Part shown: positions 1-64,000 of the stretch, piece after piece
How the letters are laid out: the number at the start of each line of letters is the position of its first letter
Numbering within the stretch: position 1 is the stretch's first letter
NCBI GenBank assembly: GCA_963847595.1
Contig: CAWKAJ010000002.1
Location: 77,068 to 141,067, forward strand
DNA length: 64,000 bases
Origin: an uncultured Chloroflexia bacterium
Lineage (GTDB): Bacteria > Chloroflexota > Dehalococcoidia > SZUA-161
Direction of reading: 5' to 3'
Notes under the pieces: model-generated
Database searches by the model: none
Seen by the model: only the letters and a program-made list of their open reading frames with translations
What the model was told of the DNA's origin: nothing
Made by a program: the position numbers and the translations under genes

Positions 1-273
1 ATCGGAGCACGTGTTGTATCCTTGCCTTCGTGGGAGCTGTTCGACGCGCAGTCGCGGGAATACCGCAACGAGATCTTGCCGAGCAATATACGCGCCCGGG
101 TCTCCATAGAGGCGGCTTCGCCGCTGGGCTGGGAAAGGTATGTAGGTCTCGAAGGCACTGCGATCGGTGTGCCTCACTTCGGCGCCTCAGCCCCGGAGAA
201 GGTGATCTACGAAAAGTTTGGCCTAACTGCACAGCGTGTAGCAGATGAAGCGTTAAGGCTTCTTCGGAGATAG
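1..273 (+). CDS. tkt: Transketolase, C-terminal fragment (gene starts upstream of window)
   Basis: Frame is open from nt 1. Translation ...RVVSLPSWELFDAQ...GVPHFGASAP...FGLTAQRVADEA matches the conserved transketolase C-terminus. Confidence 0.6.
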   Translation: MGARVVSLPSWELFDAQSREYRNEILPSNIRARVSIEAASPLGWERYVGLEGTAIGVPHFGASAPEKVIYEKFGLTAQRVADEALRLLRR

Positions 274-316
274 CGTTGCGATGAGCTTTGAGTTAATGCC
301 TTTTGCGTAGATTCTT

Positions 317-2791
317 TCATTTACTCTCTTTCTTTTCCTCGGCGTAGAAACCCTTGAATTTTTCTGCCATCTCCTTGAGCCTGTTGCTGACCAGGAAGTT
401 GATGGTATTCTCAGGATAACTACCATCTTCGCGCCTCTCGCCAGCGGCGACACTGGTGAGTATCTCAATTCCTTCGTCGATGGTTCTGGCGGCATAGACG
501 TGGAATTGGCCGCGACGTACCGCTTCCACGACTTCTTCGCGCAACATGAGATTTCTCAGGTTCTGGTGGGGTATCAGGACTCCCTGGTCGCCGGTCAGCC
601 CTTTGGCCTGGCATACCTGGAAAAAGCCTTCTATCTTCTGGTTGACGCCCCCTATAGGCTGTATCTCACCCTTCTGGTTGACGGAGCCGGTAACTGCAGT
701 GTTCTGCTTGATGGGCACTCCGGAGAGACTGGACAAGATAGCATAGAGCTCGGTGGACGATGCGCTGTCGCCCTCCACTCCTTCGTATGATTGCTCGAAA
801 CACAGGCTGGCGGACAGTGAAAGCGGCTTGTCCTGGGCATATTTCCAGCCCAGATAGCCGCTGAGTATCATGACTCCCTTATTGTGGATTGGCCCGCTGA
901 GCTCAGATTCTCGCTCGATGTTGATGACACCTGCGCGCCCGAGGAAGGTTTTGGCCGTAATTCGCGAGGGCTTGCCAAACGCTATATCACCCATAGTGTA
1001 AACGCTCAGGCCATTCACCTGCCCCACTACAGCCCCTTCGACATCTATCATAATGGTGCCTTGAGTTATCATGTCCCGGAGCCGCTCATCGAGCAGGTTA
1101 TGCCTGAATAACCTCTCGTCAAGGGCTTTTTGCACATGAGCAGCAGTAATGAACTTGGCCCCATCCTTTGAGGCCCAATAGTCTGCTTCCTCAATGACAT
1201 CCTTGACCTGGGCGAACCTCGAGGACAGCTTCTCCTGGTCGGCCACCATTCTTGCAGAGTACTCGAGAGCTTTTGCCACGCCGCTGGGATCGAAATGTCT
1301 GGATTCACACTCCTCGCAGCAACCGGAGATAAATGCCGCATAGTCTATCATGTTCTTCTCTGTTCTGTCGATCTCGAAGTTGAAGTCGGCTTTAACCTTA
1401 AAAAGCTCCCAGAAGTCCTCGTCTTGCATGGATAGTAGCTGGTAGAGCATGGCATCGCCGATGAGGACGATCTTGACCTTTATGGGCATGGGCTCAGGCC
1501 TCATTCCCTGGGGAGCGATAAGCCCAAACTGTTCGAAGGGGTCCTCTATACGTACTTCCCTGTTCTTGATCGCTCTCTTCAACGCGGGCCACACGCCCGG
1601 ATTGGTGAGCACATCGTACGCACTGAGCAGGAGGTAGCCGCCATTTGCCAGGTTAACGGCCCCGGGTTTGAGCATGGTGTGGTCGCTTAGGTAGCCACCG
1701 AAGAGGAATCGTCTCTCGATCTTGCCGAAGATATTGCCGAAATTCGGGTTAGGCTCCATAACCACTGCCGGGCCTTTGCTGTCGCTGTTATCCACGAAAA
1801 CATTGACCTGGAAGGGAAGAAACGGATTTCTACCGCCCATGACCTGGCTCATCGGGACACCGAAAAGCGGGTTCACGGGTTCCTCGGTTGTTTTGAAGAA
1901 GTCAAGGTTATCTATAGTATAGGTCTTCAAATCGGCGAGATACTTGCTGACTTTAGGCAACTTGGAATACTGATCGAACAGAGGAGAAAACAGGCTGGAA
2001 ACGGTAAATTCACCGACATCTTTGTCGGCCTTGCGCAACCTCTCAGCCAACTGCTGCTGCACGTTAGTCACTTTATCAAAGCTTCCTTGTAGTTTCTGGC
2101 TAAGCTTGGCCTGCTTGGCCTGGAGGTCTTTCCTCGTGGACTCTTTCAAAGAGAGGAATTGCTTCTCCTCCATGGGCCGACCATCGACCATGGGAATAAG
2201 AACCGGCCCGGCTGGCGTCATCTGAATGAAGAAGCCCTGCTTACGAGCTTCACTGGCTATCTCCTCAAAAACCTCTTGCTGTCTGGCCTGGCCTTCCTCA
2301 ACCATTTTCTTTGCCTGAGACTTATATTCGTCGCTGGAGAAGGCTTTGCTTACCTCTTCCCTCACTCTGGCCAGGAGTTCGGTAATCTGGTCGCGAAGTA
2401 TTTTCCCCTTGCCCTGGGGAAGGCTCACTATCTGAGGGCGGTCCGGCTCCTGGAAATTGTAAAGGTAGCACCAGTCATCGAGGACAAAGGTTTCTCCCCT
2501 GGCTTCCTTCTCCGCTATCAGTCTCTTAATATACGTTTTTACCATAGATGTCTTGCCTGTACCGGTCAGTCCGGCCACGTAGATATTGTAGCCATCATTC
2601 GGCATGTTCAAACCGAATTCCACCGCTCTGATGGCGCGGTCCTGGCCGATGAACTCGCGCAGCGGAGACAGGTCCTTAGTGCATTCAAATTTGAACAGGT
2701 TCGGGTCACAGCGCCAGCGCAGTTTATCAACCGGTACTTCGTACTTCTTCGTTTGCATTGCTTCCTCCTTTTGAGTGGCAAATAGCGACAT
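317..2791 (-). CDS. Lon-related ATP-dependent protease (AAA+ ATPase with C-terminal Lon S16-like domain)
   Basis: 824-aa ORF with Walker A GLTGTGKTSM. The C-terminal region has a Lon proteolytic-domain-like block (EGDSASSTELYAILSSLSGVPIKQNTAVTGSVNQKGEIQPIGGV). Confidence 0.7.
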   Translation of the reverse strand: MSLFATQKEEAMQTKKYEVPVDKLRWRCDPNLFKFECTKDLSPLREFIGQDRAIRAVEFGLNMPNDGYNIYVAGLTGTGKTSMVKTYIKRLIAEKEARGETFVLDDWCYLYNFQEPDRPQIVSLPQGKGKILRDQITELLARVREEVSKAFSSDEYKSQAKKMVEEGQARQQEVFEEIASEARKQGFFIQMTPAGPVLIPMVDGRPMEEKQFLSLKESTRKDLQAKQAKLSQKLQGSFDKVTNVQQQLAERLRKADKDVGEFTVSSLFSPLFDQYSKLPKVSKYLADLKTYTIDNLDFFKTTEEPVNPLFGVPMSQVMGGRNPFLPFQVNVFVDNSDSKGPAVVMEPNPNFGNIFGKIERRFLFGGYLSDHTMLKPGAVNLANGGYLLLSAYDVLTNPGVWPALKRAIKNREVRIEDPFEQFGLIAPQGMRPEPMPIKVKIVLIGDAMLYQLLSMQDEDFWELFKVKADFNFEIDRTEKNMIDYAAFISGCCEECESRHFDPSGVAKALEYSARMVADQEKLSSRFAQVKDVIEEADYWASKDGAKFITAAHVQKALDERLFRHNLLDERLRDMITQGTIMIDVEGAVVGQVNGLSVYTMGDIAFGKPSRITAKTFLGRAGVINIERESELSGPIHNKGVMILSGYLGWKYAQDKPLSLSASLCFEQSYEGVEGDSASSTELYAILSSLSGVPIKQNTAVTGSVNQKGEIQPIGGVNQKIEGFFQVCQAKGLTGDQGVLIPHQNLRNLMLREEVVEAVRRGQFHVYAARTIDEGIEILTSVAAGERREDGSYPENTINFLVSNRLKEMAEKFKGFYAEEKKESK

Positions 2792-3155
2792 TCATTTCGG
2801 AAACGTTCCTCTTATTTATGGGGGAACGACAGAAATGATAAGCATCAAGAATGAAGAAGTCATAAAACTAAAGGCAAAAATCTTAAAAAGTCATCACATT
2901 TTCAGCAGAGGCTCTCTTTTGGTCCGGTGGTGGCGAGCAGCATCTTGAGTAGAATAGTATCTTTAAAGTCGGGTGTATATCGATTTGCTTTTTGAGACAA
3001 AAGTCATATGCAGGGCTGAGTTGCACTGATAAGATTGTGTTTGGCCGAATATATTAGGTAAGTGAGCAATCTCAATTTTGACCGAGAGTCAGTTGAGAAG
3101 CAAATAGGGACAATCTGGGAAAGATAATGGAAGCCAGGGTTGTCCTAATTTCAGT

Positions 3156-4721
3156 ATGGGGCGGAAACCAATGAGAGCGCAGCGAAGAAAGACAAAGACT
3201 CAACAACTCGATTACAGAGAGGGCGACCTCGACATAGATGGATTGTTTGCATCGGCAACGAAACCGGAACGAGACGCGATGCAAGAGGAAGGCGCTTTTG
3301 TGCCTTTAGATGAGGATATGCCTGACGGGGATGGCGAAGCTGTTGCAGGTACGGCAGAGCTGTCCGATGACGATATTTCTGAGGAAGAAGAACAGGCTGA
3401 AGAACTGGAAAAAGCCAGGGCAGAATCGGAAGGAATCATAGAGGACCCGATAAGGATGTATCTCCAGGAGATGGGACGCGTTTCTTTGCTGAGCGTGGTG
3501 GAGGAGAGGCAACTGGGGAAGAAGATCGAGGAAGGGAAATACGTTAAGAGGATCGAAGAGGAATGGCGCAACGAGCATGGAAAATTCCCTTCCCCGGTAG
3601 ATGAGGCAATTGCCGTGCTAGCCGCGCTGGGCCGGGTTTCTATTTTCCTCATGGCTTTACAGAAGGAGCTCGGTCTGGCAAAGCTGACAGGTTTTTCCAA
3701 GTTAGCTTCCCATCCAAAGGTACTGAAGGCGATCGATGGCGAAATAGATAGGGATGTATTGAAAGGCGTTGCAGAGAGAACCGGCACTGATTTACAAGTG
3801 GCAAAAGAGAGTCTAAGAGATATTTCAGTCCTCCTTGCTGTCACTCCTAAGGAAGTGCTCCGAGCCATTGGCGAGGGGCGCTCTGTCGCGGAGCTGTCCA
3901 GCGTGGTATCTCAGGCGGAGTTTCGCAAGGGCATTGCATCGCTGGAGCCCCTATTGCGTGAGCATTGGGACAGCATAAGAGAGGAAGGGGACAAGGCACG
4001 GCAGCATCTGATCGAAGCTAACCTTCGCCTTGTGGTCAGCATAGCCAAGAAATACGTCAATCGCGGTGTGCCGCTCCTTGACCTGATTCAAGAAGGTAAC
4101 ATGGGGCTCATTCGGGCGGTGGAGAAATTCGACTACCGCAAAGGTTATAAGTTCAGCACTTATGCCACGTGGTGGATACGTCAGGCAGTCACCCGGCATG
4201 TGGCCGACAAAGCCCGCACTATTCGCATCCCGGTCCACATGGTGGAGACTATAAATAAGCTTATCAGGACTAGCAGACGGCTATGTCAAGAATACGGGCG
4301 GGAACCAACCTTCAAGGAGATCGGTAGAGGTATGGGTCTTTCTCCCAAGAGGGTGAGGGAGATCATTCAAATATCTCAAGAGCCGGTGTCTCTCGAGATG
4401 CCAATCGGGGGAGAGGAGGATACCCAGCTTGGAGATTTTGTTGAAGATCAATCCTCGATTTCCCCTGTAGAAGCTGTCTCGATGAATCTGCTGAAGAATC
4501 AGATAGATGAAGTACTCTGCACTCTCACTCCAAGAGAACGCCGGGTAGTCCTATCCAGATTCGGGCTCGAAGATGGCCGCAGCCGCACTCTGGAAGAGGT
4601 TGGCGCAGAATTTGGCGTCACCAGAGAGCGCATCCGCCAGATCGAAGCTAAAGCCATTCGCAAGCTACGCCACCGTAGCAGGTCACAGAAGTTGAAGGAC
4701 TACCTGGAAGACATGGGATAA
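3156..4721 (+). CDS. rpoD: RNA polymerase primary sigma factor (sigma-70 family) with acidic N-terminal extension
   Basis: Region 2 signature [43 protein letters not shown]. Regions 3 and 4 are also present ([15 protein letters not shown]). Confidence 0.9.
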
Positions 4722-4984
4722 GGTATATAGGCTGCCTCAAACGGCAGCCTGGCCATGCGCCCTGGACACCTTCATAGCAAATACCCCCATTTGCACTTCT
4801 CAGATGATGCTATTGTTTATTGGTCTCTTTTCAACCCCCTTTATCCCACAAGATTGGGGGGATTTTCGCTTACCAACCCCTACTGTCCGGTCAAATTATA
4901 AACCAGATTGGATCTCTTCAGTCTCGTATATCGAATTGACTCGGGCAAAGCCGAATGATAGCATATTGAGCCAGAGGTGTTTTA

Positions 4985-6136
4985 ATGGAAGCGATGAAAA
5001 AACTCTCTGACCACCTGGCAACCAGACTGACCGAGTTGACACTATTGAGGAAGACCGGGACTAAACTCATCGGCTACGCCCCCGGGGGTTATATGCCGGA
5101 GGAGCTGGTTTATGCGGTCGGCGCTGTGCCCGTTGGACTTATCAGAGGGGGAGACCCGGAGCCTGTAGCTGAAAGCGCTGCGTATGTTCCTCGATTCATA
5201 GACACATTCTGCAGGTCTCAGATCGGGTATAGAATGATGGGTGGGGACCCTCTCTACGAGATAATCGACCTTCTCGTTGTCCCAGTTACGGACCACAACA
5301 TCAAGACCATAGCCGACTGCTTCAACTTTTTCACCAATACCAACGTGTTCAGATTTGGAGTCCCTCATCAGAAAGACGAACACGCCTTCGAGTACTATCT
5401 TGCGGGGCTGCATGCGTTTAAGGATAAGCTGGAGGAGTTCAGCGGCAACAAGATTGAGGACAGGAGACTGAGCGAAGCCATAGATTTGTGCAATAGAATG
5501 AGAGAGCTTCTGAAGAAGATAAGCCTCCTGCGTCTGTCTGGGCGCCCACCTATAACCGGCTACGAGTTCGTGAAACTGAATCATGCTTCGTTTATCGCTG
5601 ACAAGGCCGTCTTCATAGACGCTCTGGAGTCGATTCATCAAGAGTTGAAAAGGAAGCCCCCATCCGACCCAAAGGGGCCAAGGATACTCCTGACAGGCTC
5701 AACACTGGCTATGGGTGATTACAAGGTTCTGGAAATGGCAGAGAAGGCTGGAGCAAACATCGTTATTGAGGAATTCGCAGAGGGGATGAGGCACTACTGG
5801 GAGAATGTCCAGGTTAACGGTGACCTCATGGAGTCACTGGCGGACAGATACTTCAGGAGAAGAGTGCCCCCTGCCTGGTTCAGACCATCCAGGGAAAGGT
5901 TGGATTATCTGATAAAGCTGGCCAGGGATTTTAAAGTAGACGGGATAATCTGGTATCAGCTCATGTACCGGAGCAGCTATGATATTCAGGCATTCTATTT
6001 CGAAAAGCTGCTGAAAAAGGAACTCAATATACCGATGCTGAAGCTTGAATCAGATTATGATGTTTCCGAAAGGGGCCCTCTCAGGACGAGGATCGAGACC
6101 TTTGTTGAGATTATCAAAGCGGGGGGAGGCAGATAG
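4985..6136 (+). CDS. 2-hydroxyacyl-CoA dehydratase subunit (HgdB/FldC/HadC-like)
   Basis: 383-aa ORF with composition and length typical of the smaller dehydratase subunit. It lies immediately upstream of the larger paralogous subunit and the activase. Confidence 0.7.
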   Translation: MEAMKKLSDHLATRLTELTLLRKTGTKLIGYAPGGYMPEELVYAVGAVPVGLIRGGDPEPVAESAAYVPRFIDTFCRSQIGYRMMGGDPLYEIIDLLVVPVTDHNIKTIADCFNFFTNTNVFRFGVPHQKDEHAFEYYLAGLHAFKDKLEEFSGNKIEDRRLSEAIDLCNRMRELLKKISLLRLSGRPPITGYEFVKLNHASFIADKAVFIDALESIHQELKRKPPSDPKGPRILLTGSTLAMGDYKVLEMAEKAGANIVIEEFAEGMRHYWENVQVNGDLMESLADRYFRRRVPPAWFRPSRERLDYLIKLARDFKVDGIIWYQLMYRSSYDIQAFYFEKLLKKELNIPMLKLESDYDVSERGPLRTRIETFVEIIKAGGGR

Positions 6137-6138
6137 TC

Positions 6139-7533
6139 ATGTACACCGAGCTCTTCAAGCTGTGCGGTTTTGAGCCGGATGAGATTAAAAAGGAAAGGCC
6201 AAGGATCGATAAAGCATTCAAGATCCTGGGAATAGAAGATGAGGACATCAAGCGGGGCGAGAAGAGGCTAAAACAGTATTTAGACATAGAGTTGCTGGGG
6301 GTGCGTAGATTCCTCGGGATATGGATGAGGGAGCTTGTTAATCTCGTACTGGCACGAGAAGAACATGAAAAAATAGTATACAGCGATTTTCCCATGGAAC
6401 TCAGACCGTTGATGTCAATGATGCTGTCAACCGATGAGAAGAAAGCGTATTTCGCTACCCCCGGGCAAATAATTAACATGACCATGGGCCAGATCTTCGA
6501 CAAACTCACCCCCTTTCTTGTGGCAGGAGAAGAGAACGGCCTGCCACCCGGAGCCGCCCACTGCGCCCTATATCAGACTCGGCTGGGAGCGATGGTGAAG
6601 GGCGTAATCCCCTTCCCTGACCTGTCAGTGATAGCATCCTATCACTGCGACCAGCCGGCGGAGGCGGAGCAATTGCTGCATGAAGTCTATGGAGTCCCCG
6701 TCGCATACCTCGATAGCTGCCCGGACCCTAACTGGGGCGATTGGCCTAAATTCAATGACTACCGCGTTCGCTATTGCGGATCACAGGCGCGCAAGCTCTT
6801 CCAGATGTTTGAGGAGATAATCGGCGCTAAAATGACGGATGAGGCCAAACGCACCGCCAATAAGGCTAATGCCATATTCCGCCTCAAGTTCCAGCAGTTG
6901 GTGGAACTAATGGGACATGCGGACCCCCAGCCCATACATCAGACAAGCCTGGTACACGCCTTTTTCCTGAACTCCATGCCGACAAGAGACATTGCAGGGA
7001 AGCAGGAGGCGCTGGAGATACTGTGTGGTGAGGTAGAGGAGAGAATTAATCAGGGCAAGGGGGTAGTGCCGAAGGGAGCCCCCGGCGTCTTCATTACTGC
7101 TACGATAAGTGTCGACCCCGGCATAACGCACATGATAGAGGAGACAGGCCTGGCCATCCGTATTCAAATACCGTTCTGGCTCAGTCCGTGGGTAATGGCC
7201 AGACATCCCTACAGGGATTGGGCGGACATGATAGGTGTTGGCCCTTGTCTGGACGTACCGCACTCCTGTGAAGCCCATGTTGCTATTAACCTGGCAAACT
7301 GCAAGGCTTTCAACGTGGATGGAGCAATTGATTTCTACCCCTACTCTTGCCGCGAATGGGTCCCTACCGTCATGATAACCAAGAAGACCATAGAGAGAGA
7401 GTTGGGCATACCGGTGCTGGTCTTGGAGGGAGACTGCTATGATACCAGGAACTACAGTGCCGGTCAGCTAAGGACGAGAGTTGAAACATTTGCGGAATTG
7501 CTGAGAGCGGCCAAGGCCGCCAAAGCGGCATAA
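6139..7533 (+). CDS. 2-hydroxyacyl-CoA dehydratase subunit (HgdA/FldB/HadB-like)
   Basis: 464-aa ORF that is a paralog of the preceding ORF. Its start is 3 nt after the upstream stop, and it is followed by the activase. Confidence 0.7.
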   Translation: MYTELFKLCGFEPDEIKKERPRIDKAFKILGIEDEDIKRGEKRLKQYLDIELLGVRRFLGIWMRELVNLVLAREEHEKIVYSDFPMELRPLMSMMLSTDEKKAYFATPGQIINMTMGQIFDKLTPFLVAGEENGLPPGAAHCALYQTRLGAMVKGVIPFPDLSVIASYHCDQPAEAEQLLHEVYGVPVAYLDSCPDPNWGDWPKFNDYRVRYCGSQARKLFQMFEEIIGAKMTDEAKRTANKANAIFRLKFQQLVELMGHADPQPIHQTSLVHAFFLNSMPTRDIAGKQEALEILCGEVEERINQGKGVVPKGAPGVFITATISVDPGITHMIEETGLAIRIQIPFWLSPWVMARHPYRDWADMIGVGPCLDVPHSCEAHVAINLANCKAFNVDGAIDFYPYSCREWVPTVMITKKTIERELGIPVLVLEGDCYDTRNYSAGQLRTRVETFAELLRAAKAAKAA

Positions 7534-7538
7534 GGGAA

Positions 7539-8330
7539 ATGACGAAGGCCATTACCGCGGGAGTTGATGTTGGAGCGGCCACTGCCAAAACAGTCCTTAT
7601 GGCAGATGGCAAGATTCTGTCCTACGCTGTTATACCGACAGGCGACAGTGTTGCTCGAGCAGCAGAAAAAGTAACGAGAGCAGCTTTGGAACAAGCTGCT
7701 CTCTCCATGCCTGACCTTGGCTTCGTCATCTCCACAGGTTATGGAAGGAACGGAGTTACCTTTGCTAACAAAGCGGTAACTGAGATTATCTGCCACGCCA
7801 AGGGAGTGAACTTCTTGATTCCGGCAGCCAGAACGGTAATCGACATAGGCGGTCAGGATAGCAAGGTTATCGGTGTCCGTGAAGATGGTACGGTGAGTGA
7901 TTTCGTCATGAATGATAAGTGTGCTGCGGGAACAGGTAGATTCCTGGAGGTTATGGCGGCAGTTCTGGGCCTCGCCATTGAGGAGATGGGTCCGATATCC
8001 CTCACCAGCAAGGAGCCCTGCTCTATAAGCAGCACTTGCACCATATTCGCCGAAACAGAGATGGTCTCGCTGCGCGCCGATGGGAGAACCAGAGAGGACC
8101 TAGTCGCCGGGATTCATCGGGCTGTGGCCTCAAGAGTGGTCGTCATGGGAAAAACCGTCGGCTACAAGAAGCAGGTGGTATTCACCGGAGGCGTCGCCAA
8201 GAACATGGGAGTTAAGCATTCCCTCGAAATCGGAATCGGGCTTCCCATCCTGATTCCGGAGGAGCCTCAGATTGTCGGAGCCCTGGGAGCTGCTCTCCTT
8301 GCCAGCCGTGAGTTAAGTATTCGCCGCTAG
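7539..8330 (+). CDS. CoA-substrate-specific enzyme activase (HgdC/FldI-type, BadF/BadG/BcrA/BcrD ATPase family)
   Basis: 263-aa acetate/sugar-kinase-fold ATPase with CAAGTGRFLE and GGQDSKVI motifs typical of dehydratase activators. Confidence 0.85.
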   Translation: MTKAITAGVDVGAATAKTVLMADGKILSYAVIPTGDSVARAAEKVTRAALEQAALSMPDLGFVISTGYGRNGVTFANKAVTEIICHAKGVNFLIPAARTVIDIGGQDSKVIGVREDGTVSDFVMNDKCAAGTGRFLEVMAAVLGLAIEEMGPISLTSKEPCSISSTCTIFAETEMVSLRADGRTREDLVAGIHRAVASRVVVMGKTVGYKKQVVFTGGVAKNMGVKHSLEIGIGLPILIPEEPQIVGALGAALLASRELSIRR

Positions 8331-8413
8331 ACAGGTCTGTGACAGCAACGATGAGCACTATCTCGCCAACTATAATTGTTTCTCCGATACCTGTAAATTC
8401 TGTTAAATAGGCG

Positions 8414-9724
8414 TTATCGTTTGGAAGCTGCCTGCTTCTTTGGCTTCGCTGCCGCTGTGCCTGCCCCTTTATGCCATAAGCCCATATGTTTCCTGTGGGT
8501 CTCATTCAAGAGGTTGTCCAGCCCGTATTTATCGTAGAACTCTTGCTCGAGGTGGTGCACCTGCAGCCATTCGGGCATCACGATGGTATCGAAAGTGGCG
8601 GGGAATCTTCCGTACGTGTCGAATACGTAGTTGCAGTAGTCTTTGGTTATCTGGATGACCTTTTTGCTCGGCACGGGATACCCCGGCTGCACTTTCTTCC
8701 AATTCTTGTCGAAAGGCACCATACCTTTGTAGTTGGACGTATACATCCCGTTCTTGCCGAACTTATGCTCAATGAAGGCGTCTACAGCATCGTTCATGGT
8801 CTTGTAGTACGGCGGCTGGTAGCTTTCGAAGATTCCGTCGAGTCCCGCTGGATTCATGCCCAGCATGGCGCCGGAGCCCTCCTTTGCCATGCTGTAGCGA
8901 AAACCCAGGGACTGCAGCGCCAATATCCCTATGTATCCGGTCATGACAATCGAGCCAAGGCCCATGGCCTCTGCCATTAGCTGGATGTTCTGTAATGCGT
9001 GGAAGGGGGGAGCGAGATTGCCGAGGAATATAGTATATTCGTAAGAGGATAGGGGAACATCTGGGCCTTTTAAGGTCCCATTATCAATCCATTTCTTTAT
9101 CCCTGCTGGGCCTGTTCCTTTGATGTCATCGAATACCTTGTAGCCTTCTCCCATGAAGATGGCTATCACGGAATCGAGATACTCCTCGGAAATCTCCAGG
9201 ATGGGCATGAACAGGGTGGTGCCGGGCTTGTTGGTATTCCAGTGAACTATCCTCACCAGAGTCTCAGGTATCATGGCGAATCTGCCATCGGAGAGCTTGG
9301 TAGTGTCACGCCGGAAATATCTGGCAATCTTGTCCCAATCCTGCTCTGTTTCAATCTCCACGGCTTTGGTCGCTTCTTTGGGGTCGTAGACAAAGAGACC
9401 TTTATCGTTTGTGAAGAAGAGCTTCATATTATGTACGTTGCACGCGTAAGGGGTAGTCCTTCCTACCCAACTCGTAAACATGCTCCCCTGCACATCGTTA
9501 GTGGGCATGTCGGCTGCGATAAGTCCTGTTATCCCTGTGCCTGCCCAGCAGAGGATGGCAGTCTCTATATCATTCAGGGGCACCGGAGGATTCTGGGAGG
9601 CATATTTGAGCGTCCCTTCTTCCATTTTGCAGCCCAGGGGGAACCTGCGGGTTCTCCTTTGAGCCATAGCTTTGAGAAGGGGGTATGAGAAGAGTTCTCT
9701 TACTTCTTTCTTATCTTTAAGCAT
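8414..9724 (-). CDS. Hypothetical protein, nitroreductase-superfamily-like fold (large, 436 aa)
   Basis: Long ORF with an RBS. The N-terminal LLKAMAQRRTRRF and internal QNIQLMAEAMGLGS resemble nitroreductase/SagB-type family motifs. There are no Fe-S Cys clusters. Confidence 0.35.
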   Translation of the reverse strand: MLKDKKEVRELFSYPLLKAMAQRRTRRFPLGCKMEEGTLKYASQNPPVPLNDIETAILCWAGTGITGLIAADMPTNDVQGSMFTSWVGRTTPYACNVHNMKLFFTNDKGLFVYDPKEATKAVEIETEQDWDKIARYFRRDTTKLSDGRFAMIPETLVRIVHWNTNKPGTTLFMPILEISEEYLDSVIAIFMGEGYKVFDDIKGTGPAGIKKWIDNGTLKGPDVPLSSYEYTIFLGNLAPPFHALQNIQLMAEAMGLGSIVMTGYIGILALQSLGFRYSMAKEGSGAMLGMNPAGLDGIFESYQPPYYKTMNDAVDAFIEHKFGKNGMYTSNYKGMVPFDKNWKKVQPGYPVPSKKVIQITKDYCNYVFDTYGRFPATFDTIVMPEWLQVHHLEQEFYDKYGLDNLLNETHRKHMGLWHKGAGTAAAKPKKQAASKR

Positions 9725-9840
9725 GGGACTCCTCCTCTATTTAAATTTGGTTTTACTGGAATCGTCTGTGATGCCTCTCAGTCTACCGCAAACATGAAAC
9801 GGAATCAAACAGTTGGATTGAGGGGAAAGTTTAAAGACTT

Positions 9841-9935
9841 TTCAGCTCCCTCTGACTCCCCCAGTCTTGAGGGGGAAAGAGAGTTGGGGACACCCCCAGC
9901 CGCCTATGACAGATTGCCCCTCTGCACTCCCCGTT
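9841..9935. repeat. Intergenic hairpin-containing repeat element, copy 1 (partner 24181..24295)
   Basis: Shared blocks are ttcagc..., tcccccagtcttg.gggg..., ...ggggaYacc.cca..., and cc.tctgcactccMcgtt. Both copies sit in divergent-promoter regions. Confidence 0.5.
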
Positions 9936-10143
9936 AGTAAACGGGCTCTATGGCAACTGAAATTAGGGGCGATTGTCTTTTTGCGCTGACTGGCTGTCAG
10001 ACTAGATTTGCTTAAATTCGGCTAAATGTGATAACTTTTTAACTTTTTGCCCGTTCATTTTATGATTTCTCCATATCTGGCTTGATATTATGGTCAGGGT
10101 GTCACTTTTATTTGCGGGAGCTATTTATAAGGAGGTCAGCAAG

Positions 10144-10620
10144 ATGGGTATATTCTTCTCGGGCAGAGAGCTTATCGAAATCGCTATCGGGATTGAGAAG
10201 AACGGAGCAATATTCTATGATTCCCTGGCTGGCTCCGCTAAGAATCTCGGGGCTCGGGATACCTACAAGAATCTGGCTGACAGGGAAAGGGAACATGCTG
10301 AAATATTCCGGAAGATGCTGGGCTCAGTGGGTGAGTACAAGCCGCCGGAGACATATACCGAGCAATATAACCTCTACCTGAAGGCACTGATAGACTCACT
10401 TGTTTTTACCGATGATAAGGTTACGCGCCAGATGGCACGGAAGGTAAATAGCGACGCTGAGGCGGTGCAGATTGCTACGGGGGCAGAGAAGGACTCGATC
10501 CTGTTTTATGTTGAGTTCAGAGACATGGTTCGCCGCTCGGAGCGCAAGGTAGTGGGGGAAATAATCGAGGAGGAGAAATCCCATCTGAGGGAGCTAATGG
10601 CGATTAAAAAGAGTCTCTGA
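10144..10620 (+). CDS. Rubrerythrin/ferritin-like di-iron protein
   Basis: Start chosen at MGIFF, which is preceded by AAGGAGG. The sequence ELIEIAIGIEKNGAIFYDSLA...EEEKSHLRELMAI looks like a ferritin-like four-helix-bundle protein. Confidence 0.55.
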   Translation: MGIFFSGRELIEIAIGIEKNGAIFYDSLAGSAKNLGARDTYKNLADREREHAEIFRKMLGSVGEYKPPETYTEQYNLYLKALIDSLVFTDDKVTRQMARKVNSDAEAVQIATGAEKDSILFYVEFRDMVRRSERKVVGEIIEEEKSHLRELMAIKKSL

Positions 10621-10732
10621 AATAGTTGGGAAAATCGAGTCTGTAGTGATTACAGCATGCAAAAGGAGGTGAACGAGACGGCAATAAAGAAAGCGGGGAA
10701 AGATAGCAATAACATTAATGAGGAGGTAAAAA

Positions 10733-11311
10733 ATGGCGTACACTGCTAAGGACTACAAGGGCCTAATCGGGATGAAAGGTTTCAGCGATACCTTGCTCAA
10801 CAATCATTTCACTTTGTACCAGGGCTATGTGACTAACACAAATAAGGTCATGGATACCCTCGTCGCCATGCTGAAGGATGGAAAGGTCGGGACGCCTGAG
10901 TATGCCGAGCTGAAGCGCAGGTCAGGCTGGGAATTCAACGGGATGCGTCTTCATGAGCTTTATTTCGAGAACCTCGGCGGCAAGACCCCGCTTAACAAGT
11001 CAGGCAAGCTGGGCAAGAAGCTGGCCGAGGAGTTCGGCAGCTACGAGAACTGGGAGAAGGACTTCAGGGGCACTGGCGCCATGAGGGGTATCGGCTGGGC
11101 CATCCTGTATCAGGATAATGTGAGCGGCAAGCTGATGAATCAGTGGATAAATGAGCATGATACCGGCCATCCTGCTGGATGCACTCCCATCCTGGTACTC
11201 GATGTTTTTGAGCATGCCTTCATGATAGACTACGGGCTGAAACGGGTGGACTATATTGAGTCCTTTTTCAATAACATCAACTGGGGTGCAGCGGAGGCCC
11301 GGCTCAAGTAA
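10733..11311 (+). CDS. Fe/Mn superoxide dismutase family protein (atypical N-terminal His motif)
   Basis: The C-terminal LDVFEHAFMIDYGLKRVDYIESFFNNINWGAAEARL matches the DVWEHAYYLDYQNRRPDYI...VNW motif. GIGWAILYQD matches GSGWAWL. The first HHxKHH block is only partly conserved (LNNHFTLYQGYV). An RBS GAGGAGG is present. Confidence 0.6.
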   Translation: MAYTAKDYKGLIGMKGFSDTLLNNHFTLYQGYVTNTNKVMDTLVAMLKDGKVGTPEYAELKRRSGWEFNGMRLHELYFENLGGKTPLNKSGKLGKKLAEEFGSYENWEKDFRGTGAMRGIGWAILYQDNVSGKLMNQWINEHDTGHPAGCTPILVLDVFEHAFMIDYGLKRVDYIESFFNNINWGAAEARLK

Positions 11312-11494
11312 GACCACCGCCAGAAATTCATTAAGCTTGGAAGGGCTGACTTACTAAGCAGTGGGAAGGCAGATAATGTGCATTTCTGCCAAGGGGACTG
11401 CTTAGTTGCGTCCCGGCAGTGCGATGCTTTCTATATCTGGGGCAAGGAGGTTGCTATTAGACTGTAATATGGCTATTCTATATAAGAATTTGCC

Positions 11495-12484
11495 ATGAGT
11501 CCTTTACGACGTTTTCTACAGATAATATATGCCGTTATTATTGTTGTAGCTATTGGTGTCATTGGCTACAAATTGATTGAAGGATGGACACTACTCGATT
11601 CTCTCTACATGACGGTTATCACCCTGGCCACTGTAGGGTACAGGGAAGTACATCCTCTCTCAACCGGCGGCATGGTTTTCACCATTGTGCTTATCGTCAT
11701 AGGGGTGGGTACCATATTTTATGCCCTCACCACTGTGGTGCAATACATTATTGAGGGTAATCTCGCAAATATACTGGGGAGACGTCGGATGAAAGAGAAG
11801 ATCGCAAAACTTAAGGGCCATATTATAGTTTGCGGGTACGGGAGAGTTGGAAGAGAAGTGGCGCGGGTTTTTCAGGAGGAAAGGATACCTTTTGTGGTTA
11901 TCGACCATAATAGCGAGGCTATTGCCAAGGCTGCTGTGGATGGCTACCTGCATTTAGTGGGTAACGCAACTAATGACGATATCCTAAAGGAGGCTGGTAT
12001 CCTCCAAGCGCGTGGGTTGGTGGCGGCAACGGGCAGCGATGCTGACAATGTATTTATAACGCTTTCGGCGAGGGAATTGCGCCCAGATCTTTTCATTACT
12101 GCCCGCGCTGGCGCCCCAGAGTCGGAAGCCAAGTTGAAGCGAGCCGGTGCTGACCGAACAATTTATCCGCATGTCCTCGGTGGGCGTCGGCTGGCAATGC
12201 TTGCCCTGCGCCCCTTGGTAGTAGATTTCGTTGACACAGCACTGGGAAGCCGCGGCCAGGAACTGGTCCTGGAGAACATAGGGGTAGGTCCCGGCTCACC
12301 GGTGGCAGGTAAGACAGTCAGAGAAGGGCGATCCTGTTGCAGCGGGGCTGTAATTCTGGCGGTAAAGAAAAAGGGAGGCGCACTTCTCACCAGCTTCTCA
12401 GATGATACGCAGTTGGAGTTGGGAGACGAGTTGGTTGTGGTCGGCAACCGCGAGCAACTGAGGTCTTTGGAAGGGTCGATGTAA
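11495..12484 (+). CDS. Potassium channel protein with TrkA/RCK domains
   Basis: Two N-terminal transmembrane segments and a pore helix with a TVGYRE selectivity-filter-like sequence, followed by IIVCGYGRVGREVA (Rossmann TrkA-N) and a TrkA-C domain. Confidence 0.8.
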   Translation: MSPLRRFLQIIYAVIIVVAIGVIGYKLIEGWTLLDSLYMTVITLATVGYREVHPLSTGGMVFTIVLIVIGVGTIFYALTTVVQYIIEGNLANILGRRRMKEKIAKLKGHIIVCGYGRVGREVARVFQEERIPFVVIDHNSEAIAKAAVDGYLHLVGNATNDDILKEAGILQARGLVAATGSDADNVFITLSARELRPDLFITARAGAPESEAKLKRAGADRTIYPHVLGGRRLAMLALRPLVVDFVDTALGSRGQELVLENIGVGPGSPVAGKTVREGRSCCSGAVILAVKKKGGALLTSFSDDTQLELGDELVVVGNREQLRSLEGSM

Positions 12485-12519
12485 GACGAAGGGCTTCGCT
12501 ATGAGAGGAACAGGCTAAG

Positions 12520-13287
12520 GTGGGGGAAGATATGCTGCAAGTTAAAGACTTAAGCGTGGCTGTCGAGGGCAAACAAATCCTGCATGACGTTAATCTCTCG
12601 ATTGGAGACGGTGAGACGCATGCTCTATTCGGACCAAACGGCGGAGGCAAGACGACTCTGCTGATGGCGATTATGGGGTTTCCCCGCTATCGGGTGACGA
12701 AAGGGCATATTATATTCAAAGGCCAGGATATTACCAAGCTGTCTCTGGATGAACGGGCGCGCATGGGCATAGGCATGTCGTTTCAGCGTCCTCCCGTAGT
12801 GCGTGGAGTTAAGACGCGGGATGTGGTCACTGCCTGTTTGGGCTCCCGGGGAGACGGAGATATTGTCGGTAAGATGGCGCAGAGACTGAACATGGTCGAG
12901 CTAATGGACCGCGATATAAACTACGGGTTTTCCGGCGGTGAGATAAAACGGTCGGAGCTCCTGCAACTAATCGCTCAGAGCCCTGATCTGGTGCTGTTAG
13001 ACGAGCCGGAGTCCGGGGTCGATCTGGTGAATATGGCTCTGATAGGGCAGATGATAAATGAATTACTGCAGAAAGGCATAGGACAGCACCCGCAACGCCC
13101 GCGGACGCGTTCGGGGCTGATCATCACACATACAGGCCATATCCTGGACTATGTGCACGCCAGTAAGGGATATGTCCTGTTAAATGGAACGATTCCCTGC
13201 GAGCGGGATGCTCTGGAGGTTTTGGATTCCATAAAACAGAATGGCTATGAGGGATGCGTAAAGTGTCTGTGTCAGAAAGAGCTGTAA
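12520..13287 (+). CDS. sufC: Fe-S cluster assembly ATPase SufC
   Basis: ABC ATPase with FGPNGGGKTTL and LSGGE-like motifs. It is followed by a SufB/D-family gene. Confidence 0.8.
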   Translation: MGEDMLQVKDLSVAVEGKQILHDVNLSIGDGETHALFGPNGGGKTTLLMAIMGFPRYRVTKGHIIFKGQDITKLSLDERARMGIGMSFQRPPVVRGVKTRDVVTACLGSRGDGDIVGKMAQRLNMVELMDRDINYGFSGGEIKRSELLQLIAQSPDLVLLDEPESGVDLVNMALIGQMINELLQKGIGQHPQRPRTRSGLIITHTGHILDYVHASKGYVLLNGTIPCERDALEVLDSIKQNGYEGCVKCLCQKEL

Positions 13288-14507
13288 AATCCAAGAAAAC
13301 TAGAGAGTTGGCCGAAAAGGCGCTGGATAAGAAGCCAGCTATAGGCGAGGACATCGACATAGGCTCCTATGCCTCGAGTGCTGAGGAACATCCCTACCAG
13401 AAGCAGCCGTCTGAGCTTTCAGCTCAGGACAAGAAGCGCATGAAAGAGGTAGGGGTTACGCTGGACGAATCGAGCCAGCGTGGAGGGACCTTCGTCCAGA
13501 TGGACCGCTCAGTGGTGCATAGCTCCTCAAGCCAGGAAGGGCTGGAGGTTATGGATATCAAGAAGGCGCTGGAGACCTATGACTGGCTTAAAGACTACTG
13601 GTGGCGTGCGGTAAGCGTGGATGCCGACAAGTTCACCGCCCAAACCGAGATTAATCTGGATAATGGCTATTTCATAAGGTCTCTCCCCGGCGCGAAGGCT
13701 GTCCACCCGGTTCAGGCCTGTCTTTACCTGGCGCATAAGAATCTGGCGCAAAAGGTGCACAATATCATTATTGCTGAGGAGAACTCAGAGTTGCACATTA
13801 TTACCGGCTGCGCCACCAGCCCTATGACAGCATCGGGGCTGCATATCGGCGTCTCTGAGTTCTACATCAAACGGGGGGCGAAGCTGACTTTCACCATGAT
13901 TCATAACTGGGCTCCAGAGGTGGCTGTGCGCCCCCGCAGCGGAGCTATAGTCGAGGAAGGTGGGGTATTTCTCAGTAATTATGTCAATATGAAGCAGGTA
14001 CGTACACTCCAGATGTATCCTGTCGCCCGTTGCGTGGGCGAAAATGCTATCGTCAGGTTTAACACTATTCTTGTGGCTCCCCCAGGCTCAACTCTGGATG
14101 TTGGCTCCAGGGTGCTTCTGGAGGCAAAAGGCTCCCGGTCAGAGGTCATAGCACGGACCATCACTACGGGGGGCACAATCATATCCAGAGGCTATATAGG
14201 GGGCAGCGCTCCCAATGTTAAGGGACATCTGGAATGCCGGGGTTTGATTCTCTCCGAGAAAGGTATCATTCATGCTATCCCGGAACTCAGAGGGGAGATC
14301 GCGGGCGTAGACCTTTCGCATGAAGCGGCAGTAGGCAAGATCGCTGAAGAGGAGGTGGAGTACCTTATGGCGCGCGGCCTGACACGAGATGAGGCTACGG
14401 CGACGATAGTAAGGGGTTTCCTGCATGTCGATATCGAAGGCCTGCCGCCGGAACTCGCCGCCCAATTAAAACAGGCGATCGAGACCAGCGAGAAGGAGCT
14501 TCTCTGA
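13254..14507 (+). CDS. Fe-S cluster assembly protein SufB/SufD family
   Basis: 417-aa ORF overlapping the sufC 3' end. It has beta-helix-like repetitive Gly-rich segments typical of SufBD. The exact start is uncertain. Confidence 0.65.
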   Translation: MRKVSVSERAVKSKKTRELAEKALDKKPAIGEDIDIGSYASSAEEHPYQKQPSELSAQDKKRMKEVGVTLDESSQRGGTFVQMDRSVVHSSSSQEGLEVMDIKKALETYDWLKDYWWRAVSVDADKFTAQTEINLDNGYFIRSLPGAKAVHPVQACLYLAHKNLAQKVHNIIIAEENSELHIITGCATSPMTASGLHIGVSEFYIKRGAKLTFTMIHNWAPEVAVRPRSGAIVEEGGVFLSNYVNMKQVRTLQMYPVARCVGENAIVRFNTILVAPPGSTLDVGSRVLLEAKGSRSEVIARTITTGGTIISRGYIGGSAPNVKGHLECRGLILSEKGIIHAIPELRGEIAGVDLSHEAAVGKIAEEEVEYLMARGLTRDEATATIVRGFLHVDIEGLPPELAAQLKQAIETSEKELL

Positions 14508-14538
14508 AGAATCTTAGATAGACAAGGAGGGACATGAG

Positions 14539-15225
14539 ATGGACCTGAAAGCTTTATATCCCATAAGCTATGGCATGTATGTGGTGGGCTCTAGAATGGG
14601 AAACAAGATTAATGCTCAGATTGCCAATACGGTGATTCAAGTCTGCTCCGACCCCCCGACCATTTCTGTGTGCATTAATAAAGGAAATCTCACGCATGAG
14701 TTCATCAAGGATAGCAAGGTCTTCAGTGTTTCGGTGCTATCTCAAGAGACGCCATTGAGCTTCATTGGCCGTTTTGGCTTCAAATCAGGGCGCGATATGA
14801 ACAAATTTGAGGGTGTCAATTATAAGGTAGGTGAGACTAAGGCACCTATAGTCCTGGACAATGCCCTGTCTTATATGGAAGCCAAGATGATTAGTTCGCT
14901 GGATACGAAAACACATACTATATTTGTGGGAGAACTCGTGGATGCCGCCGTTCTCAAGGAAGGCGAGCCGATGACCTATGCCTACTATCATGAGGTCAAG
15001 CGCGGCACCACTCCCAAGACAGCTCCCCATTATGTTGAGGAGAAGAAAGAAGGAGAAATTAAAATGGCGAAATATAAATGCTCTGTATGCGGATATATCT
15101 ATGACCCTGCAAAGGGTGATCCGGAGGGCAAGATTCCGCCCGGCACGCCATTCGAGAAACTGCCGGAAGATTGGACGTGCCCGGTCTGCGGTGCGGCTAA
15201 GAGCGAGTTTGAAAAAATATCATAA
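14539..15225 (+). CDS. Flavin reductase-like domain fused to C-terminal rubredoxin (high-molecular-weight rubredoxin, Hrb-like)
   Basis: N-terminal FMN-binding split-barrel (flavin reductase-like) domain. C-terminal [12 protein letters not shown]...[10 protein letters not shown] is a rubredoxin CxxC...CxxC motif. Confidence 0.8.
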
Positions 15226-15256
15226 ATGTGAGTAGCTGGGGAGCGCTTCAGAAGAT

Positions 15257-15931
15257 ATGGCTATACAGGCAGAGTTCATAAAATCGATTCCCTATTTCTC
15301 AAGCCTGAGCCCTGCTCAACTTGATTCTCTAAAGGGGCTTATCTTTGAGACTACGGCTGAGAGGGGGGAATTCATAGTGCTGGAAAGTGAGCCGGCTGAG
15401 GCGCTGTATTTTGTTGTTTCCGGCGTGGTGAAGGTGTTCAAGACATCGGCTGATGGAAGAGAGCAGATTCTCCAATTAGTACGTCCCGGTGAATCTTTTA
15501 ATGATGCTCCTATCTTCGATGGGGGCCCGAATCCGGCCAGCGCCCAAGCGATGGGGCCGGTAGTGCTTTATGGGATAAAGAATAGCGACATGGGGCCTAT
15601 TCTGCGTACTCACCCACAGGTAGCCCTGAATGTAATCAAAGTTTTATCGCAGAAGCTGCGGAATTTGGTTTCCCTAGTGGAAGACCTGTCTTTCAAGCAC
15701 GTTACTGCCCGGCTGGCTAAGATACTTTTGGAATACGCCGGCGATGGCGTAGGTCCTGCTAAGCCGCGACTGACACAGCAGGAAATGGCAGCTATGGCAG
15801 GGACTGCCCGTGAGATGATCGGCAGGTCGCTCAAGGAGCTGGAGGATGAAGGGATAATCAGGTTGGAGCATCACCGTATAGTAGTTGCTGACAAGGAAGC
15901 TCTGAAAAAATGGGCAGGGGTGGTTGAATGA
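15257..15931 (+). CDS. Crp/Fnr family transcriptional regulator
   Basis: cNMP-binding beta-roll followed by a C-terminal HTH (TQQEMAAMAGTAREMIGRSLKELE). Confidence 0.8.
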   Translation: MAIQAEFIKSIPYFSSLSPAQLDSLKGLIFETTAERGEFIVLESEPAEALYFVVSGVVKVFKTSADGREQILQLVRPGESFNDAPIFDGGPNPASAQAMGPVVLYGIKNSDMGPILRTHPQVALNVIKVLSQKLRNLVSLVEDLSFKHVTARLAKILLEYAGDGVGPAKPRLTQQEMAAMAGTAREMIGRSLKELEDEGIIRLEHHRIVVADKEALKKWAGVVE

Positions 15932-15994
15932 GACAAAGGTCACAGACAGACAGGTGCCCCTGCTCTTATGATGTTTTTGATGGAGTTCAACAGA

Positions 15995-16201
15995 ATGCCT
16001 GAAATTCCTGTAATAGACCAGGAAAGATGTAATGGATGCGGCCTCTGCGTGAGTGTATGTTCCTGCAGGTCATTGATGCTATTGGGGAACGTCATAAGTT
16101 TTGTTAAGACAGGAGACTGTGGGTGGTGCACGTGGTGTGAGGCTGTATGCCCCACAGGCGCCATAAGTTGCCCTTTCGAAATAGTTGTCGAGGAGCGCTA
16201 A
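15995..16201 (+). CDS. 2x[4Fe-4S] ferredoxin
   Basis: Two CxxCxxC-type motifs (CNGCGLCVSVC and CGWCTWCEAVCP). Start chosen at MPEIP. Confidence 0.65.
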   Translation: MPEIPVIDQERCNGCGLCVSVCSCRSLMLLGNVISFVKTGDCGWCTWCEAVCPTGAISCPFEIVVEER

Positions 16202-16362
16202 ACAAGTAATAATTTTGCCTCTCCACATTCCTCTATATCTGCACAACTCCAGCGCTACCAAGGTACTTAACCAACGTTCGGTCGCCAATGCGACAGAAGT
16301 CACATACAACGGTGAGCTCATAACTTATTATGCTATTGGTGGGTTATGTCCAGGGGTGGAAG

Positions 16363-16611
16363 ATGAGTCGCAAGACTAAAGATACACATGAGAAACGGAA
16401 ACGCCCGGCCAGGATTGGATGCGCTCATTATTGGGTAATTGAAAGCCCCAAAGGGCCTATAAGCAGGGGCGTGTGCAAGTATTGCGGCGCAGTTAGCGAG
16501 TTCAGCAACTATGTGCCCTACCCATCGTGGGAAGGCAAAATGCCCAAGCTTCCCGAACATCACGAGATGTCCGATGTTGAGCCCGGTGATAATGCGGACA
16601 GTAATTCCTGA
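16363..16611 (+). CDS. Hypothetical small Cys-containing protein (possible zinc-ribbon)
   Basis: The ORF ends before a hairpin terminator. It has a CxHYW...CKYC pattern and no recognisable family. Confidence 0.3.
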   Translation: MSRKTKDTHEKRKRPARIGCAHYWVIESPKGPISRGVCKYCGAVSEFSNYVPYPSWEGKMPKLPEHHEMSDVEPGDNADSNS

Positions 16612-16641
16612 AATGGCATTGAAACGCTAAAGGGTTCATTT

Positions 16642-16675
16642 AGGGGCGGGTTTCAAACCTGCCCCTATTTTTTTG
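16642..16675 (+). terminator. Rho-independent terminator (GC hairpin plus T-run)
   Basis: aggggcgggtttcaaacctgcccct followed by atttttttg, immediately after the 16363..16611 ORF. Confidence 0.55.
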
Positions 16676-16776
16676 AGGCCATCCAGTTCACCAATTCGCC
16701 TCCAGGGGATTGCCCTCACGATGGAATTCAGGCATAATGTTGCTGTTGCGTTTTTTCGATAATCGGAGGGCAAGCA

Positions 16777-17994
16777 ATGGCCAAACAAGCGCTTTCCGGA
16801 CTTAAGGTAGTAGAATATGGAAGTTTTGTCTCCGCAGCCTATTGCACCAAGCTGATGGCTGATTTCGGCGCTGAGGTCATTAAGATCGAAGAGCCTAAGA
16901 GAGGGGATGAGTCCAGAGATTACGGGCCATTCCCTGATGACGTCCCTCATCCTGAACGAAGCGGTCTCTTCCTCTACCTGAACACTAATAAACTGGGCAT
17001 CACGCTTAATGTAAAGACTACAACTGGATTGGAGATACTTAAGGGACTGCTCAAAGAGGCGGATGTCTTTGTGGAGAACAACCTGCCCAAGCTCATGAGC
17101 GAGATCGGCTTAGATTATGTCAAACTGAAGGAGCTAAATCCCAGGCTGATCGTAACATCGCTCACTCCTTTCGGGCAGACAGGGCCTTACAGGGATTACA
17201 AAGCCTATCCGATAAACTGTTGCGCGGTTGGAGGCGTAAGCCAGAGTATAGGCCACTACTGGCGCGAGCCGCTGACAATGCCGCTATCGCATGGCAATTA
17301 CCAGGCCGCTGTCAGCGGTGCTCTGGGCACAATGGTCGCCCTTCTGGCCAGAGATGTTACCGGTCGAGGCCAGCATGTAGACATCTCGGAGACTGATGTT
17401 TGGGCTACTTACCATGTGGGATTCGGAATAACGATTTATGCCTTCGGGGTGAAGGATAATCTGAGGAAGGGTTACATCGGAGGCGGCTGGACATATCCTG
17501 CACGGAGGGTTATCCCCTGTAAAGATGGGTATATGGCTCTATGCGCCCCTCAGCTTAAGCAGTGGGTCAAATTCGTGGAGCTAATGGGCAATCCTGAGTG
17601 GATTCAAGACCCGAGATACCGGGACCGCCATGCCATGGAGGACGATTATCCTGAGGAGGTGGACGCTCTGCTGGCACCGTGGTTCCTTGAACGCACCAAG
17701 AAAGAGCTCTTCGAACTCTTTGAAAAGAATGCGATTCCCTTCGCTCCGCTCTATAACATGGAGGATGAGGTTAATGATGTTCATCTTAAAGAGCGCAGGT
17801 TCTTTGTCGCAATTGATAGAGATGAAACCGGGGATCTGAAATATCCAGGAGCGCCTTATAAATTGTCTAATACGCCCTGGGCGCTGGCTCGCCCTGCTCC
17901 TTTGCTCGGGGAGCACAACGAAGAGATATATTGCGGGCGTCTGGGCTACTCGAAGGAGAACTTAGTGGCGTTGCGGAGAGCGGGTGTTATCTAA
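16777..17994 (+). CDS. Family III CoA-transferase (CaiB/BaiF/FldA-like)
   Basis: N-terminal LSGLKVVEYGSFVSAAYCTKLMADFGAEVIKIE is a family-III signature. The protein is 405 aa. Confidence 0.85.
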   Translation: MAKQALSGLKVVEYGSFVSAAYCTKLMADFGAEVIKIEEPKRGDESRDYGPFPDDVPHPERSGLFLYLNTNKLGITLNVKTTTGLEILKGLLKEADVFVENNLPKLMSEIGLDYVKLKELNPRLIVTSLTPFGQTGPYRDYKAYPINCCAVGGVSQSIGHYWREPLTMPLSHGNYQAAVSGALGTMVALLARDVTGRGQHVDISETDVWATYHVGFGITIYAFGVKDNLRKGYIGGGWTYPARRVIPCKDGYMALCAPQLKQWVKFVELMGNPEWIQDPRYRDRHAMEDDYPEEVDALLAPWFLERTKKELFELFEKNAIPFAPLYNMEDEVNDVHLKERRFFVAIDRDETGDLKYPGAPYKLSNTPWALARPAPLLGEHNEEIYCGRLGYSKENLVALRRAGVI

Positions 17995-18063
17995 TCCTGG
18001 AAAGTGACAGGGGCTGGTCGGAGCAGATGCTCAAACCTACCCGTGGACAGGAGGCTTCCTAAG

Positions 18064-19323
18064 ATGGCGTGGCATCCTTTGCAGGGTTATCGGGTGGTTG
18101 ATTTCGGGTCAGCATGGGCTGGTCCCCAGATGGCGCATATTGTGGCTGACATGGGGGCCGAGGTAATTAAAGTGGAGTCTCGTAACAGGATAGATTATGG
18201 CAGAATGGGTGGGGCTGCCAGTTCCAAGGAGTTGTTGCTCAAGACGCCTGAGGCGTTAGTGGCCGCTGCTCCGGAACGATTGGAGTTGAATCCGGTGTTC
18301 CATCTGCTGAACCGTGGCAAATTGGGAATTACGGTCGATTTTACCAAACCTAAAGGAGCTGAACTGCTTAGAGAGTTAATTAAAAGAAGCGACGTTGTTA
18401 CCGACAACTTCACCCCCGGCGTGTTGGACAGATATGGGTTGGGCTATGAATCGCTGGCAGAGATTAAGCAGGACATAATTGTGGTATCTCTTTGCTTTGC
18501 TGGTCATACCGGACCTCTAAAGGGAACCAGAGGGTATGCTCCTATCATCACCGCTTTAGCCGGCCTCGACAGCGTCGTGGGCTATACAGACGAATCGGTT
18601 CCCTGCGGGCCGAACTTTGCCTATGGTGACCACGTAGCAGCTATGCATGGGGCTCTGGCTATACTCGTTGCCTTGATTCACCGTAACAGGACCGGGGAGG
18701 GCCAGTACATAGACATCTCTGAGTGGGAGGCAACAACATCTCTATTGGGCGAGCCGCTTATGGAGTATGTCATGAATGGCCGAATTCCTGGGCCAACGGG
18801 CAACCGCGATTCCATCATGGCACCTCACGGTTACTATCCGTGCAAAGGAGAAGGACAGTGGGTGTCTATTGCGGTTAAGACCGATGAGGAATGGCGTAAC
18901 TTTTGCCAGGCACTCGGTAGCCCGCCCTGGGCTGAGGATGAGAGGTTCAGCGACAGATATAGCAGGCTGGCCAATCAGGATGCGCTGGATAAACTTGTGG
19001 GCCAGTGGACTGCCAATTACAGCCCCCCTGAGGTGACAGAGATTCTACAGCAGGCTGGTGTAGCGGCGGCTCCCTTCTTGATCTCCAAGGAACAGTATCA
19101 TGACCCGCATTTCAAGGAGCGAGGTATTTTTGTGGAGGTCAACCATCCCCAAAGCGGGCGTGAGGTATTTTATGGCATTCCCTGGAAGCTGAGCGATACG
19201 CCGGGCGAGGTTCGCGCTAGCGGACCGTTACTGGGTCAGCATAATGAATATGTGTTCAAAGAGTTGCTGGGCTTATCGCAGGAAGACTTTGAACATCTTG
19301 TTGAGGAGAAAATTATCTTCTGA
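18064..19323 (+). CDS. Family III CoA-transferase, second paralog
   Basis: RVVDFGSAWAGPQMAHIVADMGAEVIKVES. Start chosen at the M preceded by AGGAGG; the longer ORF begins at 18004. Confidence 0.85.
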   Translation: MAWHPLQGYRVVDFGSAWAGPQMAHIVADMGAEVIKVESRNRIDYGRMGGAASSKELLLKTPEALVAAAPERLELNPVFHLLNRGKLGITVDFTKPKGAELLRELIKRSDVVTDNFTPGVLDRYGLGYESLAEIKQDIIVVSLCFAGHTGPLKGTRGYAPIITALAGLDSVVGYTDESVPCGPNFAYGDHVAAMHGALAILVALIHRNRTGEGQYIDISEWEATTSLLGEPLMEYVMNGRIPGPTGNRDSIMAPHGYYPCKGEGQWVSIAVKTDEEWRNFCQALGSPPWAEDERFSDRYSRLANQDALDKLVGQWTANYSPPEVTEILQQAGVAAAPFLISKEQYHDPHFKERGIFVEVNHPQSGREVFYGIPWKLSDTPGEVRASGPLLGQHNEYVFKELLGLSQEDFEHLVEEKIIF

Positions 19324-19353
19324 TTTCGGGCAGCATGTCGGTATGGGACTGCA

Positions 19354-20454
19354 CTATGTTCTGACAAAAGTTGGGAGTTGAGACGTCATCGCTTGTTGCC
19401 CAAGTATTTGAAGTAAATAATCTACAACACGGGAGTCCCATTGTTCCCGGGACAGATTCATCAAGGCTTCAAGTGTTTCCTTATCGCCAGGCTGGAGCTG
19501 ATAAGGGTGGCGGAAGGTCGCATTACTACGATACCCTGACTCTGTTTGTCGCTTATCAGGAGCCCTGGCAATAAGCACAATATCTCTGTCGCACTCTAAT
19601 CGGGGCATTATTATGTTTGTAGATACAAGCTGGTCTCTCATGCCGCTGTCCCTACCTTGTGCCCAAGATATCGATTCGATGAAGCTATGGTCCGGGATGT
19701 GAATCTTGCCACTGTCAAGCGATGGGCCAATAATATGCAGCCCATTTGTTATTTCAATCAGGTCGTCGTAACTGACAAATTGGTTTGCAGTGTCCTCGCT
19801 CAGCAGGCTTGTCCACTCTCCATCGTCACGGATGGAGGCTCGTAATATCTCGGCCGTCAACAGCAGCTTCCGTGCTATTTGCATATATCTCGCCAGTTCC
19901 TGGGGATCGGTCGCAGCGCCGAAGACGGGGATGGCTAATTCGGCACCGGGTGTGGATTCTCTTCCCTGCGCCCGGAATATGGCTTGCAACTCCTCAAGGG
20001 AAATCTGTCCGCATAGAAATGACCTAATAGCTTCGCTTTGCTGCAGTGCTGATTTGCACTCTCCTTTTTTCAGCACCAGCCTTCTTATTTCAAGGGCCCT
20101 TTTTACCCTGGCACTAACATCGTCGAGGTCGAAGGGTTTGGTAAGGTAGTCGCATGCTCCCAGTTTCAGGGCTTCGATATGCATTTTGGTGTCTACCGTC
20201 GCAGTTATCATGATGACGAAGATATCAGGGTGGTCAGCGGTAAGCCTGCGCAATACTTCAATTCCCGAAAGGCCCGGCATACTGACGTCAAGAAGCACGA
20301 GGGCGAATGCCTTAATTGAGGCTTTACACAGGGCTTCCTGGCCATCGGCTGCAACTTCACAATTATAGCCGTCGAGCTCCAATTTGCGAGAGAGAATGTC
20401 TCTTATTGGCTCTTCATCGTCGACTATTAATATGGTCAGCTTATTTTCTTCCAC
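19354..20454 (-). CDS. Response regulator with N-terminal receiver domain and uncharacterised ~240-aa C-terminal domain
   Basis: ILIVDDEEPIRD...LVLLDVSMPGLSGIEVLRRL receiver motifs. Its start overlaps the stop of the upstream histidine kinase. Confidence 0.8.
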   Translation of the reverse strand: MEENKLTILIVDDEEPIRDILSRKLELDGYNCEVAADGQEALCKASIKAFALVLLDVSMPGLSGIEVLRRLTADHPDIFVIMITATVDTKMHIEALKLGACDYLTKPFDLDDVSARVKRALEIRRLVLKKGECKSALQQSEAIRSFLCGQISLEELQAIFRAQGRESTPGAELAIPVFGAATDPQELARYMQIARKLLLTAEILRASIRDDGEWTSLLSEDTANQFVSYDDLIEITNGLHIIGPSLDSGKIHIPDHSFIESISWAQGRDSGMRDQLVSTNIIMPRLECDRDIVLIARAPDKRQTESGYRSNATFRHPYQLQPGDKETLEALMNLSREQWDSRVVDYLLQILGQQAMTSQLPTFVRT

Positions 20455-22281
20455 CTACATCCTCCCAGCCTCGACTAAGCCGGACTCCACAACAGCGGGC
20501 TGACTATCAGGGATAATCGGTATCTCCACTACGAAAGTGGCTCCTTCCCCGAACTTGCTCGTGGCATAGATATGGCCATTGTGCTCCCGAATGATGCCAT
20601 AGCAGATGCTCAAGCCCAACCCTGTCCCTTTTCCTACTGCCTTGGTGGTGAAGAATGGGTCAAATATCATCTTCAGGTTCTGTTCCGGGATTCCCGGCCC
20701 ATTATCGGCAAAGGTTATCTGGATCATCTGACCTACTTTTTTCGTCTCTATGCAGAGCCTGCCTTTTCTGGAGGTTTCCGTCATGGCCTGCTCCGCATTG
20801 TTAATGATGTTGACAAAGACTTGTTGCATTTGATAAAAGTCAGCCATGGTCTTGGGGAGGCCAAGGTCTAGCTCTAACGATAGCTCTATATTGTTGACCT
20901 TCATTCGATAGGAATGCAAGTCCAGACTTTTTGTGATGGCATCGTTTATTGAGATGAGGCTTTTTTCAGGTTTGTGCCTGCGGGCAAATGAGAGCAGGTT
21001 CTGGGTGATCCTACCGGCTCGTTGTGCCTCTCTATAAATAGTTTCCAAGTCTTTTTTTGTCGTTTCATCCAGGCCGTTTCTGGATGTCAGAAGCTGGGCA
21101 AACCCCTGGATTGCGGCAAGAGGGTTATTCAGCTCGTGGGCCACCCCCGCAGCCAGTTCACCGATCGCAGCTAATCTGCCGGCAAGGTTGAGCTGCTGCT
21201 CTATTCTTTGTTTTTCCTCTTCGGCTCTTTTGAGTTCTGTGATGTCTCTAGCGATGCAAACAATTCCGTGCGGTACATCATCTCTGCCCTGCATCGCATA
21301 GGTGGAAAGAGATATACACAGCTTTCTGGTATCCTTTGTGACAAATGTTGTCTCGATTTCTCTTATTGACCCCGTCTCAAGCATTTGCTCAAGCATTGTG
21401 TTTTTTGGCGAAGCTTTTTCCCCCTCTTCTTCCGGGAAAAGTATTTCCACTGATTTGCCAATCAATTCGTTCTCTTTGTATCCTAAAGAGCTCAGTGCCG
21501 CCTTGTTGGCAGTCAATATTTTGCCTCTTGGGCTTACCAGGAGTAAGGCATCAGACATGGTGGATATGATGCCCTGCGCTGCGGCTGCTGGAGTCAGGAT
21601 AAATAGCTTGTATCTCCAAATTGCATATCCAACGAAAGTAATTCCGAAAACAAATGCGGCTGTAGCTAATCCGGGAATTTCGATCTGGAGCGGCGCAAGC
21701 AGCACGTATGATAAGACGCTTATGGTTGTAGGGGCGCATATCCCGATTAAGACGTATCTGGCCTGTTGCTTCTTTCTTTGATCAGCCGTCTTCAGATCGT
21801 ATAGAATGCACATGAATATAGAAATAATTGCCAAACCGATAGCCCAGGCACTGACCAGAGCGGGCGTTAGGAGATTGTCGGGCATACTGTATATCCAGCC
21901 CCAATGCTGCTTCACCGGTTCTCCTGTAGCCAGACCTGGGATTAGCTGCAAAACAGAAAAAGCTATTGCGGGGCCATACATCAGAAGGTAAGTCAATTTG
22001 TTCTTTAGCGGCTTTGAGTTTTCTGTGACAACCATGACGAAATGGAAAAGAAGGGCTATCCCTATAGGCCAAAGGCCAGTCAGTCTTAGAGCCAGAAGCG
22101 CTAAACTGGGATTTTTTGCCTGGAGATTTCCGAATTCCATGAATGCCAGATAGGATGCTATTATGCTCAGTAAAATGAAGAGGCGATGTAGAGTACTTTT
22201 AGTATCCTGGAAGAAAACCCAACTTCCGAGGAAGAAACAAATCCAGCATGTTATCAAAAAGATTAAAGCTAAGAAATTCAT
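20455..22281 (-). CDS. Sensor histidine kinase (multi-TM N-terminal domain, PAS, HisKA, HATPase_c)
   Basis: H-box [15 protein letters not shown]1/G2 boxes NLLSNAEQAM, DNGPGI and GTGLGLSI. The N-terminal ~230 aa is hydrophobic. Confidence 0.85.
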
Positions 22282-22501
22282 AGTTAACTAGCCTCAGTCG
22301 TCATCGCATCGTATGGGAGATACATAACCGAAGATTAACACACTCAGTCTGAAGGATAAATAGTCCTTTCGGGCGCTTATCTATGGGAAGATGGTACTGT
22401 TGAGTACTAAGTGATAGCGAGGTGAAGCAGGTACGATTCTAATGTTATGTCAATTTGCAGCTTGCTGAAAGCGAAGGCTGGTTCCCTGATTGTGGCAGCA
22501 G

Positions 22502-23041
22502 TTAGATTTTTACCTTTCCATAGCGTTCCCACTCGCTGTAGACACAACCACAGTATCCCTGGTGATAGAGGCCGAGCTCTCGGGACAGGCGGTGGCAGTC
22601 CCTGAAGCCTGGCCGAAAATCCTCATAGTAGAATGTCACACCTTTTTCTTTGCCAAGCTGCTCTCCCAAGTCCTGCAGCAGGGCGTGCTTTTGATAAGGA
22701 CTGATGAGCAGGGTGGTCGTAAAAGCTTCAAAGCCGTTTTCTTGAGCAACCTCGGCGGTTTTTTCCAACCGCAATCTGTAACAATCGGGGCAGCGGTTGC
22801 TCTCATGACCTACTACAGCCTGAAAGTATTTGAGCATATCGTAGCCTTCAGCGATGATTAAAGGCAGGCCAGTCGTTCGAGCGAAGGTTTGCATAGCCTC
22901 CAAACGGAGCTGGTGCTCTCTAAAGGGGTGAATGTTGGGGTTGTACCAGAAGGCAGTGACTTGCAGCCCTTTGTCCTGTAAGGATTTCACGACGTAGGTG
23001 GAGCAAGGACCGCAGCAAACGTGAAGAAGGATGGAAGACAT
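22502..23041 (-). CDS. queH: Epoxyqueuosine reductase QueH (DUF208)
   Basis: LLHVCCGPCSTY and CPDCYRLR...GYCGCVYSE motifs are characteristic of QueH. Confidence 0.8.
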   Translation of the reverse strand: MSSILLHVCCGPCSTYVVKSLQDKGLQVTAFWYNPNIHPFREHQLRLEAMQTFARTTGLPLIIAEGYDMLKYFQAVVGHESNRCPDCYRLRLEKTAEVAQENGFEAFTTTLLISPYQKHALLQDLGEQLGKEKGVTFYYEDFRPGFRDCHRLSRELGLYHQGYCGCVYSEWERYGKVKI

Positions 23042-23069
23042 ACTTTCGCTCTGGCGACTAGTTCTTTGG

Positions 23070-24098
23070 TTACAAAAGGCTGGGTTGGTCTGGCTTACCT
23101 TTATTGGGATAGGTCAATCCCAGATGTTCATAGGCGAAGCGGGAGGCTACCCGACCCCGCGGAGTGCGTTCCAGAAAACTCAATTGCAGGAGATAGGGTT
23201 CGTAGACATCCATGATAGTATCAGCCTCTTCGCTGATGGCAGCGGCAATGGTGTCCAACCCCACAGGGCCACCGTTGAATTTCTCGATGATAGTGCGCAG
23301 AATCTTGTGGTCTATCTCGTCGAGCCCAATGGAATCGATTTCCAGTCTCCCCAACGCTTCCAAGGCTATCTTTTCCGTGATTACTCCTTTGCCTTTCACC
23401 TGAGCGTAGTCTCTGACGCGCTTGAGCAATCTATTAGCGACTCTGGGGGTGCCGCGGGCACGCTTAGCGATTTCCTCTAATCCCCTCTTCTCGGTTTCTA
23501 TGCCAAGCAGGCGGGCTGACCTTGAGAGGATTGTCTCGATAGCGCTCTGGTCATAAAAGTCGAGGCGATATACTGCTCCGAACCTGTCCCGAAGCGGCGG
23601 ACTGAGCAAGGCAAAGCGTGTTGTTGCTCCGACGAGGGTGAAGCGAGGAAGATTCAGTCTGAGGCTCCTGGCTCCAGCACCTTTGCCCATGACAATGTCG
23701 AGGGCGAAATCCTCCATCACCGGGTAGAGCACCTCCTCTACTACGCGCCCGAGGCGGTGTACCTCGTCGATGAACAGAACATCTCCTTTGTTGAGGTTGG
23801 TGATGATAGCAGCGATATCGCCGGGGCGCTCAATGGCCGGACCGGAGGTGATTTTGATGCTTACTCCCATCTCGGCAGCGATGATATAACCCAAAGTCGT
23901 CTTGCCTAAGCCCGGCGGGCCATAGAGCAAGATATGGTCTAAGGTCTCTTTTCTGCCCTGAGCAGCAGCCATAGCTATCTTCAAGTTTTCTTTGACCTTC
24001 TCTTGCCCGATGAAGTCAACGAGGTGTTTAGGGCGAAGGCCCTTATCAAGAAGGATATCTTCTGCTCTGGGCTTGGCTGATATTACCCGCTCCGTCAT
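23070..24098 (-). CDS. ruvB: Holliday junction branch migration helicase RuvB
   Basis: [12 protein letters not shown] Walker A, DEVHRL, and the C-terminal RuvB winged helix. Confidence 0.95.
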
Positions 24099-24180
24099 TT
24101 CTCTTCGTCCGAAATAAGAACTCGGGCATATTATATCAGATTACAATTTCCTTGCCGAGGTTAGGATAGAAAAGAGAGCG

Positions 24181-24295
24181 TTCAGCAACACTTTTCAACC
24201 CCCTGAATCCCCCAGTCTTGGGGTACTTTTTAAACTGGGGGATACCTCCAGACCACCAGCAAAGGGGGCTTTGTCCCTCTGCACTCCACGTTTGC
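24181..24295. repeat. Intergenic hairpin-containing repeat element, copy 2
   Basis: cccccagtcttggggtactttttaaactggggg can form a stem-loop. It lies between the ruvB start (minus strand) and the mutase start (plus strand). Confidence 0.5.
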
Positions 24296-24387
24296 CAAAG
24301 CTTTGCTTTCTGTACAATTGACACCCCTGATTATATGATATACACTTTTGTAGGCCAGTGAATTTTGCGAAACTAAAAGGAGCATGA

Positions 24388-26046
24388 ATGGACACCAGCA
24401 AAAATAAGCGAGAGTGGCAGGAGAAGACACTGAAACCATCGCTGAAGCGCGCCCCGGAGCGCGAAGAACGTTTCCTGACCAATTCTGGGCTTGAAATCGA
24501 TGACTTATATACCCCCGATGACCTTCAAGGGTTCGATTATGTCCAGAAGCTTAATTTCCCCGGGGAATATCCTTTCACCCGGGGGGTGCAGCCAACCATG
24601 TACCGGGGAAGGGTCTGGACCATGCGCCAGTATTCAGGCTTTGCTTCGGCTGAGGAGTCGAACAAACGCTATCACTACCTGCTGGGGCAGGGACAGACCG
24701 GGCTCAGCGTAGCTTTCGACCTGCCCACCCAGATTGGATATGACTCGGATCATGCCAAGGCACAGGGCGAGGTGGGCAAGGTAGGCGTGCCCATATCCAG
24801 TCTCGAGGATATGGAAACACTGTTCAAAGGGATCCCTTTCGATAAGGTGAGCACCTCGATGACTATCAACTCTACTGCTCCTATCCTGCTGGCGATGTAC
24901 ATCGCTGTGGGCAAGAAGCAGGGGGTTGACCCATCGAAGCTGGATGGAACTATCCAGAATGATTTGCTTAAGGAATATATTGCCCGCGGCACTTATATCT
25001 ACCCACCCAGACCATCGATGAGGTTGATTACAGATATCTTCAGCTACTGCACCGAGAAGCTTCCCAGGTGGAACACGATCAGCATCAGCGGTTACCATAT
25101 TCGAGAAGCGGGGTCTACCGCGCCCCAGGAAGTGGCTTTCACCCTGGCTGACGGTATAGCGTATGTCCAAGCTGCAATAGATATCGGCCTGGATGTAGAT
25201 AAGTTCGCCGGCCGGCTCTCCTTCTTCTTTGCTGCTCACAATAATCTGTTGGAAGAAGTAGCAAAGTTCAGGGCGGCGCGGCGACTCTGGGCTAAGATTA
25301 TGAATGAGAGGTTCAAAGCCAAGGATCCGCGCTCTATGATGCTGCGTTTCCATACTCAGACCTGCGGGCACACGTTAACATCGCAGCAGCCCGACAACAA
25401 CATAGTGAGGGTCGCCATGCAGGCATTGGCTGCTGTGTTGGGGGGGACCCAGTCGCTACATACCAATTCGCGGGATGAGGCTTATGCCACTCCCGGTGCA
25501 GAGGCGGTGACCATTGCCTTGCGCACCCAGCAGCTTCTAGCTTATGAGAACGGCGTTGGTGACTGCGTCGATCCTTTGGGCGGTTCCTACTATGTGGAGC
25601 ATCTAACCGATGTTATACAGGCAGAGGCCGAGAAGTATATAGAGAAAATCGACCAGCTCGGTGGCGCTCTGGCTGCCATCGAACGTGGTTTCCAGCAGAG
25701 GGAAATCCAGGAAAGCTCTTATCGCGCCCAGAAAGACATAGAGAGCGGCAAGAGAACGGTGGTAGGGGTCAATAAGTTCGTCTCCCCGTATCCACCGATA
25801 ACCGGGCTGCTGAAAGTCAATCCGGTTGAGGCCGAGAAGCAGAGGCAGCGCTTGATTGCGCTTAAAGCAAAGAGGGATAACAAGAAGGTCACCCAGTTGC
25901 TCAATAATCTGAAGGAAGTGGCAAGCGGCAAGGGAAACACCATGCCTGTGTTCATTGAGTGCGTCGAGTCTTACGCTACATTAGGTGAGATCTGCGATGT
26001 GCTCCGAGGCGTGTTCGGAGAGCAACAGGAGTTTCTAGTATTCTAA
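24388..26046 (+). CDS. Methylmalonyl-CoA mutase family, catalytic (large/N-terminal) subunit
   Basis: 552-aa TIM-barrel mutase domain ([23 protein letters not shown]...). A separate B12-binding subunit lies downstream. Confidence 0.9.
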
Positions 26047-26093
26047 GCTGCTGGAATAGGGATTAGAAGGCAGTCATAATAAACGGAGGGAAA

Positions 26094-26492
26094 ATGATAA
26101 AGACGGTCAACCATGTGGCTATTGCGGTGAAGAACCTTGATGAGGCATTGAAGACTTTCGAGAATCTCCTGGGCCATAAAGCCGCTCTGGTGAAGGAAGT
26201 CCCGGACCAGAAGATAAAGGCGGCGATGATACATGTGGGCGCTGTTGAGATCGAGTTGATTCAGCCTACCGACCCGGGAGCCGGTGTGGCAAAGTTCCTT
26301 GAGACCAGAGGCGAGGGCGTACATCACATCTGCTTTGAGGTCGACGATGTCGACAAGGAGCTGCAGGCGATGGAGGCCAAAGGTGTGCAGACTCTGGATA
26401 AAAAGGGCAGGCCGGGTCTGGCAGGCAAGATTGGCTTCTTGCATCCCAAGTCTGCCAACGGGGTGCTCATAGAACTGGCGCAAAAGGTCTAG
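26094..26492 (+). CDS. Methylmalonyl-CoA epimerase (VOC/glyoxalase family)
   Basis: 132-aa VOC fold (VNHVAIAV...GEGVHHICFEVDD) located between the mutase subunits. Confidence 0.8.
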   Translation: MIKTVNHVAIAVKNLDEALKTFENLLGHKAALVKEVPDQKIKAAMIHVGAVEIELIQPTDPGAGVAKFLETRGEGVHHICFEVDDVDKELQAMEAKGVQTLDKKGRPGLAGKIGFLHPKSANGVLIELAQKV

Positions 26493-26531
26493 GCAGCTAA
26501 AGGTAATTCACATAGTAGAGGGAAGTTTACC

Positions 26532-26945
26532 ATGGCTGATGAAAAAAAGATTCGTGTTCTTGTAGCGAAGCCCGGCCTGGATGGACATGACCGGGGTGCT
26601 AAGGTCGTAGCTCGGGCCCTGCGTGATTACGGTATGGAGGTGATCTATACCGGCATCCGTCAGACTCCGGAGATGATTGCGCAGAGCGCGTTGCAGGAGG
26701 ATGTGGATGTCGTGGGGCTGAGCATCCTGTCTGGGGCACACCTTGAGCTTTTCCCTCATATCGTTGAACAGCTCAAGAAGAGAAAGATGGATCGTGTGTT
26801 AGTGATCGCCGGAGGTATTATCCCGGAGGAGGACCACCCGGCATTGAACAAGATAGGTATCAAGGGTATCTTTGGCCCGGGTACTCCTACGAAGGATATC
26901 GCTGAATTCATCAGGAAGGCTGTTGGTGAGAAGAAGGCGGCCTAA
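26532..26945 (+). CDS. Methylmalonyl-CoA mutase family, cobalamin-binding (small/C-terminal) subunit
   Basis: B12-binding motif ([10 protein letters not shown]) in a Rossmann-like 137-aa protein. Confidence 0.85.
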
Positions 26946-26984
26946 GGTTATTGGCTAGCGGGGTAGGAGAGGCGAAGAAAGAAT

Positions 26985-27734
26985 ATGTCGGGGCATTCCA
27001 AATGGTCGCAGATTAAACGGCAGAAGGGCGTTGCCGATGCCAAACGCGGGCAGCTTTTCACGAAGTTGGCTCGCGAAATCGCTGTTGCCGTCCGTCAGGG
27101 TGGTGCCGACCAGCAAAACAATTTTAAGCTAAGACTGATAATCCAGAAGGCACGAGACAGCAACATGCCCCTGGAAAACATTGATCGCGCCATTAAGCGT
27201 GCCAGCGGCGGAACCGACGGAGCAGCGCTATCTGAAGTTAGCTATGAGGGATATGGCCCCGGCGGCAGTGCCATTATGGTGCAGGTTCTTACCGATAACA
27301 AAAACCGAACGCTCGCCGAGGTGCGCAATATCTTGAGCCGCGGCGGAGGCAACCTGGGTGAGAGTGGCTCTGTGACGTGGCTGTTTGAGTCCAGGGGCGT
27401 GATCATCATTGATGGCACAAAAGAAAATGCAGAGGAAGTGGCCCTGTTCGCTATTGATGCCGGGGCAGAAGATGTGAAGATCGAGGGAACTTCCCTGGAA
27501 GTAAATACCAAGCCGCAAGACCTCGAAGCGGTGAGGAAGGCGCTGGAGCAAAGAAGGGTGCCCATCACCTCCTCAGAGCTGTCTATGGTCCCTAAGACGA
27601 TGGTTAAGCTCGATGAGAAGTCTGCGCTTCAAGCGCTCAAGCTCCTCGACAAGCTGGAGGAGCTTGACGAGGTTCAGCGTGTCTACACAAACGCCGATTT
27701 CCCCGATGAGGTAGTGAATAAGTATCAGGGATGA
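26985..27734 (+). CDS. yebC: YebC/PmpR family DNA-binding regulatory protein
   Basis: MSGHSKWSQIKRQKGVADAKRGQLFTKLAREI is the YebC N-terminal signature. Confidence 0.9.
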   Translation: MSGHSKWSQIKRQKGVADAKRGQLFTKLAREIAVAVRQGGADQQNNFKLRLIIQKARDSNMPLENIDRAIKRASGGTDGAALSEVSYEGYGPGGSAIMVQVLTDNKNRTLAEVRNILSRGGGNLGESGSVTWLFESRGVIIIDGTKENAEEVALFAIDAGAEDVKIEGTSLEVNTKPQDLEAVRKALEQRRVPITSSELSMVPKTMVKLDEKSALQALKLLDKLEELDEVQRVYTNADFPDEVVNKYQG

Positions 27735-27744
27735 AGATGCCTCA

Positions 27745-28245
27745 ATGCCAATCCGTGTTTTAGGCCTTGACCCGGGCATTGCGATAATGGGATATGGAGT
27801 CATTGAAGACAACGATGGCGATCTCACCGCGGTAGAATACGGTGCATTGACCACACCGGCCAAACAGGCCACTTCCCTAAGGTTGCGTTCCCTCTACGAA
27901 GGCGTCATTACCATCATTGCACGCCACAAGCCTGCGGAGGTCGCTGTCGAGCTTTTTGTGGCTCGCAATTTGAGAACAGCGCTGATGGTGGGACAGGCCA
28001 GGGGGGTTGCTCTACTGGCTGCAGCTAACAAAGGGCTTCCTGTTTATGACTATACACCGCTCCAGGTGAAACAAAGGGTGTCAGGCTACGGGCGCGGTGA
28101 GAAGAGGCAGGTTCAGGAGATGGTCAAAATACAGCTTGGGCTAGACTGCCTCCCGGAGCCGGATGACGCTGCCGATGCCCTTGCAGTTGCGATCTGTCAT
28201 ATAAGCGAGGCACGGCTCTCTCGTCTATTGGCAAATAGCTCATAA
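27745..28245 (+). CDS. ruvC: Crossover junction endodeoxyribonuclease RuvC
   Basis: MPIRVLGLDPGIAIMGYGVIE and the catalytic acidic residues are present. The protein is 166 aa. Confidence 0.9.
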   Translation: MPIRVLGLDPGIAIMGYGVIEDNDGDLTAVEYGALTTPAKQATSLRLRSLYEGVITIIARHKPAEVAVELFVARNLRTALMVGQARGVALLAAANKGLPVYDYTPLQVKQRVSGYGRGEKRQVQEMVKIQLGLDCLPEPDDAADALAVAICHISEARLSRLLANSS

Positions 28246-28261
28246 AAGTGATGAATCGACA

Positions 28262-28834
28262 ATGATCGCCGGCATAGAAGGTATTCTGAAATCCCGGGGT
28301 GAGGACTGGGTTATCGTCGAAGTGGGCGGGTTGAGCTTTCGTCTTCAGTCACCAACCTCAACTATAGGCACATTGGGAATCCCGGGTGACAGGGTAAAGC
28401 TTCACACGCATCTCCATGTTAGAGAGGATAACCTAGCTCTTTACGGCTTTGCCTCGCCTGAGGAGCTTAGGCTGTTCGAGCTGCTTATCGGCGTTTCTGG
28501 AATCGGCCCCAAAACCGCACTTGCGCTGCTCTCAGCTCTTAGCCCGGAACGATTTGAGGTTGCTATAGCTCGAGGCGATGTCGAAGCACTGAGTTCGGTA
28601 CCGGGGATAGGCAAGAAGACAGCAGCGCGCCTTGTCCTGGAGTTTAAAGGGAAGTTTGAGCAGGTGGGCGTGGCAGGCCGTTCTCCGCATGAAGATGTTA
28701 AAGCAGCATTGGTCAGCTTGGGATATTCTGCAGCAGAGGCGAACTCGGCCATCGCCACTCTCCCTGATTCCCCTGACACCTCTCTTGAGGAAAAGATAAA
28801 GCTTGCTCTGCAGCACTTTGCCAGAGCAGGCTAG
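28262..28834 (+). CDS. ruvA: Holliday junction DNA helicase RuvA
   Basis: OB domain followed by helix-hairpin-helix pairs (IGVSGIGPKTALALL, VPGIGKKTAARLVLE), and a C-terminal domain III. Confidence 0.9.
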   Translation: MIAGIEGILKSRGEDWVIVEVGGLSFRLQSPTSTIGTLGIPGDRVKLHTHLHVREDNLALYGFASPEELRLFELLIGVSGIGPKTALALLSALSPERFEVAIARGDVEALSSVPGIGKKTAARLVLEFKGKFEQVGVAGRSPHEDVKAALVSLGYSAAEANSAIATLPDSPDTSLEEKIKLALQHFARAG

Positions 28835-29478
28835 GAATATCTCTGCAGGAACTTGAGCACTCCTTCCAGCGTCCAGGCACCGGCAAAGGCGACCAGTATG
28901 CTCCGCGGTGTTTTTCCCAGGAAGCAAAAAAACAGGAATTTCCAGACAGGGTATCTTAGTACCCCTGCAGCGGCGCCTGCCAGGTCAAAAATAGGATTGG
29001 GGACGAAGGCAAACACAAAGATAACCAGCGAGCCCCTTCGCCTCATCCAATGTTCCATGCGCAGGTATGTCCTGCTCTTCCTGAAGACTCCCTGGCCGCT
29101 GTAACCTGCCATATAGCCGCTGAGTTCACCCAAGGCTGACCCTGCTCCTGCGGCCAACCCTACCAAATATGGATCGTAAGTAGCACCGAGGGCAAAGATT
29201 ACTGCTATACCAGGAACAGGCAATATTATGGTTGCGCTGCTGAGAAGGCTTATGAGGAAAGCACCCAGGTAGCCATAACCGGCAAGGTTCGCCAACCTGT
29301 CGCGGAAGACGAAAATAGCGGCGGTGACACCTAGGACAAGTACGAGGATTAAGATACGTAGATACAGCTTATGCGATAGGAAAGGTCGTCTTTCAGCTTT
29401 GGTTTGCTGCTCACTTCCTGATTCTATACCTTTCCCTTCGTCGCCGATGGTATCGAGTGCGGGATCCTTATCTGCCAT
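28831..29478 (-). CDS. DedA/VTT-domain family membrane protein
   Basis: Multi-TM protein. FAFVPNPIFDLAGAAAGVLRYPVWKFLFFCFLGK resembles the DedA/SNARE-associated family. Confidence 0.55.
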   Translation of the reverse strand: MADKDPALDTIGDEGKGIESGSEQQTKAERRPFLSHKLYLRILILVLVLGVTAAIFVFRDRLANLAGYGYLGAFLISLLSSATIILPVPGIAVIFALGATYDPYLVGLAAGAGSALGELSGYMAGYSGQGVFRKSRTYLRMEHWMRRRGSLVIFVFAFVPNPIFDLAGAAAGVLRYPVWKFLFFCFLGKTPRSILVAFAGAWTLEGVLKFLQRYS

Positions 29479-29613
29479 TTATCCAATATCCCTCTTACGA
29501 AGCATTATATAGCATACGGGAGTGAACGTTGGCGGGCAGATACGCAGAACCGCTCAATCTAGCTATTAAATAGGGCAATCAGCTGATACTTAACAGGTAA
29601 GAGACGGGAAGGC

Positions 29614-32040
29614 TTAGTCTCTAAGCAGGCAACTAAACGAGGCTACCCTATCGCCCGGCTCGACCTTCATCACGGTTACGCCCTGGGTGTCTCTGCCCAG
29701 AGATGGGATGTCATCAAGGGTGGTCCGTATTACTATACCTTTGGCTGATATGAGCATAAGACCCTGACGGGGATGAACAACGGATGCAGCTATGACTTTG
29801 CCTGTCTTCTCTATTACCTTGAAAGTCCGCACGCCGCTACCGCCCCGTGCTTGAAGGGGATAAGCATTCAGGGGCGTACGTTTGCCGAAGCCATTGGCGC
29901 TGATTACGAAGAGATGAGCATTGGGGTCAACAACATCCATAGCGACCACACGGTCGTCTGCAGCAACTCGGATGCCCCGCACACCGCCACTGGTTCGGGA
30001 AGCAGCCCGCAATTCGGAGACAGCGAACTTGATTGATTGACCGTTCTCTGTTACCAGGATGACCTGGTCATCCGCCCCTGCAAGCCTGGCCGCAATCAGT
30101 TCATCGCCCTGCTCCAGGTCCATGGCGATAAGCCCGCTGGAGCGTACCGAAGAAAACTCAGCGAGGCTTGTTTTCTTGACCTCGCCTCTGCTGGTGGCGA
30201 TGACCAGGAACTTGTCCTCTGAGAAGGCGACGATAGCTACAACAGCAGTGACTCGCTCCTTGGTCTCCATTGAAACTAGATTAACGATAGGCATACCTCG
30301 GGCTGTCCGGGAGCTTTCCCTGGGGATGTCATAACACTTTAGCTGGAATACGCGTCCCCGGTCGGTGAAGACAAGCAGGTTGTGGTGGGTGCTGGCGACA
30401 AGCAGTTGCCGAACGGTGTCTGCCTCCTTTGTCTCCATGCCTATGATCCCCCTACCCCCACGGTGCTGCTGCCGATAGACGTCTGTGGCTACTCTCTTGA
30501 TGTATCCCCTATTGCTCAAGGTGACCACCATCGGCTGTTTGGGGATGAGGTCTTCGTCGCTAAAATCCTTGATTTCCTCATCGCTGATCTCAGTACGGCG
30601 AGCATCACCATATTTGGACTTCAGTTCCCCGACTTCGTCCTTGATCAGGAAATCTATCTTCTTGGGATTGGCTAAGAGGTCCTCAAGGTATGCTATGGTT
30701 TTCAGAACCTCCGTGTATTCATCGGTAATTTTCTTGCGTTCCAGGGCTGCCAGACGACGCAGCTGCATCTCAAGGATAGCCTGCGCCTGAATCTGGGAGA
30801 GTTTAAAGTTCTTCATCAGGTTTTCGCGCGCTGACTCTACGGTCTGGGAACGGCGTATGGTAGCGATAACCGCATCCAGGTTGTCAAGAGCGATCTTGAA
30901 TCCCTCGAGGATGTGGGCCCGTTCTTTGGCTCGCTCCAGGTCGAATTTGGACCTGCGGGTAATAATTTGGCGGCGGAAGTCAACGTAGTTCAGGAGAGCG
31001 CCTTTGAGGGTGATCACTTTGGGCTGGCCATCTACCAGGGCCAGCATATTGGCGAAGAAGGAGGACTGCATCGCAGTGTGCTTATACAGGTTGTTGAGAA
31101 TCTGCTGCGCCTGCCCCTCTCGCCTTAGTTCGATTACAATGCGCATTCCCTCTCTATCTGACTCGTCGCGTACCTCAGAGATTCCATCGATCCTTTTGTT
31201 TTTGGCGAGCTCAGCGATTTTCTCCACCAGCGTCGCTTTATTGGTCTGATAAGGCAGCTCGGTAATCACTATCTGGTACCTGCCCCCTTTGGCAGCTTCC
31301 TCGATGTGCGCTTTGGCCCTGACCACCATCCTGCCGTGGCCGGTAGTATAGGCGCTACTTATCCCTTCTCTCCCCTCCAAAATGCCGCCTGTGGGGAAGT
31401 CGGGGCCCGGAATTAGCTTTATGAGGTCATCGATGGTGGCCTCGGGATTATCTATCAGGTATGAGATGCCATCGCAGAGCTCGCTGAGGTTATGCGGTGG
31501 GATATTGGTGGCCATGCCTACAGCTATGCCGGCAGCGCCGTTGAGGAGCAGATTGGGCAGCCTCGCCGGGAGAACCATGGGCTCTTTGAGACTACCATCG
31601 AAGTTCGGGGTGAAGTCGACGGTGTCTTTCTCGATATCGGCCAGGATCTCGCCAGCGATGCGGGAGAGTCGGGCCTCAGTATATCTCATCGCCGCCGGTG
31701 GGTCATTGTCTATGCTGCCAAAATTGCCCTGTCCATCTACCAGCCTGTACCTCATGGAGAAATCTTGAGCCATACGCACCATGGCATCATAGACTGCGGT
31801 ATCCCCGTGCGGGTGGTATTTGCCCAGAACTTCGCCGACGATACGTGCGCTCTTCTTATAGGGACTGTTATAGTGCAGTCCCATGTCGTTGAGGGCATAA
31901 AGTATTCTGCGTTGGACAGGCTTTAAGCCATCACGGACATCAGGCAGGGCTCGAGAGACAATGACGCTCATGGCGTAGTCGAGATAAGAGTTTCTCATCT
32001 CGTCTTCGATCTTGACTGGCCTGACTGTCCCGATCTCCAT
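29614..32040 (-). CDS. gyrA: DNA gyrase subunit A
   Basis: The N-terminal [28 protein letters not shown]...[19 protein letters not shown] contains the catalytic region and the QRDR. The C-terminus has beta-pinwheel repeats. Confidence 0.95.
31815..31912. repeat. Direct repeat DR-L (gyrA codons 43-76), partner at 44502..44600
   Basis: The two copies are ~92% identical over 98 bp. There are 7 substitutions and a 1-nt indel. Homology stops abruptly on both sides. Confidence 0.8.
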
Positions 32041-32864
32041 GACTTAGTCCTCCCAGGAACTGGCGCCTTTTTTAGAATTTCACACGAATTCAGCGCACAA
32101 TGGCAACAGTGTATCACGTTCAGCGGAGTTCGTCAAAGGGTGGGAAAGGAGGGCCCAACGCCGTCGCCGGGGATGAGGATGATGGTATGGGGGGTGTCCT
32201 TTGGGGTGTTATACTCAAGCATGAAATGGGAGCCTTCCATTTCAATATGTTAAGCAATTCTTGTTTGGAGATATTATTCCAGAGGCTTATTTTGTTGAGG
32301 ATATCGGAGAGGGTTCCTTTTGCTATTACTTTGTGTCCGAGGACAGTAATCCAACGAATTGAGAAGGCTAACGATATTATCGTCGCTGACTTGAGGTAGC
32401 TTTGGCATTCGATAGTTTTACCTCGGAGACGGTAAGGATAGTAATGGTCTCTGTAGTATCACCAAAATGGAGGCTCACAGCCTGTTTAATGTTCTCCAGG
32501 AGTTTGTCCAGAGTGCTGCCTTGAGTGAATATGTCTTCTCCTATCCCTCGGGCACACCAGGCTTAGCCATGGGAATATATTGCTATCTGCATGAGCATAT
32601 TGAAACTCCGCTAAACCTCAAGCAACATTATGTCAACTAGCATTTCCCATATCAACTCAAGACGATAGTATGACCGGGCTCCACCACCGTCTGCGCAAAT
32701 GATAAGCCCCCGTTTCGCTCGTGGTCAAGCCCATATCTGCGGTCAAGGCATATCCGCCGGGAACTCGTGTCAAGTATGAGTATGTTTAAGCGGGTCCCAG
32801 TAAGATCGCTGAAGGGAGCCAGGTGCACGCACATGCCTACCCCCGCGGAAACCCTTCATAGCCT

Positions 32865-32995
32865 TCATAGCCGTCACTGCCCACCAGTCACTGTCGATTG
32901 GCCCCGTGAGTCTTTGAGCGTTTCGGGCCGGGCTGTGGCCCGGAACCCGTCACAGCCGCCGGCTCAGCTCCGTCGGCATAGCTACCCGCGTGAAA
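32865..32995. repeat. Decayed copy of the 3' end and downstream region of the primase-P-loop gene (partner 36035..36165)
   Basis: Direct repeat of ~130 bp at ~75-80% identity. The stop codon of the intact copy (TAA at 36057) is replaced by CAA here. Confidence 0.6.
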
Positions 32996-33084
32996 ACCCT
33001 TTATAGCCTTCATTGCCGTCACCGGGGTAGGATGGATTCAATGTACACCAAAGTCAGGTAGAATAAAGAGACGGAGGTGTCGGC

Positions 33085-33333
33085 ATGCAAGTGATTGCGC
33101 AAGGAAGGTATACCATAGAATTCCGCCAGGAAGCGGTCAAACTGTTAACCGAGGAGAAGTTATCGTTACCAGAGGCAGCCCGCAGGTTGTCTTCGGGGCC
33201 TTCAACGATACGTTGCTGGGTAAAGGTATTTAAGGCTACCAAGCTGGGAGAAATTGGCAAGGGGCAAAGACCACTGACTGATGTTGAGATGTGTATACTT
33301 CAGAATAGGTACTTGGTCACCTGTCACGTCTAA
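33085..33333 (+). mobile_element. IS3-family transposase OrfA (HTH) remnant, no OrfB
   Basis: YTIEFRQEAVKLLTEEKLSLPEAARRLSSGPSTIRCWVKVFK...LTDVEMCILQ matches IS3 OrfA (FKxEAV, WVK, leucine-zipper start). It is truncated, with a minus-strand gene immediately after. A GGAGGTG RBS is present. Confidence 0.5.
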
Positions 33334-33902
33334 CTAACGGAATTTCCTAGTGAATCGCGAATAGATTCGCGTTTCGCCATCTGGTTTGCACTGTCGATAT
33401 TCTCCTTTTCAGGTATAACAACTTGAATACCCAGCGATGCAAGTAAGCGGGTTAGGAAAAGCGACGTAACTTCTTCCCAAGTTCTCCTCTCTCCGGAGAA
33501 AGCCAGCACAACAGGGTTGTCCTGTTCACCTATTGCTACGTCCTTCAGAAAAGATTCGAACTTGTTTCTGTCCCTCTGCGACAGGCTATAAGTCAGTGTA
33601 TCAATTACCTTGTCCAGAGTTACAAAGTGAGGCAAAATTTGTTTACGCCCCATTGCTCGGGTAAGCACAAGCCGAGCGAAAGTGGAAGGGCCTAACCCCT
33701 CCTCCTTGGCAATGTCACGCAGGCGTGTCAACTCCTCACCAGTTAGACGGACAGCCAAGAACGACGAACGCTTTTGTCTGGCTTGAGCTTTGTTAATCCT
33801 CGACTTGTATCCTTCAGCCAGCGGCCCACGTCCCTCCCAATACTTTCTTTCCTCCTCCAGTGATTGAAACTCTGGAACCCCAGTATCCTTCATTCTTTTC
33901 AT
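33330..33902 (-). CDS. BrnA-like/ribbon-helix-helix antitoxin domain protein with ~100-aa C-terminal extension
   Basis: N-terminal VPEFQSLEEERKYWEGRG...KRSSFLAVRLTGEELTRLRDIAKEEGLGPSTFARLVL resembles BrnA/RHH antitoxins. A brnT-like pseudogene lies directly upstream. Confidence 0.45.
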   Translation of the reverse strand: MKRMKDTGVPEFQSLEEERKYWEGRGPLAEGYKSRINKAQARQKRSSFLAVRLTGEELTRLRDIAKEEGLGPSTFARLVLTRAMGRKQILPHFVTLDKVIDTLTYSLSQRDRNKFESFLKDVAIGEQDNPVVLAFSGERRTWEEVTSLFLTRLLASLGIQVVIPEKENIDSANQMAKRESIRDSLGNSVS

Positions 33903-33916
33903 AGTCCCACTCTTCC

Positions 33917-34192
33917 TTATCCTTTTCTTGCTTTGTTTCTGTATCTACGCTCGTAGTGTTCGCTCATTTCGAAAGCGGTTACTGGTCTGAACAACCCTTT
34001 ACCAACTTGCTCAACCACCACGTTGAGATATTTGCCGGCCGCAGTTTGTCCGCTCAGGACATATGTTAGGTTACTTTCTCTCCTGCTTAGATGTGCCCCA
34101 AAGCAGATGTCTTCAACCTCCTCAGGGTTTACGTCGTGGCGCGCGATATGCTCGATATTTTCGTCATCCTATTCAAGCTCACTAATTCTCAA
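33917..34192 (-). pseudogene. brnT-like toxin gene inactivated by in-frame TAG at the conserved Trp
   Basis: The minus-strand translation LRISELE*DDENIEHIARHDVNPEEVEDI...FRPVTAFEMSEHYERRYRN aligns to the BrnT consensus MKFEWDENKNRSNIAKHGVSFEEA...RIISARKATKKER. The TAG (complement of 34169-34171) occupies the position of the EWD Trp. Confidence 0.5.
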
Positions 34193-34579
34193 TCACTTCT
34201 TCCCTTTGTTTAGGGTGTCACAATGTGACACAATTGTCAAGACATGTATGTGCTTCATACTGTCCTTTCACATAGGCAAATCTCTATGCCTCAAGCGCAT
34301 ACAACCCTGAGATTCTGGCTATGGGGCTTATGATAAGCGCGGCTTATAGTGCTTCAGCCTTTTCTGATGGCTTGTCACCGAAGTTCTTGATTATGATACA
34401 GCATAATCAGGATGGGATTTTTTGTAGGAAGACTCATTGAAAGCTGAGGGTACATATGGATGAAATGTGACTTGGAGCAGCATCAGCAAAGTAATTTGTG
34501 TTATGGGCGCTTACACAGACTTGACAAATACCTGCAGATGGAGTATCTTCAATGTAGATACCATGAATGGAGGTTTGAA

Positions 34580-34822
34580 ATGAGAACCCGTGTCCAGAAA
34601 TGGGGCAACAGCCTTGCCTTGCGTATCCCGAAATCTTTCGCAACCGAAGTAGGACTCCAGAGAGAAACGTCTGTTGAGGTATCGCTGGCAGATGGGAAAC
34701 TCGTTATCACACCCGTAACTGAACCGAAGCTGAACCTTGAACAACTTCTGGCAAAGGTCACGAAAGAAAACTTGCATCACGAAGTTGATACGGGCCCCTT
34801 CACAGGTAATGAAACATGGTAA
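34580..34822 (+). CDS. mazE: MazE/AbrB-type antitoxin
   Basis: VQKWGNSLALRIPKSFATEVGL...DGKLVITP is the SpoVT/AbrB swapped-hairpin signature. A GGAGG RBS is present. The stop overlaps the mazF start (ATGGTAA). Confidence 0.8.
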   Translation: MRTRVQKWGNSLALRIPKSFATEVGLQRETSVEVSLADGKLVITPVTEPKLNLEQLLAKVTKENLHHEVDTGPFTGNETW

Positions 34823-35163
34823 GCTCGCGAACTTATGTTCCACAATGTGGGGATGTGGTACGGATTACCTTGAATCCGCAAGCAGGTCATGAACAAGCAG
34901 GACGTCGTCCTGCTGTGGTACTCTCACCTCAAAGCTATAACGGGAAAACTGGGCTAGCTATCCTTTGTCCCATTACCAACCAGATTAAAGGCTATCCATT
35001 CGAGGTTCTTATCCCTGCGGGGTTGTCGGTCGCGGGGGCGATCTTGTCCGACCAGGTCAAGAGCTTAGATTGGCGCGCTAGAAATGCAGAATTGGTCTGC
35101 ACCTTGCCCACCGATACTATCTCGGAGGTGCTCCAGAAGTTGGTTACGTTGTTATCGCAGTAG
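34816..35163 (+). CDS. mazF: MazF/PemK-family endoribonuclease toxin
   Basis: GDVVRITLNPQAGHEQAGRRPAVVLS...LAILCPITNQIKGYPFEV...ILSDQVKSLDWRAR is the classic MazF/PemK pattern. Confidence 0.85.
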   Translation: MVSSRTYVPQCGDVVRITLNPQAGHEQAGRRPAVVLSPQSYNGKTGLAILCPITNQIKGYPFEVLIPAGLSVAGAILSDQVKSLDWRARNAELVCTLPTDTISEVLQKLVTLLSQ

Positions 35164-36056
35164 GGAAATGCTTTTCAGAGCAATTTTCATAGCAATAAGA
35201 CCTTTTGAATTACCTTAATCGGAGTGATAGAAGAGTAAGATCACCTCGGTTAATACCTTCCTTTCATTTCACAGACTGACATCCTATCTGAACTGTTAGC
35301 TACATACAAAATGTAGACCATCGACATCTTGCTGCTGGAAGCCTATTACAGACACCACCTTCACGGAGGAGGAATGTCCTATACAATGTCGCATGCAGAA
35401 AACAGTCGCACTATGTAAGTTATACGTACAATTCTGAAGCTATCCATGAGATATTACTGTGAGGACCATACGAAGCGCAAGAGGGCACCTTTGTCACAAC
35501 CACTATATCAAACCGAGTACTTATCTGCTTCTGGCGTAGAAAAATAGTATGAACCAATGCAGGCAGTATTGCGCCAGAGCTGTTATTAATGGGCGCCTGT
35601 CAGCGGACCAACAAGATCACGGGTGAGTCATCAATTCACGAACACTGGGATGTTTGATTTATTTGTACTATGACCATATTTCCGACAAGCAGTTATTCAG
35701 TATTCTACCGCAATCTACTTCTCTACTGACTCCGTCATTATTCTAAGGCGACTCGCTCGATGAGACCCTCGAAAACGCTTCCATTCAAGGGGCTATTTTC
35801 TCCCCATAGATCCGATAAACCATGTCTCCGATGCCTCCATTTTCAGGTCCGGGGTCAAGACAGCGCACACTGCGAAACACTATTTCAGGCAGTTTCTTTT
35901 TCCTCGAGTCGCCTATTCCGCTGTCATCTCCCATAGCGCGTTGATTTCAAGCAGGACAGGGAGCAGAGCCTTGGGGCACATCGTTCCCGTTGACTTCTGG
36001 GTATTCAGGAACGGGTCGAAAACCAACTAGCCTTGGTAGCCGTCACTGCCCACCAT

Positions 36057-38798
36057 TCACTGGTGATTAGCCCTGTGAGTCTTGGAGCGTATCCGGCCAG
36101 GCTGTGTTCCGGAACCCGTCACACTGACCGGAGCGGCTTCCTCAGCAGCAGGCTCGGTCGGCGCCTCAATGCCCCACCTATCGCAGACACTCGTCAGCTG
36201 CCCGGGCTGAATATAGTACATCACGCCTGTGGCAGTCCTCTTCTTCGATCTGGGACTGTGCAACAGGCCGAGGTTTTTCAAGCTGTATCCGACACTCTGC
36301 GGCACATCCCTGGGCAAATGGCTCCCTGCCAGAACCTGCCTGAGCTGCCCTTCCATCTCCTTTGCGGCAATCCATTTAGCCTCAGCTCCATCTTTTCCCA
36401 CCAGGGATACCAATACTTCCATCAAGGCCAGGTCGAATTCCTCGAGCCCGCTGTCCGAGCCCTCAGCTGAGGCCTCGCGGGCATACTCCACCAGCCGATC
36501 CAACACGCCATCGGCCCCACGCTCGTCCAGGAGCTTGGCCACGGAGAACAGGGGCAGCCACAATTCGTGGTCCCGGTTCAGGAGTATCCTGAGGCTGGCT
36601 TCGTCGGCGTAGAGCTGCCTCACCTCAGGGAAGTGGCCCAGCGCGAAGCAATACAGCTCGTGTCTCATGCCGGCCCAGTCCTCGCCGTTATCGGAAAGCT
36701 CCACCCTGCCGATTTCGGGGTTCTCGGTCCTCAACATGTTTATAGATATGCACCGGCTGCCCAGGATGTCCTCTATGGGGTCTATGCTGGCGATCATCTT
36801 GGGGCTGTACACGTCGTACTGTATCGCCATCAAACCTTTATCCGGGACGGCCTCCGCCCTGATGGCGGCGGCCCCCTTCTTGCACCCCGCCCTGAGTAGG
36901 CCCAGGAGCTCGCGGCTGTCCCGGTCCCTGGCCCCTCTCAGATTCTCCGCCTCGTCCAGGCCCACGCAACACCGGGAGGACTGCACCAACCTGAAGGTGG
37001 CGCTGGGGGTGATGCCGGAGGCCAGCACCATGTTGAATGCCAGCTTGGAGGCGAGCCTCATGGTCTGGGTCTTGCCGGTGCCCTTAAACCCGTAGAGGTG
37101 CAGATAGGGGTAGCTGGTGAACAGCGGGAACAGATAGCTCGCCATGCACCATATGGCCAGGATCTCTGCCTCCACGGGGTCCCTGAAATCTATGTGCCTT
37201 CTCACTATGCCCAGCAGCCTGGAGAAGGTTTGGCCAGGGTCCGGGTCATCTCCATCCAGGAACCTGTCTATATCGGCCTTCCTCCAGCGCTTCTCGCAGG
37301 GGGCTTTGGGTTCGCTCCGGAACAGGACGCGTTGCCCCCTTATCTCAAGCCCTCTCCCGTACGGCTCCAGCCTCTGCCTGTCGCTGGTGATCAGATAGGG
37401 CCTGGTAACTACCCTATTATCGATTTTCATATCCAAAGCCACGCTTACCACCCCTATTTGCTCCAGGTAGTCCAGCGCGGGGTGTATGGCCAGGCACGCG
37501 CCTTCATCGATATCCTCTGCACCAATGCCTGCGGCCCTTTCCTCCTCACCTCTGGCCTCCTTCAGGTGTGCTGCAAACTGCCCGCGGGTGATGCCCAGGC
37601 CCTTGACCACCTTCCTCCGGTATTGAGGCAGATCGAACTCGGCCAACGTGGCCATGAAGCGGAAGAGCCCTTCCACCTCGTCAGCCCGGCGCGCGCCGTT
37701 AAGTGCCGCGATACGCCCCAGCATGCTATCGACGAGATCGGGTGATTTGTTCAACAGGCTCCTAAACTGGTCCTTGGAACAGCGTAGAGGTCCCTTGGCG
37801 GATTCATAGAGGTCTCTCCCGTGCGTGGCCGCTGGGACCAGGTAAGGCATGATGCCTATACCTTTGGTGATGCGCTTGCCCAGGGCAAGCGCATCACCAA
37901 AGGCGTCAGGGATAAAACAAATATAAATTGGGTCGCGGCCCGCCAGAAGCGGCAGCCACTGCTCCGGCAGCGTGCCCCGCGGCACAAACAGGCAATTCAC
38001 TGACCAATCCACCAGAGCCATAAGGTCCCCGAAGCTCAGCACGATGACTAGCTCCCCCTTGTCGCCCTCGGCCACCGATCGTAAGGGCAAACCTTTCACA
38101 AGTTCATTTGGGGGCAGGTCCAGGTATGTGGGCCAGGTAGACTTTTCCAGGGCTTTCCCTGTCATAAATACCACCCGACCCCGGGAGTGGACCGGAATGG
38201 TGACCCTGTTTTGAAAGAAGTCGCTGCCGTCCTCTCTGAGCACACCGGCCTTTTTGGCCAACTCGATATCGAAGCCCTTCCCGGCCAGATACTGGGCCAG
38301 GTTGGCTCCCTGAGCCCATCCTAGCTTTAGTTTCATCACTGAAGCTTCATCCTGAGCAACCTTTTCCACCACTTCCTCCAGGCGAGCCCTATCTTGCACC
38401 AGGGCCTTGTGATAGAGATCGACTGTGGCCTCCAGGACATCCCCCATGGCTCTGAGTTCCAGCTCTGATGGTGCATCCGGTTGGGGCAGCGCGGGCTTCA
38501 GTATCCCTGCCCTGTCGGCAAGCATGTTCCTGGCTTGTATGAAATCCACCCCCTTCAATTCCCGAACCAGGTCGAATACATCTCCCCACCTGGCGCACCC
38601 GGAACAGCGGTAGGATTGGTCATCGACGTACACCGCGAAGCCTGCATGGCCGCCCTGGGGCAAAGGACAGGGGCACTTGAGCTCCGACGGAACAGTTTCA
38701 TCGAATCCTGGGAAGTCGGGAACGAACTCAGGCAGCACGTCCTGGATGGGATTGGCTGCCCTCACCTCCTCTGTGAACCCTGTTGTGATTCCTTTCAT
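36057..38798 (-). CDS. Primase-like replication protein: N-terminal zf-CHC2 zinc finger, Toprim-like domain, and a C-terminal P-loop NTPase (SF3-helicase/DUF3631-like) domain
   Basis: CPCPLPQGGHAGFAVYVDDQSYRCSGCARWGDVFDLV matches the DnaG zf-CHC2 pattern (CPFH...F.V....YHCFGCG..G). The C-terminal region has a Walker A motif (LYGFKGTGKTQTM) and a Walker B motif (VGLDEAENL). The gene has high GC. Confidence 0.65.
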   Translation of the reverse strand: MKGITTGFTEEVRAANPIQDVLPEFVPDFPGFDETVPSELKCPCPLPQGGHAGFAVYVDDQSYRCSGCARWGDVFDLVRELKGVDFIQARNMLADRAGILKPALPQPDAPSELELRAMGDVLEATVDLYHKALVQDRARLEEVVEKVAQDEASVMKLKLGWAQGANLAQYLAGKGFDIELAKKAGVLREDGSDFFQNRVTIPVHSRGRVVFMTGKALEKSTWPTYLDLPPNELVKGLPLRSVAEGDKGELVIVLSFGDLMALVDWSVNCLFVPRGTLPEQWLPLLAGRDPIYICFIPDAFGDALALGKRITKGIGIMPYLVPAATHGRDLYESAKGPLRCSKDQFRSLLNKSPDLVDSMLGRIAALNGARRADEVEGLFRFMATLAEFDLPQYRRKVVKGLGITRGQFAAHLKEARGEEERAAGIGAEDIDEGACLAIHPALDYLEQIGVVSVALDMKIDNRVVTRPYLITSDRQRLEPYGRGLEIRGQRVLFRSEPKAPCEKRWRKADIDRFLDGDDPDPGQTFSRLLGIVRRHIDFRDPVEAEILAIWCMASYLFPLFTSYPYLHLYGFKGTGKTQTMRLASKLAFNMVLASGITPSATFRLVQSSRCCVGLDEAENLRGARDRDSRELLGLLRAGCKKGAAAIRAEAVPDKGLMAIQYDVYSPKMIASIDPIEDILGSRCISINMLRTENPEIGRVELSDNGEDWAGMRHELYCFALGHFPEVRQLYADEASLRILLNRDHELWLPLFSVAKLLDERGADGVLDRLVEYAREASAEGSDSGLEEFDLALMEVLVSLVGKDGAEAKWIAAKEMEGQLRQVLAGSHLPRDVPQSVGYSLKNLGLLHSPRSKKRTATGVMYYIQPGQLTSVCDRWGIEAPTEPAAEEAAPVSVTGSGTQPGRIRSKTHRANHQ

Positions 38799-40057
38799 GT
38801 TCCCCTCCCTTGTCTTAAGGCTTGGCTATGCCCTGGCTTCAGGTTCAGCCATTCAGAGTAAGGTGCGCGCCTAAGAGTCCTATGGGACCAGGTTGCTCCA
38901 AAGCAGGGCAGAACCCGGAACTACCGACCCCGTCTCCCGCTGCCTTGTGCTATGGGCCGGCGTTTTCTCTAGCTTCCCTCTGCGCAGGTATGGTGTTGAC
39001 CACGGCCCAACGAGCAGCAAGCCCACGACAGGGGTTCTTGAGTTAGTCCAGTGCCCGTTTGGAAGGCCCCTAGCCCCAAGCGTCTCCCCCGGTTCAGCGC
39101 AGCTAGTAACAGGGCGGGCGATTCTCCGGAGACTACATTATACGACCTTCGCCCCAGTTTTCAAGAGCGGTTTCGCTGCTACTTTTGACCGGTCGAAGCC
39201 AGGCCACACGTGGAACAAAGGGGAAATCTCCCCGGCCACCCTGGCCAACACAGGGTGCCCCGCAAAGGAGGAGCCAATTCAACACATTTCCTGCCTGCCG
39301 GCATTATATTATGCCAAGTTAGCTCTGCTTTTGCTGGGGATTTCACTGGCACTTTGGTACTCCCTCAAGGGGGCTGACTATTTCGGACCTTGGGGAGAGC
39401 GCGGGGTTTGAGAAAGCGGGGTGCCCCTGGAGGAGGAGCCCAGGGCAGTACGCGAGGGCTTGCGGAGGGGAGAAACCTGGCACTGTGGCTGTTCTTGCCG
39501 CTCGGTGGCGCAGACGGTAGCTATTATGGCTGGGGGGAGACGTGGGCGGGTAGCCGGGTTTCTACGGCTTATCAGTCCAGAAGCACTCAGCCCATGGAGA
39601 GGTATGGCTCTCCTTCCTGATCATGCCGGCTTTGACCGGGGCTCCCTGGTCTCGCTGTTTCTCCCTCGCTCCGCATGATGAGCAGACACTCCCTAATTGG
39701 AGCGATGCGTTAATGTTTGGCACACGTATCATGGCCAAAGTTGGCCAGAGAGTCCTTAGCCTTCTGGCCAGGCTCGCGGATAAGGAGCCTATGGAACACG
39801 AGTCCCTCGAAGGGTCGGCAGAGGAAGCGGTTCCGCTCGGCGTTCCCGCAACAAATCATACTCCGCCGGGGCAGTCAAGCCGAGACAAGAGGGGGGAATG
39901 TGCTCCTAACGTGTTGAGTCTTGGAGCCCCATCATCGTCAAGTTTAAGAAAGTGGTAAGCGAATAGCAGAGGCAAAGGGCAGGAGGGGCGGAGCGTAATG
40001 CCAATGCGGTACCGCAGAACGTCGGCCCCCTAGGTTCACTGGGAGCAGCGTCGCTAG

Positions 40058-40306
40058 CTATTCTGAGTAGAAGTGCGGTTCGAGTTCGGTCTCAGGGATG
40101 TACCGCGCGGCTTGGCGCATAATAGCCCGTATTGTGCCGGGATCGAGCTCGGTGTGCAGAGGAATAGTCAGCGTCTGCTTTTCTCCGCTTTGGCCTATCC
40201 TGCGCAGTTTGACGTGGCTGCCCCTCTGGGAGTGGACATGAAAGCCAAACGCGGCCATGATGGTCAGCACCTGGCCTCCCGAGAGGCGCTTCAGCCTAGG
40301 GGACAA
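40058..40306 (-). CDS. hicA: HicA-family mRNA interferase toxin
   Basis: LSGGQVLTIMAAFGFHVHSQRGSHVKLRR...TLTIPLHTELDPGTIRAIMRQA is a YcfA/HicA fold pattern. Confidence 0.7.
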   Translation of the reverse strand: MSPRLKRLSGGQVLTIMAAFGFHVHSQRGSHVKLRRIGQSGEKQTLTIPLHTELDPGTIRAIMRQAARYIPETELEPHFYSE

Positions 40307-40523
40307 CCACAGGCTCCAACTCGAATGTCACCAAGAGCGATGGGTTAGGGGCGAGGTCGAAGTCAGCCAGGTCTTCGCCTTCAAGGTGCAGTGCCACCGC
40401 CTCCTGGAGATTTGAGATGGTTTCATCTAGGGTCTCGCCTTGGGTGACAACTGGTATCTCCAAGCACTCCGCAACATAATACTTCTCACCCTTATGCACA
40501 AATGCCTTGATCGAATGGCGCAC
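40296..40523 (-). CDS. hicB: HicB-family antitoxin (UPF0150)
   Basis: KGEKYYVAECLEIPVVTQGETLDETISNLQEAVALHLE matches HicB N-terminal domain consensus. It overlaps hicA by 11 nt. Confidence 0.65.
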   Translation of the reverse strand: MRHSIKAFVHKGEKYYVAECLEIPVVTQGETLDETISNLQEAVALHLEGEDLADFDLAPNPSLLVTFELEPVVVP

Positions 40524-40751
40524 AACTACCCCCTCTATTCGATACGGGTGTCGACTACTGCATACACCCTGTTGCTAAACATTTTAAACCCAGCTCATTG
40601 TTTCTGCAACTTGCTGTACCTTCTGGCACTGTGCAGATCGGGACAGGGTTCCTCTAAGCCTAATGTGTGGTCCCTGCCCTTTCTATAGGCGTCTCAGCAG
40701 AGGCAATTACCGAAAACCGCCAGAAAGCCCGCATGTCCGTGTCGGTGATGA

Positions 40752-43277
40752 ATGAGCCTTGAGCTCCCTTCTGAAATAGTTGACATGTGTGTTATTTTGT
40801 GCGAGATTATCGACAGGGAATGTGAACATTCCAGGAATGAGGTCTATCGAATAAACTGCCGCCTCGTTCAGGGACTGAAGGGGGCAGATTTCCTACTTGC
40901 TCTGGATGCGCTTGCCTGGAGGGCGGGGATGCAGAAGCCGAAGCTAGGTGAGGGCGATATGAAGTGGGAGCTCAAACAGAGAGCCATTGAGGATGTCCTG
41001 GGCGCTACCGCCGATATCTACCACCGGGCCCTTGTGCAAGACAGGGCCTTCCTCCAACATCTACAAGCGAAGATGGCCTGGTCTGAAGAAACTATAAAGG
41101 AAGCCAAGCTAGGGCTGGCGCGGGGAACGGACCTGGCGGGGCATCTGGCTGCCCAGGGGTTCGATTTGAAGCTGGCAAAAGGGGCCGGGGTGGTGAAGCG
41201 GGACGGCAGGGCCTTCTTTGAGGGCAGGCTCGTAATACCCTATTTGGCTCAAGGCAGGGTGGTGTATATGTCAGGGTGGGCCCTGGAGGGTTCAAGCCTG
41301 CCCGAATGCCTGGGTCTCCCCGTGAGCAGATTGGTGCAGAGGGTGGCCTTTAATGCTGATGCCCTGCACGAGCAGGGGAAGCTGATCATCGTGGAGGGCT
41401 GGGCCAGCGCATTGACCCTGAAGCAGTGGGGCTACGATGTCGTCTCCCTGGGGGGGACGGCCTTATCCGGGGAGGAGCTCCGGCTCTTGAAAGGCCACGA
41501 CAGGATTTACCTTTGCTTCGACACTGGCCCCTTCGACAGGGCTGTGGCGGCGGCGAAGGGGATCGCAAGGCAAATGGGCATCGTGGCTCACCTGGTCGAG
41601 TTGCCGCAGGGCGCTAAAGACCCCCATGAATTTGCCCTCCAGGGCCATACCGGGGCTGAGTATGAGGAGCTATTGGAACGGGCGAGGTCCCTGCTTGACG
41701 TGATGCTGGAACGTGCTGCGGCCACCATAGGTGTGGAGCGAGGCAGCTACGAGAGAGATCTCTTCACCTGCATGCGCGGGCTAGGCGACCCCGATATCGA
41801 GCCCTATCGGCAGAAGGCGCTCCGGAGCCTGGGTATAAATGATCACGATTTCACGGTGTACCTTGTGGCGGCCAGGACTGGGGAAAGGATACCGCTGGAG
41901 GTCGCTACGCGGAACTTTGCCCCCGGCTCGTTCTTGGAGCTACACCCTGCCCTGGATTACTCGGCCCAGGTGGGGGTGCTCGCCGCAGCTTGGGATGAGG
42001 TCATTGGCAACAGGGCTGTTACCAGGCTCTATCTGATCACCAGCAACAGGGAGAAGCTGGAGTGGGACGGGCGCCCGCTCCAGCTCTATGGCAAACGCGT
42101 GATACTCCGGAGCGAGCCCAGGGCTCCCTATGAGAAGCGCTGGAGGGAGGCAGATATCGAGAGGTTCCTGGCGGGAGATGACCCGGATCCTGGCCAAACC
42201 TTCAATCGGTTGCTGGAAGCAGTGCAGCGTCACATAGGCTTCAAGGAGGCGACAAAGGCGGAGCTCCTGTCCATATGGTGCATGGGCAGCTATCTGTTCC
42301 CCCTTTTCGGCGCATATCCCTACTTGCATCTCTACGGCCCCCAGGGCTGGGCCAGGACGCAGACCATGGCGCTGGCGACCAGGGTGGCCTGCAACATGGT
42401 GCCCTCATCTGCCGTCGCACCCCGCAACATGTTCAGGTTGGTGCAGTACTCCCGCTGTGGCCTGGCTCTGGATGAGGTAGAGAACCTGAGGGGATCCCCA
42501 CACCAGGGTGCCCAGGACCTGCTCAGGTTCCTCAGGGCTGGATACAAGGAAGACGGGCGAGCCGAGGTATGGGAAGACGAGCCTGGCCAGGGATCACACC
42601 TCAGACTGCGCGAGGCCTATAGTCCCAAGATCGTTGCCAGCACAGGTGACATAGAGGATATCTTGGCTGGCAGGTGCATCCCCCTAGATATGCGGAGCAG
42701 CGAAGGTGCCGGCAGCAGCGGGCTCGAGCTTTCGGACGATGCCGAGGACTGGCCCGGCATCAGGCACGAACTCTACTGCTTTGCCCTGGGCCACTTCCAG
42801 GAGGTGAGGCGGCTATACCTCGATGACGCTGCCATCAATATTTCCCTGGAGAGGGACAATGAACTGTGGCTGCCCCTGCTCGCCGTGGCCAAATTCCTGG
42901 AGGAGCGCGGGGCCGACGGCGTGTGGGATAGAATGATGAGGTACGCCGTCGACGCGTGCGGCTCTGCCTCAGAGGGACTGACCCGGGAATTCGACGTTGC
43001 CCTGATCAGGGCACTGGAGTCCAAGCTGGGGAGGTCTCAAGTCGAAGCTGAATGGGTCTATGCCTCCAGCCTTGAATTGAAGGTTCGCGCCGCTACGGGG
43101 GGACGGTATTCCCGGCAGCAGGTGGCGCACCGGGTGGGAGCCAGGCTGAGGGAGCTGGGGTTCTTAAGCGAGCCCGGATCGAAGGAGTCGACACAAAGGA
43201 GTGTGAGGTACCTTATTCATCCCCAGGATGTGAGGGATGCCCGCGGTAGGTATGGACTCAAGTCGGTGCGGTTTTAG
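40752..43277 (+). CDS. Paralog of the primase-P-loop protein, with degenerate Walker A and no canonical zinc finger
   Basis: The protein is colinear with the 36057..38798 product from RAGMQKPKL onward (for example GRVVYMSGWALEG vs GRVVFMTGKALEK, and PYLHLYG...TQTM). The P-loop is GPQGWARTQT instead of GFKGTGKTQT. A Walker B-like LALDEVENL is retained. Confidence 0.6.
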   Translation: MSLELPSEIVDMCVILCEIIDRECEHSRNEVYRINCRLVQGLKGADFLLALDALAWRAGMQKPKLGEGDMKWELKQRAIEDVLGATADIYHRALVQDRAFLQHLQAKMAWSEETIKEAKLGLARGTDLAGHLAAQGFDLKLAKGAGVVKRDGRAFFEGRLVIPYLAQGRVVYMSGWALEGSSLPECLGLPVSRLVQRVAFNADALHEQGKLIIVEGWASALTLKQWGYDVVSLGGTALSGEELRLLKGHDRIYLCFDTGPFDRAVAAAKGIARQMGIVAHLVELPQGAKDPHEFALQGHTGAEYEELLERARSLLDVMLERAAATIGVERGSYERDLFTCMRGLGDPDIEPYRQKALRSLGINDHDFTVYLVAARTGERIPLEVATRNFAPGSFLELHPALDYSAQVGVLAAAWDEVIGNRAVTRLYLITSNREKLEWDGRPLQLYGKRVILRSEPRAPYEKRWREADIERFLAGDDPDPGQTFNRLLEAVQRHIGFKEATKAELLSIWCMGSYLFPLFGAYPYLHLYGPQGWARTQTMALATRVACNMVPSSAVAPRNMFRLVQYSRCGLALDEVENLRGSPHQGAQDLLRFLRAGYKEDGRAEVWEDEPGQGSHLRLREAYSPKIVASTGDIEDILAGRCIPLDMRSSEGAGSSGLELSDDAEDWPGIRHELYCFALGHFQEVRRLYLDDAAINISLERDNELWLPLLAVAKFLEERGADGVWDRMMRYAVDACGSASEGLTREFDVALIRALESKLGRSQVEAEWVYASSLELKVRAATGGRYSRQQVAHRVGARLRELGFLSEPGSKESTQRSVRYLIHPQDVRDARGRYGLKSVRF

Positions 43278-43361
43278 CCTAGGGGGGCGCTCTTGGCACA
43301 CGTAGACATAAGCTGTATAACGAAGCCGTAGGAATGATAGACAAATATACGGAGCATCGAT

Positions 43362-43568
43362 ATGTCAAAGATGACCGTCGTCATTGATGACAAGTTGCTG
43401 GACGAGGCGATGCGCGTGAGCGGAGCCAAGACTAAGAAACAGGCCATCGCCACCGGGCTCGAAGAGTTAATCCGCAGAAAGTACTTAGAAGATTTGCGCC
43501 AAGAATTGGGCACATTCGAACTCGCCCTTTCTTCAGGGGATCTGGAGAAGCTGAGGCACGAGCAGTAA
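43362..43568 (+). CDS. vapB: VapB-type antitoxin
   Basis: MSKMTVVIDDKLLDEAMRVSGAKTKKQAIATGLEELIRR is the typical VapB signature. Confidence 0.75.
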   Translation: MSKMTVVIDDKLLDEAMRVSGAKTKKQAIATGLEELIRRKYLEDLRQELGTFELALSSGDLEKLRHEQ

Positions 43569-43572
43569 TCTG

Positions 43573-43976
43573 GTGCTCATCGACACCTTGGTTTGGATTC
43601 TGGCTCTCGGGAAACCTCCACTGGCGAGATAAGGGATGAGGTAGCACACCTGCTGGCGGAGAACAGGGTAGCTATTGTCCCAGTGATACGTCTCGATCTA
43701 TTAGGGGGAACGAAACCACTGGATGATTTTAACCGCCTGCAGAGCCGCCTCAATGCCCTTCACCAGATGGCTGCAGATGAAGCCATCTGGGAGACAGCGA
43801 TTCAGCTTGCCTTCAGATTACGACAGGGAGGGAAGATGATCCTTTATACTGATTTACTCATTGCCTCGGCTGCCATCGTTAACAGCTGTACGCTTCTTCA
43901 CTGTGACAGGCACTTTGATCTGATGGCTGAGCATACCCGTTTGAACATGAGAAGCCTTGTTTCTATTGTAGGGTAA
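43573..43976 (+). pseudogene. vapC: VapC PIN-domain toxin gene interrupted by a frameshift
   Basis: A GTG start gives (M)LIDTLVWILALGKPPLAR*, in frame 1 with TAA at 43630-43632. The rest of the PIN domain (EIRDEVAHLLAENRVAIVPVIRLDLLGG...DLLIASAAIVNSCTLLHCDRHFD) runs in frame 0 through 43976. Confidence 0.55.
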
Positions 43977-44501
43977 CGGACCATCACAGAGTCTTCGTAG
44001 CTACCCCCAACCGGAATGGGCTCGAAGTCATTAACGAATGCCTGGAATCATTTTAAGAGGTAACCTACCCCAATCATAAGGTTCATGATGCCAATATGCC
44101 GTGTTCGCTGACCATGAGCAACCTGCGGAGTTTCTGCCAAGCCATACCTTCAAGGAATCGCATGCTCGGTGGGGTAACCCCCACCGTTAGGTATAAATAG
44201 GTGTGATCCTATCGCCTGGATCAATGCCATAATATACACCAGCCAAGTTACGAACATTTTTTGCCACCTCCTCGGCCTGAATGAGTGTTGGCTTCTGCCA
44301 CTACAACTCATTAGACTACGGTACGAGGAGCAATACATCAGCGAGATTCTTATTTTCTATAGAGAGAGGGCCGCTAGAAATAGTGACCTGAGTCGTTGGT
44401 TTCCTTTGGCTTACGATTGCGACCTCCCCGGGGTATCCGGCAGTAATGAAGTACTGTTCAAGCATGGTGGAAGATAACGGCTTTGTTACGCTAACGTTCT
44501 T

Positions 44502-44600
44502 GGTATTTGCCCAGAACTTCGCCGACGATACGCGCGCTCTTCTTATTAGGGACTGTTGTAGTGCAGTCCCATGTCGCTTAAGGCGCAAAGTATTCTGCGT
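44502..44600. repeat. Direct repeat DR-R: displaced, degenerate copy of gyrA codons 43-76 (partner 31815..31912)
   Basis: See DR-L. The copy carries a 1-nt insertion and substitutions, so it no longer encodes the GyrA segment. No gyrA start or upstream sequence follows it. Confidence 0.8.
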
Positions 44601-44651
44601 GCATCCGAATGAGATGACGTTACAAGGGGGGCGATGCTGGCCCTTTTGTCA

Positions 44652-46166
44652 TCACCAGAAATAGGGCGTGCCCAGCGCCCTGATATTTGCGATAAGTATC
44701 ATTATCTTGGCAAGGATTTCAGCTATTATCCTCCCAACACCAGTGCCTACGAGGGCGGTGATTGTTCGGTCAGCGTATTTGGTAGACCAGGCAATGAAGG
44801 TGTCCCAATTGGCCACAAAGCCACCCGGCGGTTGGTCAGGGACATCGCCCCCCGGCGTTCGCAACACCACGAAGCACAGTCTCGCTGTTTTAAAAGACTG
44901 GCCTTCCGGATTGGGCAGTGCGATCAGTCCTGAGGTCAGGATATAGAACTGGGTATCGTTACCAGTTATCCAGGTACCTGTGAAGGTGGATGACTCTCCT
45001 GTCACCTCTTGCCTGAGGTAGAACAGTGTTCTTACCCTGCTTCCGTACAGGTCAACTGGTACTATCTCAGGGGTAGCATTGCCTACCTGGAGTGTAAGGT
45101 TCCCCAACGCATGCACTGAGAAGCTCTGGGAACCATTGCCTCTTTCAACTTGTGTAGCATAGCCGACTAGTGTAGCAGAAGCGACATCTCCGTAGCTGGT
45201 GCACCAGCCCCACCCCTGAAGGTAAAGATGCACGGCGGTAGTGAAGTCGTAGTAGGTGCTATTGCCAGGGCTGACTGTGGTGTGGCCGTTAGTATCCGTC
45301 GAACTTACCTCATAGTAATACAAAGTAGCTGGGGCAAGTCCGGTCAGATTAACGAGATGGTTGGTGGTAAGATTGCCGCTGTATAGTGTAGAGCCCAGGG
45401 CGGTGCTGTTCCCATAGTTAACTGTGCTATCACTTGGCTGGTCGGTTGTCCAGGTTATGGTGGCTGAGGTGTCGGTTATGTTCCCAGCATTTACTCCTGA
45501 TATCATAACACCTGTTGTTAAGCTATAAAAAGCATCGTTGTTGTTATCTATCGTGACGTTACCGTATGGATTTGCTGAGCTTACCTCGAAATGATACAAG
45601 GTACTGGGAGTGAGTCCAGTCAAGATTATGGAGTGGTTCAAAACAAAACTGCTGTCATAAGCTGCTGAGTCCAACAGCAAGTCGGTGCCATAACTAACTG
45701 TGCTGTTGGCGAGACGGTCAGTCGACCAGGTTATGATTGCTGAATTATAGGTTATGTTCCCTACATTGACCCCTGAGATTGTGGGAGGGTATGGGTCTGT
45801 GGTGAAATTGCCTGTATCGCTAACTGCAGAGTTCCCAACAGAGTCCGTTGAGCTTACCTCATAATAATAAAGAGTGGCCAGATCGAGTCCGGTTAAAGTT
45901 ATGGTGTGGTTTCCGACAAACTCGCTGTCAGATACAATAGTGCCTAGATCAGTTGTATTACCGTAGTTTACAGTGCTATTGGCTAGCTCGTCGGTGGTCC
46001 AGGTGATGGTAGCCGTGGTTTCAGTTATGTTCCCCGAACTAACCCCCGATATCGCCAGCGGACTGGCTGAGGCCGGGGAAGCTATTAGCCACAACAGGAG
46101 TAATGCCACTATTGTGGCTATTGCCGGTTTATGCTCGCGCAGTCGAGCTTTCCCCCAGCCTTTCAT
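44652..46166 (-). CDS. Secreted surface protein with signal peptide, three tandem FN3/PAP-N-like repeats and an extreme density of N-x-S/T sequons
   Basis: Signal peptide (LLLLWLIASPASASP). The block TITWTTD...ANSTVNYGN.T.LG...L.GL.P.TLYYYEVSS.D is repeated three times. I count about 19 N-x-S/T sites in 504 aa. Confidence 0.7.
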   Translation of the reverse strand: MKGWGKARLREHKPAIATIVALLLLWLIASPASASPLAISGVSSGNITETTATITWTTDELANSTVNYGNTTDLGTIVSDSEFVGNHTITLTGLDLATLYYYEVSSTDSVGNSAVSDTGNFTTDPYPPTISGVNVGNITYNSAIITWSTDRLANSTVSYGTDLLLDSAAYDSSFVLNHSIILTGLTPSTLYHFEVSSANPYGNVTIDNNNDAFYSLTTGVMISGVNAGNITDTSATITWTTDQPSDSTVNYGNSTALGSTLYSGNLTTNHLVNLTGLAPATLYYYEVSSTDTNGHTTVSPGNSTYYDFTTAVHLYLQGWGWCTSYGDVASATLVGYATQVERGNGSQSFSVHALGNLTLQVGNATPEIVPVDLYGSRVRTLFYLRQEVTGESSTFTGTWITGNDTQFYILTSGLIALPNPEGQSFKTARLCFVVLRTPGGDVPDQPPGGFVANWDTFIAWSTKYADRTITALVGTGVGRIIAEILAKIMILIANIRALGTPYFW

Positions 46167-46365
46167 GTGCTCCCGTCCTTCTCAATTCGCCAGCAAGGAA
46201 TTGCTCGGCATTTATGTCAATTGCCTACTCACCGAGCCTCAAGGTAAGGATACCACGAAGTGTAGCAGAAAGAACGTATATGGTCAAGTTATGTAATATG
46301 GGAGCGTTTTTGAGCCCTTCCCACGTTTTATTTCCAGTTCATCGGCGTGGGCTATTGCGCAGACG

Positions 46366-46629
46366 TTAGCCCGAGTGATGCTGCATGATGTTCGCAAGGG
46401 CACTAAGGATACCGCCGAAGTTCTGCAGCAGAGGGCCGAGATGGTTAATCAAAGGTGCGAAGGCCAGGTTGAATACCATTGTTGAGCCACTGGCTGCTCC
46501 GAACCCTGAATAAGGACTGTTGAGGATGTCTTGTGCGTTCATCCCGAGGCGTGTGCCGGTCTCCATAAGTATGGTGCCAAGTGTACTCAGATAGCCTATG
46601 ATTGATTCTAACACCTGTTCCACCCCCAT
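46366..46629 (-). CDS. Small hydrophobic protein, member B of a 4-member local paralog family
   Basis: 87 aa (MGVEQVLESII...PLINHLGPLLQNFGGILSALANIM). It shares the N-terminal MG(I/V)LE..(D/E)Q/S and C-terminal N.LG...L..FL..L pattern with the ORFs at 47128, 48653 and 49835. Confidence 0.45.
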   Translation of the reverse strand: MGVEQVLESIIGYLSTLGTILMETGTRLGMNAQDILNSPYSGFGAASGSTMVFNLAFAPLINHLGPLLQNFGGILSALANIMQHHSG

Positions 46630-46989
46630 TTCCCTGTAAGTTTGGTTTTTTGCCTCACCAAATCATTTAACTATGCTTGGAGGCCTGACACATCATGGGG
46701 ACTCTCATTTTATGTAGTAGGGATGGCTCTGGAAAAAGTGTTACCTAGTTACGAGTTTGCCTTGGCCACGGTTCGTGGTTTTACGCAGTGGGGGTGAACT
46801 AAGGTACTCTCTGAGAAATGGCTCTCTGGTGCTTGTTCAAGGATGAAGGGAAAATAGAAGAAGCTTTGATTTGAGGTGGGCGTATCGGTAGGTGCGAAAA
46901 TCCGCAGTTTCCGGTTCGGCTTTGTAACTTTCAGGGTGCCATTATGATAGGTTAGCTTTGGATCCGGTGCCGATTAGCCGTCTTTGAAT

Positions 46990-47022
46990 AAAGGAAAGGG
47001 GGAGACTCTCCCCCTTTCCTTT
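46990..47022 (-). terminator. Perfect hairpin ~105 nt downstream of the small gene 47128..47343
   Basis: aaaggaaaggggga-gactc-tccccctttccttt. The minus-strand continuation (attcaaaga) is only weakly T-rich. A homologous hairpin is at 49693..49723. Confidence 0.4.
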
Positions 47023-47127
47023 ATCGTACTGAAGCTTCAAGGACACTTCGAGCCGTAACCTATTGAAGTGGCGCGAACCTTGCTCGCAAAATTAGAACTT
47101 GCCCAGCCGAGTATCCGGGCTCACCGC

Positions 47128-47343
47128 CTAGAGAGCACTCAGGAAGTTAGCTAATCCAGTGCAAATGGCGCCCAGATTAGTGACCCAAGGCATAACAAAA
47201 CCTGTGAGAGCCGCGGTGGACAATGGCATAGGTCCCCCATACTGAGCAGGCATGTTGACCGTAAGGCTCAGCAAGGTACCCATCTGGGCCAAGGACGGTG
47301 AAAATGCCGCGGCCAATTGGTCAAGACTTTCAAGTATACCCAT
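47128..47343 (-). CDS. Small hydrophobic protein A1 (paralog family)
   Basis: 71 aa with a strong SD (AAAGGAGGTGAGAAC-N-ATG). It is ~70% identical to the 49835..50047 product and lies within a ~380-bp duplicated module. Confidence 0.55.
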   Translation of the reverse strand: MGILESLDQLAAAFSPSLAQMGTLLSLTVNMPAQYGGPMPLSTAALTGFVMPWVTNLGAICTGLANFLSAL

Positions 47344-47590
47344 TAGTTCTCACCTCCTTTCTTTAGGTTGCGGCTTCCTTAGTGAGAGAGCCTTTTGATG
47401 AGAAGTGTAACGTGACAGAAGATGGGCAACAATCACCTTTACGTCCTATTCAGTAGTGTACTATAGTCCTCCCCGGCGAAGGCGGTCTGGATGTGAAACC
47501 ACTATTAGGGGTCGGTCAATGACGGCGTGTGGAGTAAAACGAAGGAGCCTTTAAGCGGAAATTACGAGGGGAATTAGCCGCCTTTCAGGG

Positions 47591-48520
47591 CTACTGGGGG
47601 AGCTTCCATCTGGCTATCACAGGAGGGTTGCTCATGCTATCAAGAAGGTAGGAAACTTCCATCCCTGAAGCTGATATTGGCACTATCCATAGGATGTTGC
47701 CGGTGACTGTTACCTTGGGCGACAGACTAGCATTTGGGTACGGGCTGCTAAAGCTGTAGTCCCCGTACGTTTCGTCATTGTATGAATGCCCTGCGGAGTC
47801 GGTGAGCAAGAAATACGATGGTCCTGTCAAGAAAGAAGTGTTGCTGATGTTCTTGCATGTCACCGTTATGAATATGAAGGCCTTTCCGGGAGGCGCCTTG
47901 ACGGTCTCGCCGAATGAACTGCTGTACGAGGTCTTTTCTTCTGCTAAGGAGACTGTAATGTTTCCGCCCCCTGTTGCCAATATGTTTTCCCCTATGTCAA
48001 AATACTTAACAACAGCATTGGCGGGCATCGGAACTGGCGTAGAGAGAGGCACTGATGTTGTTGGTTTGGAGACGCATGAGTAGATGCCCCAGGAAGGCAA
48101 CCCAATAACTAACAGGAGAGATGTTATAAGGATTACCCTTCCCCAAATACAAAGGCCGGTTGGCCGAGGACGGTCTTCTGCCGATGGCTCTTGCGGGGGG
48201 TTTTGCCTTGCCTTTGGTTTGAGCTCTGGCTTTGGTTGTGTTATTGCGTTGGGTTGTGGTGTTGGTACCAGTTTGGGCTGTAGCTGCGGCGCTGGCTTAG
48301 ATTGTGATAATGGTTTTGGCTCTAGGGTCGGTTGGGGTGGGGGTGGAGGTTTTGGTGTAGAAGGTGTTCCAAATGGCAGGAATGCATCACAGGATCTGGT
48401 ATCGGCTCTAACCTGCATTCTATATTTAACGCCTGCATGTTTCGCAGTAGTACAATTGAAAAACTTATCGCCTTTTTTCGGCTTGAAGTTTTGACACTTG
48501 CCGCAGATGTTGCTACTCAT
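47591..48520 (-). CDS. Membrane-anchored secreted protein: N-terminal zinc-ribbon, Pro-rich linker, TM helix, C-terminal DUF4352-like beta domain
   Basis: CGKCQNF...C...C, then PKPPPPPQPTLEPKP... repeats, a TM helix (ILITSLLLVIGL), and a C-terminal domain with NIT/NIS/NTS/NAS sequons. Confidence 0.55.
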   Translation of the reverse strand: MSSNICGKCQNFKPKKGDKFFNCTTAKHAGVKYRMQVRADTRSCDAFLPFGTPSTPKPPPPPQPTLEPKPLSQSKPAPQLQPKLVPTPQPNAITQPKPELKPKARQNPPQEPSAEDRPRPTGLCIWGRVILITSLLLVIGLPSWGIYSCVSKPTTSVPLSTPVPMPANAVVKYFDIGENILATGGGNITVSLAEEKTSYSSSFGETVKAPPGKAFIFITVTCKNISNTSFLTGPSYFLLTDSAGHSYNDETYGDYSFSSPYPNASLSPKVTVTGNILWIVPISASGMEVSYLLDSMSNPPVIARWKLPQ

Positions 48521-48652
48521 GACCTGCTGCTTACGGGCTGGATCATAGCATTATTGCTTAAAGAGCTTAAGTCATCTATGGGTTGCCCCATATTGTCAAC
48601 ACGCAGTTTCTCTCACGAATTAAGCGGCTGACGTAGATACTTTGGGGGTTGG

Positions 48653-48847
48653 CTAAGATATTGGATTATGCGTCGCTATATTCGCCAGGAACTGCGCCAA
48701 GGATACTGCATCATGTGCCAGACCATTGACAAGGTGAGAACCCATGGGCGTCAGCGGCTGGGAAGGCCCTAGGGTCACTAAACCACTGAGGGAGTTGTTG
48801 ACTACGTTCAGCGCGCTTACTATGAGACTCGCCATGGAATGTGGCAT
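48653..48847 (-). CDS. Small hydrophobic protein, member C of the paralog family
   Basis: Start chosen at MPHSMASLIV (64 aa), preceded by AAGGAAAG. The C-terminal LVNGLAHDAVSLAQFLANIA fits the family pattern. The longer ORF annotation starts at 48895. Confidence 0.45.
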   Translation of the reverse strand: MPHSMASLIVSALNVVNNSLSGLVTLGPSQPLTPMGSHLVNGLAHDAVSLAQFLANIATHNPIS

Positions 48848-49066
48848 GATAGTCTTTCCTTTAATAATATCAGGGTAATACACATAGCATAACACGATTA
48901 TGAGAATTGTTCAACGCAAGTATTGCCTCCCCTTATCAAATAGCTAGAACAAACTCCAAAATTGGGAGCTAAAGTTAATATGATGATAGATTAGTAAACA
49001 ATCGGAGTCTCTTTTGCTCTGCGGAATGCCGCCTGATAGCTAATCCGTTTTGTGCTGGTTCGATTA

Positions 49067-49642
49067 CTAGGGGATCTGCCACACGCCCCGCACAGGCGTC
49101 GAACCCTGCAAAAGGCAGGAGAGCTCAAGGCCCGTAGCCGTTGCAAGCGGGTTAAACGCGATGTAACCATAGGCGCTCTGGCCGGTAGCAAGTTTCCGGC
49201 TGGGATAGGGGTTAACTCCCGGGTAGCCGATGCAAGGCCACACACGACCTTGTGCGTCCTTCATGCTGAAATCCTTGTAGGATATGGCCAACGAGCTGCT
49301 CTGCCCCACATTGGTGACTGAGAGTTCTACGACTACCAATATGGTGCCAGGTGCTGCTATTTCGAAGGTTTTGAAAAGCCGACCCAGTCCTACGGGTGTC
49401 TTAATCTCGCTCACTCTCTGAGTGGAGATGACGGTAAGTACTTCCCGCGAGGTCTCCGCGGGTTGCCCTATCTGGTAGTAGACGTTCATAGCAGGTGGAG
49501 GCTTGCTGCCGCCACAACCCGACCCCGAGGCGAGCATCAGGGCCAGGATACCTGTAAGCACTATCGCTGGGAGGATTACTCTTGTGACGCGCCCTATCAA
49601 CGCAGAAGAAACCATTTTTGTGGCTTTATCCTTCTTAGCCAA
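49067..49642 (-). CDS. Lipoprotein with DUF4352-like domain
   Basis: The signal peptide has a lipobox (LASGSGC). A beta-rich domain follows (ILVVVELSVTNVGQSS...YGYIAFN), similar to the C-terminal domain of the 47591..48520 product. Confidence 0.6.
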   Translation of the reverse strand: MAKKDKATKMVSSALIGRVTRVILPAIVLTGILALMLASGSGCGGSKPPPAMNVYYQIGQPAETSREVLTVISTQRVSEIKTPVGLGRLFKTFEIAAPGTILVVVELSVTNVGQSSSLAISYKDFSMKDAQGRVWPCIGYPGVNPYPSRKLATGQSAYGYIAFNPLATATGLELSCLLQGSTPVRGVWQIP

Positions 49643-49692
49643 TATTATAACAGATTTATTTCAAAGCCTTAGTACCATTGCCGCGCTAAGTT

Positions 49693-49723
49693 AAAGAAGG
49701 GGAGGATAATCCTCCCCTTCTTT
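49693..49723 (-). terminator. Hairpin ~110 nt downstream of small gene 49835..50047
   Basis: aaagaaggggagga-taat-cctccccttcttt. It is homologous in position and sequence context to the hairpin at 46990..47022. Confidence 0.4.
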
Positions 49724-49834
49724 ACCGTCTCTCTGAAGCTCCAAGGACGCTTCAGTGCAACACATATTACTAAAATCGCGCGAACCTCGTTCGCAAAAAT
49801 TATAACCTGCTCAGCCGATTGTCCCGGCACACGC

Positions 49835-58965: not shown

Positions 58966-60297
58966 ATGGGCTACGATATGGATAAAATTAATGTTTTGCA
59001 GTTCTGCAATCAACTTAGCCTCGGTGGCACTGAGAGAGCCTTACAGGTATTAACCAAATATCTCGACAAGAAGTTGTTCAACGTTTATGTTGCTGCGCAT
59101 AGCAGCGGTGGAAGGGCAAAGATGCTAGAGGACCTGGGTTTCGAAGTACATTTGATTGCTGGCGATAAGAAGCGGCTGGTTGATCTAATGAGAGCCAAGA
59201 ATATCCATATTCTGCATGTGCACAGGGCTGGAGTGGAGGAACATTTGCCCATAGAAGCTGCAAAAGAGGCCGGCGTGCCCATCCTTATTGAAACAAATGT
59301 TTTCGGATATGTAGATAAAAGTGAAACCGGGAAATTAATTGACCGTCATCTCATGGTAAGCAATTGGTGTGCACTGCGATATTGGAAATGGAGTGAGATG
59401 CACAAAGAAGAATTCAGGCATAAAGTGAGGGTCCTTTATAATCCAGTCGATATGGCAGAATTGGAAGACACGGAGCTTTCAAACGATAAAGTCGCAAGAA
59501 TGAGGCAAGAACTGGGGATTGGCTCATCTGATTGCGTTATTGGCAGAATAGGGAGGCCCGCCATTTCGTTGTGGGGCGATCTTTGTATGAACATGATGCC
59601 GTACCTTGTCAGAGAAATACCTGATATAAAGTATGTAATGGTCGGCGCACCTGAAATAAAGAGGAAAGAAATTCAAAAACGGGGACTGGGAAAGCACTTC
59701 ATCTTCCTGGAAACTACCTATGATCAAAAGAAGGTATTGAATTTCTACAACTCAATTGATATCCTTGCTTATTCACCAGGACTGGGCGAATCATTTGGAT
59801 ATACCATTGCCGAAGCAATGGCCTGCAAGAAGCCAGTGGTGGTTAATTCCACCCCCCTAAAGTACAACGCCCAAATAGAGTTGGTAGATAATGGTAAGAC
59901 AGGTTTTATAGCCAACTATCCCAGGGATTTCGCCCAGGCCATCACTTTCCTGCTCAGAAATAGAGAGAAAGCTAAAGAAATGGGCATAGCTGGCTACAAA
60001 AAGGTGGAAAGAAACTATGAGGCGGCAAAGGTCACCAGATACCTGGAGGATATCTATGCGGAGGTCTTGCTGGAAAAGGGCCTGAAGCTGGGAGATAGGA
60101 CTGCAGCGAGTTCCGTAGCGATGAAGAGTCCATCCTTTGAGGAGGACATTGATAAGTTCGAAAAAGAATATGAGAAGCGACTCTTTAACTGTTTTGGTAG
60201 GGTTAACAGACTACAAAGTATGAGTTACCGATACTTAGTGCGCAATAAGCTTCTTTTCTCTACATTTGGATTTCTTATTAATAAATTGAACTGGTGA
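58966..60297 (+). CDS. Glycosyltransferase family 4 (GT-B, group 1) with C-terminal extension
   Basis: An N-terminal sugar-binding domain and a C-terminal E..GYTIAEAMACKKPVV...NGKTGF (EX7E-like) motif. Confidence 0.8.
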   Translation: MGYDMDKINVLQFCNQLSLGGTERALQVLTKYLDKKLFNVYVAAHSSGGRAKMLEDLGFEVHLIAGDKKRLVDLMRAKNIHILHVHRAGVEEHLPIEAAKEAGVPILIETNVFGYVDKSETGKLIDRHLMVSNWCALRYWKWSEMHKEEFRHKVRVLYNPVDMAELEDTELSNDKVARMRQELGIGSSDCVIGRIGRPAISLWGDLCMNMMPYLVREIPDIKYVMVGAPEIKRKEIQKRGLGKHFIFLETTYDQKKVLNFYNSIDILAYSPGLGESFGYTIAEAMACKKPVVVNSTPLKYNAQIELVDNGKTGFIANYPRDFAQAITFLLRNREKAKEMGIAGYKKVERNYEAAKVTRYLEDIYAEVLLEKGLKLGDRTAASSVAMKSPSFEEDIDKFEKEYEKRLFNCFGRVNRLQSMSYRYLVRNKLLFSTFGFLINKLNW

Positions 60298-60345
60298 GTA
60301 TCTATATAGAATTGAGAGTGTCTATGAGAAGGACAAAGCACACTG

Positions 60346-60480
60346 TTTTACTTCATGCACTACAACTTCGCCAGAACTCACAAGTCATTGGCTAATCCCT
60401 ATCCAAGAACCCCAGCTATGGCAGCAGGGGTAAGCAACCATATTTGGAGTATTGCAGAGATCGTAAGACTAGTGAATTAG
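60346..60480 (+). mobile_element. Remnant of a transposase C-terminus (IS1595/ISXO2-like end motif)
   Basis: The translation FYFMHYNFARTHKSLANPYPRTPAMAAGVSNHIWSIAEIVRLVN* matches the characteristic ...HYNF.R.H.SL...TPAMAAG...W...E. C-terminal block of DDE transposases. There is no upstream catalytic part. Confidence 0.45.
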
Positions 60481-60595
60481 CCTCGTTAGCTTATTGCGAA
60501 ACTCACTCGTAAAGTGGAAAGCGAGTCATGTGCGAATCATTAGCGGGATTTGAGTAGGCGTTGCGAAAGGGATAAACATATTTATAGTTCTAGAA

Positions 60596-61354
60596 TTATG
60601 AGGGAGGCTTTTCCCCCTCAAGAACCATAGTCTCAAACACAACTATATCCTCATTGCCTTCGACTTTGCCGTGTGACTCAATACCTCGGAGGGCAGCTTC
60701 ATCGCTATGACCGAACCTATGGCTCGTGACCTCCACAAACCCTGCCTCTTCCATCGTATTGCGCAAGGTGCGTAGATCATAGAGGAACTGATGACCGTTC
60801 CGAAAAGCGTAATTTACAACAAAGCACTCGCTATAGATGCTTATTCGTGGCATAACCCTGTCGACGACCCATTTGATATATTTCTGCTGTATTTCGCTCT
60901 TATTTGGTGTATACAGATTGAGCAAGGCCTCGAGATCGGGCGTAGCGATACGAATCCGACCACCTGGTTTCATGACACGATAGCAGTCACGAAGCATGCG
61001 CATCCCCTCATCGTACGTTAGGTGCTCTAGGTGATGCTCGCTGAATATATAGTCAAACGTATGATCCGCGAAAGGGAACGGTTTCTTTGCGTCGAGGTAG
61101 ACGACACCACGCGCATTAGGCAATATGTCAGTATTGAGCCAGCCGTCCAGGGTATTGGAGCCAGCGCCAAGCTGTAATTTACGTACATCGTGGGTCAGGA
61201 GATATCGTTTTATCTCTATCGAGCGTTTCATAGTCCACACCGATAGACGATATTCATCCCTAAATAACACTACTATCTTGGCCAGACCTAGCAAAAACCT
61301 ATGGCGTTCTAAGAACTTGTTTAACCTAACATTCACAGTTATCATGCTATGCAA
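60596..61354 (-). CDS. Class I SAM-dependent methyltransferase (Methyltransf_11-like)
   Basis: LDAKKPFPFADHTFDYIFSEHHLEHL...MKPGGRIRIATPD. The exact start is uncertain. Confidence 0.75.
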   Translation of the reverse strand: MHSMITVNVRLNKFLERHRFLLGLAKIVVLFRDEYRLSVWTMKRSIEIKRYLLTHDVRKLQLGAGSNTLDGWLNTDILPNARGVVYLDAKKPFPFADHTFDYIFSEHHLEHLTYDEGMRMLRDCYRVMKPGGRIRIATPDLEALLNLYTPNKSEIQQKYIKWVVDRVMPRISIYSECFVVNYAFRNGHQFLYDLRTLRNTMEEAGFVEVTSHRFGHSDEAALRGIESHGKVEGNEDIVVFETMVLEGEKPPS

Positions 61355-61435
61355 CAGGACTAGCTACATTATAGCGCAATTGACTTGGTGATATTGTACT
61401 TTTATCTATGCACTAATTCAAGAAACCTCAGCAAA

Positions 61436-61825
61436 CCAAAATGATACATTACCCGAAATTTCAAATTGACCCACTACCCAATTTTGCTCTATTTGACAAG
61501 AATTTGCGGCGCCTTTAGAATGGTTGCTGGCTTGTTACCTACCAACGATTGATAGAAGTAAAAGTCCGTGATTCTTATTTAAGCATCTGATTGTATGCAG
61601 CACTAGCCTGAGTGTCGAACCAAGTAGTGCAGGTTGATGTCCCCAAAAAGCCGAGATTCAACATCTTGCTTCAAGGTTTCCAGGGCGTATTATGACCACA
61701 TTGACAACCAAAAAGCCTAATTCGATTATGAATAGGATAAGCTAATGAAGAGAATCTGTATTATTGGCTCAGGTCACGTGGGCCTGGTAACAGGCGCCTG
61801 TCTTGCAGAGCTAGGGAACACAAGT
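61436..61825 (+). repeat. Upstream copy of duplicated ugd promoter/leader plus first 26 codons (partner 62950..63316)
   Basis: About 370 bp at ~95% identity. It includes TTGACA-17-TAGAAT (61493..61521) and a truncated ORF MKRICIIGSGHVGLVTGACLAELGN-TSMFH* (61745..61840). Confidence 0.8.
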
Positions 61826-62761
61826 ATGTTCCATTAGGACTACTACTCCAGAGCCACCATTACCACCATAGGAACTACTCCCTCCACCACCGCCAGTGTT
61901 AGCTGTCGCTGGGCCTCCATGAGTATTATAGTTACCATGTCCTTGTCCGCCGCCGCCTCGACCGCCTGCCCCCCCAGTGTTGATGGCTCCAGCTCCCCCG
62001 CCCCCTGCGAACCATCCACTTTCACCCACAGCAGTACCAAACACGGAAGAGTAGTTGCTGCCTATTCCGCCATTTCCCCCAACTCCATTAGCTCCGTTTC
62101 CGTTACTGCCATTCCCGCCTGCACCTCCACCCCCACCTCCTCCGTAATAAGTGTCCCCCTGAACTGACCCACTCCCACCACCATGCCCTTGCCCAGATAT
62201 GCCACTTCCTCCGCTGGCACTATAATTGCATGCACCGCCACCGCCAGAGCCGCCACCTCCACCGTTATGAATACTGGTAGCATAGAAGGAACCTCCTCCG
62301 CCACCACCAATCGCTGTCAAAGTTCCAAAGACGCTATTTCCTCCAGTGCCACCCCTTTGAGTCCAACTGAGGCTTCCAGCACCCCCAGCACCTATAGTGA
62401 TTTGAATATTTGCTCCAGGGGTTACAGCGTAACTACTATCATAAATAAGACCGCCTGCACCTCCACCTCCATCACCACATCCACCACCTCCCCCTCCTGC
62501 TACAACTAAGACGGAAACAGAAGTTACCCCATCAGGTACAGTCCAATTCCCACTAGATGTAAAAGATAGAGGAGCAGAAGTAGTGAAAGTGCAACTCACG
62601 CTGCTTGCAGGGGTACTTACAGGAGTAGGCAAGTTGGCGAGGGTGGGCTTAGCCCCCACATTATTTGTCTGTTTACACGCTATAGTAAATAACAGACACG
62701 CTATCGCAATCACTACTAGAGACGCATATAACACTACAGGAGACGCCTTTTCTCTGCCCAT
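61811..62761 (-). CDS. Glycine-rich putative lipoprotein/secreted protein
   Basis: Signal peptide with a Cys (LLFTIAC). The protein is ~60% Gly in GGGGxG runs, with several N-x-S/T sites. Its last 5 codons overlap the end of the truncated ugd' ORF on the opposite strand. Confidence 0.6.
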   Translation of the reverse strand: MGREKASPVVLYASLVVIAIACLLFTIACKQTNNVGAKPTLANLPTPVSTPASSVSCTFTTSAPLSFTSSGNWTVPDGVTSVSVLVVAGGGGGGCGDGGGGAGGLIYDSSYAVTPGANIQITIGAGGAGSLSWTQRGGTGGNSVFGTLTAIGGGGGGSFYATSIHNGGGGGSGGGGACNYSASGGSGISGQGHGGGSGSVQGDTYYGGGGGGGAGGNGSNGNGANGVGGNGGIGSNYSSVFGTAVGESGWFAGGGGAGAINTGGAGGRGGGGQGHGNYNTHGGPATANTGGGGGSSSYGGNGGSGVVVLMEHTCVP

Positions 62762-62982
62762 TTCAGTCGCTTCCTTGCACGCTTGTAAATGCGATATTCT
62801 GAGGCGACTCCCATTATAACATCATAGGTCAAATATAGCTATACAATAGTCATACGATTATGAGGAAATGGAGGAATGGGGCTGGCCTGCCCCCATTAGT
62901 TATACCACTTGTTAAGTTAGGCAGAACAATTATGTCTATTTTCTCTATTTCAAAATGATACACTACCCTTTTTTTGCTCTAT

Positions 62983-63011
62983 TTGACAAGAATTTGCGGC
63001 GCCTTTAGAAT
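62983..63011 (+). promoter_or_regulatory. Consensus-like sigma-70 promoter of ugd (TTGACA-17-TAGAAT)
   Basis: ttgacaAGAATTTGCGGCGCCTTtagaat. It is followed by a ~220-nt leader that contains a second TTGACA...TATTAAT-like element. A duplicate lies at 61493..61521. Confidence 0.5.
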
Positions 63012-63236
63012 GGTCTCTGGTTTGTTACCTACCAACGATTGATAGAAGTAAAAGTCCGTGATTCTTATTTAAGCATCTGATTGTATGCAGCACTAGCCTG
63101 AGTGTCGAACCAAGTAGTGCAGGTTGATGTCCCCAAAAAGCCGAGATTCACATCTTGCTTCAAGGTTTCCAGGGTGTATTATGACTCCATTGACAACTAA
63201 AAGCCTGATTCGATTATTAATTAATAGGATAATCTA

Positions 63237-64000
63237 ATGAAGAGAATCTGTATTATTGGCTCAGGGCACGTGGGCCTGGTAACAGGCGCCTGTCTTGCAG
63301 AGCTGGGGAACAAAGTTACCTGCATGGATGATGATTCCAAGAAGATAGAAACCCTGAAAGCAGGGAAGATTCCCTTCTACGAGCCCGGTCTGGAAGAATT
63401 AGTGCACAGCAATATGGAGAGCGGCAGGCTCTCTTTTACGACCAGTATTGGCGAGGCTGCCAGTGAGTCAGAAATAGTATTTATCTGTGTGGGCACTCCC
63501 CAGAAGCCGGGGGGAGGAGCAGACTCGTCTTACGTTGAGGCAGCGTCGGCGCGTATTGCGGAGGTGATGGACAATTACAAAGTGATAGTGGAGAAAAGCA
63601 CGGTGCCGGTGAATACCGGCAAGTGGATAAGAAGGACAATAGAATTGAACAGCCCTAATAAACATGACTTTGACGTTGTATCCAATCCGGAATTCCTGCG
63701 TGAGGGTAAGTCCATTTATGATTTCATGCATCCGGACAGAATCGTCCTCGGTGTCGAGGCGCAGCGTGCCGCTGATATAATGACTGACCTCTATCAGCCG
63801 CTGGGTGCCCCGATTATCGTTACCAACATCGAGACAGCCGAGATTATCAAGCATGCATCCAATGTTTTCCTGGCTCTGAAGATATCGTATATCAATGCGA
63901 TAGCCAGTATCTGCGAAAAGGTCGGTGCTGATGTTCTGAAGGTTGCCGAGGGAATGGGTCACGATAGAAGGATCGGCAGAGGTTTCCTGGACGCCGGAGC
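63237..64000 (+). CDS. ugd: UDP-glucose 6-dehydrogenase (5' part; runs off the window)
   Basis: MKRICIIGSGHVGLVTGACLAELGNKVTCMDDD...GKIPFYEPGLEELV...VFICVGTP...NPEFLREGKSIYDF is the canonical Ugd/TuaD N-terminal half. It is not in the ORF track because no stop falls within the window. Confidence 0.85.
   Translation, partial: MKRICIIGSGHVGLVTGACLAELGNKVTCMDDDSKKIETLKAGKIPFYEPGLEELVHSNMESGRLSFTTSIGEAASESEIVFICVGTPQKPGGGADSSYVEAASARIAEVMDNYKVIVEKSTVPVNTGKWIRRTIELNSPNKHDFDVVSNPEFLREGKSIYDFMHPDRIVLGVEAQRAADIMTDLYQPLGAPIIVTNIETAEIIKHASNVFLALKISYINAIASICEKVGADVLKVAEGMGHDRRIGRGFLDAG

Follow-up and report, generated by a model that had tools for sequence, protein, structure and literature searches.

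Three unrelated layers of history are probably stacked upstream of an intact gyrA gene in the window, i.e. the whole 64-kb stretch of DNA that was analysed, and we put the probability of this reading at roughly 0.68. In the oldest layer, an ancestor of this Dehalococcoidia group would have duplicated the gyrA promoter together with codons 1 to ~118 about 1 kb upstream, the interval from this copy to the real promoter holding a segment x and ORF85, a small conserved gene; the copy itself would have become a decaying pseudogene, now and then patched by gene conversion from the resident gyrA. In the second layer, a plasmid-like element, termed E, would have destroyed ORF85 by insertion between its 5' part and the gyrA promoter, and in the third a 3-kb module carrying an IS3 remnant and MazEF would have entered E.

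An insertion upstream of the gyrA promoter

The gyrA gene itself (29614..32040, minus strand) is intact and encodes 808 aa with a full Pfam DNA_topoisoIV domain and six GyrA C-terminal repeats, being orthologous to more than 20 related loci at 84-95% nucleotide identity. It is preceded by its promoter and 5' UTR (32041..32140, minus strand), host DNA that holds the -35 box TTGACG within CCCTTTGACGAA. When this region of the window was aligned with L002, L004, L005, L006, L015, L066, L070, L072, L085 and L086, conservation ended here in every relative. At 11 related Dehalococcoidia loci (L004 and L069-L078), the site is empty: a gene for a 504-aa fn3 protein is followed by ~85-170 nt and then by the gyrA promoter, and homology to the window restarts at the -35 box (window 32140). 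The same 504-aa protein, with fn3/purple-acid-phosphatase-N repeats (44652-46166, minus strand), forms the host right flank of the window together with a 51-nt spacer 'a' (44601..46166, minus strand), a flank that is syntenic in these 11 loci. Positions 32141-44600 are therefore a true insertion of 12.46 kb, located upstream of the promoter and outside gyrA, and the restart of homology at the -35 box implies an unbroken run of host DNA from the promoter through codon 76. Thus, an earlier note on this DNA, which had proposed an integrated element of ~12.7 kb in the 5' part of gyrA, was right about the insertion, which is lineage-specific and decaying, and wrong about its position within the gene. 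Its description of the insert as GC-rich relative to the flanks (50-54% GC) holds for 36-43 kb (58-61%), but not for 33-35.5 kb (46%).

Most of the insert is made up of E (32171..44049), an integrated plasmid-like replicon without recombinase that was delimited by blastn maps and junction alignments. Its left terminus is sharp and, reading ...CCATACCATCATCCTCATCC on the minus strand and ending at 32171, is identical in two further occupied contigs, L066 (7208) and L085 (9667). The right limit, equivalent to L085 position 3898, is fuzzy, ranging from 44049 to about 44085; L066-type contigs break near window-equivalent 43390, short of this junction. Sequence comparison further defined a junction spacer of 30 nt that separates the left end from the promoter (32141..32170), with no counterpart in L066/L085 or in the empty sites, and a 124-nt spacer between E and a remnant of ORF85 (44050..44173), with no match in L085, L086 or L066. 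Neither terminal repeats nor a target duplication of at least 9 nt were found at the ends of E. The position of E differs between contigs: L066 and L085 have it upstream of a segment u and ORF85, but in the window the ORF85 remnant is on one side of it and the promoter on the other. At the junction, the unoccupied site of L086 reads CCTCATCC (8 nt), and E was probably inserted by illegitimate or microhomology-mediated recombination of the host.

The repeat of gyrA codons 43-76

Codons 43-76 of the functional gyrA (31814-31912, minus strand) recur at 44501-44600 (minus strand) with identity in 92 of 100 aligned columns (E = 3e-35), and this distal copy is the sole extra piece of gyrA within the window. 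One inserted A gives it an in-frame TAA (CCCTAATAAG vs CCCTATAAG), and it additionally displays the non-synonymous changes Tyr to Cys and Asn to Ser. Homology stops abruptly on both sides of the repeat, and no coding for GyrA codons 1-42 was found upstream of the distal copy. The repeat at ~92% identity with one indel and its abrupt edges are thus as the earlier note had reported them. In an independent short-read assembly (Logan ERR10755942), contig L001 is 100% identical over the host flank and the distal fragment and ends within the repeat.

The origin of this repeat can be approached from two relatives, L086 and L087, which lack E and yet possess a 451-nt frameshifted gyrA copy reaching from -98 to codon ~118 and 84% identical to their own gyrA. 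Here, the order is pseudo-copy (promoter and codons 1-118), x, ORF85, promoter and gyrA. The window is collinear with this arrangement: 44593-44503 matches L086 9459-9548, and 44502-44178, the 325 nt beside the fragment, matches L086 9753-10080 at 84% over 328 nt, rising to ~95% in the ORF85 part. Accordingly placed along the window are the distal fragment, whose codon-76 end meets x via a 2-nt CA overlap, the non-coding segment x' (44255..44500, minus strand), which follows the gyrA pseudo-copy in L086/L087, and an ORF85 remnant comprising the first ~27-28 codons (44174..44254, minus strand; 63% aa identity in tblastn). A larger gyrA-like pseudogene, named in the earlier note as a competing explanation of the distal copy, is hence what these relatives contain. 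As part of the three-layer reading, the window fragment would be a deletion-bounded relic of such a pseudo-copy, trimmed on both sides. One deletion in the window lineage would have removed a spacer b, the copied promoter and codons 1-42, and another codons 77-118 plus ~80 nt, leaving the CA overlap at the junction and only codons 43-76 of the pseudo-copy.

The earlier note had explained the repeat differently, namely as att-site duplication by an integrating element that supplied a replacement 5' end of gyrA. Spelled out, a 12.7-kb element site-specific for gyrA codons 43-76 would have duplicated this segment as attL and attR and brought a replacement promoter plus codons 1-42, its recombinase being lost or unrecognised. 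Such a scenario would account for the directly repeated gyrA coding sequence on both sides of accessory DNA next to an intact gyrA, and for the distal copy adjoining host flank 'a'. There is also precedent. SXT/R391 elements integrate at the 5' end of prfC, with the gene being restored. Likewise, the RME island integrates into Vibrio cholerae recA and restores this housekeeping gene (PMC4405046). Both resemble the present locus in that accessory DNA adjoins an incomplete duplicate of an essential gene, which itself remains functional; they differ in that they encode an integrase, leave the chromosome as circles and have ends that coincide with the duplicated or target sequence, whereas here no integrase is encoded, the ends of the mobile unit lie elsewhere and the duplicate is present without the element. 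Judged from the alignments, the repeats do not bracket a mobile unit, because the conserved ends of E (32171 and ~44049) are 259 and ~450 nt away from the two copies, the proximal one sitting 228 nt within conserved host DNA, and E forms a discrete unit whose placement does not depend on them. The same E is found elsewhere relative to the duplicate in L066/L085, and the promoter-to-codon-~118 copy of L086/L087 turns the limits at codons 43 and 76 into deletion end points. Moreover, no displaced host promoter with codons 1-42 is present, and no recombinase occurs in any frame. The promoter regions did not separate occupied from empty genomes, and no foreign-allele signal was found in functional gyrA 5' ends, which speaks against an imported replacement. 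Altogether, att-site duplication is very improbable.

The deletion-bounded relic of the three-layer reading has a parallel in orphan gene fragments left by one-sided recombination, such as orphan Rhs/T6SS modules (PMC5361080, PMC3240628). As in homology-facilitated illegitimate recombination, a resident gene has left a displaced piece beside acquired DNA, junction homology is small or absent (2-nt CA, 8-nt CCTCATCC) and recipient DNA was lost; at variance with those cases, neither a donor molecule nor a homologous-anchor junction is demonstrated here.

Descent of the older duplicate

Shared lesions connect the pseudo-copies of different lineages. The Tyr to Cys change (RRILC) is common to the window fragment, the L086 pseudo-copy and P0087, and P0087 and P0112 carry an identical frameshift tail. 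Apart from such lesions, each pseudo-copy has the gyrA states of its own lineage, which would fit occasional gene conversion. The pseudo-copies of the window, L086 and P0087 have only one substitution in common, with a chance of homoplasy for two copies of ~20% by our own estimate. On the gyrA tree, the structure is distributed patchily, and therefore several losses or horizontal spread are needed. Nor does the three-layer reading simply yield the arrangement of the two ORF85 copies in L085.

Both the patchiness and the own-lineage allele states would also fit another origin, in which an older, smaller circular DNA (now x, ORF85 and a terminator) carried the gyrA promoter and codons 1-118. Through site-specific or Campbell-type homologous recombination, it would have entered gyrA immediately ahead of the codon for the catalytic Tyr120, and the displaced host 5' end would have become the pseudo-copy. 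The L086 architecture of pseudo 5' end, cassette, promoter and full gene is the expected product of this event, the copy stops in the Met118 codon beside the most conserved GyrA motif, AAMRYTE, and in the window it is the pseudo-copy that is joined to host flank 'a'. However, the proximal functional copy of L086 keeps ~20 nt of the ancestral spacer b known from empty-site L004, no functional 5' end shows a foreign-allele signal, the cassette is too small for a recombinase gene, with none nearby except in an unrelated IS, and the shared lesions favour a single origin over repeated integrations. We thus consider this origin unlikely.

Distinctly unlikely is a history with no mobile element at its origin, in which unequal or illegitimate recombination produced a segmental (tandem) duplication of the upstream region through codon ~118, and later deletions and insertions (IS, E, a DUF8575 block) scrambled the locus. 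L085 indeed holds two ORF85 copies (1322-1580 and 10001-10258), as expected if the duplicated unit contained x-ORF85; the locus is a rearrangement hot spot whose content differs among L002, L005, L085 and L086, and a tandem array is also seen at the 3' end of p913, a gene of E. Yet no second ORF85 exists upstream of the L086 pseudo-copy within 9 kb, and several extra deletions are needed.

Finally, the fragment could itself be functional. For example, it might give rise to an RNA that acts on gyrA mRNA as antisense or decoy, or E might retain it as a homology arm for recombination at gyrA. That it matches 100 nt of an essential mRNA at 92% identity, and that the pseudo-copy persists across several lineages, would suit this idea, which is nevertheless scarcely credible: no promoter-like site was detected on either strand of 43900-44800 and no Rfam match was obtained, the fragment has picked up an indel along with non-synonymous changes, deletion junctions form its edges, and it lies outside E in L085, L066 and other E-family contigs.

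Gene content and decay of element E

From the left end, E first carries a HicB-like (DUF7387) pseudogene (32380..32598, minus strand) with an in-frame stop ('YSHG*AWCARG'), recognised by tblastn through 77% identity to a 73-aa ORF of L066 that itself matches DUF7387 weakly. It is followed by ~1.3 extra units of a tandem array with a period of ~145 nt (32832..33022, minus strand), which copies the 3' end of a p913-type gene and is older than the nested module next to it, L066 having the array too. This low-GC (46%) 3-kb module (33016..36030) is missing from L066 and L085. It comprises an IS3 OrfA HTH remnant (33085-33333, plus strand), a 190-aa protein with a weak RHH/NikA-like match (33330-33902, minus strand), a BrnT-like frame of unconfirmed family with an in-frame stop (around 33900-34200, minus strand), and MazE (34460-34822, plus strand) with MazF (34816-35163, plus strand), the pair being 88% identical to L065 at the nucleotide level. 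Beyond the large p913 gene, a 172-aa ORF without family match (38893..39411, plus strand) lies in a region of which 39053-39424 is kept in other E-family contigs (blastn/tblastx: L065, L080). HicA toxin (40058-40306) and HicB-like antitoxin (40296-40523), both on the minus strand, are found in L085 and missing in L066. VapB (43362-43568, plus strand) precedes a VapC/PIN toxin (43561-43976, plus strand) that is frameshifted near 43610-43620, VapBC having 77% nucleotide identity to L080.

Neither the called ORFs nor the unannotated parts, scanned in 6 frames, yielded a tyrosine or serine recombinase or a DDE catalytic domain. The picture given in the earlier note of a decaying insert with toxin-antitoxin modules, an IS3 OrfA remnant, two primase-like paralogs and no recognisable integrase is therefore borne out, including MazEF, HicAB and VapBC; as for its two inactivated toxins, the vapC frameshift and the in-frame stop are real, but the brnT label lacks Pfam confirmation. 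The vapC frameshift, the hicB-like stop and one degenerate primase paralog indicate that E is now immobile and eroding. E resembles decaying plasmid-like genomic islands at hot spots in being lineage-specific, with atypical GC, primase and P-loop replication genes, several type II toxin-antitoxin modules, a nested IS remnant, pseudogenisation and empty sites in relatives; unlike these, it has no integrase, relaxase, partition genes, or att or terminal repeats.

The two large proteins, which are divergently oriented, look like plasmid replication proteins. In p913 (36057..38798, minus strand), a DnaG-type primase with Zn ribbon, catalytic core and Toprim is fused to a P-loop domain (Walker A GFKGTGKT, Walker B VGLDEAE). 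Over its N-terminal 360 residues, the protein can be aligned with Aquifex DnaG (2au3; E = 4e-31) across Zn-ribbon, RNA-polymerase core and Toprim, and the C-terminal half resembles a Toprim protein adjoining ParA on Thermus plasmid p11. The layout is akin to bacterial DnaG and to plasmid or phage primase-helicase fusions, except that the C-terminal 500 residues show no DnaB-type or SF3 signature and match no Pfam, NCBIfam or PDB family; the AF2 model (pLDDT 54) was too poor for classification. With these DnaG-type and P-loop parts and a small-plasmid relative, nothing suggests a recombinase role, contrary to the proposal that the large proteins provide the integration function. The paralog p841 (40752..43277, plus strand), 46% identical to p913 at the amino acid level, is degenerate, having neither the Zn ribbon nor the Walker A lysine (GPQGWART). 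The family is tiny, with ~6 full-length relatives in 5.8 billion proteins, and a divergent paralog pair is common within it.

Position of the insertion and the gyrA repeat

The gyrA gene of the window (29614-32040, minus strand) encodes 808 amino acids with complete Pfam architecture, and the insertion beside it can be delimited by comparison with related loci that carry empty sites. One of these, L004, matches window positions 24298-32140 and 44601-45482 with a gap of only 59 nt between both stretches. The same arrangement is found in ten metagenome loci (L069-L078), where a 504-aa gene is followed by approximately 85-170 nt and then by the gyrA promoter. Because upstream homology starts in every relative at the -35 box CCCTTTGACGAA (window 32140), 32141-44600 is a real 12.46-kb insertion which is intergenic and located upstream of the gyrA promoter. 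An earlier note had placed it within the 5' part of gyrA, a position contradicted by these 11 empty-site relatives. Promoter and codons 1-76 adjoining gyrA are ordinary host DNA. As a side observation, the 59-nt spacer of L004 (2962-3020) contains a motif (CCTTTGAC...CTGATAC) resembling the gyrA -35/-10 region 50 nt downstream. This motif, which is absent from the empty site L072, may be what is left of a former promoter copy, or may match by chance.

The repeat itself, already recognized in the earlier note together with its abrupt ends, was confirmed. Codons 43-76 of gyrA (31814-31912) align with 44501-44600 at 92 of 100 identical columns (E = 3e-35), gyrA homology breaks off abruptly at both edges of the distal copy, and a short-read contig from an independent assembly (L001) is identical over the junction of host flank and fragment before ending within the repeat. 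The distal copy is the sole additional gyrA piece within the 64-kb window and forms the final 100 nt of the insert. It carries an in-frame TAA created by a 1-nt insertion as well as a Tyr-to-Cys and an Asn-to-Ser exchange, both at conserved GyrA positions. Upstream of it, no coding sequence for GyrA residues 1-42 was found; this stretch consists of the 3'-terminal part of the 504-aa fn3-repeat gene and the spacer that follows it. Likewise, a search for a promoter-like site or RNA family supporting a function of the distal fragment gave no result. Two further related contigs, L067 and L070, end at one and the same gyrA position, which was considered as a repeat edge. Since both stop exactly 127 nt past the last distinguishing SNP, the break reflects graph convergence at k = 127 and was rejected as an assembly artefact.

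An older gyrA pseudo-copy and ORF85

The source of the distal fragment becomes apparent from two contigs, L086 (90 kb) and L087, which bear the small gene ORF85 without the plasmid-like element E found in the window. Both contain a frameshifted gyrA pseudo-copy of 451 nt, reaching from the gyrA promoter (-98) through codon ~118 and 84% identical to resident gyrA. It is followed by approximately 80 nt, the non-coding segment x, ORF85, an IS and finally the real promoter with gyrA, and downstream synteny (VTT, RuvA, RuvC, YebC) is as in the window. Window 44593-44503 aligns to the matching part of the L086 pseudo-copy, and 44502-44178 to x and onward into ORF85 up to codon ~28 (84% identity overall, ~95% within ORF85), with the codon-76 end of the distal fragment meeting x via a 2-nt CA overlap. 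Based on this collinear comparison, deletions in the window lineage would have removed the copied promoter together with codons 1-42 at one edge, and codons 77-118 with the ~80 nt at the other. Deletion would thus have set the limits at codons 43 and 76, which would not be crossover sites, and the collinear copy in L086 and L087 marks the distal fragment as a probable relic of a larger gyrA pseudo-copy. The earlier note had interpreted the repeats as an att-site duplication and had itself named a larger gyrA-like pseudogene as one finding that would speak against it. Because the distal copy belongs to such a pseudogene in relatives, the att-site reading fails this test and is not supported.

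Several lesions are shared among pseudo-copies. The Tyr-to-Cys exchange (RRILC) is common to the window fragment, the L086 pseudo-copy and P0087, a 101-aa ORF spanning codons 1-93 from a clade-A metagenome. The frameshifted tail is identical in P0087 and a further pseudo-copy, P0112, and the copies of L086, P0087 and P0112 are all frameshifted. At the remaining variable sites, each pseudo-copy shows the gyrA states of its own lineage. Descent from one old pseudo-copy, with gene conversion at times, explains the shared lesions best. It would also explain why the fragment shares 92-94% identity with clade-A gyrA and the L086 copy just 84% with its own gene.

Homology of the L086/L087 pseudo-copy stops inside the Met118 codon (L086 9664-9690), two codons before the catalytic Tyr120 (AAMRYTE). 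This proximity is a suggestive post-hoc observation and possibly coincidence; mycobacterial GyrA inteins insert at this motif as well. The idea that truncated GyrA ORFs of different bacteria stop at a shared position was considered and rejected, as the ends are scattered in the (biased) sample of sequences of at most 147 aa.

ORF85, placed between the copied gyrA 5' region and real gyrA, is present in L066 (7542-7799), L085 (10001-10258 and 1322-1580) and L086 (10001-10249), and as a remnant in the window (44174-44254). The family is conserved (82-87 aa, 20 clusters, 67-96% identity, nearly indel-free), occurs in metagenomes only and is located shortly upstream of gyrA in each of the four contexts inspected. 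Its AF2 model gives a confident alpha-beta-beta-alpha fold (pLDDT 83), for which a fold search against the PDB returned no neighbour (best E = 1.2). In L086, ORF85 is located downstream of the copied gyrA promoter. A further related contig, L005, matches L086 at 95-100% identity over gyrA, yet its 5' UTR differs (71% identity in the first bin; gyrA at 1828). Directly upstream of its promoter (~1420-1560) lies a scaffold gap (run of N), where a collapsed repeat of gyrA pseudo-copy and ORF85 might hide.

Element E as a separate, decaying insertion

Versions of E are found beside gyrA in L066-L068 (~95% nt identity in gyrA) and L085 (94%), and comparison with the window sets its limits at 32171 to ~44049. 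Its left end is sharply defined (...CCATACCATCAYCCTCATCC) and does not differ between the window, L066 and L085. At this left junction only, an 8-nt sequence, CCTCATCC, is found, which is already present at the junction in the unoccupied L086 site. Between the ends of E, no direct or inverted matches of at least 9 nt were detected, i.e., neither the terminal inverted repeats nor the short target-site duplication of an IS or transposon. Given the 8-nt match at one junction and no target duplication, E may have entered via host illegitimate or microhomology-mediated recombination. The short microhomologies at the junctions (2 nt, 8 nt) and the loss of the ancestral spacer kept in L004 are compatible with homology-facilitated illegitimate recombination; in gyrA, no donor-allele tract was detected.

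In the window, E lies between truncated ORF85 and the gyrA promoter. In L066 and L085, it lies upstream of a segment u and an intact 85-aa ORF85, the latter abutting the gyrA promoter, so that no common att site is used. Nor do the repeats bracket E: the distal copy is terminal in the insert, and the proximal one is situated 228 nt within host DNA that is contiguous in the 11 empty-site relatives. Repeat and E hence have separate origins, and E is a decaying element without recombinase; as an integrated, decaying, integrase-less element it is real and ordinary in kind. Accessory DNA framed by long direct repeats from a housekeeping gene is therefore not necessarily bounded by att sites, and the separate histories of repeat and element were revealed only by comparing empty-site and intermediate relatives.

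The insert was annotated by Pfam, NCBIfam and PHROG scans, with Pfam covering all ORFs of at least 50 aa. Its two large proteins, p913 (36057-38798, minus strand) and p841 (40752-43277, plus strand), are paralogs in divergent orientation with DnaG primase N-terminal halves and 46% amino acid identity. Adjacent toxin and antitoxin genes form MazE/MazF, HicA/HicB-like and VapB/VapC modules, a further HicB-like gene (32380-32598) contains an in-frame stop codon, and one protein weakly matches RHH/NikA-like proteins. Pfam scans of ORFs of at least 50 aa and six-frame scans of all unannotated stretches yielded no recombinase or transposase catalytic domain, the sole match of this kind being the HTH of an IS3 OrfA remnant (33085-33333). 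These scans agree with the earlier note on the lack of a tyrosine or serine recombinase, on the IS3 OrfA remnant and on the two primase-like paralogs. Of the four toxin-antitoxin modules it counted, MazEF, HicAB and VapBC stand, but the BrnT label was not confirmed by Pfam; similarly, of the two toxins called inactivated, the vapC frameshift holds, but the identity of the brnT gene does not find Pfam support. The claimed GC richness applies to 36-43 kb (58-61%, flanks 50-54%) but not to 33-35.5 kb (46%).

The versions of E differ in content, with L085 possessing a single primase paralog, L066 lacking HicAB and both missing a nested low-GC module (33016-36030), the MazEF of which shares 88% nt identity with MazEF of L065, a toxin-antitoxin-rich contig. 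The D2 repeats around this 3-kb module (32859-32978 and 36028-36147) were rejected as an insertion-made duplication, since these 120-nt repeats are part of a pre-existing ~145-nt tandem array at the 3' end of the p913-type gene, also present in L066.

Walker A and Walker B motifs are intact in p913, and p841 no longer has a Zn ribbon or the lysine of Walker A. The DnaG match of p913 (2au3, E = 4e-31), together with a C-terminal half resembling the Toprim protein that adjoins ParA on the 11-kb Thermus plasmid p11, suggests that the large proteins of E are replication proteins. Beyond the DnaG part, a PDB profile search with p913 returned nothing, the C-terminal 500 residues of the paralogs matched no known family, and the AF2 model of p913 is poor (pLDDT 54). 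A viral collection scan with p913 gave no match, neither a close nor a circular relative was detected in PLSDB or IMG/VR, and exact-protein look-ups of window GyrA, p913 and p841 returned no record. Only about six full-length relatives of p913 were found among 5.8 billion proteins. Family members occur on toxin-antitoxin-rich contigs (L065 and the short L080-L084), all without a gyrA piece, and the divergent pair seen in the window recurs in L066 (115-2799 and 3525-6263). No terminal overlap indicating circularity was detected in the E-family contigs checked for it, L065 and L066-L068. The locus thus provides two uncharacterised families, the conserved 85-aa ORF85 and a rare protein that combines a DnaG primase with a P-loop and often occurs as two divergent paralogs in toxin-antitoxin-rich elements lacking an integrase.

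Origin of the old copy and the locus as a hot spot

In a gyrA tree built from codons 125-298, i.e., outside the duplicated part, occupied loci are interleaved with empty ones (window, L066 and L085 with L072, L077 and L078; L086/L087 with L004 and L071). Loss by recombination between the 450-nt repeats and transfer by homologous recombination can both explain this. The promoter of occupied L066 is nearer to that of empty L070 than to that of the window. Bin-wise identity profiles of window and L086 against both clades gave no sign of a foreign functional gyrA 5' end and no breakpoint; a foreign 5' end, as the earlier note had proposed for the window, was accordingly rejected for both. An ordered history joining L085, L086, L066 and the window was abandoned too, as tandem duplication, Campbell integration and a permuted circle each need ad hoc deletions.

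For the old copy from promoter to codon 118, candidate origins are Campbell-type or site-specific integration of DNA bearing a 5' portion of gyrA, one-sided homologous recombination (compare PMC3240628, PMC5361080) and segmental duplication. That the x-ORF85 cassette represents the remains of a gyrA-targeting element of a kind not recognised before is improbable, at roughly one chance in ten. Such an element would insert right before the catalytic-tyrosine codon of essential gyrA, would keep the gene alive by bringing along a gyrA promoter and the first ~118 codons, and would be passed among Dehalococcoidia with no recognisable recombinase. If the old duplication were indeed the footprint of an element targeting the gyrA active-site region, an unusual essential-gene integration site would be added. 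In a related version of this idea, the copied gyrA promoter, which responds to supercoiling, might have been recruited to drive conserved ORF85.

By a scan of species-representative genomes, the window belongs to an uncultured lineage of Dehalococcoidia, and in this group the region upstream of gyrA is a hot spot of insertion and recombination. Three distinct IS elements or remnants landed there in three genomes: an IS3 with rve domain in L085 (1-403), an HTH_28/rve_3 transposase of 388 aa in L086 (10343-11509) and the IS3 OrfA remnant of the window. Within the neighbouring 504-aa gene, a 64-nt repeat core occurs three times at a spacing of 273-276 nt (window 45440-46052; fn3/purple-acid-phosphatase-N type domains). 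Its product is 70-85% identical among relatives with 90-95% nt identity in gyrA, which argues for a fast-evolving, surface-type protein.

Follow-up and report, generated by a model that had tools for sequence, protein, structure and literature searches.

Divergent paralogous genes with DnaG-like and AAA+ regions, one of them with a dead Walker A motif, in a genomic island beside gyrA of an uncultured bacterium of the Dehalococcoidia (Chloroflexota)

Phages, plasmids and genomic islands typically replicate by means of primase-helicase fusions and self-loading initiator-helicases, and to our knowledge such replication engines have so far been described as single genes making homo-oligomers. The alpha protein of P4, for example, combines a primase and a ring-helicase NTPase in one polypeptide with a C-terminal, origin-binding winged helix. 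Duplicated AAA+ subunits are found in ORC (Orc2-5), archaeal Orc1/Cdc6 heterodimers, the delta-prime subunit of clamp loaders and MCM2-7, and in heteromeric AAA+ assemblies some copies no longer bind or no longer hydrolyse nucleotide while keeping the fold, the trans-acting arginine and the DNA-binding winged helices.

In staphylococci, the SaPI Rep and PriRep5 proteins and SCCmec Cch (PDB 5dgk, 7pds) are, like the genes described here, encoded on integrated islands. In the SaPI Reps, it is the winged helix that binds specifically to origin repeats. PriRep5 joins a primase to a helicase, and a self-loading helicase model has been described for the staphylococcal island initiator-helicases. In actinomycetes, integrative elements such as pMEA300 have RepAM (DUF3631, PF12307) as their replication initiator. 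RepAM is often encoded beside a primase (Prim-Pol), co-evolves with its host when integrated, and binds 8-bp repeats that form a hairpin inside its own gene, a putative origin.

Here we describe a pair of genes, A and B, found in a 64-kb stretch of DNA, the whole of which we refer to as the window. The pair lies in an island with the following layout.

Positions 32144 to 44600, no strand: genomic island of 12.46 kb containing the A/B pair; the site is empty in sister genomes.
Positions 44501 to 44600, minus strand: frameshifted gyrA fragment (codons 44-76) lying at the island edge on the side of B.
Positions 36057 to 38798, minus strand: gene A, 913 aa, with a zinc ribbon, a degenerate Toprim core, an AAA+ module and a winged helix.
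Positions 40752 to 43277, plus strand: gene B, 841 aa, a paralog of A with a dead Walker A motif and a locally lost zinc finger.
Positions 40058 to 40306, minus strand: hicA, forming a toxin-antitoxin pair with hicB.
Positions 40296 to 40523, minus strand: hicB, the other member of that pair.

The island is inserted next to gyrA, between 32143 and 44603, and is absent from the sister genomes L097 and L098, in which an Fn3-repeat gene directly adjoins gyrA. A 100-bp direct repeat links positions 44501-44600 to positions 31814-31912 of the functional gyrA. This presence/absence polymorphism at a fixed site, together with the boundary repeat, shows that the locus is an integrated island. No integrase gene was found within the island, and a search for exact 8- to 11-mer clusters throughout it revealed no iteron cluster or recognisable origin, so a present-day role in replication is doubtful.

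The assignment of gene A draws on its open reading frame, Pfam, NCBIfam, an alignment to PDB 2au3, structure models and Foldseek. An earlier note on this DNA had reported two colinear, divergently oriented proteins, and both open reading frames were confirmed, coordinates and head-to-head orientation included. BLASTP aligns 804 residues of A and B at 46% identity with 4 gaps, a similarity that, judged from this alignment, is far above the chance level. The hicBA pair and the GC-rich spacer reported between the two genes are also present; both hic genes are on the minus strand, and the spacer (38799-40057) is 1259 bp long with a GC content of about 58%. This arrangement is not a general one, however, since hicAB is a local insertion confined to the lineage of the window, L010 and L011, and is missing from the A/B pairs of L001 and L020.

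The two proteins differ at the nucleotide-binding site.

Positions 37068 to 37091, minus strand: Walker A motif of A, G570-T577 (GFKGTGKT).
Positions 42336 to 42359, plus strand: equivalent of Walker A in B, residues 529-536 (GPQGWART).

The P-loop region of A reads LYGFKGTGKTQTM, with VGLDEAENL as Walker B, and that of B reads LYGPQGWARTQTM, with LALDEVENL as Walker B. The Walker A of A fits GxxGxGKT, the Gly-Lys of which is conserved in 100% of 73 other family members, whereas in B Gly-Lys has become Ala-Arg and Ser/Thr has become Trp, in agreement with the claim that the P-loop is intact in the first protein and mutated in the second. Thus, among the AAA+ core motifs, A has both Walker A and Walker B (GLDEAE), and B has Walker B only. 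The B-specific substitutions concentrate around the nucleotide pocket. B keeps D186, E187, E189, R253, R283 and R313 (module numbering), and still has the Walker B DE, the R253 equivalent, the lid and the winged helix.

This lesion recurs in four other diverged genes of the B lineage, such that Walker A is dead in five of five B sequences (GWART or GWTRR); in all other family genes (~95 loci) the readable Walker A is intact. A search for the pair elsewhere recovered the divergent unit in L001-L003 and in L020, which with the window are the three known A/B pairs. B is head-to-head with an A-type gene in all three cases with adequate flanks, and in L004 an A-type gene persists and B appears to have been deleted.

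The C-terminal part of both proteins is an AAA+ module.

Positions 36159 to 37511, minus strand: AAA+ module of A, residues 430-880, delimited by the AF2 model and Foldseek.

The earlier note had asked if this part has an NTPase fold at all; AF2 and Foldseek both indicate that it does, and that the fold is AAA+. In the AF2 model (pLDDT 92.3, pTM 0.87), an N-terminal beta-domain is followed by the P-loop core, a helical lid and a C-terminal winged helix. The model places a beta-hairpin at module residues 215-233, ahead of the sensor-1 strand (238-242). Arg253, which is invariant in the family, lies within GSRCISI ahead of the modelled strand 254-258; sequence resemblance and secondary-structure position suggest that it resembles the arginine finger of the MCM SRFD motif. 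In a profile comparison, the last ~70 residues weakly match the winged helix of ArgR (E=0.07). Taken together, these comparisons and models show that each protein joins a DnaG-like zinc-ribbon/Toprim region to a confidently modelled AAA+ module with a winged helix.

When the A module was compared with known structures using Foldseek, Mcm5 (E=2.8e-7) and Cch (5dgk, E=5.5e-7, TM 0.40/0.37) were matched, as were NrS-1, D5, PriRep1, ORC/Cdc6 and RuvB. The probability is 1.00 for MCM, Cch, D5, ORC and RuvB, with TM-scores of just 0.35-0.40. Over the whole module, MCM subunits and Cch, an MCM-like helicase, match best, with PriRep1 also near the top and ORC/Cdc6 chains matching consistently; at these TM-scores, placement in an MCM-like, SF3 or initiator clade is tentative. 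Phage Toprim-fusion proteins match the A module with E=1e-26 and TMq 0.63-0.71; the best of these viral matches are uncharacterised phage proteins of identical Toprim-plus-module architecture.

A and B thus share with the SaPI Rep and Cch proteins an AAA+ core of the hexameric-helicase type and, at the C-terminal end, a winged helix, and no sequence similarity between A/B and these staphylococcal proteins is detectable. No iterons were found adjacent to A and B, and the staphylococcal systems have one helicase gene where this island has a pair of active and inactive paralogs. P4 alpha, T7 gp4, D5-like proteins and NrS-1 have the same primase-helicase fusion layout as A and B, and the helicase regions of NrS-1 and D5 are structural matches to the A module. 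The likeness to P4 alpha and SF3 helicases put forward in the earlier note is, however, architectural only: Pfam and NCBIfam scans of A and B at E<=1 gave no match to P4-family, D5_N or SF3 helicase models, and the best structures are MCM and Cch. The helicase of T7 gp4 is RecA-type and DnaB-like. The best matches of the A/B module are of the MCM/Cch type rather than SF3.

A link to DUF3631, which the earlier note had raised as an alternative, is correct, though distant. Neither A nor B matches PF12307 in Pfam at E<=1; the relative P0069 matches it with 27.1 bits (cut-off 24) in its C-terminal 133 residues, and five of 63 family members match it in the C-terminal lid and winged-helix part. By these profile comparisons, A and B are distant relatives of DUF3631/RepAM rather than recognised members. 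RepAM is not known to occur as a paralog pair or to be a helicase of the AAA+ type, and intragenic repeats of the RepAM type are absent here. The one hairpin within a gene is a palindrome in A, specific to its lineage.

Positions 37861 to 37903, no strand: perfect palindrome of 21+1+21 nt within A (codons 299-313).

This palindrome is the longest of the 64-kb window, and the orthologs are without it. The module itself is no orphan, contrary to the view that the proteins are not obviously of any characterised family, since its family comprises 15,985 cluster representatives (~16,000). It is fused to a DnaG zinc ribbon in 19 of 63 members, and elsewhere to Prim-Pol, AEP-TOTE, PriCT_1 or RepB primase; its neighbours include serine recombinases, ParA/ParB, tyrosine integrases and SSB (P0007 is among these cases). 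This shows that the module is a member of a very large mobile-element family joined to several unrelated primase types.

The N-terminal, DnaG-like part is degenerate in both proteins.

Positions 38502 to 38681, minus strand: CHC2-type zinc ribbon of A, residues 40-99 (PF01807, E=3e-8).
Positions 37719 to 38501, minus strand: RNA-polymerase/Toprim core of A, residues 100-360, from DnaG alignment and motifs.
Positions 40752 to 40865, plus strand: first 38 codons of the B open reading frame, IS-derived by homology to an IS200/IS605 Y1 transposase.

Neither A nor B has a complete DnaG active site. In A, the catalytic Glu of Toprim is replaced by Leu (L254, VLSFGD) and DxD by IPD (296-298); in B, EGxxD reads EGWAS and DxD reads DTG. 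DxD is lost throughout the clade of A, B, P0004 and P0005; EGxxD and DxD are both present in true DnaG sequences and in the outgroups P0006 and P0007. Pfam detects Toprim in B only (PF13155) and, within the window pair, the CHC2 zinc ribbon in A only, where the canonical His of the zinc knuckle is replaced (CPLP..GGH vs CPFH) ahead of a later CSGC. We rejected a full DnaG-type primase identity for either protein, as TIGR01391 is only partly matched (71.0 bits for A and 73.6 bits for B, cut-off 283.6) and the catalytic Glu and DxD are incomplete. Judging from these motifs, neither A nor B looks like an active primase. Since the Toprim DxD has been lost in both copies, priming of DNA synthesis cannot be assumed. 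The description of A as the active copy therefore holds for its intact ATPase site and fails for its Toprim, which has lost Glu and DxD. These degenerate primase sites set A and B apart from the phage and plasmid fusions, and their fused, DnaG/Toprim-type, catalytically degenerate primase sets them apart from the staphylococcal systems. The core segment of A (residues 100-360) is mosaic between orthologs, with a dS of 0.85 against 0.19-0.23 in the C-terminal half.

B lacks the finger in the window, as the earlier note had observed, but the loss does not characterise the inactive lineage, since B in L001 and L020 has a canonical finger (CPFH/CPWH...CxxC). In the window it is missing because of an IS200/IS605-associated truncation and fusion. 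Codons 1-38 of B show homology to an IS200/IS605 Y1 transposase, namely to its left end and its first ~14 codons, the transposase start is joined in frame to B at approximately ancestral codon 76, and such a transposase is still at the corresponding position in L010 and L011. Given that the first 38 codons are IS200/IS605-derived, we rejected a decayed zinc finger as the origin of the B 5' end.

Despite these losses, the B genes do not behave as simply decaying sequence. Across the five genes, which differ by up to 16% in nucleotide sequence, 734 shared codons are stop-free (P<=0.0007 per B pair under neutrality) and contain just two indels, both in frame. Pairwise dN/dS for B is 0.40-0.54, and all bootstrap intervals exclude 1; the selection test proposed for the second copy thus points to purifying selection, which these alignments show to continue after the loss of the 5' end. 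In the P-loop region, dN/dS is 0.15 for A and 0.32 for B. The A/B duplication is older than the split between A and P0004/P0005, and the lesion has therefore persisted across ~50% amino-acid divergence without loss of the open reading frame. Synonymous divergence (dS) is 0.17 for gyrA, 0.23-0.26 for B and 0.19-0.23 for the C-terminal half of A, values indicating that the pair has been passed down vertically, along with the chromosome, from the time when the window and L001 split.

If both genes were non-functional relics, the signal of selection would be a leftover or an artefact, and the dead Walker A motif would be an inherited first step of decay. Constraint on A and B is indeed weak (dN/dS ~0.45, vs 0.07 for gyrA), values of 0.4-0.5 being high for bacterial genes, and signs of decay include the IS insertion and B truncation in the window, L010 and L011, a 5' frameshift in L010, a frameshifted A-type gene in L022 and the apparent deletion of B in L004. 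The lack of an integrase or origin and the loss of the primase catalytic residues would fit as well. However, the stop-free B genes with their in-frame indels, the bootstrap intervals, the constraint on the A P-loop region and the age of the lesion make a pair of relics very improbable. This bears out the view that B is a retained and selected, ATP-binding-deficient protein; rather than being a dying gene, it probably serves A as a non-catalytic partner or regulator.

The DNA upstream of A contains conserved elements.

Positions 38799 to 39130, minus strand: conserved 5' leader of A, 83-85% identical to L001.
Positions 39137 to 39164, minus strand: near-consensus sigma-70 promoter (TTGAAA-16-TATAAT, 11/12) directed at A.
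Positions 39341 to 39360, minus strand: conserved box GTACCAAAGTGCCAGTGAAA, upstream of a second promoter-like unit.

The RNA folding stability of the A leader is not unusual. The sigma-70 promoter is conserved in L004 and L005, and the box GTACCAAAGTGCCAGTGAAA, which occurs once in the window, reappears upstream of genes of the family in L001, L004 and L005. We infer from this recurrence that the box is a candidate operator or initiator-binding site. As a negative regulator or competitor, B would be an ATP-blind initiator that occupies the DNA sites of A or poisons A oligomers, and would hold back in-situ replication of an element that is integrated and unable to excise, or keep out related elements that arrive, a function akin to incompatibility or immunity. 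The box/promoter element has been duplicated together with the genes, B has kept the winged helix and an oligomerisation-relevant fold while ATP binding is gone, and in an island without an integrase, unrestrained initiation would be harmful. B also lies on a long, fast-evolving stem. It survives without the finger and part of the primase domain, which argues for a selected function in its C-terminal module. Nevertheless, losing A would suffice to silence the element, yet the ATPase core of A is the most constrained part, and L004 has an A-type gene without B. We consider a purely inhibitory B unlikely, although this reading overlaps with that of B as a partner and the present observations fit both.

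Toxin-antitoxin modules other than hicAB also surround the pair.

Positions 34577 to 35163, plus strand: mazE/mazF module, a window-specific insertion between gyrA and A.
Positions 43362 to 43976, plus strand: vapB (43362-43568) and vapC/PIN (43593-43976).

The mazEF module shares 87-88% identity with modules found upstream of P0005-type genes of L005 and L088. In L010 and L011, vapBC keeps its synteny with B, and in L004 it is syntenic with an A-type gene. That MazEF, HicAB and VapBC accompany family members at several loci would suit a pair co-opted by the host or island for conflict or defence, for example to sense or block the replication of phages or plasmids with related initiators, the dead primase domains serving as nucleic-acid sensors. 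Such a role would also accommodate the vertical inheritance of the pair, the maintenance of both open reading frames with degenerate Toprim sites, and the gene order in L005, where a relative adjoins an AEP-TOTE/DEAD-helicase gene bearing a matching upstream element. However, toxin-antitoxin modules are common addiction cargo of integrated elements too, an effector domain is absent, and the context of the family elsewhere is replication, partition and integration. PADLOC returned generic DnaG similarity only, with no defence-family match for the C-terminal module. A defensive function thus seems quite improbable.

The best reading of the locus is that of a fossil mobile-element replication module. 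With moderate confidence, we regard A and B as duplicated initiator genes of an old mobile element beside gyrA, in which A would be the motor and B its non-catalytic partner. A may act as an ATP-driven motor that binds an origin or operator, while B, predicted to be unable to bind ATP, would join A in a mixed oligomer as a non-catalytic subunit and supply an arginine finger and a DNA-binding winged helix in trans, a role that can be likened to that of delta-prime in clamp loaders or Orc4/5 in ORC. The degenerate primase domains would then be scaffolds or DNA-binding parts with no polymerase role, and the upstream box-plus-promoter units would likely be autoregulatory or binding sites. While the ORC, clamp-loader and MCM2-7 complexes have been demonstrated biochemically, hetero-oligomerisation of A and B is inferred from the conservation of the two genes, from their adjacency and from which residues are kept and which are lost. 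An obligate mixed MCM-like ring or hetero-oligomer, in which catalytic A alternates with a pseudo-ATPase B whose sole contributions are an arginine finger and a winged helix, with the primases as non-catalytic scaffolds, is a tentative proposal and somewhat doubtful.

Should the pair be no more than a relic in slow decay, it would be an ordinary fossil element of local interest only. A large uncharacterised family of Toprim- and AEP-linked, DUF3631-related proteins also gains a confident model-based structural assignment as MCM/Cch-like AAA+ modules with a winged helix. If A and B work together, they would provide a simple and tractable bacterial case of AAA+ replication machines gaining non-catalytic subunits. 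If the mixed ring is true, the locus would have caught the step from homomeric to heteromeric assembly that once gave rise to ORC and MCM2-7 in eukaryotes.

The two genes lie in a stretch with a GC content of 59%, compared with about 51% in its flanks, that is laid out as follows:

36057-38798, minus strand, gene A, ORF of 913 aa
38799-40057, spacer between A and B, 1259 bp
40058-40523, minus strand, hicA/hicB pair between A and B
40752-43277, plus strand, gene B, ORF of 841 aa

BLASTP aligns 804 residues of A and B at 46% identity with only four gaps, confirming that these are the two paralogous ORFs, on opposite strands, that the earlier note had described. B is entered as an 841-aa protein in a public collection, and a scan of reference genomes returned only four distant loci. 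A has the Walker A sequence LYGFKGTGKTQTM and the Walker B sequence VGLDEAENL, whereas the equivalent sequences of B are LYGPQGWARTQTM and LALDEVENL; the reading of an intact Walker A in the first copy and a mutated one in the second is therefore upheld by its motifs.

The C-terminal module, residues ~430-880 of A and B, has no match in any curated library scanned, and a PDB sequence search with it found no relatives. At E<=1e-3, a profile of six family members retrieves 15,985 cluster representatives, of which 1,641 reach E<=1e-30; the gene family is large and recognisable, and is without experimental study. A full-length AlphaFold2 model from 21 sequences was of poor quality precisely at the P-loop core, and its ORC-like Foldseek matches were taken as a lead only. 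It was superseded by a model of the C-terminal module from an alignment of 90 family representatives, which is confident (pLDDT 92.3, pTM 0.87). In it, a beta-rich N-terminal domain and a helical linker lead to a P-loop alpha/beta core, where an inserted beta-hairpin precedes the sensor-1 strand; a helical lid follows, and a winged helix ends the module. When compared with the PDB using Foldseek, the module matches Mcm5, Mcm3, Mcm4 and Mcm6, the MCM-like SCCmec helicase Cch (5dgk; E=5.5e-7, TM 0.40/0.37), the NrS-1 helicase region, vaccinia D5, SaPI PriRep1 (7pds) and the ASFV PrimPol helicase, with ORC/Cdc6 and RuvB ranking after the helicases. The top matches among viral models (E=1e-26, TMq 0.63-0.71) are phage proteins of equal length and architecture that are annotated as Toprim only. 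The model and these matches bear out the NTPase fold expected of this region; the AAA+ clade of the core may be either MCM-like or SF3. In the wider family, one member matches the archaeal MCM winged-helix model (PF21120), which agrees with the MCM-like structural assignment, and one has an intein (Intein_splicing and LAGLIDADG_3).

Primase domains are interchangeable among the 63 family members scanned: the DnaG Zn ribbon is present in 19, PriCT_1 in 5, AEP-TOTE in 4, Prim-Pol in 3 and a RepB primase in 1. Five of the 63 match DUF3631; PF12307/DUF3631 is RepAM, the replication initiator of actinomycete integrative elements (Ghinet 2011, PMC3218068; te Poele 2008, PMC2440964). Neighbours of the family genes include large serine recombinases, ParA/ParB, tyrosine integrases, SSB and HTH regulators. 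Given the fold matches, the fusions, the neighbours and the RepAM link, we consider the module to be a mobile-element initiator-helicase of the same kind as SaPI Rep and SCCmec Cch, which are self-loading initiator-helicases (Qiao 2022, PMC9371898). A and B each join a DnaG-like domain to an MCM/Cch-like AAA+ initiator-helicase and a winged helix, and belong to a mobile-element family. Membership in a defence system was rejected, the only PADLOC signal being a DnaG-like resemblance to DRT accessory models.

The similarity to DnaG covers the first ~330-360 residues of both proteins. A and B score 71 and 74 bits against TIGR01391, far under its cut-off of 283.6, and the Aquifex primase 2au3 is matched in both sequence (E=6.5e-13) and fold (Foldseek E=1.5e-12); Pfam finds the CHC2 Zn ribbon in A only and Toprim in B only. 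In the Toprim fold, the Glu and the DxD are metal-binding catalytic residues. The EGxxD and DxD motifs were compared in an alignment of A and B with true DnaG sequences and all relatives.

EGxxD and DxD motifs, in that order, in DnaG, A, B and related proteins
True DnaG P0012 and P0014: EGYVD and EGYMD; DGD
Outgroups P0006 and P0007: EGFAD and EGITD; DSD and DGD
A_win (A of the window): LSFGD; IPD
A_L001 (A of locus L001): EGFAD; GCD
A-type genes P0003 and L020: LSFGD; GRD and GQD
B lineage: EG[W/P/S]AS; DTG, GAG or DTS
Related protein P0004: EGYVD; KKS
Related protein P0005: ESFAD; GDH

From these motifs we infer that neither A nor B would be an active primase, a point that the earlier note does not make; in both, the primase domain would serve as a scaffold. 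Reciprocal complementation between A (second Asp of DxD, Asp of EGxxD) and B (first Asp, Glu) was considered but is not proposed, since the Toprim site sits within one chain. Gene A is also mosaic here. Residues 241-430 of A_win are 33-34% identical to A_L001 (window 37520-38211, L001 4109-4800) and 51-64% identical to P0003, L018 and L020A (the A-type gene of L020), and for the equivalent segment of A_L001 identity is 57% with P0004 and about 52% with the B genes. The dS between A_win and A_L001 is 0.85 in this segment versus about 0.2 elsewhere. These values indicate that recombination or gene conversion with another family copy replaced the Toprim region of A_L001. Within gene A, a perfect palindrome of 21+1+21 nt spans 37861-37903, and none in the window is longer. 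It encodes AFGDALALGKRITKG immediately past the degenerate DxD, where A orthologs read DAWDEAVALGRRIFKA and have no palindrome; it could be the product of a templated quasi-palindrome correction, or could act as a hairpin site.

The loss of the ATP site is conserved throughout the B lineage, whose genes are known in five diverged forms.

Walker A sequence and zinc finger in B genes
Window: GWART; zinc finger lost
L001-L003: GWART; zinc finger intact
L020: GWART; zinc finger intact
L011: GWART; zinc finger lost
L010: GWTRR; zinc finger lost

In the other family genes, GK[ST] is kept in every readable Walker A region (about 95 loci), and Gly146 and Lys147 (module numbering) are 100% conserved in 73 other members. 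Replacements specific to B cluster at the nucleotide pocket (K143Q, S/T145W, G146A, K147R, A188V, D196H/R, G213D, R218V and R261S). B retains D186, E187 and E189 of Walker B, the invariant R253 (GSRCISI), R283, R313 and the winged helix; we take GSRCISI to resemble the SRFD arginine-finger motif of MCM. In a neighbour-joining tree, the B genes form a clade (100% bootstrap) with a longer stem, and its sister is A together with the single-copy group P0004/P0005/P0058 (71%); B is 38-41% identical to the outgroup P0006, versus 50-51% for A and P0004. Thus, the duplication is old, and B evolved faster afterwards.

Both genes are under purifying selection. The earlier note had suggested a dN/dS comparison between the paralogs; among B-lineage genes, pairwise values are 0.40-0.54 (Nei-Gojobori), not near 1, and all bootstrap intervals lie below 1, also among the three copies with the common 5' truncation. 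The A lineage gives 0.35-0.50 by the same method, and the P-loop segment 0.15 in A and 0.32 in B. Divergence among the five B genes reaches 16% across 2187 shared columns, with zero stop codons and only two indels (12 and 3 nt), and under simulated neutral substitution the probability of no stop is <=0.0007 per B pair. The dN/dS bootstraps, the exclusively in-frame indels and the neutral simulation led to rejection of B as a pseudogene and agree with the earlier view that the inactive copy is retained and not simply decaying. For calibration, gyrA of the window and of the L001 genome differ with a dS of 0.17 and a dN/dS of 0.07. Since the dS values of B (0.23-0.26) and of the C-terminal half of A (0.19-0.23) are near that of gyrA, both have diverged roughly with the chromosome; constraint on A and B is about six-fold weaker than on gyrA.

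The absence of a zinc finger from the second copy holds for B of the window but not for its lineage, as the finger is intact in B of L001-L003 and L020. B of L001 aligns to the window from 40862 onward only. The ends of L010 and L011 match window 39875-40865 at 89-90% identity, and there the sequence runs on into an IS200/IS605 Y1 transposase. The transposase of L010 starts with MDMEREHSRDQVYLINYHLIWC, and the window reads ...IDRECEHSRNEVYRINC followed directly by B sequence (RLVQGLKG...). This alignment indicates that codons 1-38 of the window's B are IS-derived and that the ancestral ~75 codons, zinc finger included, are lost; a zinc-finger remnant suggested by a MAFFT alignment was rejected, its codons aligning to the transposase start. 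B of L010 has a frameshift near its 5' end (1391-1500). The 5' loss implies that the selected part of B runs from the primase core onward and is chiefly the C-terminal module.

The pair resides in a genomic island. The host is an uncultured member of the Dehalococcoidia. The best named GyrA matches are 79-80% identical, and in the sister genomes L097 and L098, with 86-88% nucleotide identity in gyrA, an Fn3-repeat gene lies immediately upstream of gyrA:

L097 9627-10001, empty site without the island
L098 1281-1478, empty site without the island

In the window, a 12.46-kb insertion at 32144-44602 separates these two genes, about 100 bp upstream of gyrA, and contains in order an IS3 OrfA fragment, a 190-aa ORF, MazEF, A, the spacer, HicAB, B and VapBC. 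The gyrA-proximal junction is common to L001. At the far edge, 44501-44600 duplicates gyrA codons 44-76 with a frameshift and repeats 31814-31912 in direct orientation; at the equivalent place just beyond B, L020 4540-4668 retains gyrA codons 1-43 in decayed form. These fragments look like what would be left of the old 5' end of the essential gene gyrA if an element had integrated there and displaced it. The island was tested as the source of the present gyrA 5' end, and this segment has diverged no differently than the rest of gyrA. No integrase remains in the island.

The MazEF module (34507-35266) resembles L005 2537-3284 and L088 4623-5370, and VapBC (43311-43994) resembles L004 3483-4167. 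These two flanking modules are 77-88% identical to modules beside family genes in other contigs, which argues that the toxin-antitoxin modules travel with the gene family and are not random neighbours. A window-specific 3-kb insertion between gyrA and A holds the IS3-type OrfA fragment (33085-33333, HTH_Tnp_1) and the 190-aa ORF (33330-33902), which has no family match and whose middle resembles a ribbon-helix-helix antitoxin. Outside the island, two further long perfect palindromes at 46988-47024 (18-nt arms) and 49692-49724 (16-nt arms) may be terminators.

A and B are adjacent in other genomes as well, and the proposal that they form a conserved unit is supported by the recurrence of the divergent arrangement in L001-L003 and L020. 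The hicBA pair and ~1.25-kb spacer that had been described between the genes are found in the window but are not general: L001-L003 have a spacer of about 770 bp without hicAB. The L020 spacer is about 620 bp, and the contig breaks off within the A gene of this locus. L010 and L011 have hicAB, B and vapBC in synteny as in the window, on contigs that end inside or just past hicAB, short of where A would lie. An A-lineage neighbour is present beside all three B genes with enough flank. Counting against a fixed pair, the A-type gene of L004 faces vapBC and B is missing, with a 28-aa B-like fragment (1453-1536) further upstream, and the A-type gene of L022 (1-1315) is split by a frameshift. These defects and that of L010 are signs of erosion in relatives.

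One part of the spacer, window 38799-39067, shares 83-85% identity with the DNA preceding A in L001. Copies of a second part, window 39053-39424, precede P0004 and lie on both sides of P0005 (L005 5922-6189 and 9491-9661; L004 4350-4721). This second part comprises two repeated units; in each, a sigma-70-like promoter comes after a box that is unique in the window, GTACCAAAGTGCCAGTGAAA. Of the two promoters, the better one lies at 39164-39137 (TTGAAA-16-TATAAT, 11/12 match) and is directed at A. Directly upstream of B, L001 carries an inverted match to the DNA upstream of P0004, which indicates that the A/B duplication took in the regulatory region. In L005, the element downstream of P0005 precedes an 898-aa AEP-TOTE/DEAD-helicase gene, so that one regulatory element is common to two different primase/helicase genes. 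The spacer would thus consist of promoters with a shared putative operator and a long leader.

Other candidates for the spacer were rejected. Rfam gave no match at the gathering threshold in the window and one chance-level match (E=1) in a permissive scan; no tRNA or tmRNA was found, and the leader is not unusually stable (folding z-score +0.94). ORFs of 172 and 111 aa have no Pfam match, and their similarity to ORFs of other loci arises from non-coding DNA conserved in both orientations. An iteron-type origin was likewise rejected, as the island has no clusters of 8- to 11-mers, and a repeat search returned, besides the palindrome and the arms formed by A/B paralogy, only short chance pairs. 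Given the erosion together with the absent origin and integrase, the locus may also, though less probably, be a relic or an exaptation.

In the literature searched, a conserved pairing of an ATPase-competent with an ATP-blind protein appears to be undescribed for mobile-element primase-helicases. In the favoured reading, A would be the motor and initiator, and B would be a non-catalytic partner that acts in trans through its arginine finger and winged helix; less probably, B may instead be a negative regulator.

Follow-up and report, generated by a model that had tools for sequence, protein, structure and literature searches.

The gene at 44652..46166 (minus strand) of the window, the whole 64,000-nucleotide stretch of DNA that was analyzed, encodes a 504-aa protein that looks exported and, although bacterial, is a strong candidate for N-glycosylation of the archaeal style. 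It carries a genuine excess of N-x-S/T sequons, which is directional and particular to its clade and exceeds both chance and the requirements of the fold. Judging from the sequences, we lean slightly toward multiple N-glycosylation of this protein on the outer side of the cytoplasmic membrane, carried out by an oligosaccharyltransferase (OST) of the STT3/AglB type.

The N-terminus (residues 1–34; 46065..46166, minus strand) reads as a Sec signal peptide, with a basic n-region (MKGWGKARLREHK), a 19-residue hydrophobic core (KD 2.15), and an ASA-SP junction, and these features are kept in the orthologues; the orthologue of a sister genome is 86% identical. Three repeats follow on the same strand, covering residues 37–125 (45792..46058; 5 sequons), 128–218 (45513..45785; 4 sequons), and 220–310 (45237..45509; 5 sequons). 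Pfam placed the protein among the Fibronectin type III and Pur_ac_phosph_N members above the gathering score, as both PF16656 (78.3 bits, cut-off 30) and PF00041 (44.6 bits, cut-off 25) matched three stretches of it. The original prediction of three tandem FN3/PAP-N-like repeats was therefore borne out, and its signal peptide is likewise predicted here.

Residues 311–504 (~195 aa; 44655..45236, minus strand) form the C-terminal domain that defines the protein family, referred to below as the C-domain, which is marked by a GWGWC motif that is invariant across the family, by YGSRVRSLFYLRQ, and by a GNLT sequon at N356 that is present in 91% of family members. The family has very few members, and searches of Pfam, NCBIfam, and PDB returned no match to the domain, for which a fold of 8 long beta-strands and a helical hairpin is predicted. 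The protein ends in ...IRALGTPYFW, in line with the family-wide end motif G-[TVI]-P-Y. The hydrophobic C-terminal tail described earlier does exist as the second helix of the predicted hairpin, but the charged residues within it mean that it is no clean membrane anchor, and many charges occupy the C-terminal helix of distant homologues, which leaves a transmembrane role unsupported. Anchoring by PGF-CTERM and an archaeosortase, recognized by a PGF tripeptide with a TM helix and a basic tail, was also rejected, since the tripeptide is absent.

We counted 18 N-x-S/T sites (x not P) in the 504 residues, where about 19 had been announced for a protein of this same length, against 7.7±2.4 expected from composition shuffles, and only 1 of 10,000 shuffles reached 18. 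The excess is directional, since Ser or Thr stands at +2 of 55% of Asn and at −2 of 27%; at +2 of other abundant residues the frequency is 13–25%. The sites are mostly G-N-x-T, as had been proposed: 14 of the 18 are G-N-x-S/T, and Thr occupies +2 in 16 of them, giving a Thr:Ser ratio of 16:2 (925:212 across the family). Gly precedes 14/18 sequon Asn and 1/15 non-sequon Asn. An acidic residue at −2, anticipated to be lacking, is found in 0/18 sites (5.5% across the family), a zero that is not significant by itself because ~1.4 would be expected by chance; this pattern rules out the PglB-type extended sequon D/E-x-N-x-S/T.

Sequon density was also compared with that of the other proteins of the window, as the original prediction had proposed for the whole genome. 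With 3.57 sequons per 100 aa (z 4.7), the FN3 protein is an outlier, every other ORF of the window having at most 1.8. The other exported proteins of the window showed no sequon enrichment, which counts against the N-glycosylation reading, and two sequon clusters claimed elsewhere in the window were not confirmed. The product of 61811..62761 has 4 sequons for 3.5–3.6 expected (z 0.3), and that of 47591..48520 has 5 for 2.1–2.2 expected (z ~2), one of them predicted to be cytoplasmic, with orthologues that are not enriched, so that this product is not reliably sequon-enriched.

The FN3 gene lies in a minus-strand array in which four small ORFs precede genes of exported proteins. The array starts with a 70-aa ORF (49835..50047), divergent from a plus-strand gene for a GT-C enzyme, and continues with a second DUF4352-like exported protein (49067..49642; 0 sequons), an 80-aa ORF of the same small-ORF series (48653..48895), a DUF4352 membrane protein (47591..48520), a 71-aa ORF (47128..47343), and, immediately before the start of the FN3 gene, an 87-aa ORF (46366..46629). 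The DUF4352 membrane protein, a conserved member of the cluster, combines a Cys-rich N-terminus, a Pro-rich linker, a TM segment, and the DUF4352 domain. Two of the small ORFs are clearly paralogous (47128..47343 is a close paralogue of 49835..50047), similar small genes were called in four other loci (L001, L002, L031, and L032), and none of the four matched Pfam or NCBIfam. An RDD-family membrane protein (52317..53156, plus strand) comes directly after the GT-C gene. All loci with a GT-C identity of 39% or more share this order, and the more divergent ones lack it. As for the boundaries of the 32–44.6 kb insertion, we found no tRNA gene, and no convincing attachment site emerged among direct repeats.

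The GT-C gene (50414..52237, plus strand; 607 aa) starts 4,248 bp from the FN3 gene on the opposite strand, in agreement with the non-canonical OST homologue that had been placed about 4 kb away. Its profile matched STT3A (E 2e-18), AglB (2e-11), and yeast Stt3 among PDB sequences, and the top Foldseek matches of its AF2 model (pLDDT 84) were STT3A, AglB, Stt3, and PglB (E 1e-17 to 1e-12). OSTs are hence its best relatives in both sequence and structure, and the model shows the GT-C arrangement of a multi-pass TM region with a C-terminal extracytoplasmic domain. Moreover, the acidic residues expected of an OST, the EL1 Asp (D81), the DxD/ExD pair (D194-R-D196), and the EL5 Glu (E338, in place of SVSE/TIXE), do not vary among 39 sequences and align to the DPY, DNE, and VSE motifs of STT3A. 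Sequence and model together indicate a genuine, short STT3/AglB homologue that keeps the catalytic carboxylates. Among curated profiles, the Pfam family PF02516 (STT3) did not match it, and it scored below the cut-offs of AglB_core-like (18 bits, cut-off 27) and TIGR04154 (28 bits, cut-off 450).

The acceptor-binding motifs of this enzyme are another matter. In characterised OSTs, the Ser/Thr at +2 is held by WWD together with the DK-motif Lys. WWDYG is replaced by DWGWG in the window enzyme and by QWSWG in most of its family (consensus [QNED]-W-[SGT]-W-G), and is intact only in ~10 of 120 relatives and in L014, L019, L022, and L023. In the putative DK motif, placed by comparison with STT3A, D540 and I547 (+7) are nearly invariant and the Lys at +3 is not, being absent from the window enzyme. 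Syntenic orthologues elsewhere retain WWDYG, suggesting that the ancestral function of the short enzyme was that of an ordinary OST.

We asked whether this neighbour could itself glycosylate the relaxed G-N-x-T sequons, a reading that we regard as possible yet doubtful. The two genes are adjacent, divergent, and 4.2 kb apart, and the enzyme's catalytic carboxylates are invariant. C-domain and GT-C genes are linked in L001–L003, L005, L006, and L027, and they stay together in L022 and L026 although the remaining synteny (RDD/ADH) has disappeared there. The C-domain and STT3-type gene families hence remain linked across wide divergence; the co-occurrence that had been proposed as a check is seen in these loci, though for two of the distant C-domain members looked up no STT3-type gene was found in the surrounding DNA examined. 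A modified Ser/Thr pocket is conceivable as well, because the first Trp of WWD is almost always replaced by a polar, hydrogen-bonding residue (Q/N/E/D/H). However, the loss of WWD and the apparent loss of the DK Lys are an awkward fit with the strong Thr preference of the candidate substrate, both in the window protein and across the family, and inherited gene order could account for much of the synteny. Sequon enrichment also does not track whether the enzyme next to it keeps WWD, being similar beside an intact WWDYG (L027, z 3.4) and beside degraded motifs (z 4.7 in the window, z 4.3 in L005).

The neighbour also has a competitor. The sister genome encodes a canonical 812-aa AglB with WWDYG, in a cluster with flippase and GT2 genes, so that the neighbouring paralogue is only one candidate enzyme. 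Canonical AglB homologues in Dehalococcoidia are already named as such by the NCBI pipeline, and in L032 a distant C-domain protein is encoded 2.8 kb from an enzyme that is itself a canonical AglB (TIGR04154, 704 bits). For bulk N-x-T glycosylation, we consider canonical AglB at least as likely as the neighbour. The original prediction of an N-glycoprotein modified by the adjacent OST therefore keeps its candidate substrate, given the export-like N-terminus, the sequon excess, the enzyme homology, and the gene linkage, while the assignment to the adjacent enzyme is weakened by the lost WWD, by the apparent loss of the DK Lys, and by the canonical AglB of the sister genome.

The sequons could also serve no glycosylation at all, G-N-x-T being a structural motif, with Asn in a tight turn after Gly and Thr opening a beta-strand, that was inherited and amplified with the repeats. 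Some observations agree with this explanation, which we find unlikely. At two of the main sites, the preceding Gly is one that all FN3/PAP-N domains conserve (YG at column 58 and G at column 145), N-I-T at column 9 also occurs in 23% of unrelated FN3 repeats, and the family proteins are rich in Thr, Ser, and Asn. Furthermore, sequons are scarce or missing in part of the family: P0251, P0253, and P0261 have none, and a sub-clade of orthologues lacks enrichment (z 0.2–1.3), both of which count against the N-glycosylation reading. However, composition-controlled shuffles gave z 3–5.6 for most family members, values that overstate independence since the homologues share descent, and in the window protein only Asn, and only on its +2 side, shows the excess.

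Comparison of repeats also spoke against a purely structural origin. FN3 repeats carry 3.95 sequons each in C-domain proteins (180 repeats) and 1.59 in other FN3 proteins (158 repeats), with gains at specific loop columns: ANST is found in 44% versus 2%, YGNTT in 56% versus 5%, and the GNTT loop column in 51% versus 15% at equal Asn frequency. The Asn at columns 41 and 59 and the +2 Thr at column 146 were gained in the C-domain clade only. Gly at −1 accompanies 66% of sequon Asn and 8% of non-sequon Asn family-wide, a gap not seen in non-family FN3 proteins, although part of this signal may be structural because several G-N positions follow fold-conserved glycines (YG, G-N loop). The enrichment and the Gly bias recur within the C-domain as well as in N-terminal domains of unrelated types; when an unrelated repeat type is fused to the same C-domain, sequons are still enriched (L005 z 4.3, P0243 z 3.0, P0247 z 3.6). 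Density is also maintained while sites turn over, as the 28 orthologues have 8–21 sequons each (median 16) spread over 56 alignment columns, only 12 of which are common to half or more. Finally, the lineage does encode STT3-type enzymes, which fits N-glycosylation of these sites better than a structural role.

Alternatively, the acceptor of the short GT-C enzyme may have changed, for example to GWGWC or to a non-protein molecule, leaving the FN3 sequons, if used, to canonical AglB; we rate this as quite improbable. Both Ser/Thr-pocket motifs appear to be gone from an enzyme that retains its catalytic residues, and the C-domain gene is its most consistent neighbour even where FN3 repeats are missing and only 1–2 sequons remain (L022 and L026). 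The invariant GWGWC can be compared with the W-x-x-W/C sequon of DPY19 C-mannosyltransferases, to which the enzyme shows a weak Pfam match (PF10034, 16.5 bits for a cut-off of 27.2, E 0.0026) and a fold match (E 4e-11). Nevertheless, the matches to STT3 and AglB are far stronger (fold match to STT3 at 1e-17), the syntenic WWDYG orthologues indicate ordinary-OST ancestry, and the W-x-x-C idea is a resemblance alone. As for archaellins as main substrates of the short enzymes, archaellum operons do adjoin GT-C homologues (L019 and L015), but the archaellins of these loci have only 0–2 sequons, and those of L019, not being sequon-rich, count against the N-glycosylation reading.

Returning to multiple N-glycosylation by an STT3/AglB-type OST, the explanation that we favor would run as follows. 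The FN3 protein would be a cell-surface protein of an uncultured Dehalococcoidia bacterium (an assignment that follows the names of homologues; the best match among GTDB species representatives reached 59% identity), exported by Sec and built of a signal peptide, three FN3 repeats, and a lineage-specific C-domain with a putative beta-barrel and helical hairpin, whose loops selection may have filled with G-N-x-T/S sites. An STT3/AglB-type OST would then transfer a lipid-linked glycan to it, as for archaeal S-layer proteins and archaellins. The first candidate for this enzyme is the neighbouring short AglB-like paralogue, with its catalytic residues kept and its WWD/DK Ser/Thr pocket degraded; the second is the canonical ~800-aa WWDYG AglB encoded elsewhere in the lineage, as seen in the sister genome. 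The short neighbour may have become a second OST, specialised for proteins that bear the C-domain. More speculatively, and with little confidence on our part, its rebuilt pocket (xWxWG, DK Lys apparently lost) could make it a glycosyltransferase dedicated to that family and working alongside canonical AglB under a new acceptor rule, either extended G-N-x-T/S or, e.g., GWGWC.

The window also holds Methyltransf_24, GT2, GT1/GT4, and methyltransferase genes (56243..61354) and a UDP-Glc/GDP-Man dehydrogenase gene starting at 63237. No glycan pathway can be assigned to the locus, because its GT2, GT4, and methyltransferase genes received only generic names from Pfam and NCBIfam; these genes and the dehydrogenase are only a possible source of a glycan, with nothing that links them to it specifically.

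OST-dependent N-glycosylation in bacteria is experimentally known so far mainly from Campylobacterota and Desulfobacterota, and among the papers open to our search none dealt with OSTs or N-glycosylation in Dehalococcoidia or Chloroflexi, or described the features reported here. The Dehalococcoidia lineage concerned has no peptidoglycan and has S-layer-like envelopes. If the FN3 protein is glycosylated, OST-dependent N-glycosylation reaches Chloroflexota, and an archaeal-type surface trait is added to Dehalococcoidia, a lineage without a classical wall (cf. PMC4959059). Archaella, for their part, were acquired from archaea by this lineage (PMC12488501). Should a dedicated system of the short paralogue also prove true, no N-glycosylation system would have been described earlier from Chloroflexota, and it would define a new class of OST specificity. 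Short OST orthologues with and without WWDYG, standing beside a candidate substrate rich in Gly(−1)/Thr(+2) sequons, provide a natural experiment on how sequons are read, and such enzymes might be of use in glyco-engineering for their new specificity.

Among known systems, archaeal S-layer proteins and archaellins modified by AglB resemble the FN3 protein in its export-like N-terminus, its dense N-x-S/T sites without an acid at −2, and its Thr at +2, as well as in the archaeal-type AglB of the host lineage, which in the sister genome is clustered with GT2 and flippase genes. In contrast, the host here is a bacterium, the combination of FN3 repeats and a new C-domain is unlike any characterised S-layer protein, no PGF-CTERM/archaeosortase signal is present, and Gly at −1 is marked. 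Campylobacter PglB is also a single-subunit STT3 homologue; the window enzyme would presumably, like PglB, act on exported bacterial proteins, and the folds match (E ~1e-12); however, its D/E-x-N-x-S/T sequon is that of none of the 18 sites, and the window enzyme is closer to STT3/AglB. DPY19 C-mannosyltransferases share the related GT-C fold and the absence of WWDYG, with an invariant W-G-W-C in the partner C-domain, but the window enzyme differs by having all the STT3-type acidic motifs, WWDYG orthologues, and weaker matches to DPY19. Lastly, the short enzymes AglB-S1 (AF_0329) and AglB-S2 (AF_0040) of Archaeoglobus fulgidus, which exist beside AglB-L, are similar in size (~600 aa for the window enzyme) and in their small C-terminal globular domain, which in the window enzyme matches 3VGP (E 8e-7) and 3VU0 (E 2e-6) and does so also by fold, and in both lineages a long AglB (~800 aa in that of the window) is found as well. 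AglB-S1 and AglB-S2 retain both the WWDYG and DK motifs, whereas the window enzyme, like the majority of its near relatives, has DWGWG or QWSWG instead and apparently no DK Lys.

The 504-aa product of the ORF at 44652..46166 (minus strand), here the FN3/C-domain protein, contains three Pur_ac_phosph_N/fn3 repeats, all over the Pfam cut-off and in tandem as claimed in the original prediction, while Pfam has no family for its last ~195 residues (the C-domain). Its N-terminus (MKGWGKARLREHK, then a 19-residue hydrophobic core, then ASA|SP) reads as a predicted Sec signal conserved across orthologues, in agreement with the signal peptide proposed earlier. As RpoD and GyrA are encoded in the window, the DNA is bacterial, and homologues bear the names Dehalococcoidia or Chloroflexota.

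The protein has 18 sequons (N-x-S/T, x not P), one fewer than the approximately 19 first counted, against 7.7±2.4 in composition-preserving shuffles, where 18 or more were reached in 1 of 10,000. The excess is directional, considering that S/T is found at +2 of 55% of Asn and at -2 of only 27%, and it is Asn-specific, as S/T follows at +2 in only 13-25% of other abundant residues. Thr occupies +2 in 16 sequons and Ser in 2, and Gly precedes 14 of the 18 sequon Asn versus 1 of 15 non-sequon Asn (binomial p 6e-12, given that 9% of residues are Gly), so that the sites are indeed mostly G-N-x-T. D/E at -2, also said to be missing, was found in 0/18 sites, an absence that is not significant by itself (~1.4 expected); a PglB-type extended sequon was rejected on this basis. 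Among ~60 window ORFs, sequon density was 3.57 per 100 aa (z 4.7) in this protein and at most 1.8 in the others.

Within the window, the other exported proteins were not enriched: no sequon was present in the PA14 protein (0.8-1.9 expected, depending on the start codon chosen) or in a 191-aa DUF4352 protein (0.6-0.7 expected). The sequon clusters claimed for two further products did not hold up, with 4 observed and 3.5-3.6 expected in the Gly-rich protein (61811..62761), and 5 observed and 2.1-2.2 expected in the product of 47591..48520, whose orthologues showed no sequon enrichment.

The FN3/C-domain gene belongs to a recurrent array with small ORFs, DUF4352 genes, one or two copies of a GT-C gene, RDD and ADH, found in loci L001, L002, L003, L005, L006, L010, L011 and L027, the gene on one flank being either gyrA or MiaB-like. 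RDD and ADH are missing from L022 and L026, whose GT-C shows 33-36% identity, yet a C-domain-only protein is still encoded 1.5-3 kb upstream. The C-domain family is very small, 1.84 billion representatives having yielded 37 clusters (50% identity), and the domain is C-terminal in every case, behind varied N-terminal modules. In L032, 2.8 kb separate the gene of P0256, a distant member, from that of a canonical AglB (821 aa; TIGR04154 704 bits). Co-occurrence with STT3 homologues is thus seen in many loci, including L022 and L026, but no OST was found within the DNA examined around two further distant members, P0253 (sequon-free) and P0263 (sequon-rich, on an 8-kb contig). C-domain proteins and STT3-type enzymes likely have some functional tie, though not a universal one.

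The four small ORFs of the window (70-87 aa series, all minus strand; 49835..50047, 48653..48895, 47128..47343 and 46366..46629) each closely precede a gene for an exported protein (DUF4352, DUF4352, FN3/C-domain). Two are ~70% identical to each other, none of the four has a signal peptide or Pfam match, and small genes are called at the matching position in L001, L002, L031 and L032. In four loci (L003:5296-5895, L005:1606-2205, L006:2766-3467, L027:646-1260), the gene directly downstream of the C-domain gene encodes a conserved polytopic membrane protein of ~200 aa, which belongs to no Pfam family and has a basic tail rich in Lys/Arg/Ser; it is missing from this position in the window, L001 and L002. 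L010 (CAYGYN010000008.1), labelled 'Candidatus Woesearchaeota archaeon', has the Dehalococcoidia-type array in full (DUF4352 x2, GT-C x2, RDD, ADH), with an ADH 87% identical to that of the window, and is probably mis-binned.

Between gyrA and the FN3/C-domain gene, 0.2-0.8 kb in L001 and L002, ~12.6 kb are inserted in the window (32041..44651). The insert encodes a NikA-like ORF, a MazE/MazF pair, two large primase/Toprim-like ORFs (36057..38798, 40752..43277) and a PIN-domain ORF, and GC is 58-60% over 36-44 kb versus ~50% elsewhere. It resembles an integrated mobile element; searches for tRNA genes and attachment repeats gave none of the former and no clear case of the latter. A 120-nt direct repeat (81% identity) lies inside, at 32859..32978 and 36028..36147.

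The neighbouring GT-C protein (50414..52237, plus strand; the short GT-C) starts 4,248 bp from the divergent FN3/C-domain gene, and the earlier description of a non-canonical OST homologue ~4 kb away was borne out. Alone, it matched curated models weakly (Dpy19 E 0.0026, AglB_core-like E 0.0038; TIGR04154 28 bits, cut-off 450), while a profile of 39 relatives retrieved human or canine STT3A (2e-18), A. fulgidus AglB (2e-11), yeast Stt3 (5e-10) and two C-terminal domains of short AglB (3VGP, 3VU0). Its AlphaFold model (pLDDT 84, pTM 0.81) matched STT3A, AglB and Stt3 at E 1e-17 to 1e-13, and more weakly PglB (1e-12), DPY19 (4e-11) and ArnT (3e-7). D81, D194-R-D196 and E338, invariant in the family, align with the STT3A EL1 Asp, DxD/DNE motif and VSE Glu. 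WWDYG is replaced by DWGWG (family consensus Q-W-S-W-G), and the presumed DK motif, placed by reference to the STT3A sequence, retains D540 and I547 but not the Lys. Judging from these residues, the catalytic machinery has been preserved, and the classical +2 Ser/Thr pocket would be gone. Perfect WWDYG occurs in ~10 of 120 relatives, plus L014, L019, L022 and L023, and the WWDYG-bearing P0194 sits in the same syntenic slot; together with the invariant catalytic residues, this indicates that the window enzyme derives from an ordinary OST, of which it is an orthologue. The gene is single-copy in the window and tandemly duplicated in L001:2701-6307, L010:4763-8133 and L012:108-3478; both L001 copies have degenerate QWSWG, those of L010 and L012 being outside the motif scan.

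The likeliest explanation of the sequons, with somewhat better than even chances, is that an STT3/AglB-type enzyme heavily N-glycosylates this exported surface protein. That the degenerate short GT-C itself glycosylates the sequons is doubtful, despite its position, as sequon enrichment does not track the WWD state of the adjacent enzyme (z 3.4 beside WWDYG in L027, 4.7 beside DWGWG in the window, 4.3 beside QWGVG in L005) and a canonical WWDYG AglB is also encoded by the sister genome, whose FN3/C-domain orthologue P0002 is 86% identical. The protein thus stands as a candidate N-glycoprotein, and only its assignment to the neighbouring OST is weakened.

We also compared 338 FN3 repeats from 120 homologues that share descent, in proteins with or without the C-domain (named members of the latter set being Nitrospirae, Bryobacteraceae and Gammaproteobacteria), and found 3.95 sequons per repeat (4.7 per 100 aa) with it versus 1.59 (2.0 per 100 aa) without. 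The gains fall at particular columns: G-N-I-T (62% of C-domain versus 23% of other FN3 proteins), A-N-S-T (44% versus 2%), Y-G-N-T-T (56% versus 5%), N-H-T/S (24% versus 4%) and G-N-T-T (51% versus 15%), where Asn is equally frequent in both sets and the difference therefore lies in the +2 Thr. Most C-domain proteins had a whole-protein z of 3-5.6, the range in other FN3 proteins being -1.3 to 2.9; one orthologue sub-clade (z 0.2-1.3) and three distant C-domain members (0 sequons) were unenriched. Gly at -1 marks 66% of sequon Asn versus 8% of other Asn across the C-domain family, and 19% versus 15% in non-family FN3 proteins. Twenty-eight three-repeat orthologues carry 8-21 sequons each (median 16) over 56 alignment columns, of which only 12 are common to at least half, so that individual sites come and go at a maintained density. 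A purely structural origin of the sequons, to which two Gly positions conserved by the FN3 fold anyway would lend some weight, is improbable, given the C-domain-specific columns and the enrichment of C-domain proteins with an unrelated N-terminal repeat type (L005 z 4.3, P0243 z 3.0, P0247 z 3.6). The sequon excess is real and explained by neither composition nor fold.

The AlphaFold model of the C-domain (pLDDT 79) consists of eight long antiparallel strands, then two helices, and gave no PDB structure match at E <1e-3. GWGWC, YGSRVRSLFYLRQ, GTW, LRTP..VP and a terminal G-x-P-Y are invariant, and 91% of members share the G-N-L-T at N356. The hydrophobic C-terminal tail noted earlier is present in the window protein (KD 1.9), but the terminal helix is charged in distant members, and our reading is of amphipathic packing or surface association, not of a membrane anchor.

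A literature search returned no paper on OST or N-glycoproteins in class Dehalococcoidia; a recent Chloroflexota archaellum paper describes probable O-glycosylation only, in another class (PMC12488501). In two Chloroflexi MAGs, WWDYG-bearing short GT-C relatives (37-39% identity) precede a complete archaellum operon by a few kb (L019:2663-14467, L015:5788-17595), the L019 order being rhomboid, LuxR, Arch_flagellin x3, ArlF/G-like, ArlJ-like and KaiC-like ArlH. In archaea, archaellins are glycosylated by AglB; however, those beside these relatives have only 0-2 sequons. The AglB type of L032, named 'oligosaccharyl transferase, archaeosortase A system-associated' by NCBI, occurs widely among MAGs of Dehalococcoidia and Chloroflexota, with WWDYG in 97 of the best 120 matches. 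The sister genome encodes a canonical 812-aa AglB (P0366, WWDYG at residue 585) in L035:1-22439 (ENA ERZ25039480 contig_69712, 1.17-1.19 Mb), next to four GT2 genes, a Polysacc_synt flippase, radical-SAM/SPASM genes and a PMT_2 protein; the short GT-C orthologue P0130 is encoded elsewhere in this genome, as is P0002. A close relative thus combines the short paralogue with a complete archaeal-style N-glycosylation locus, and the P0366 cluster is alike in style to archaeal agl clusters, yet lies in a Dehalococcoidia bacterium.
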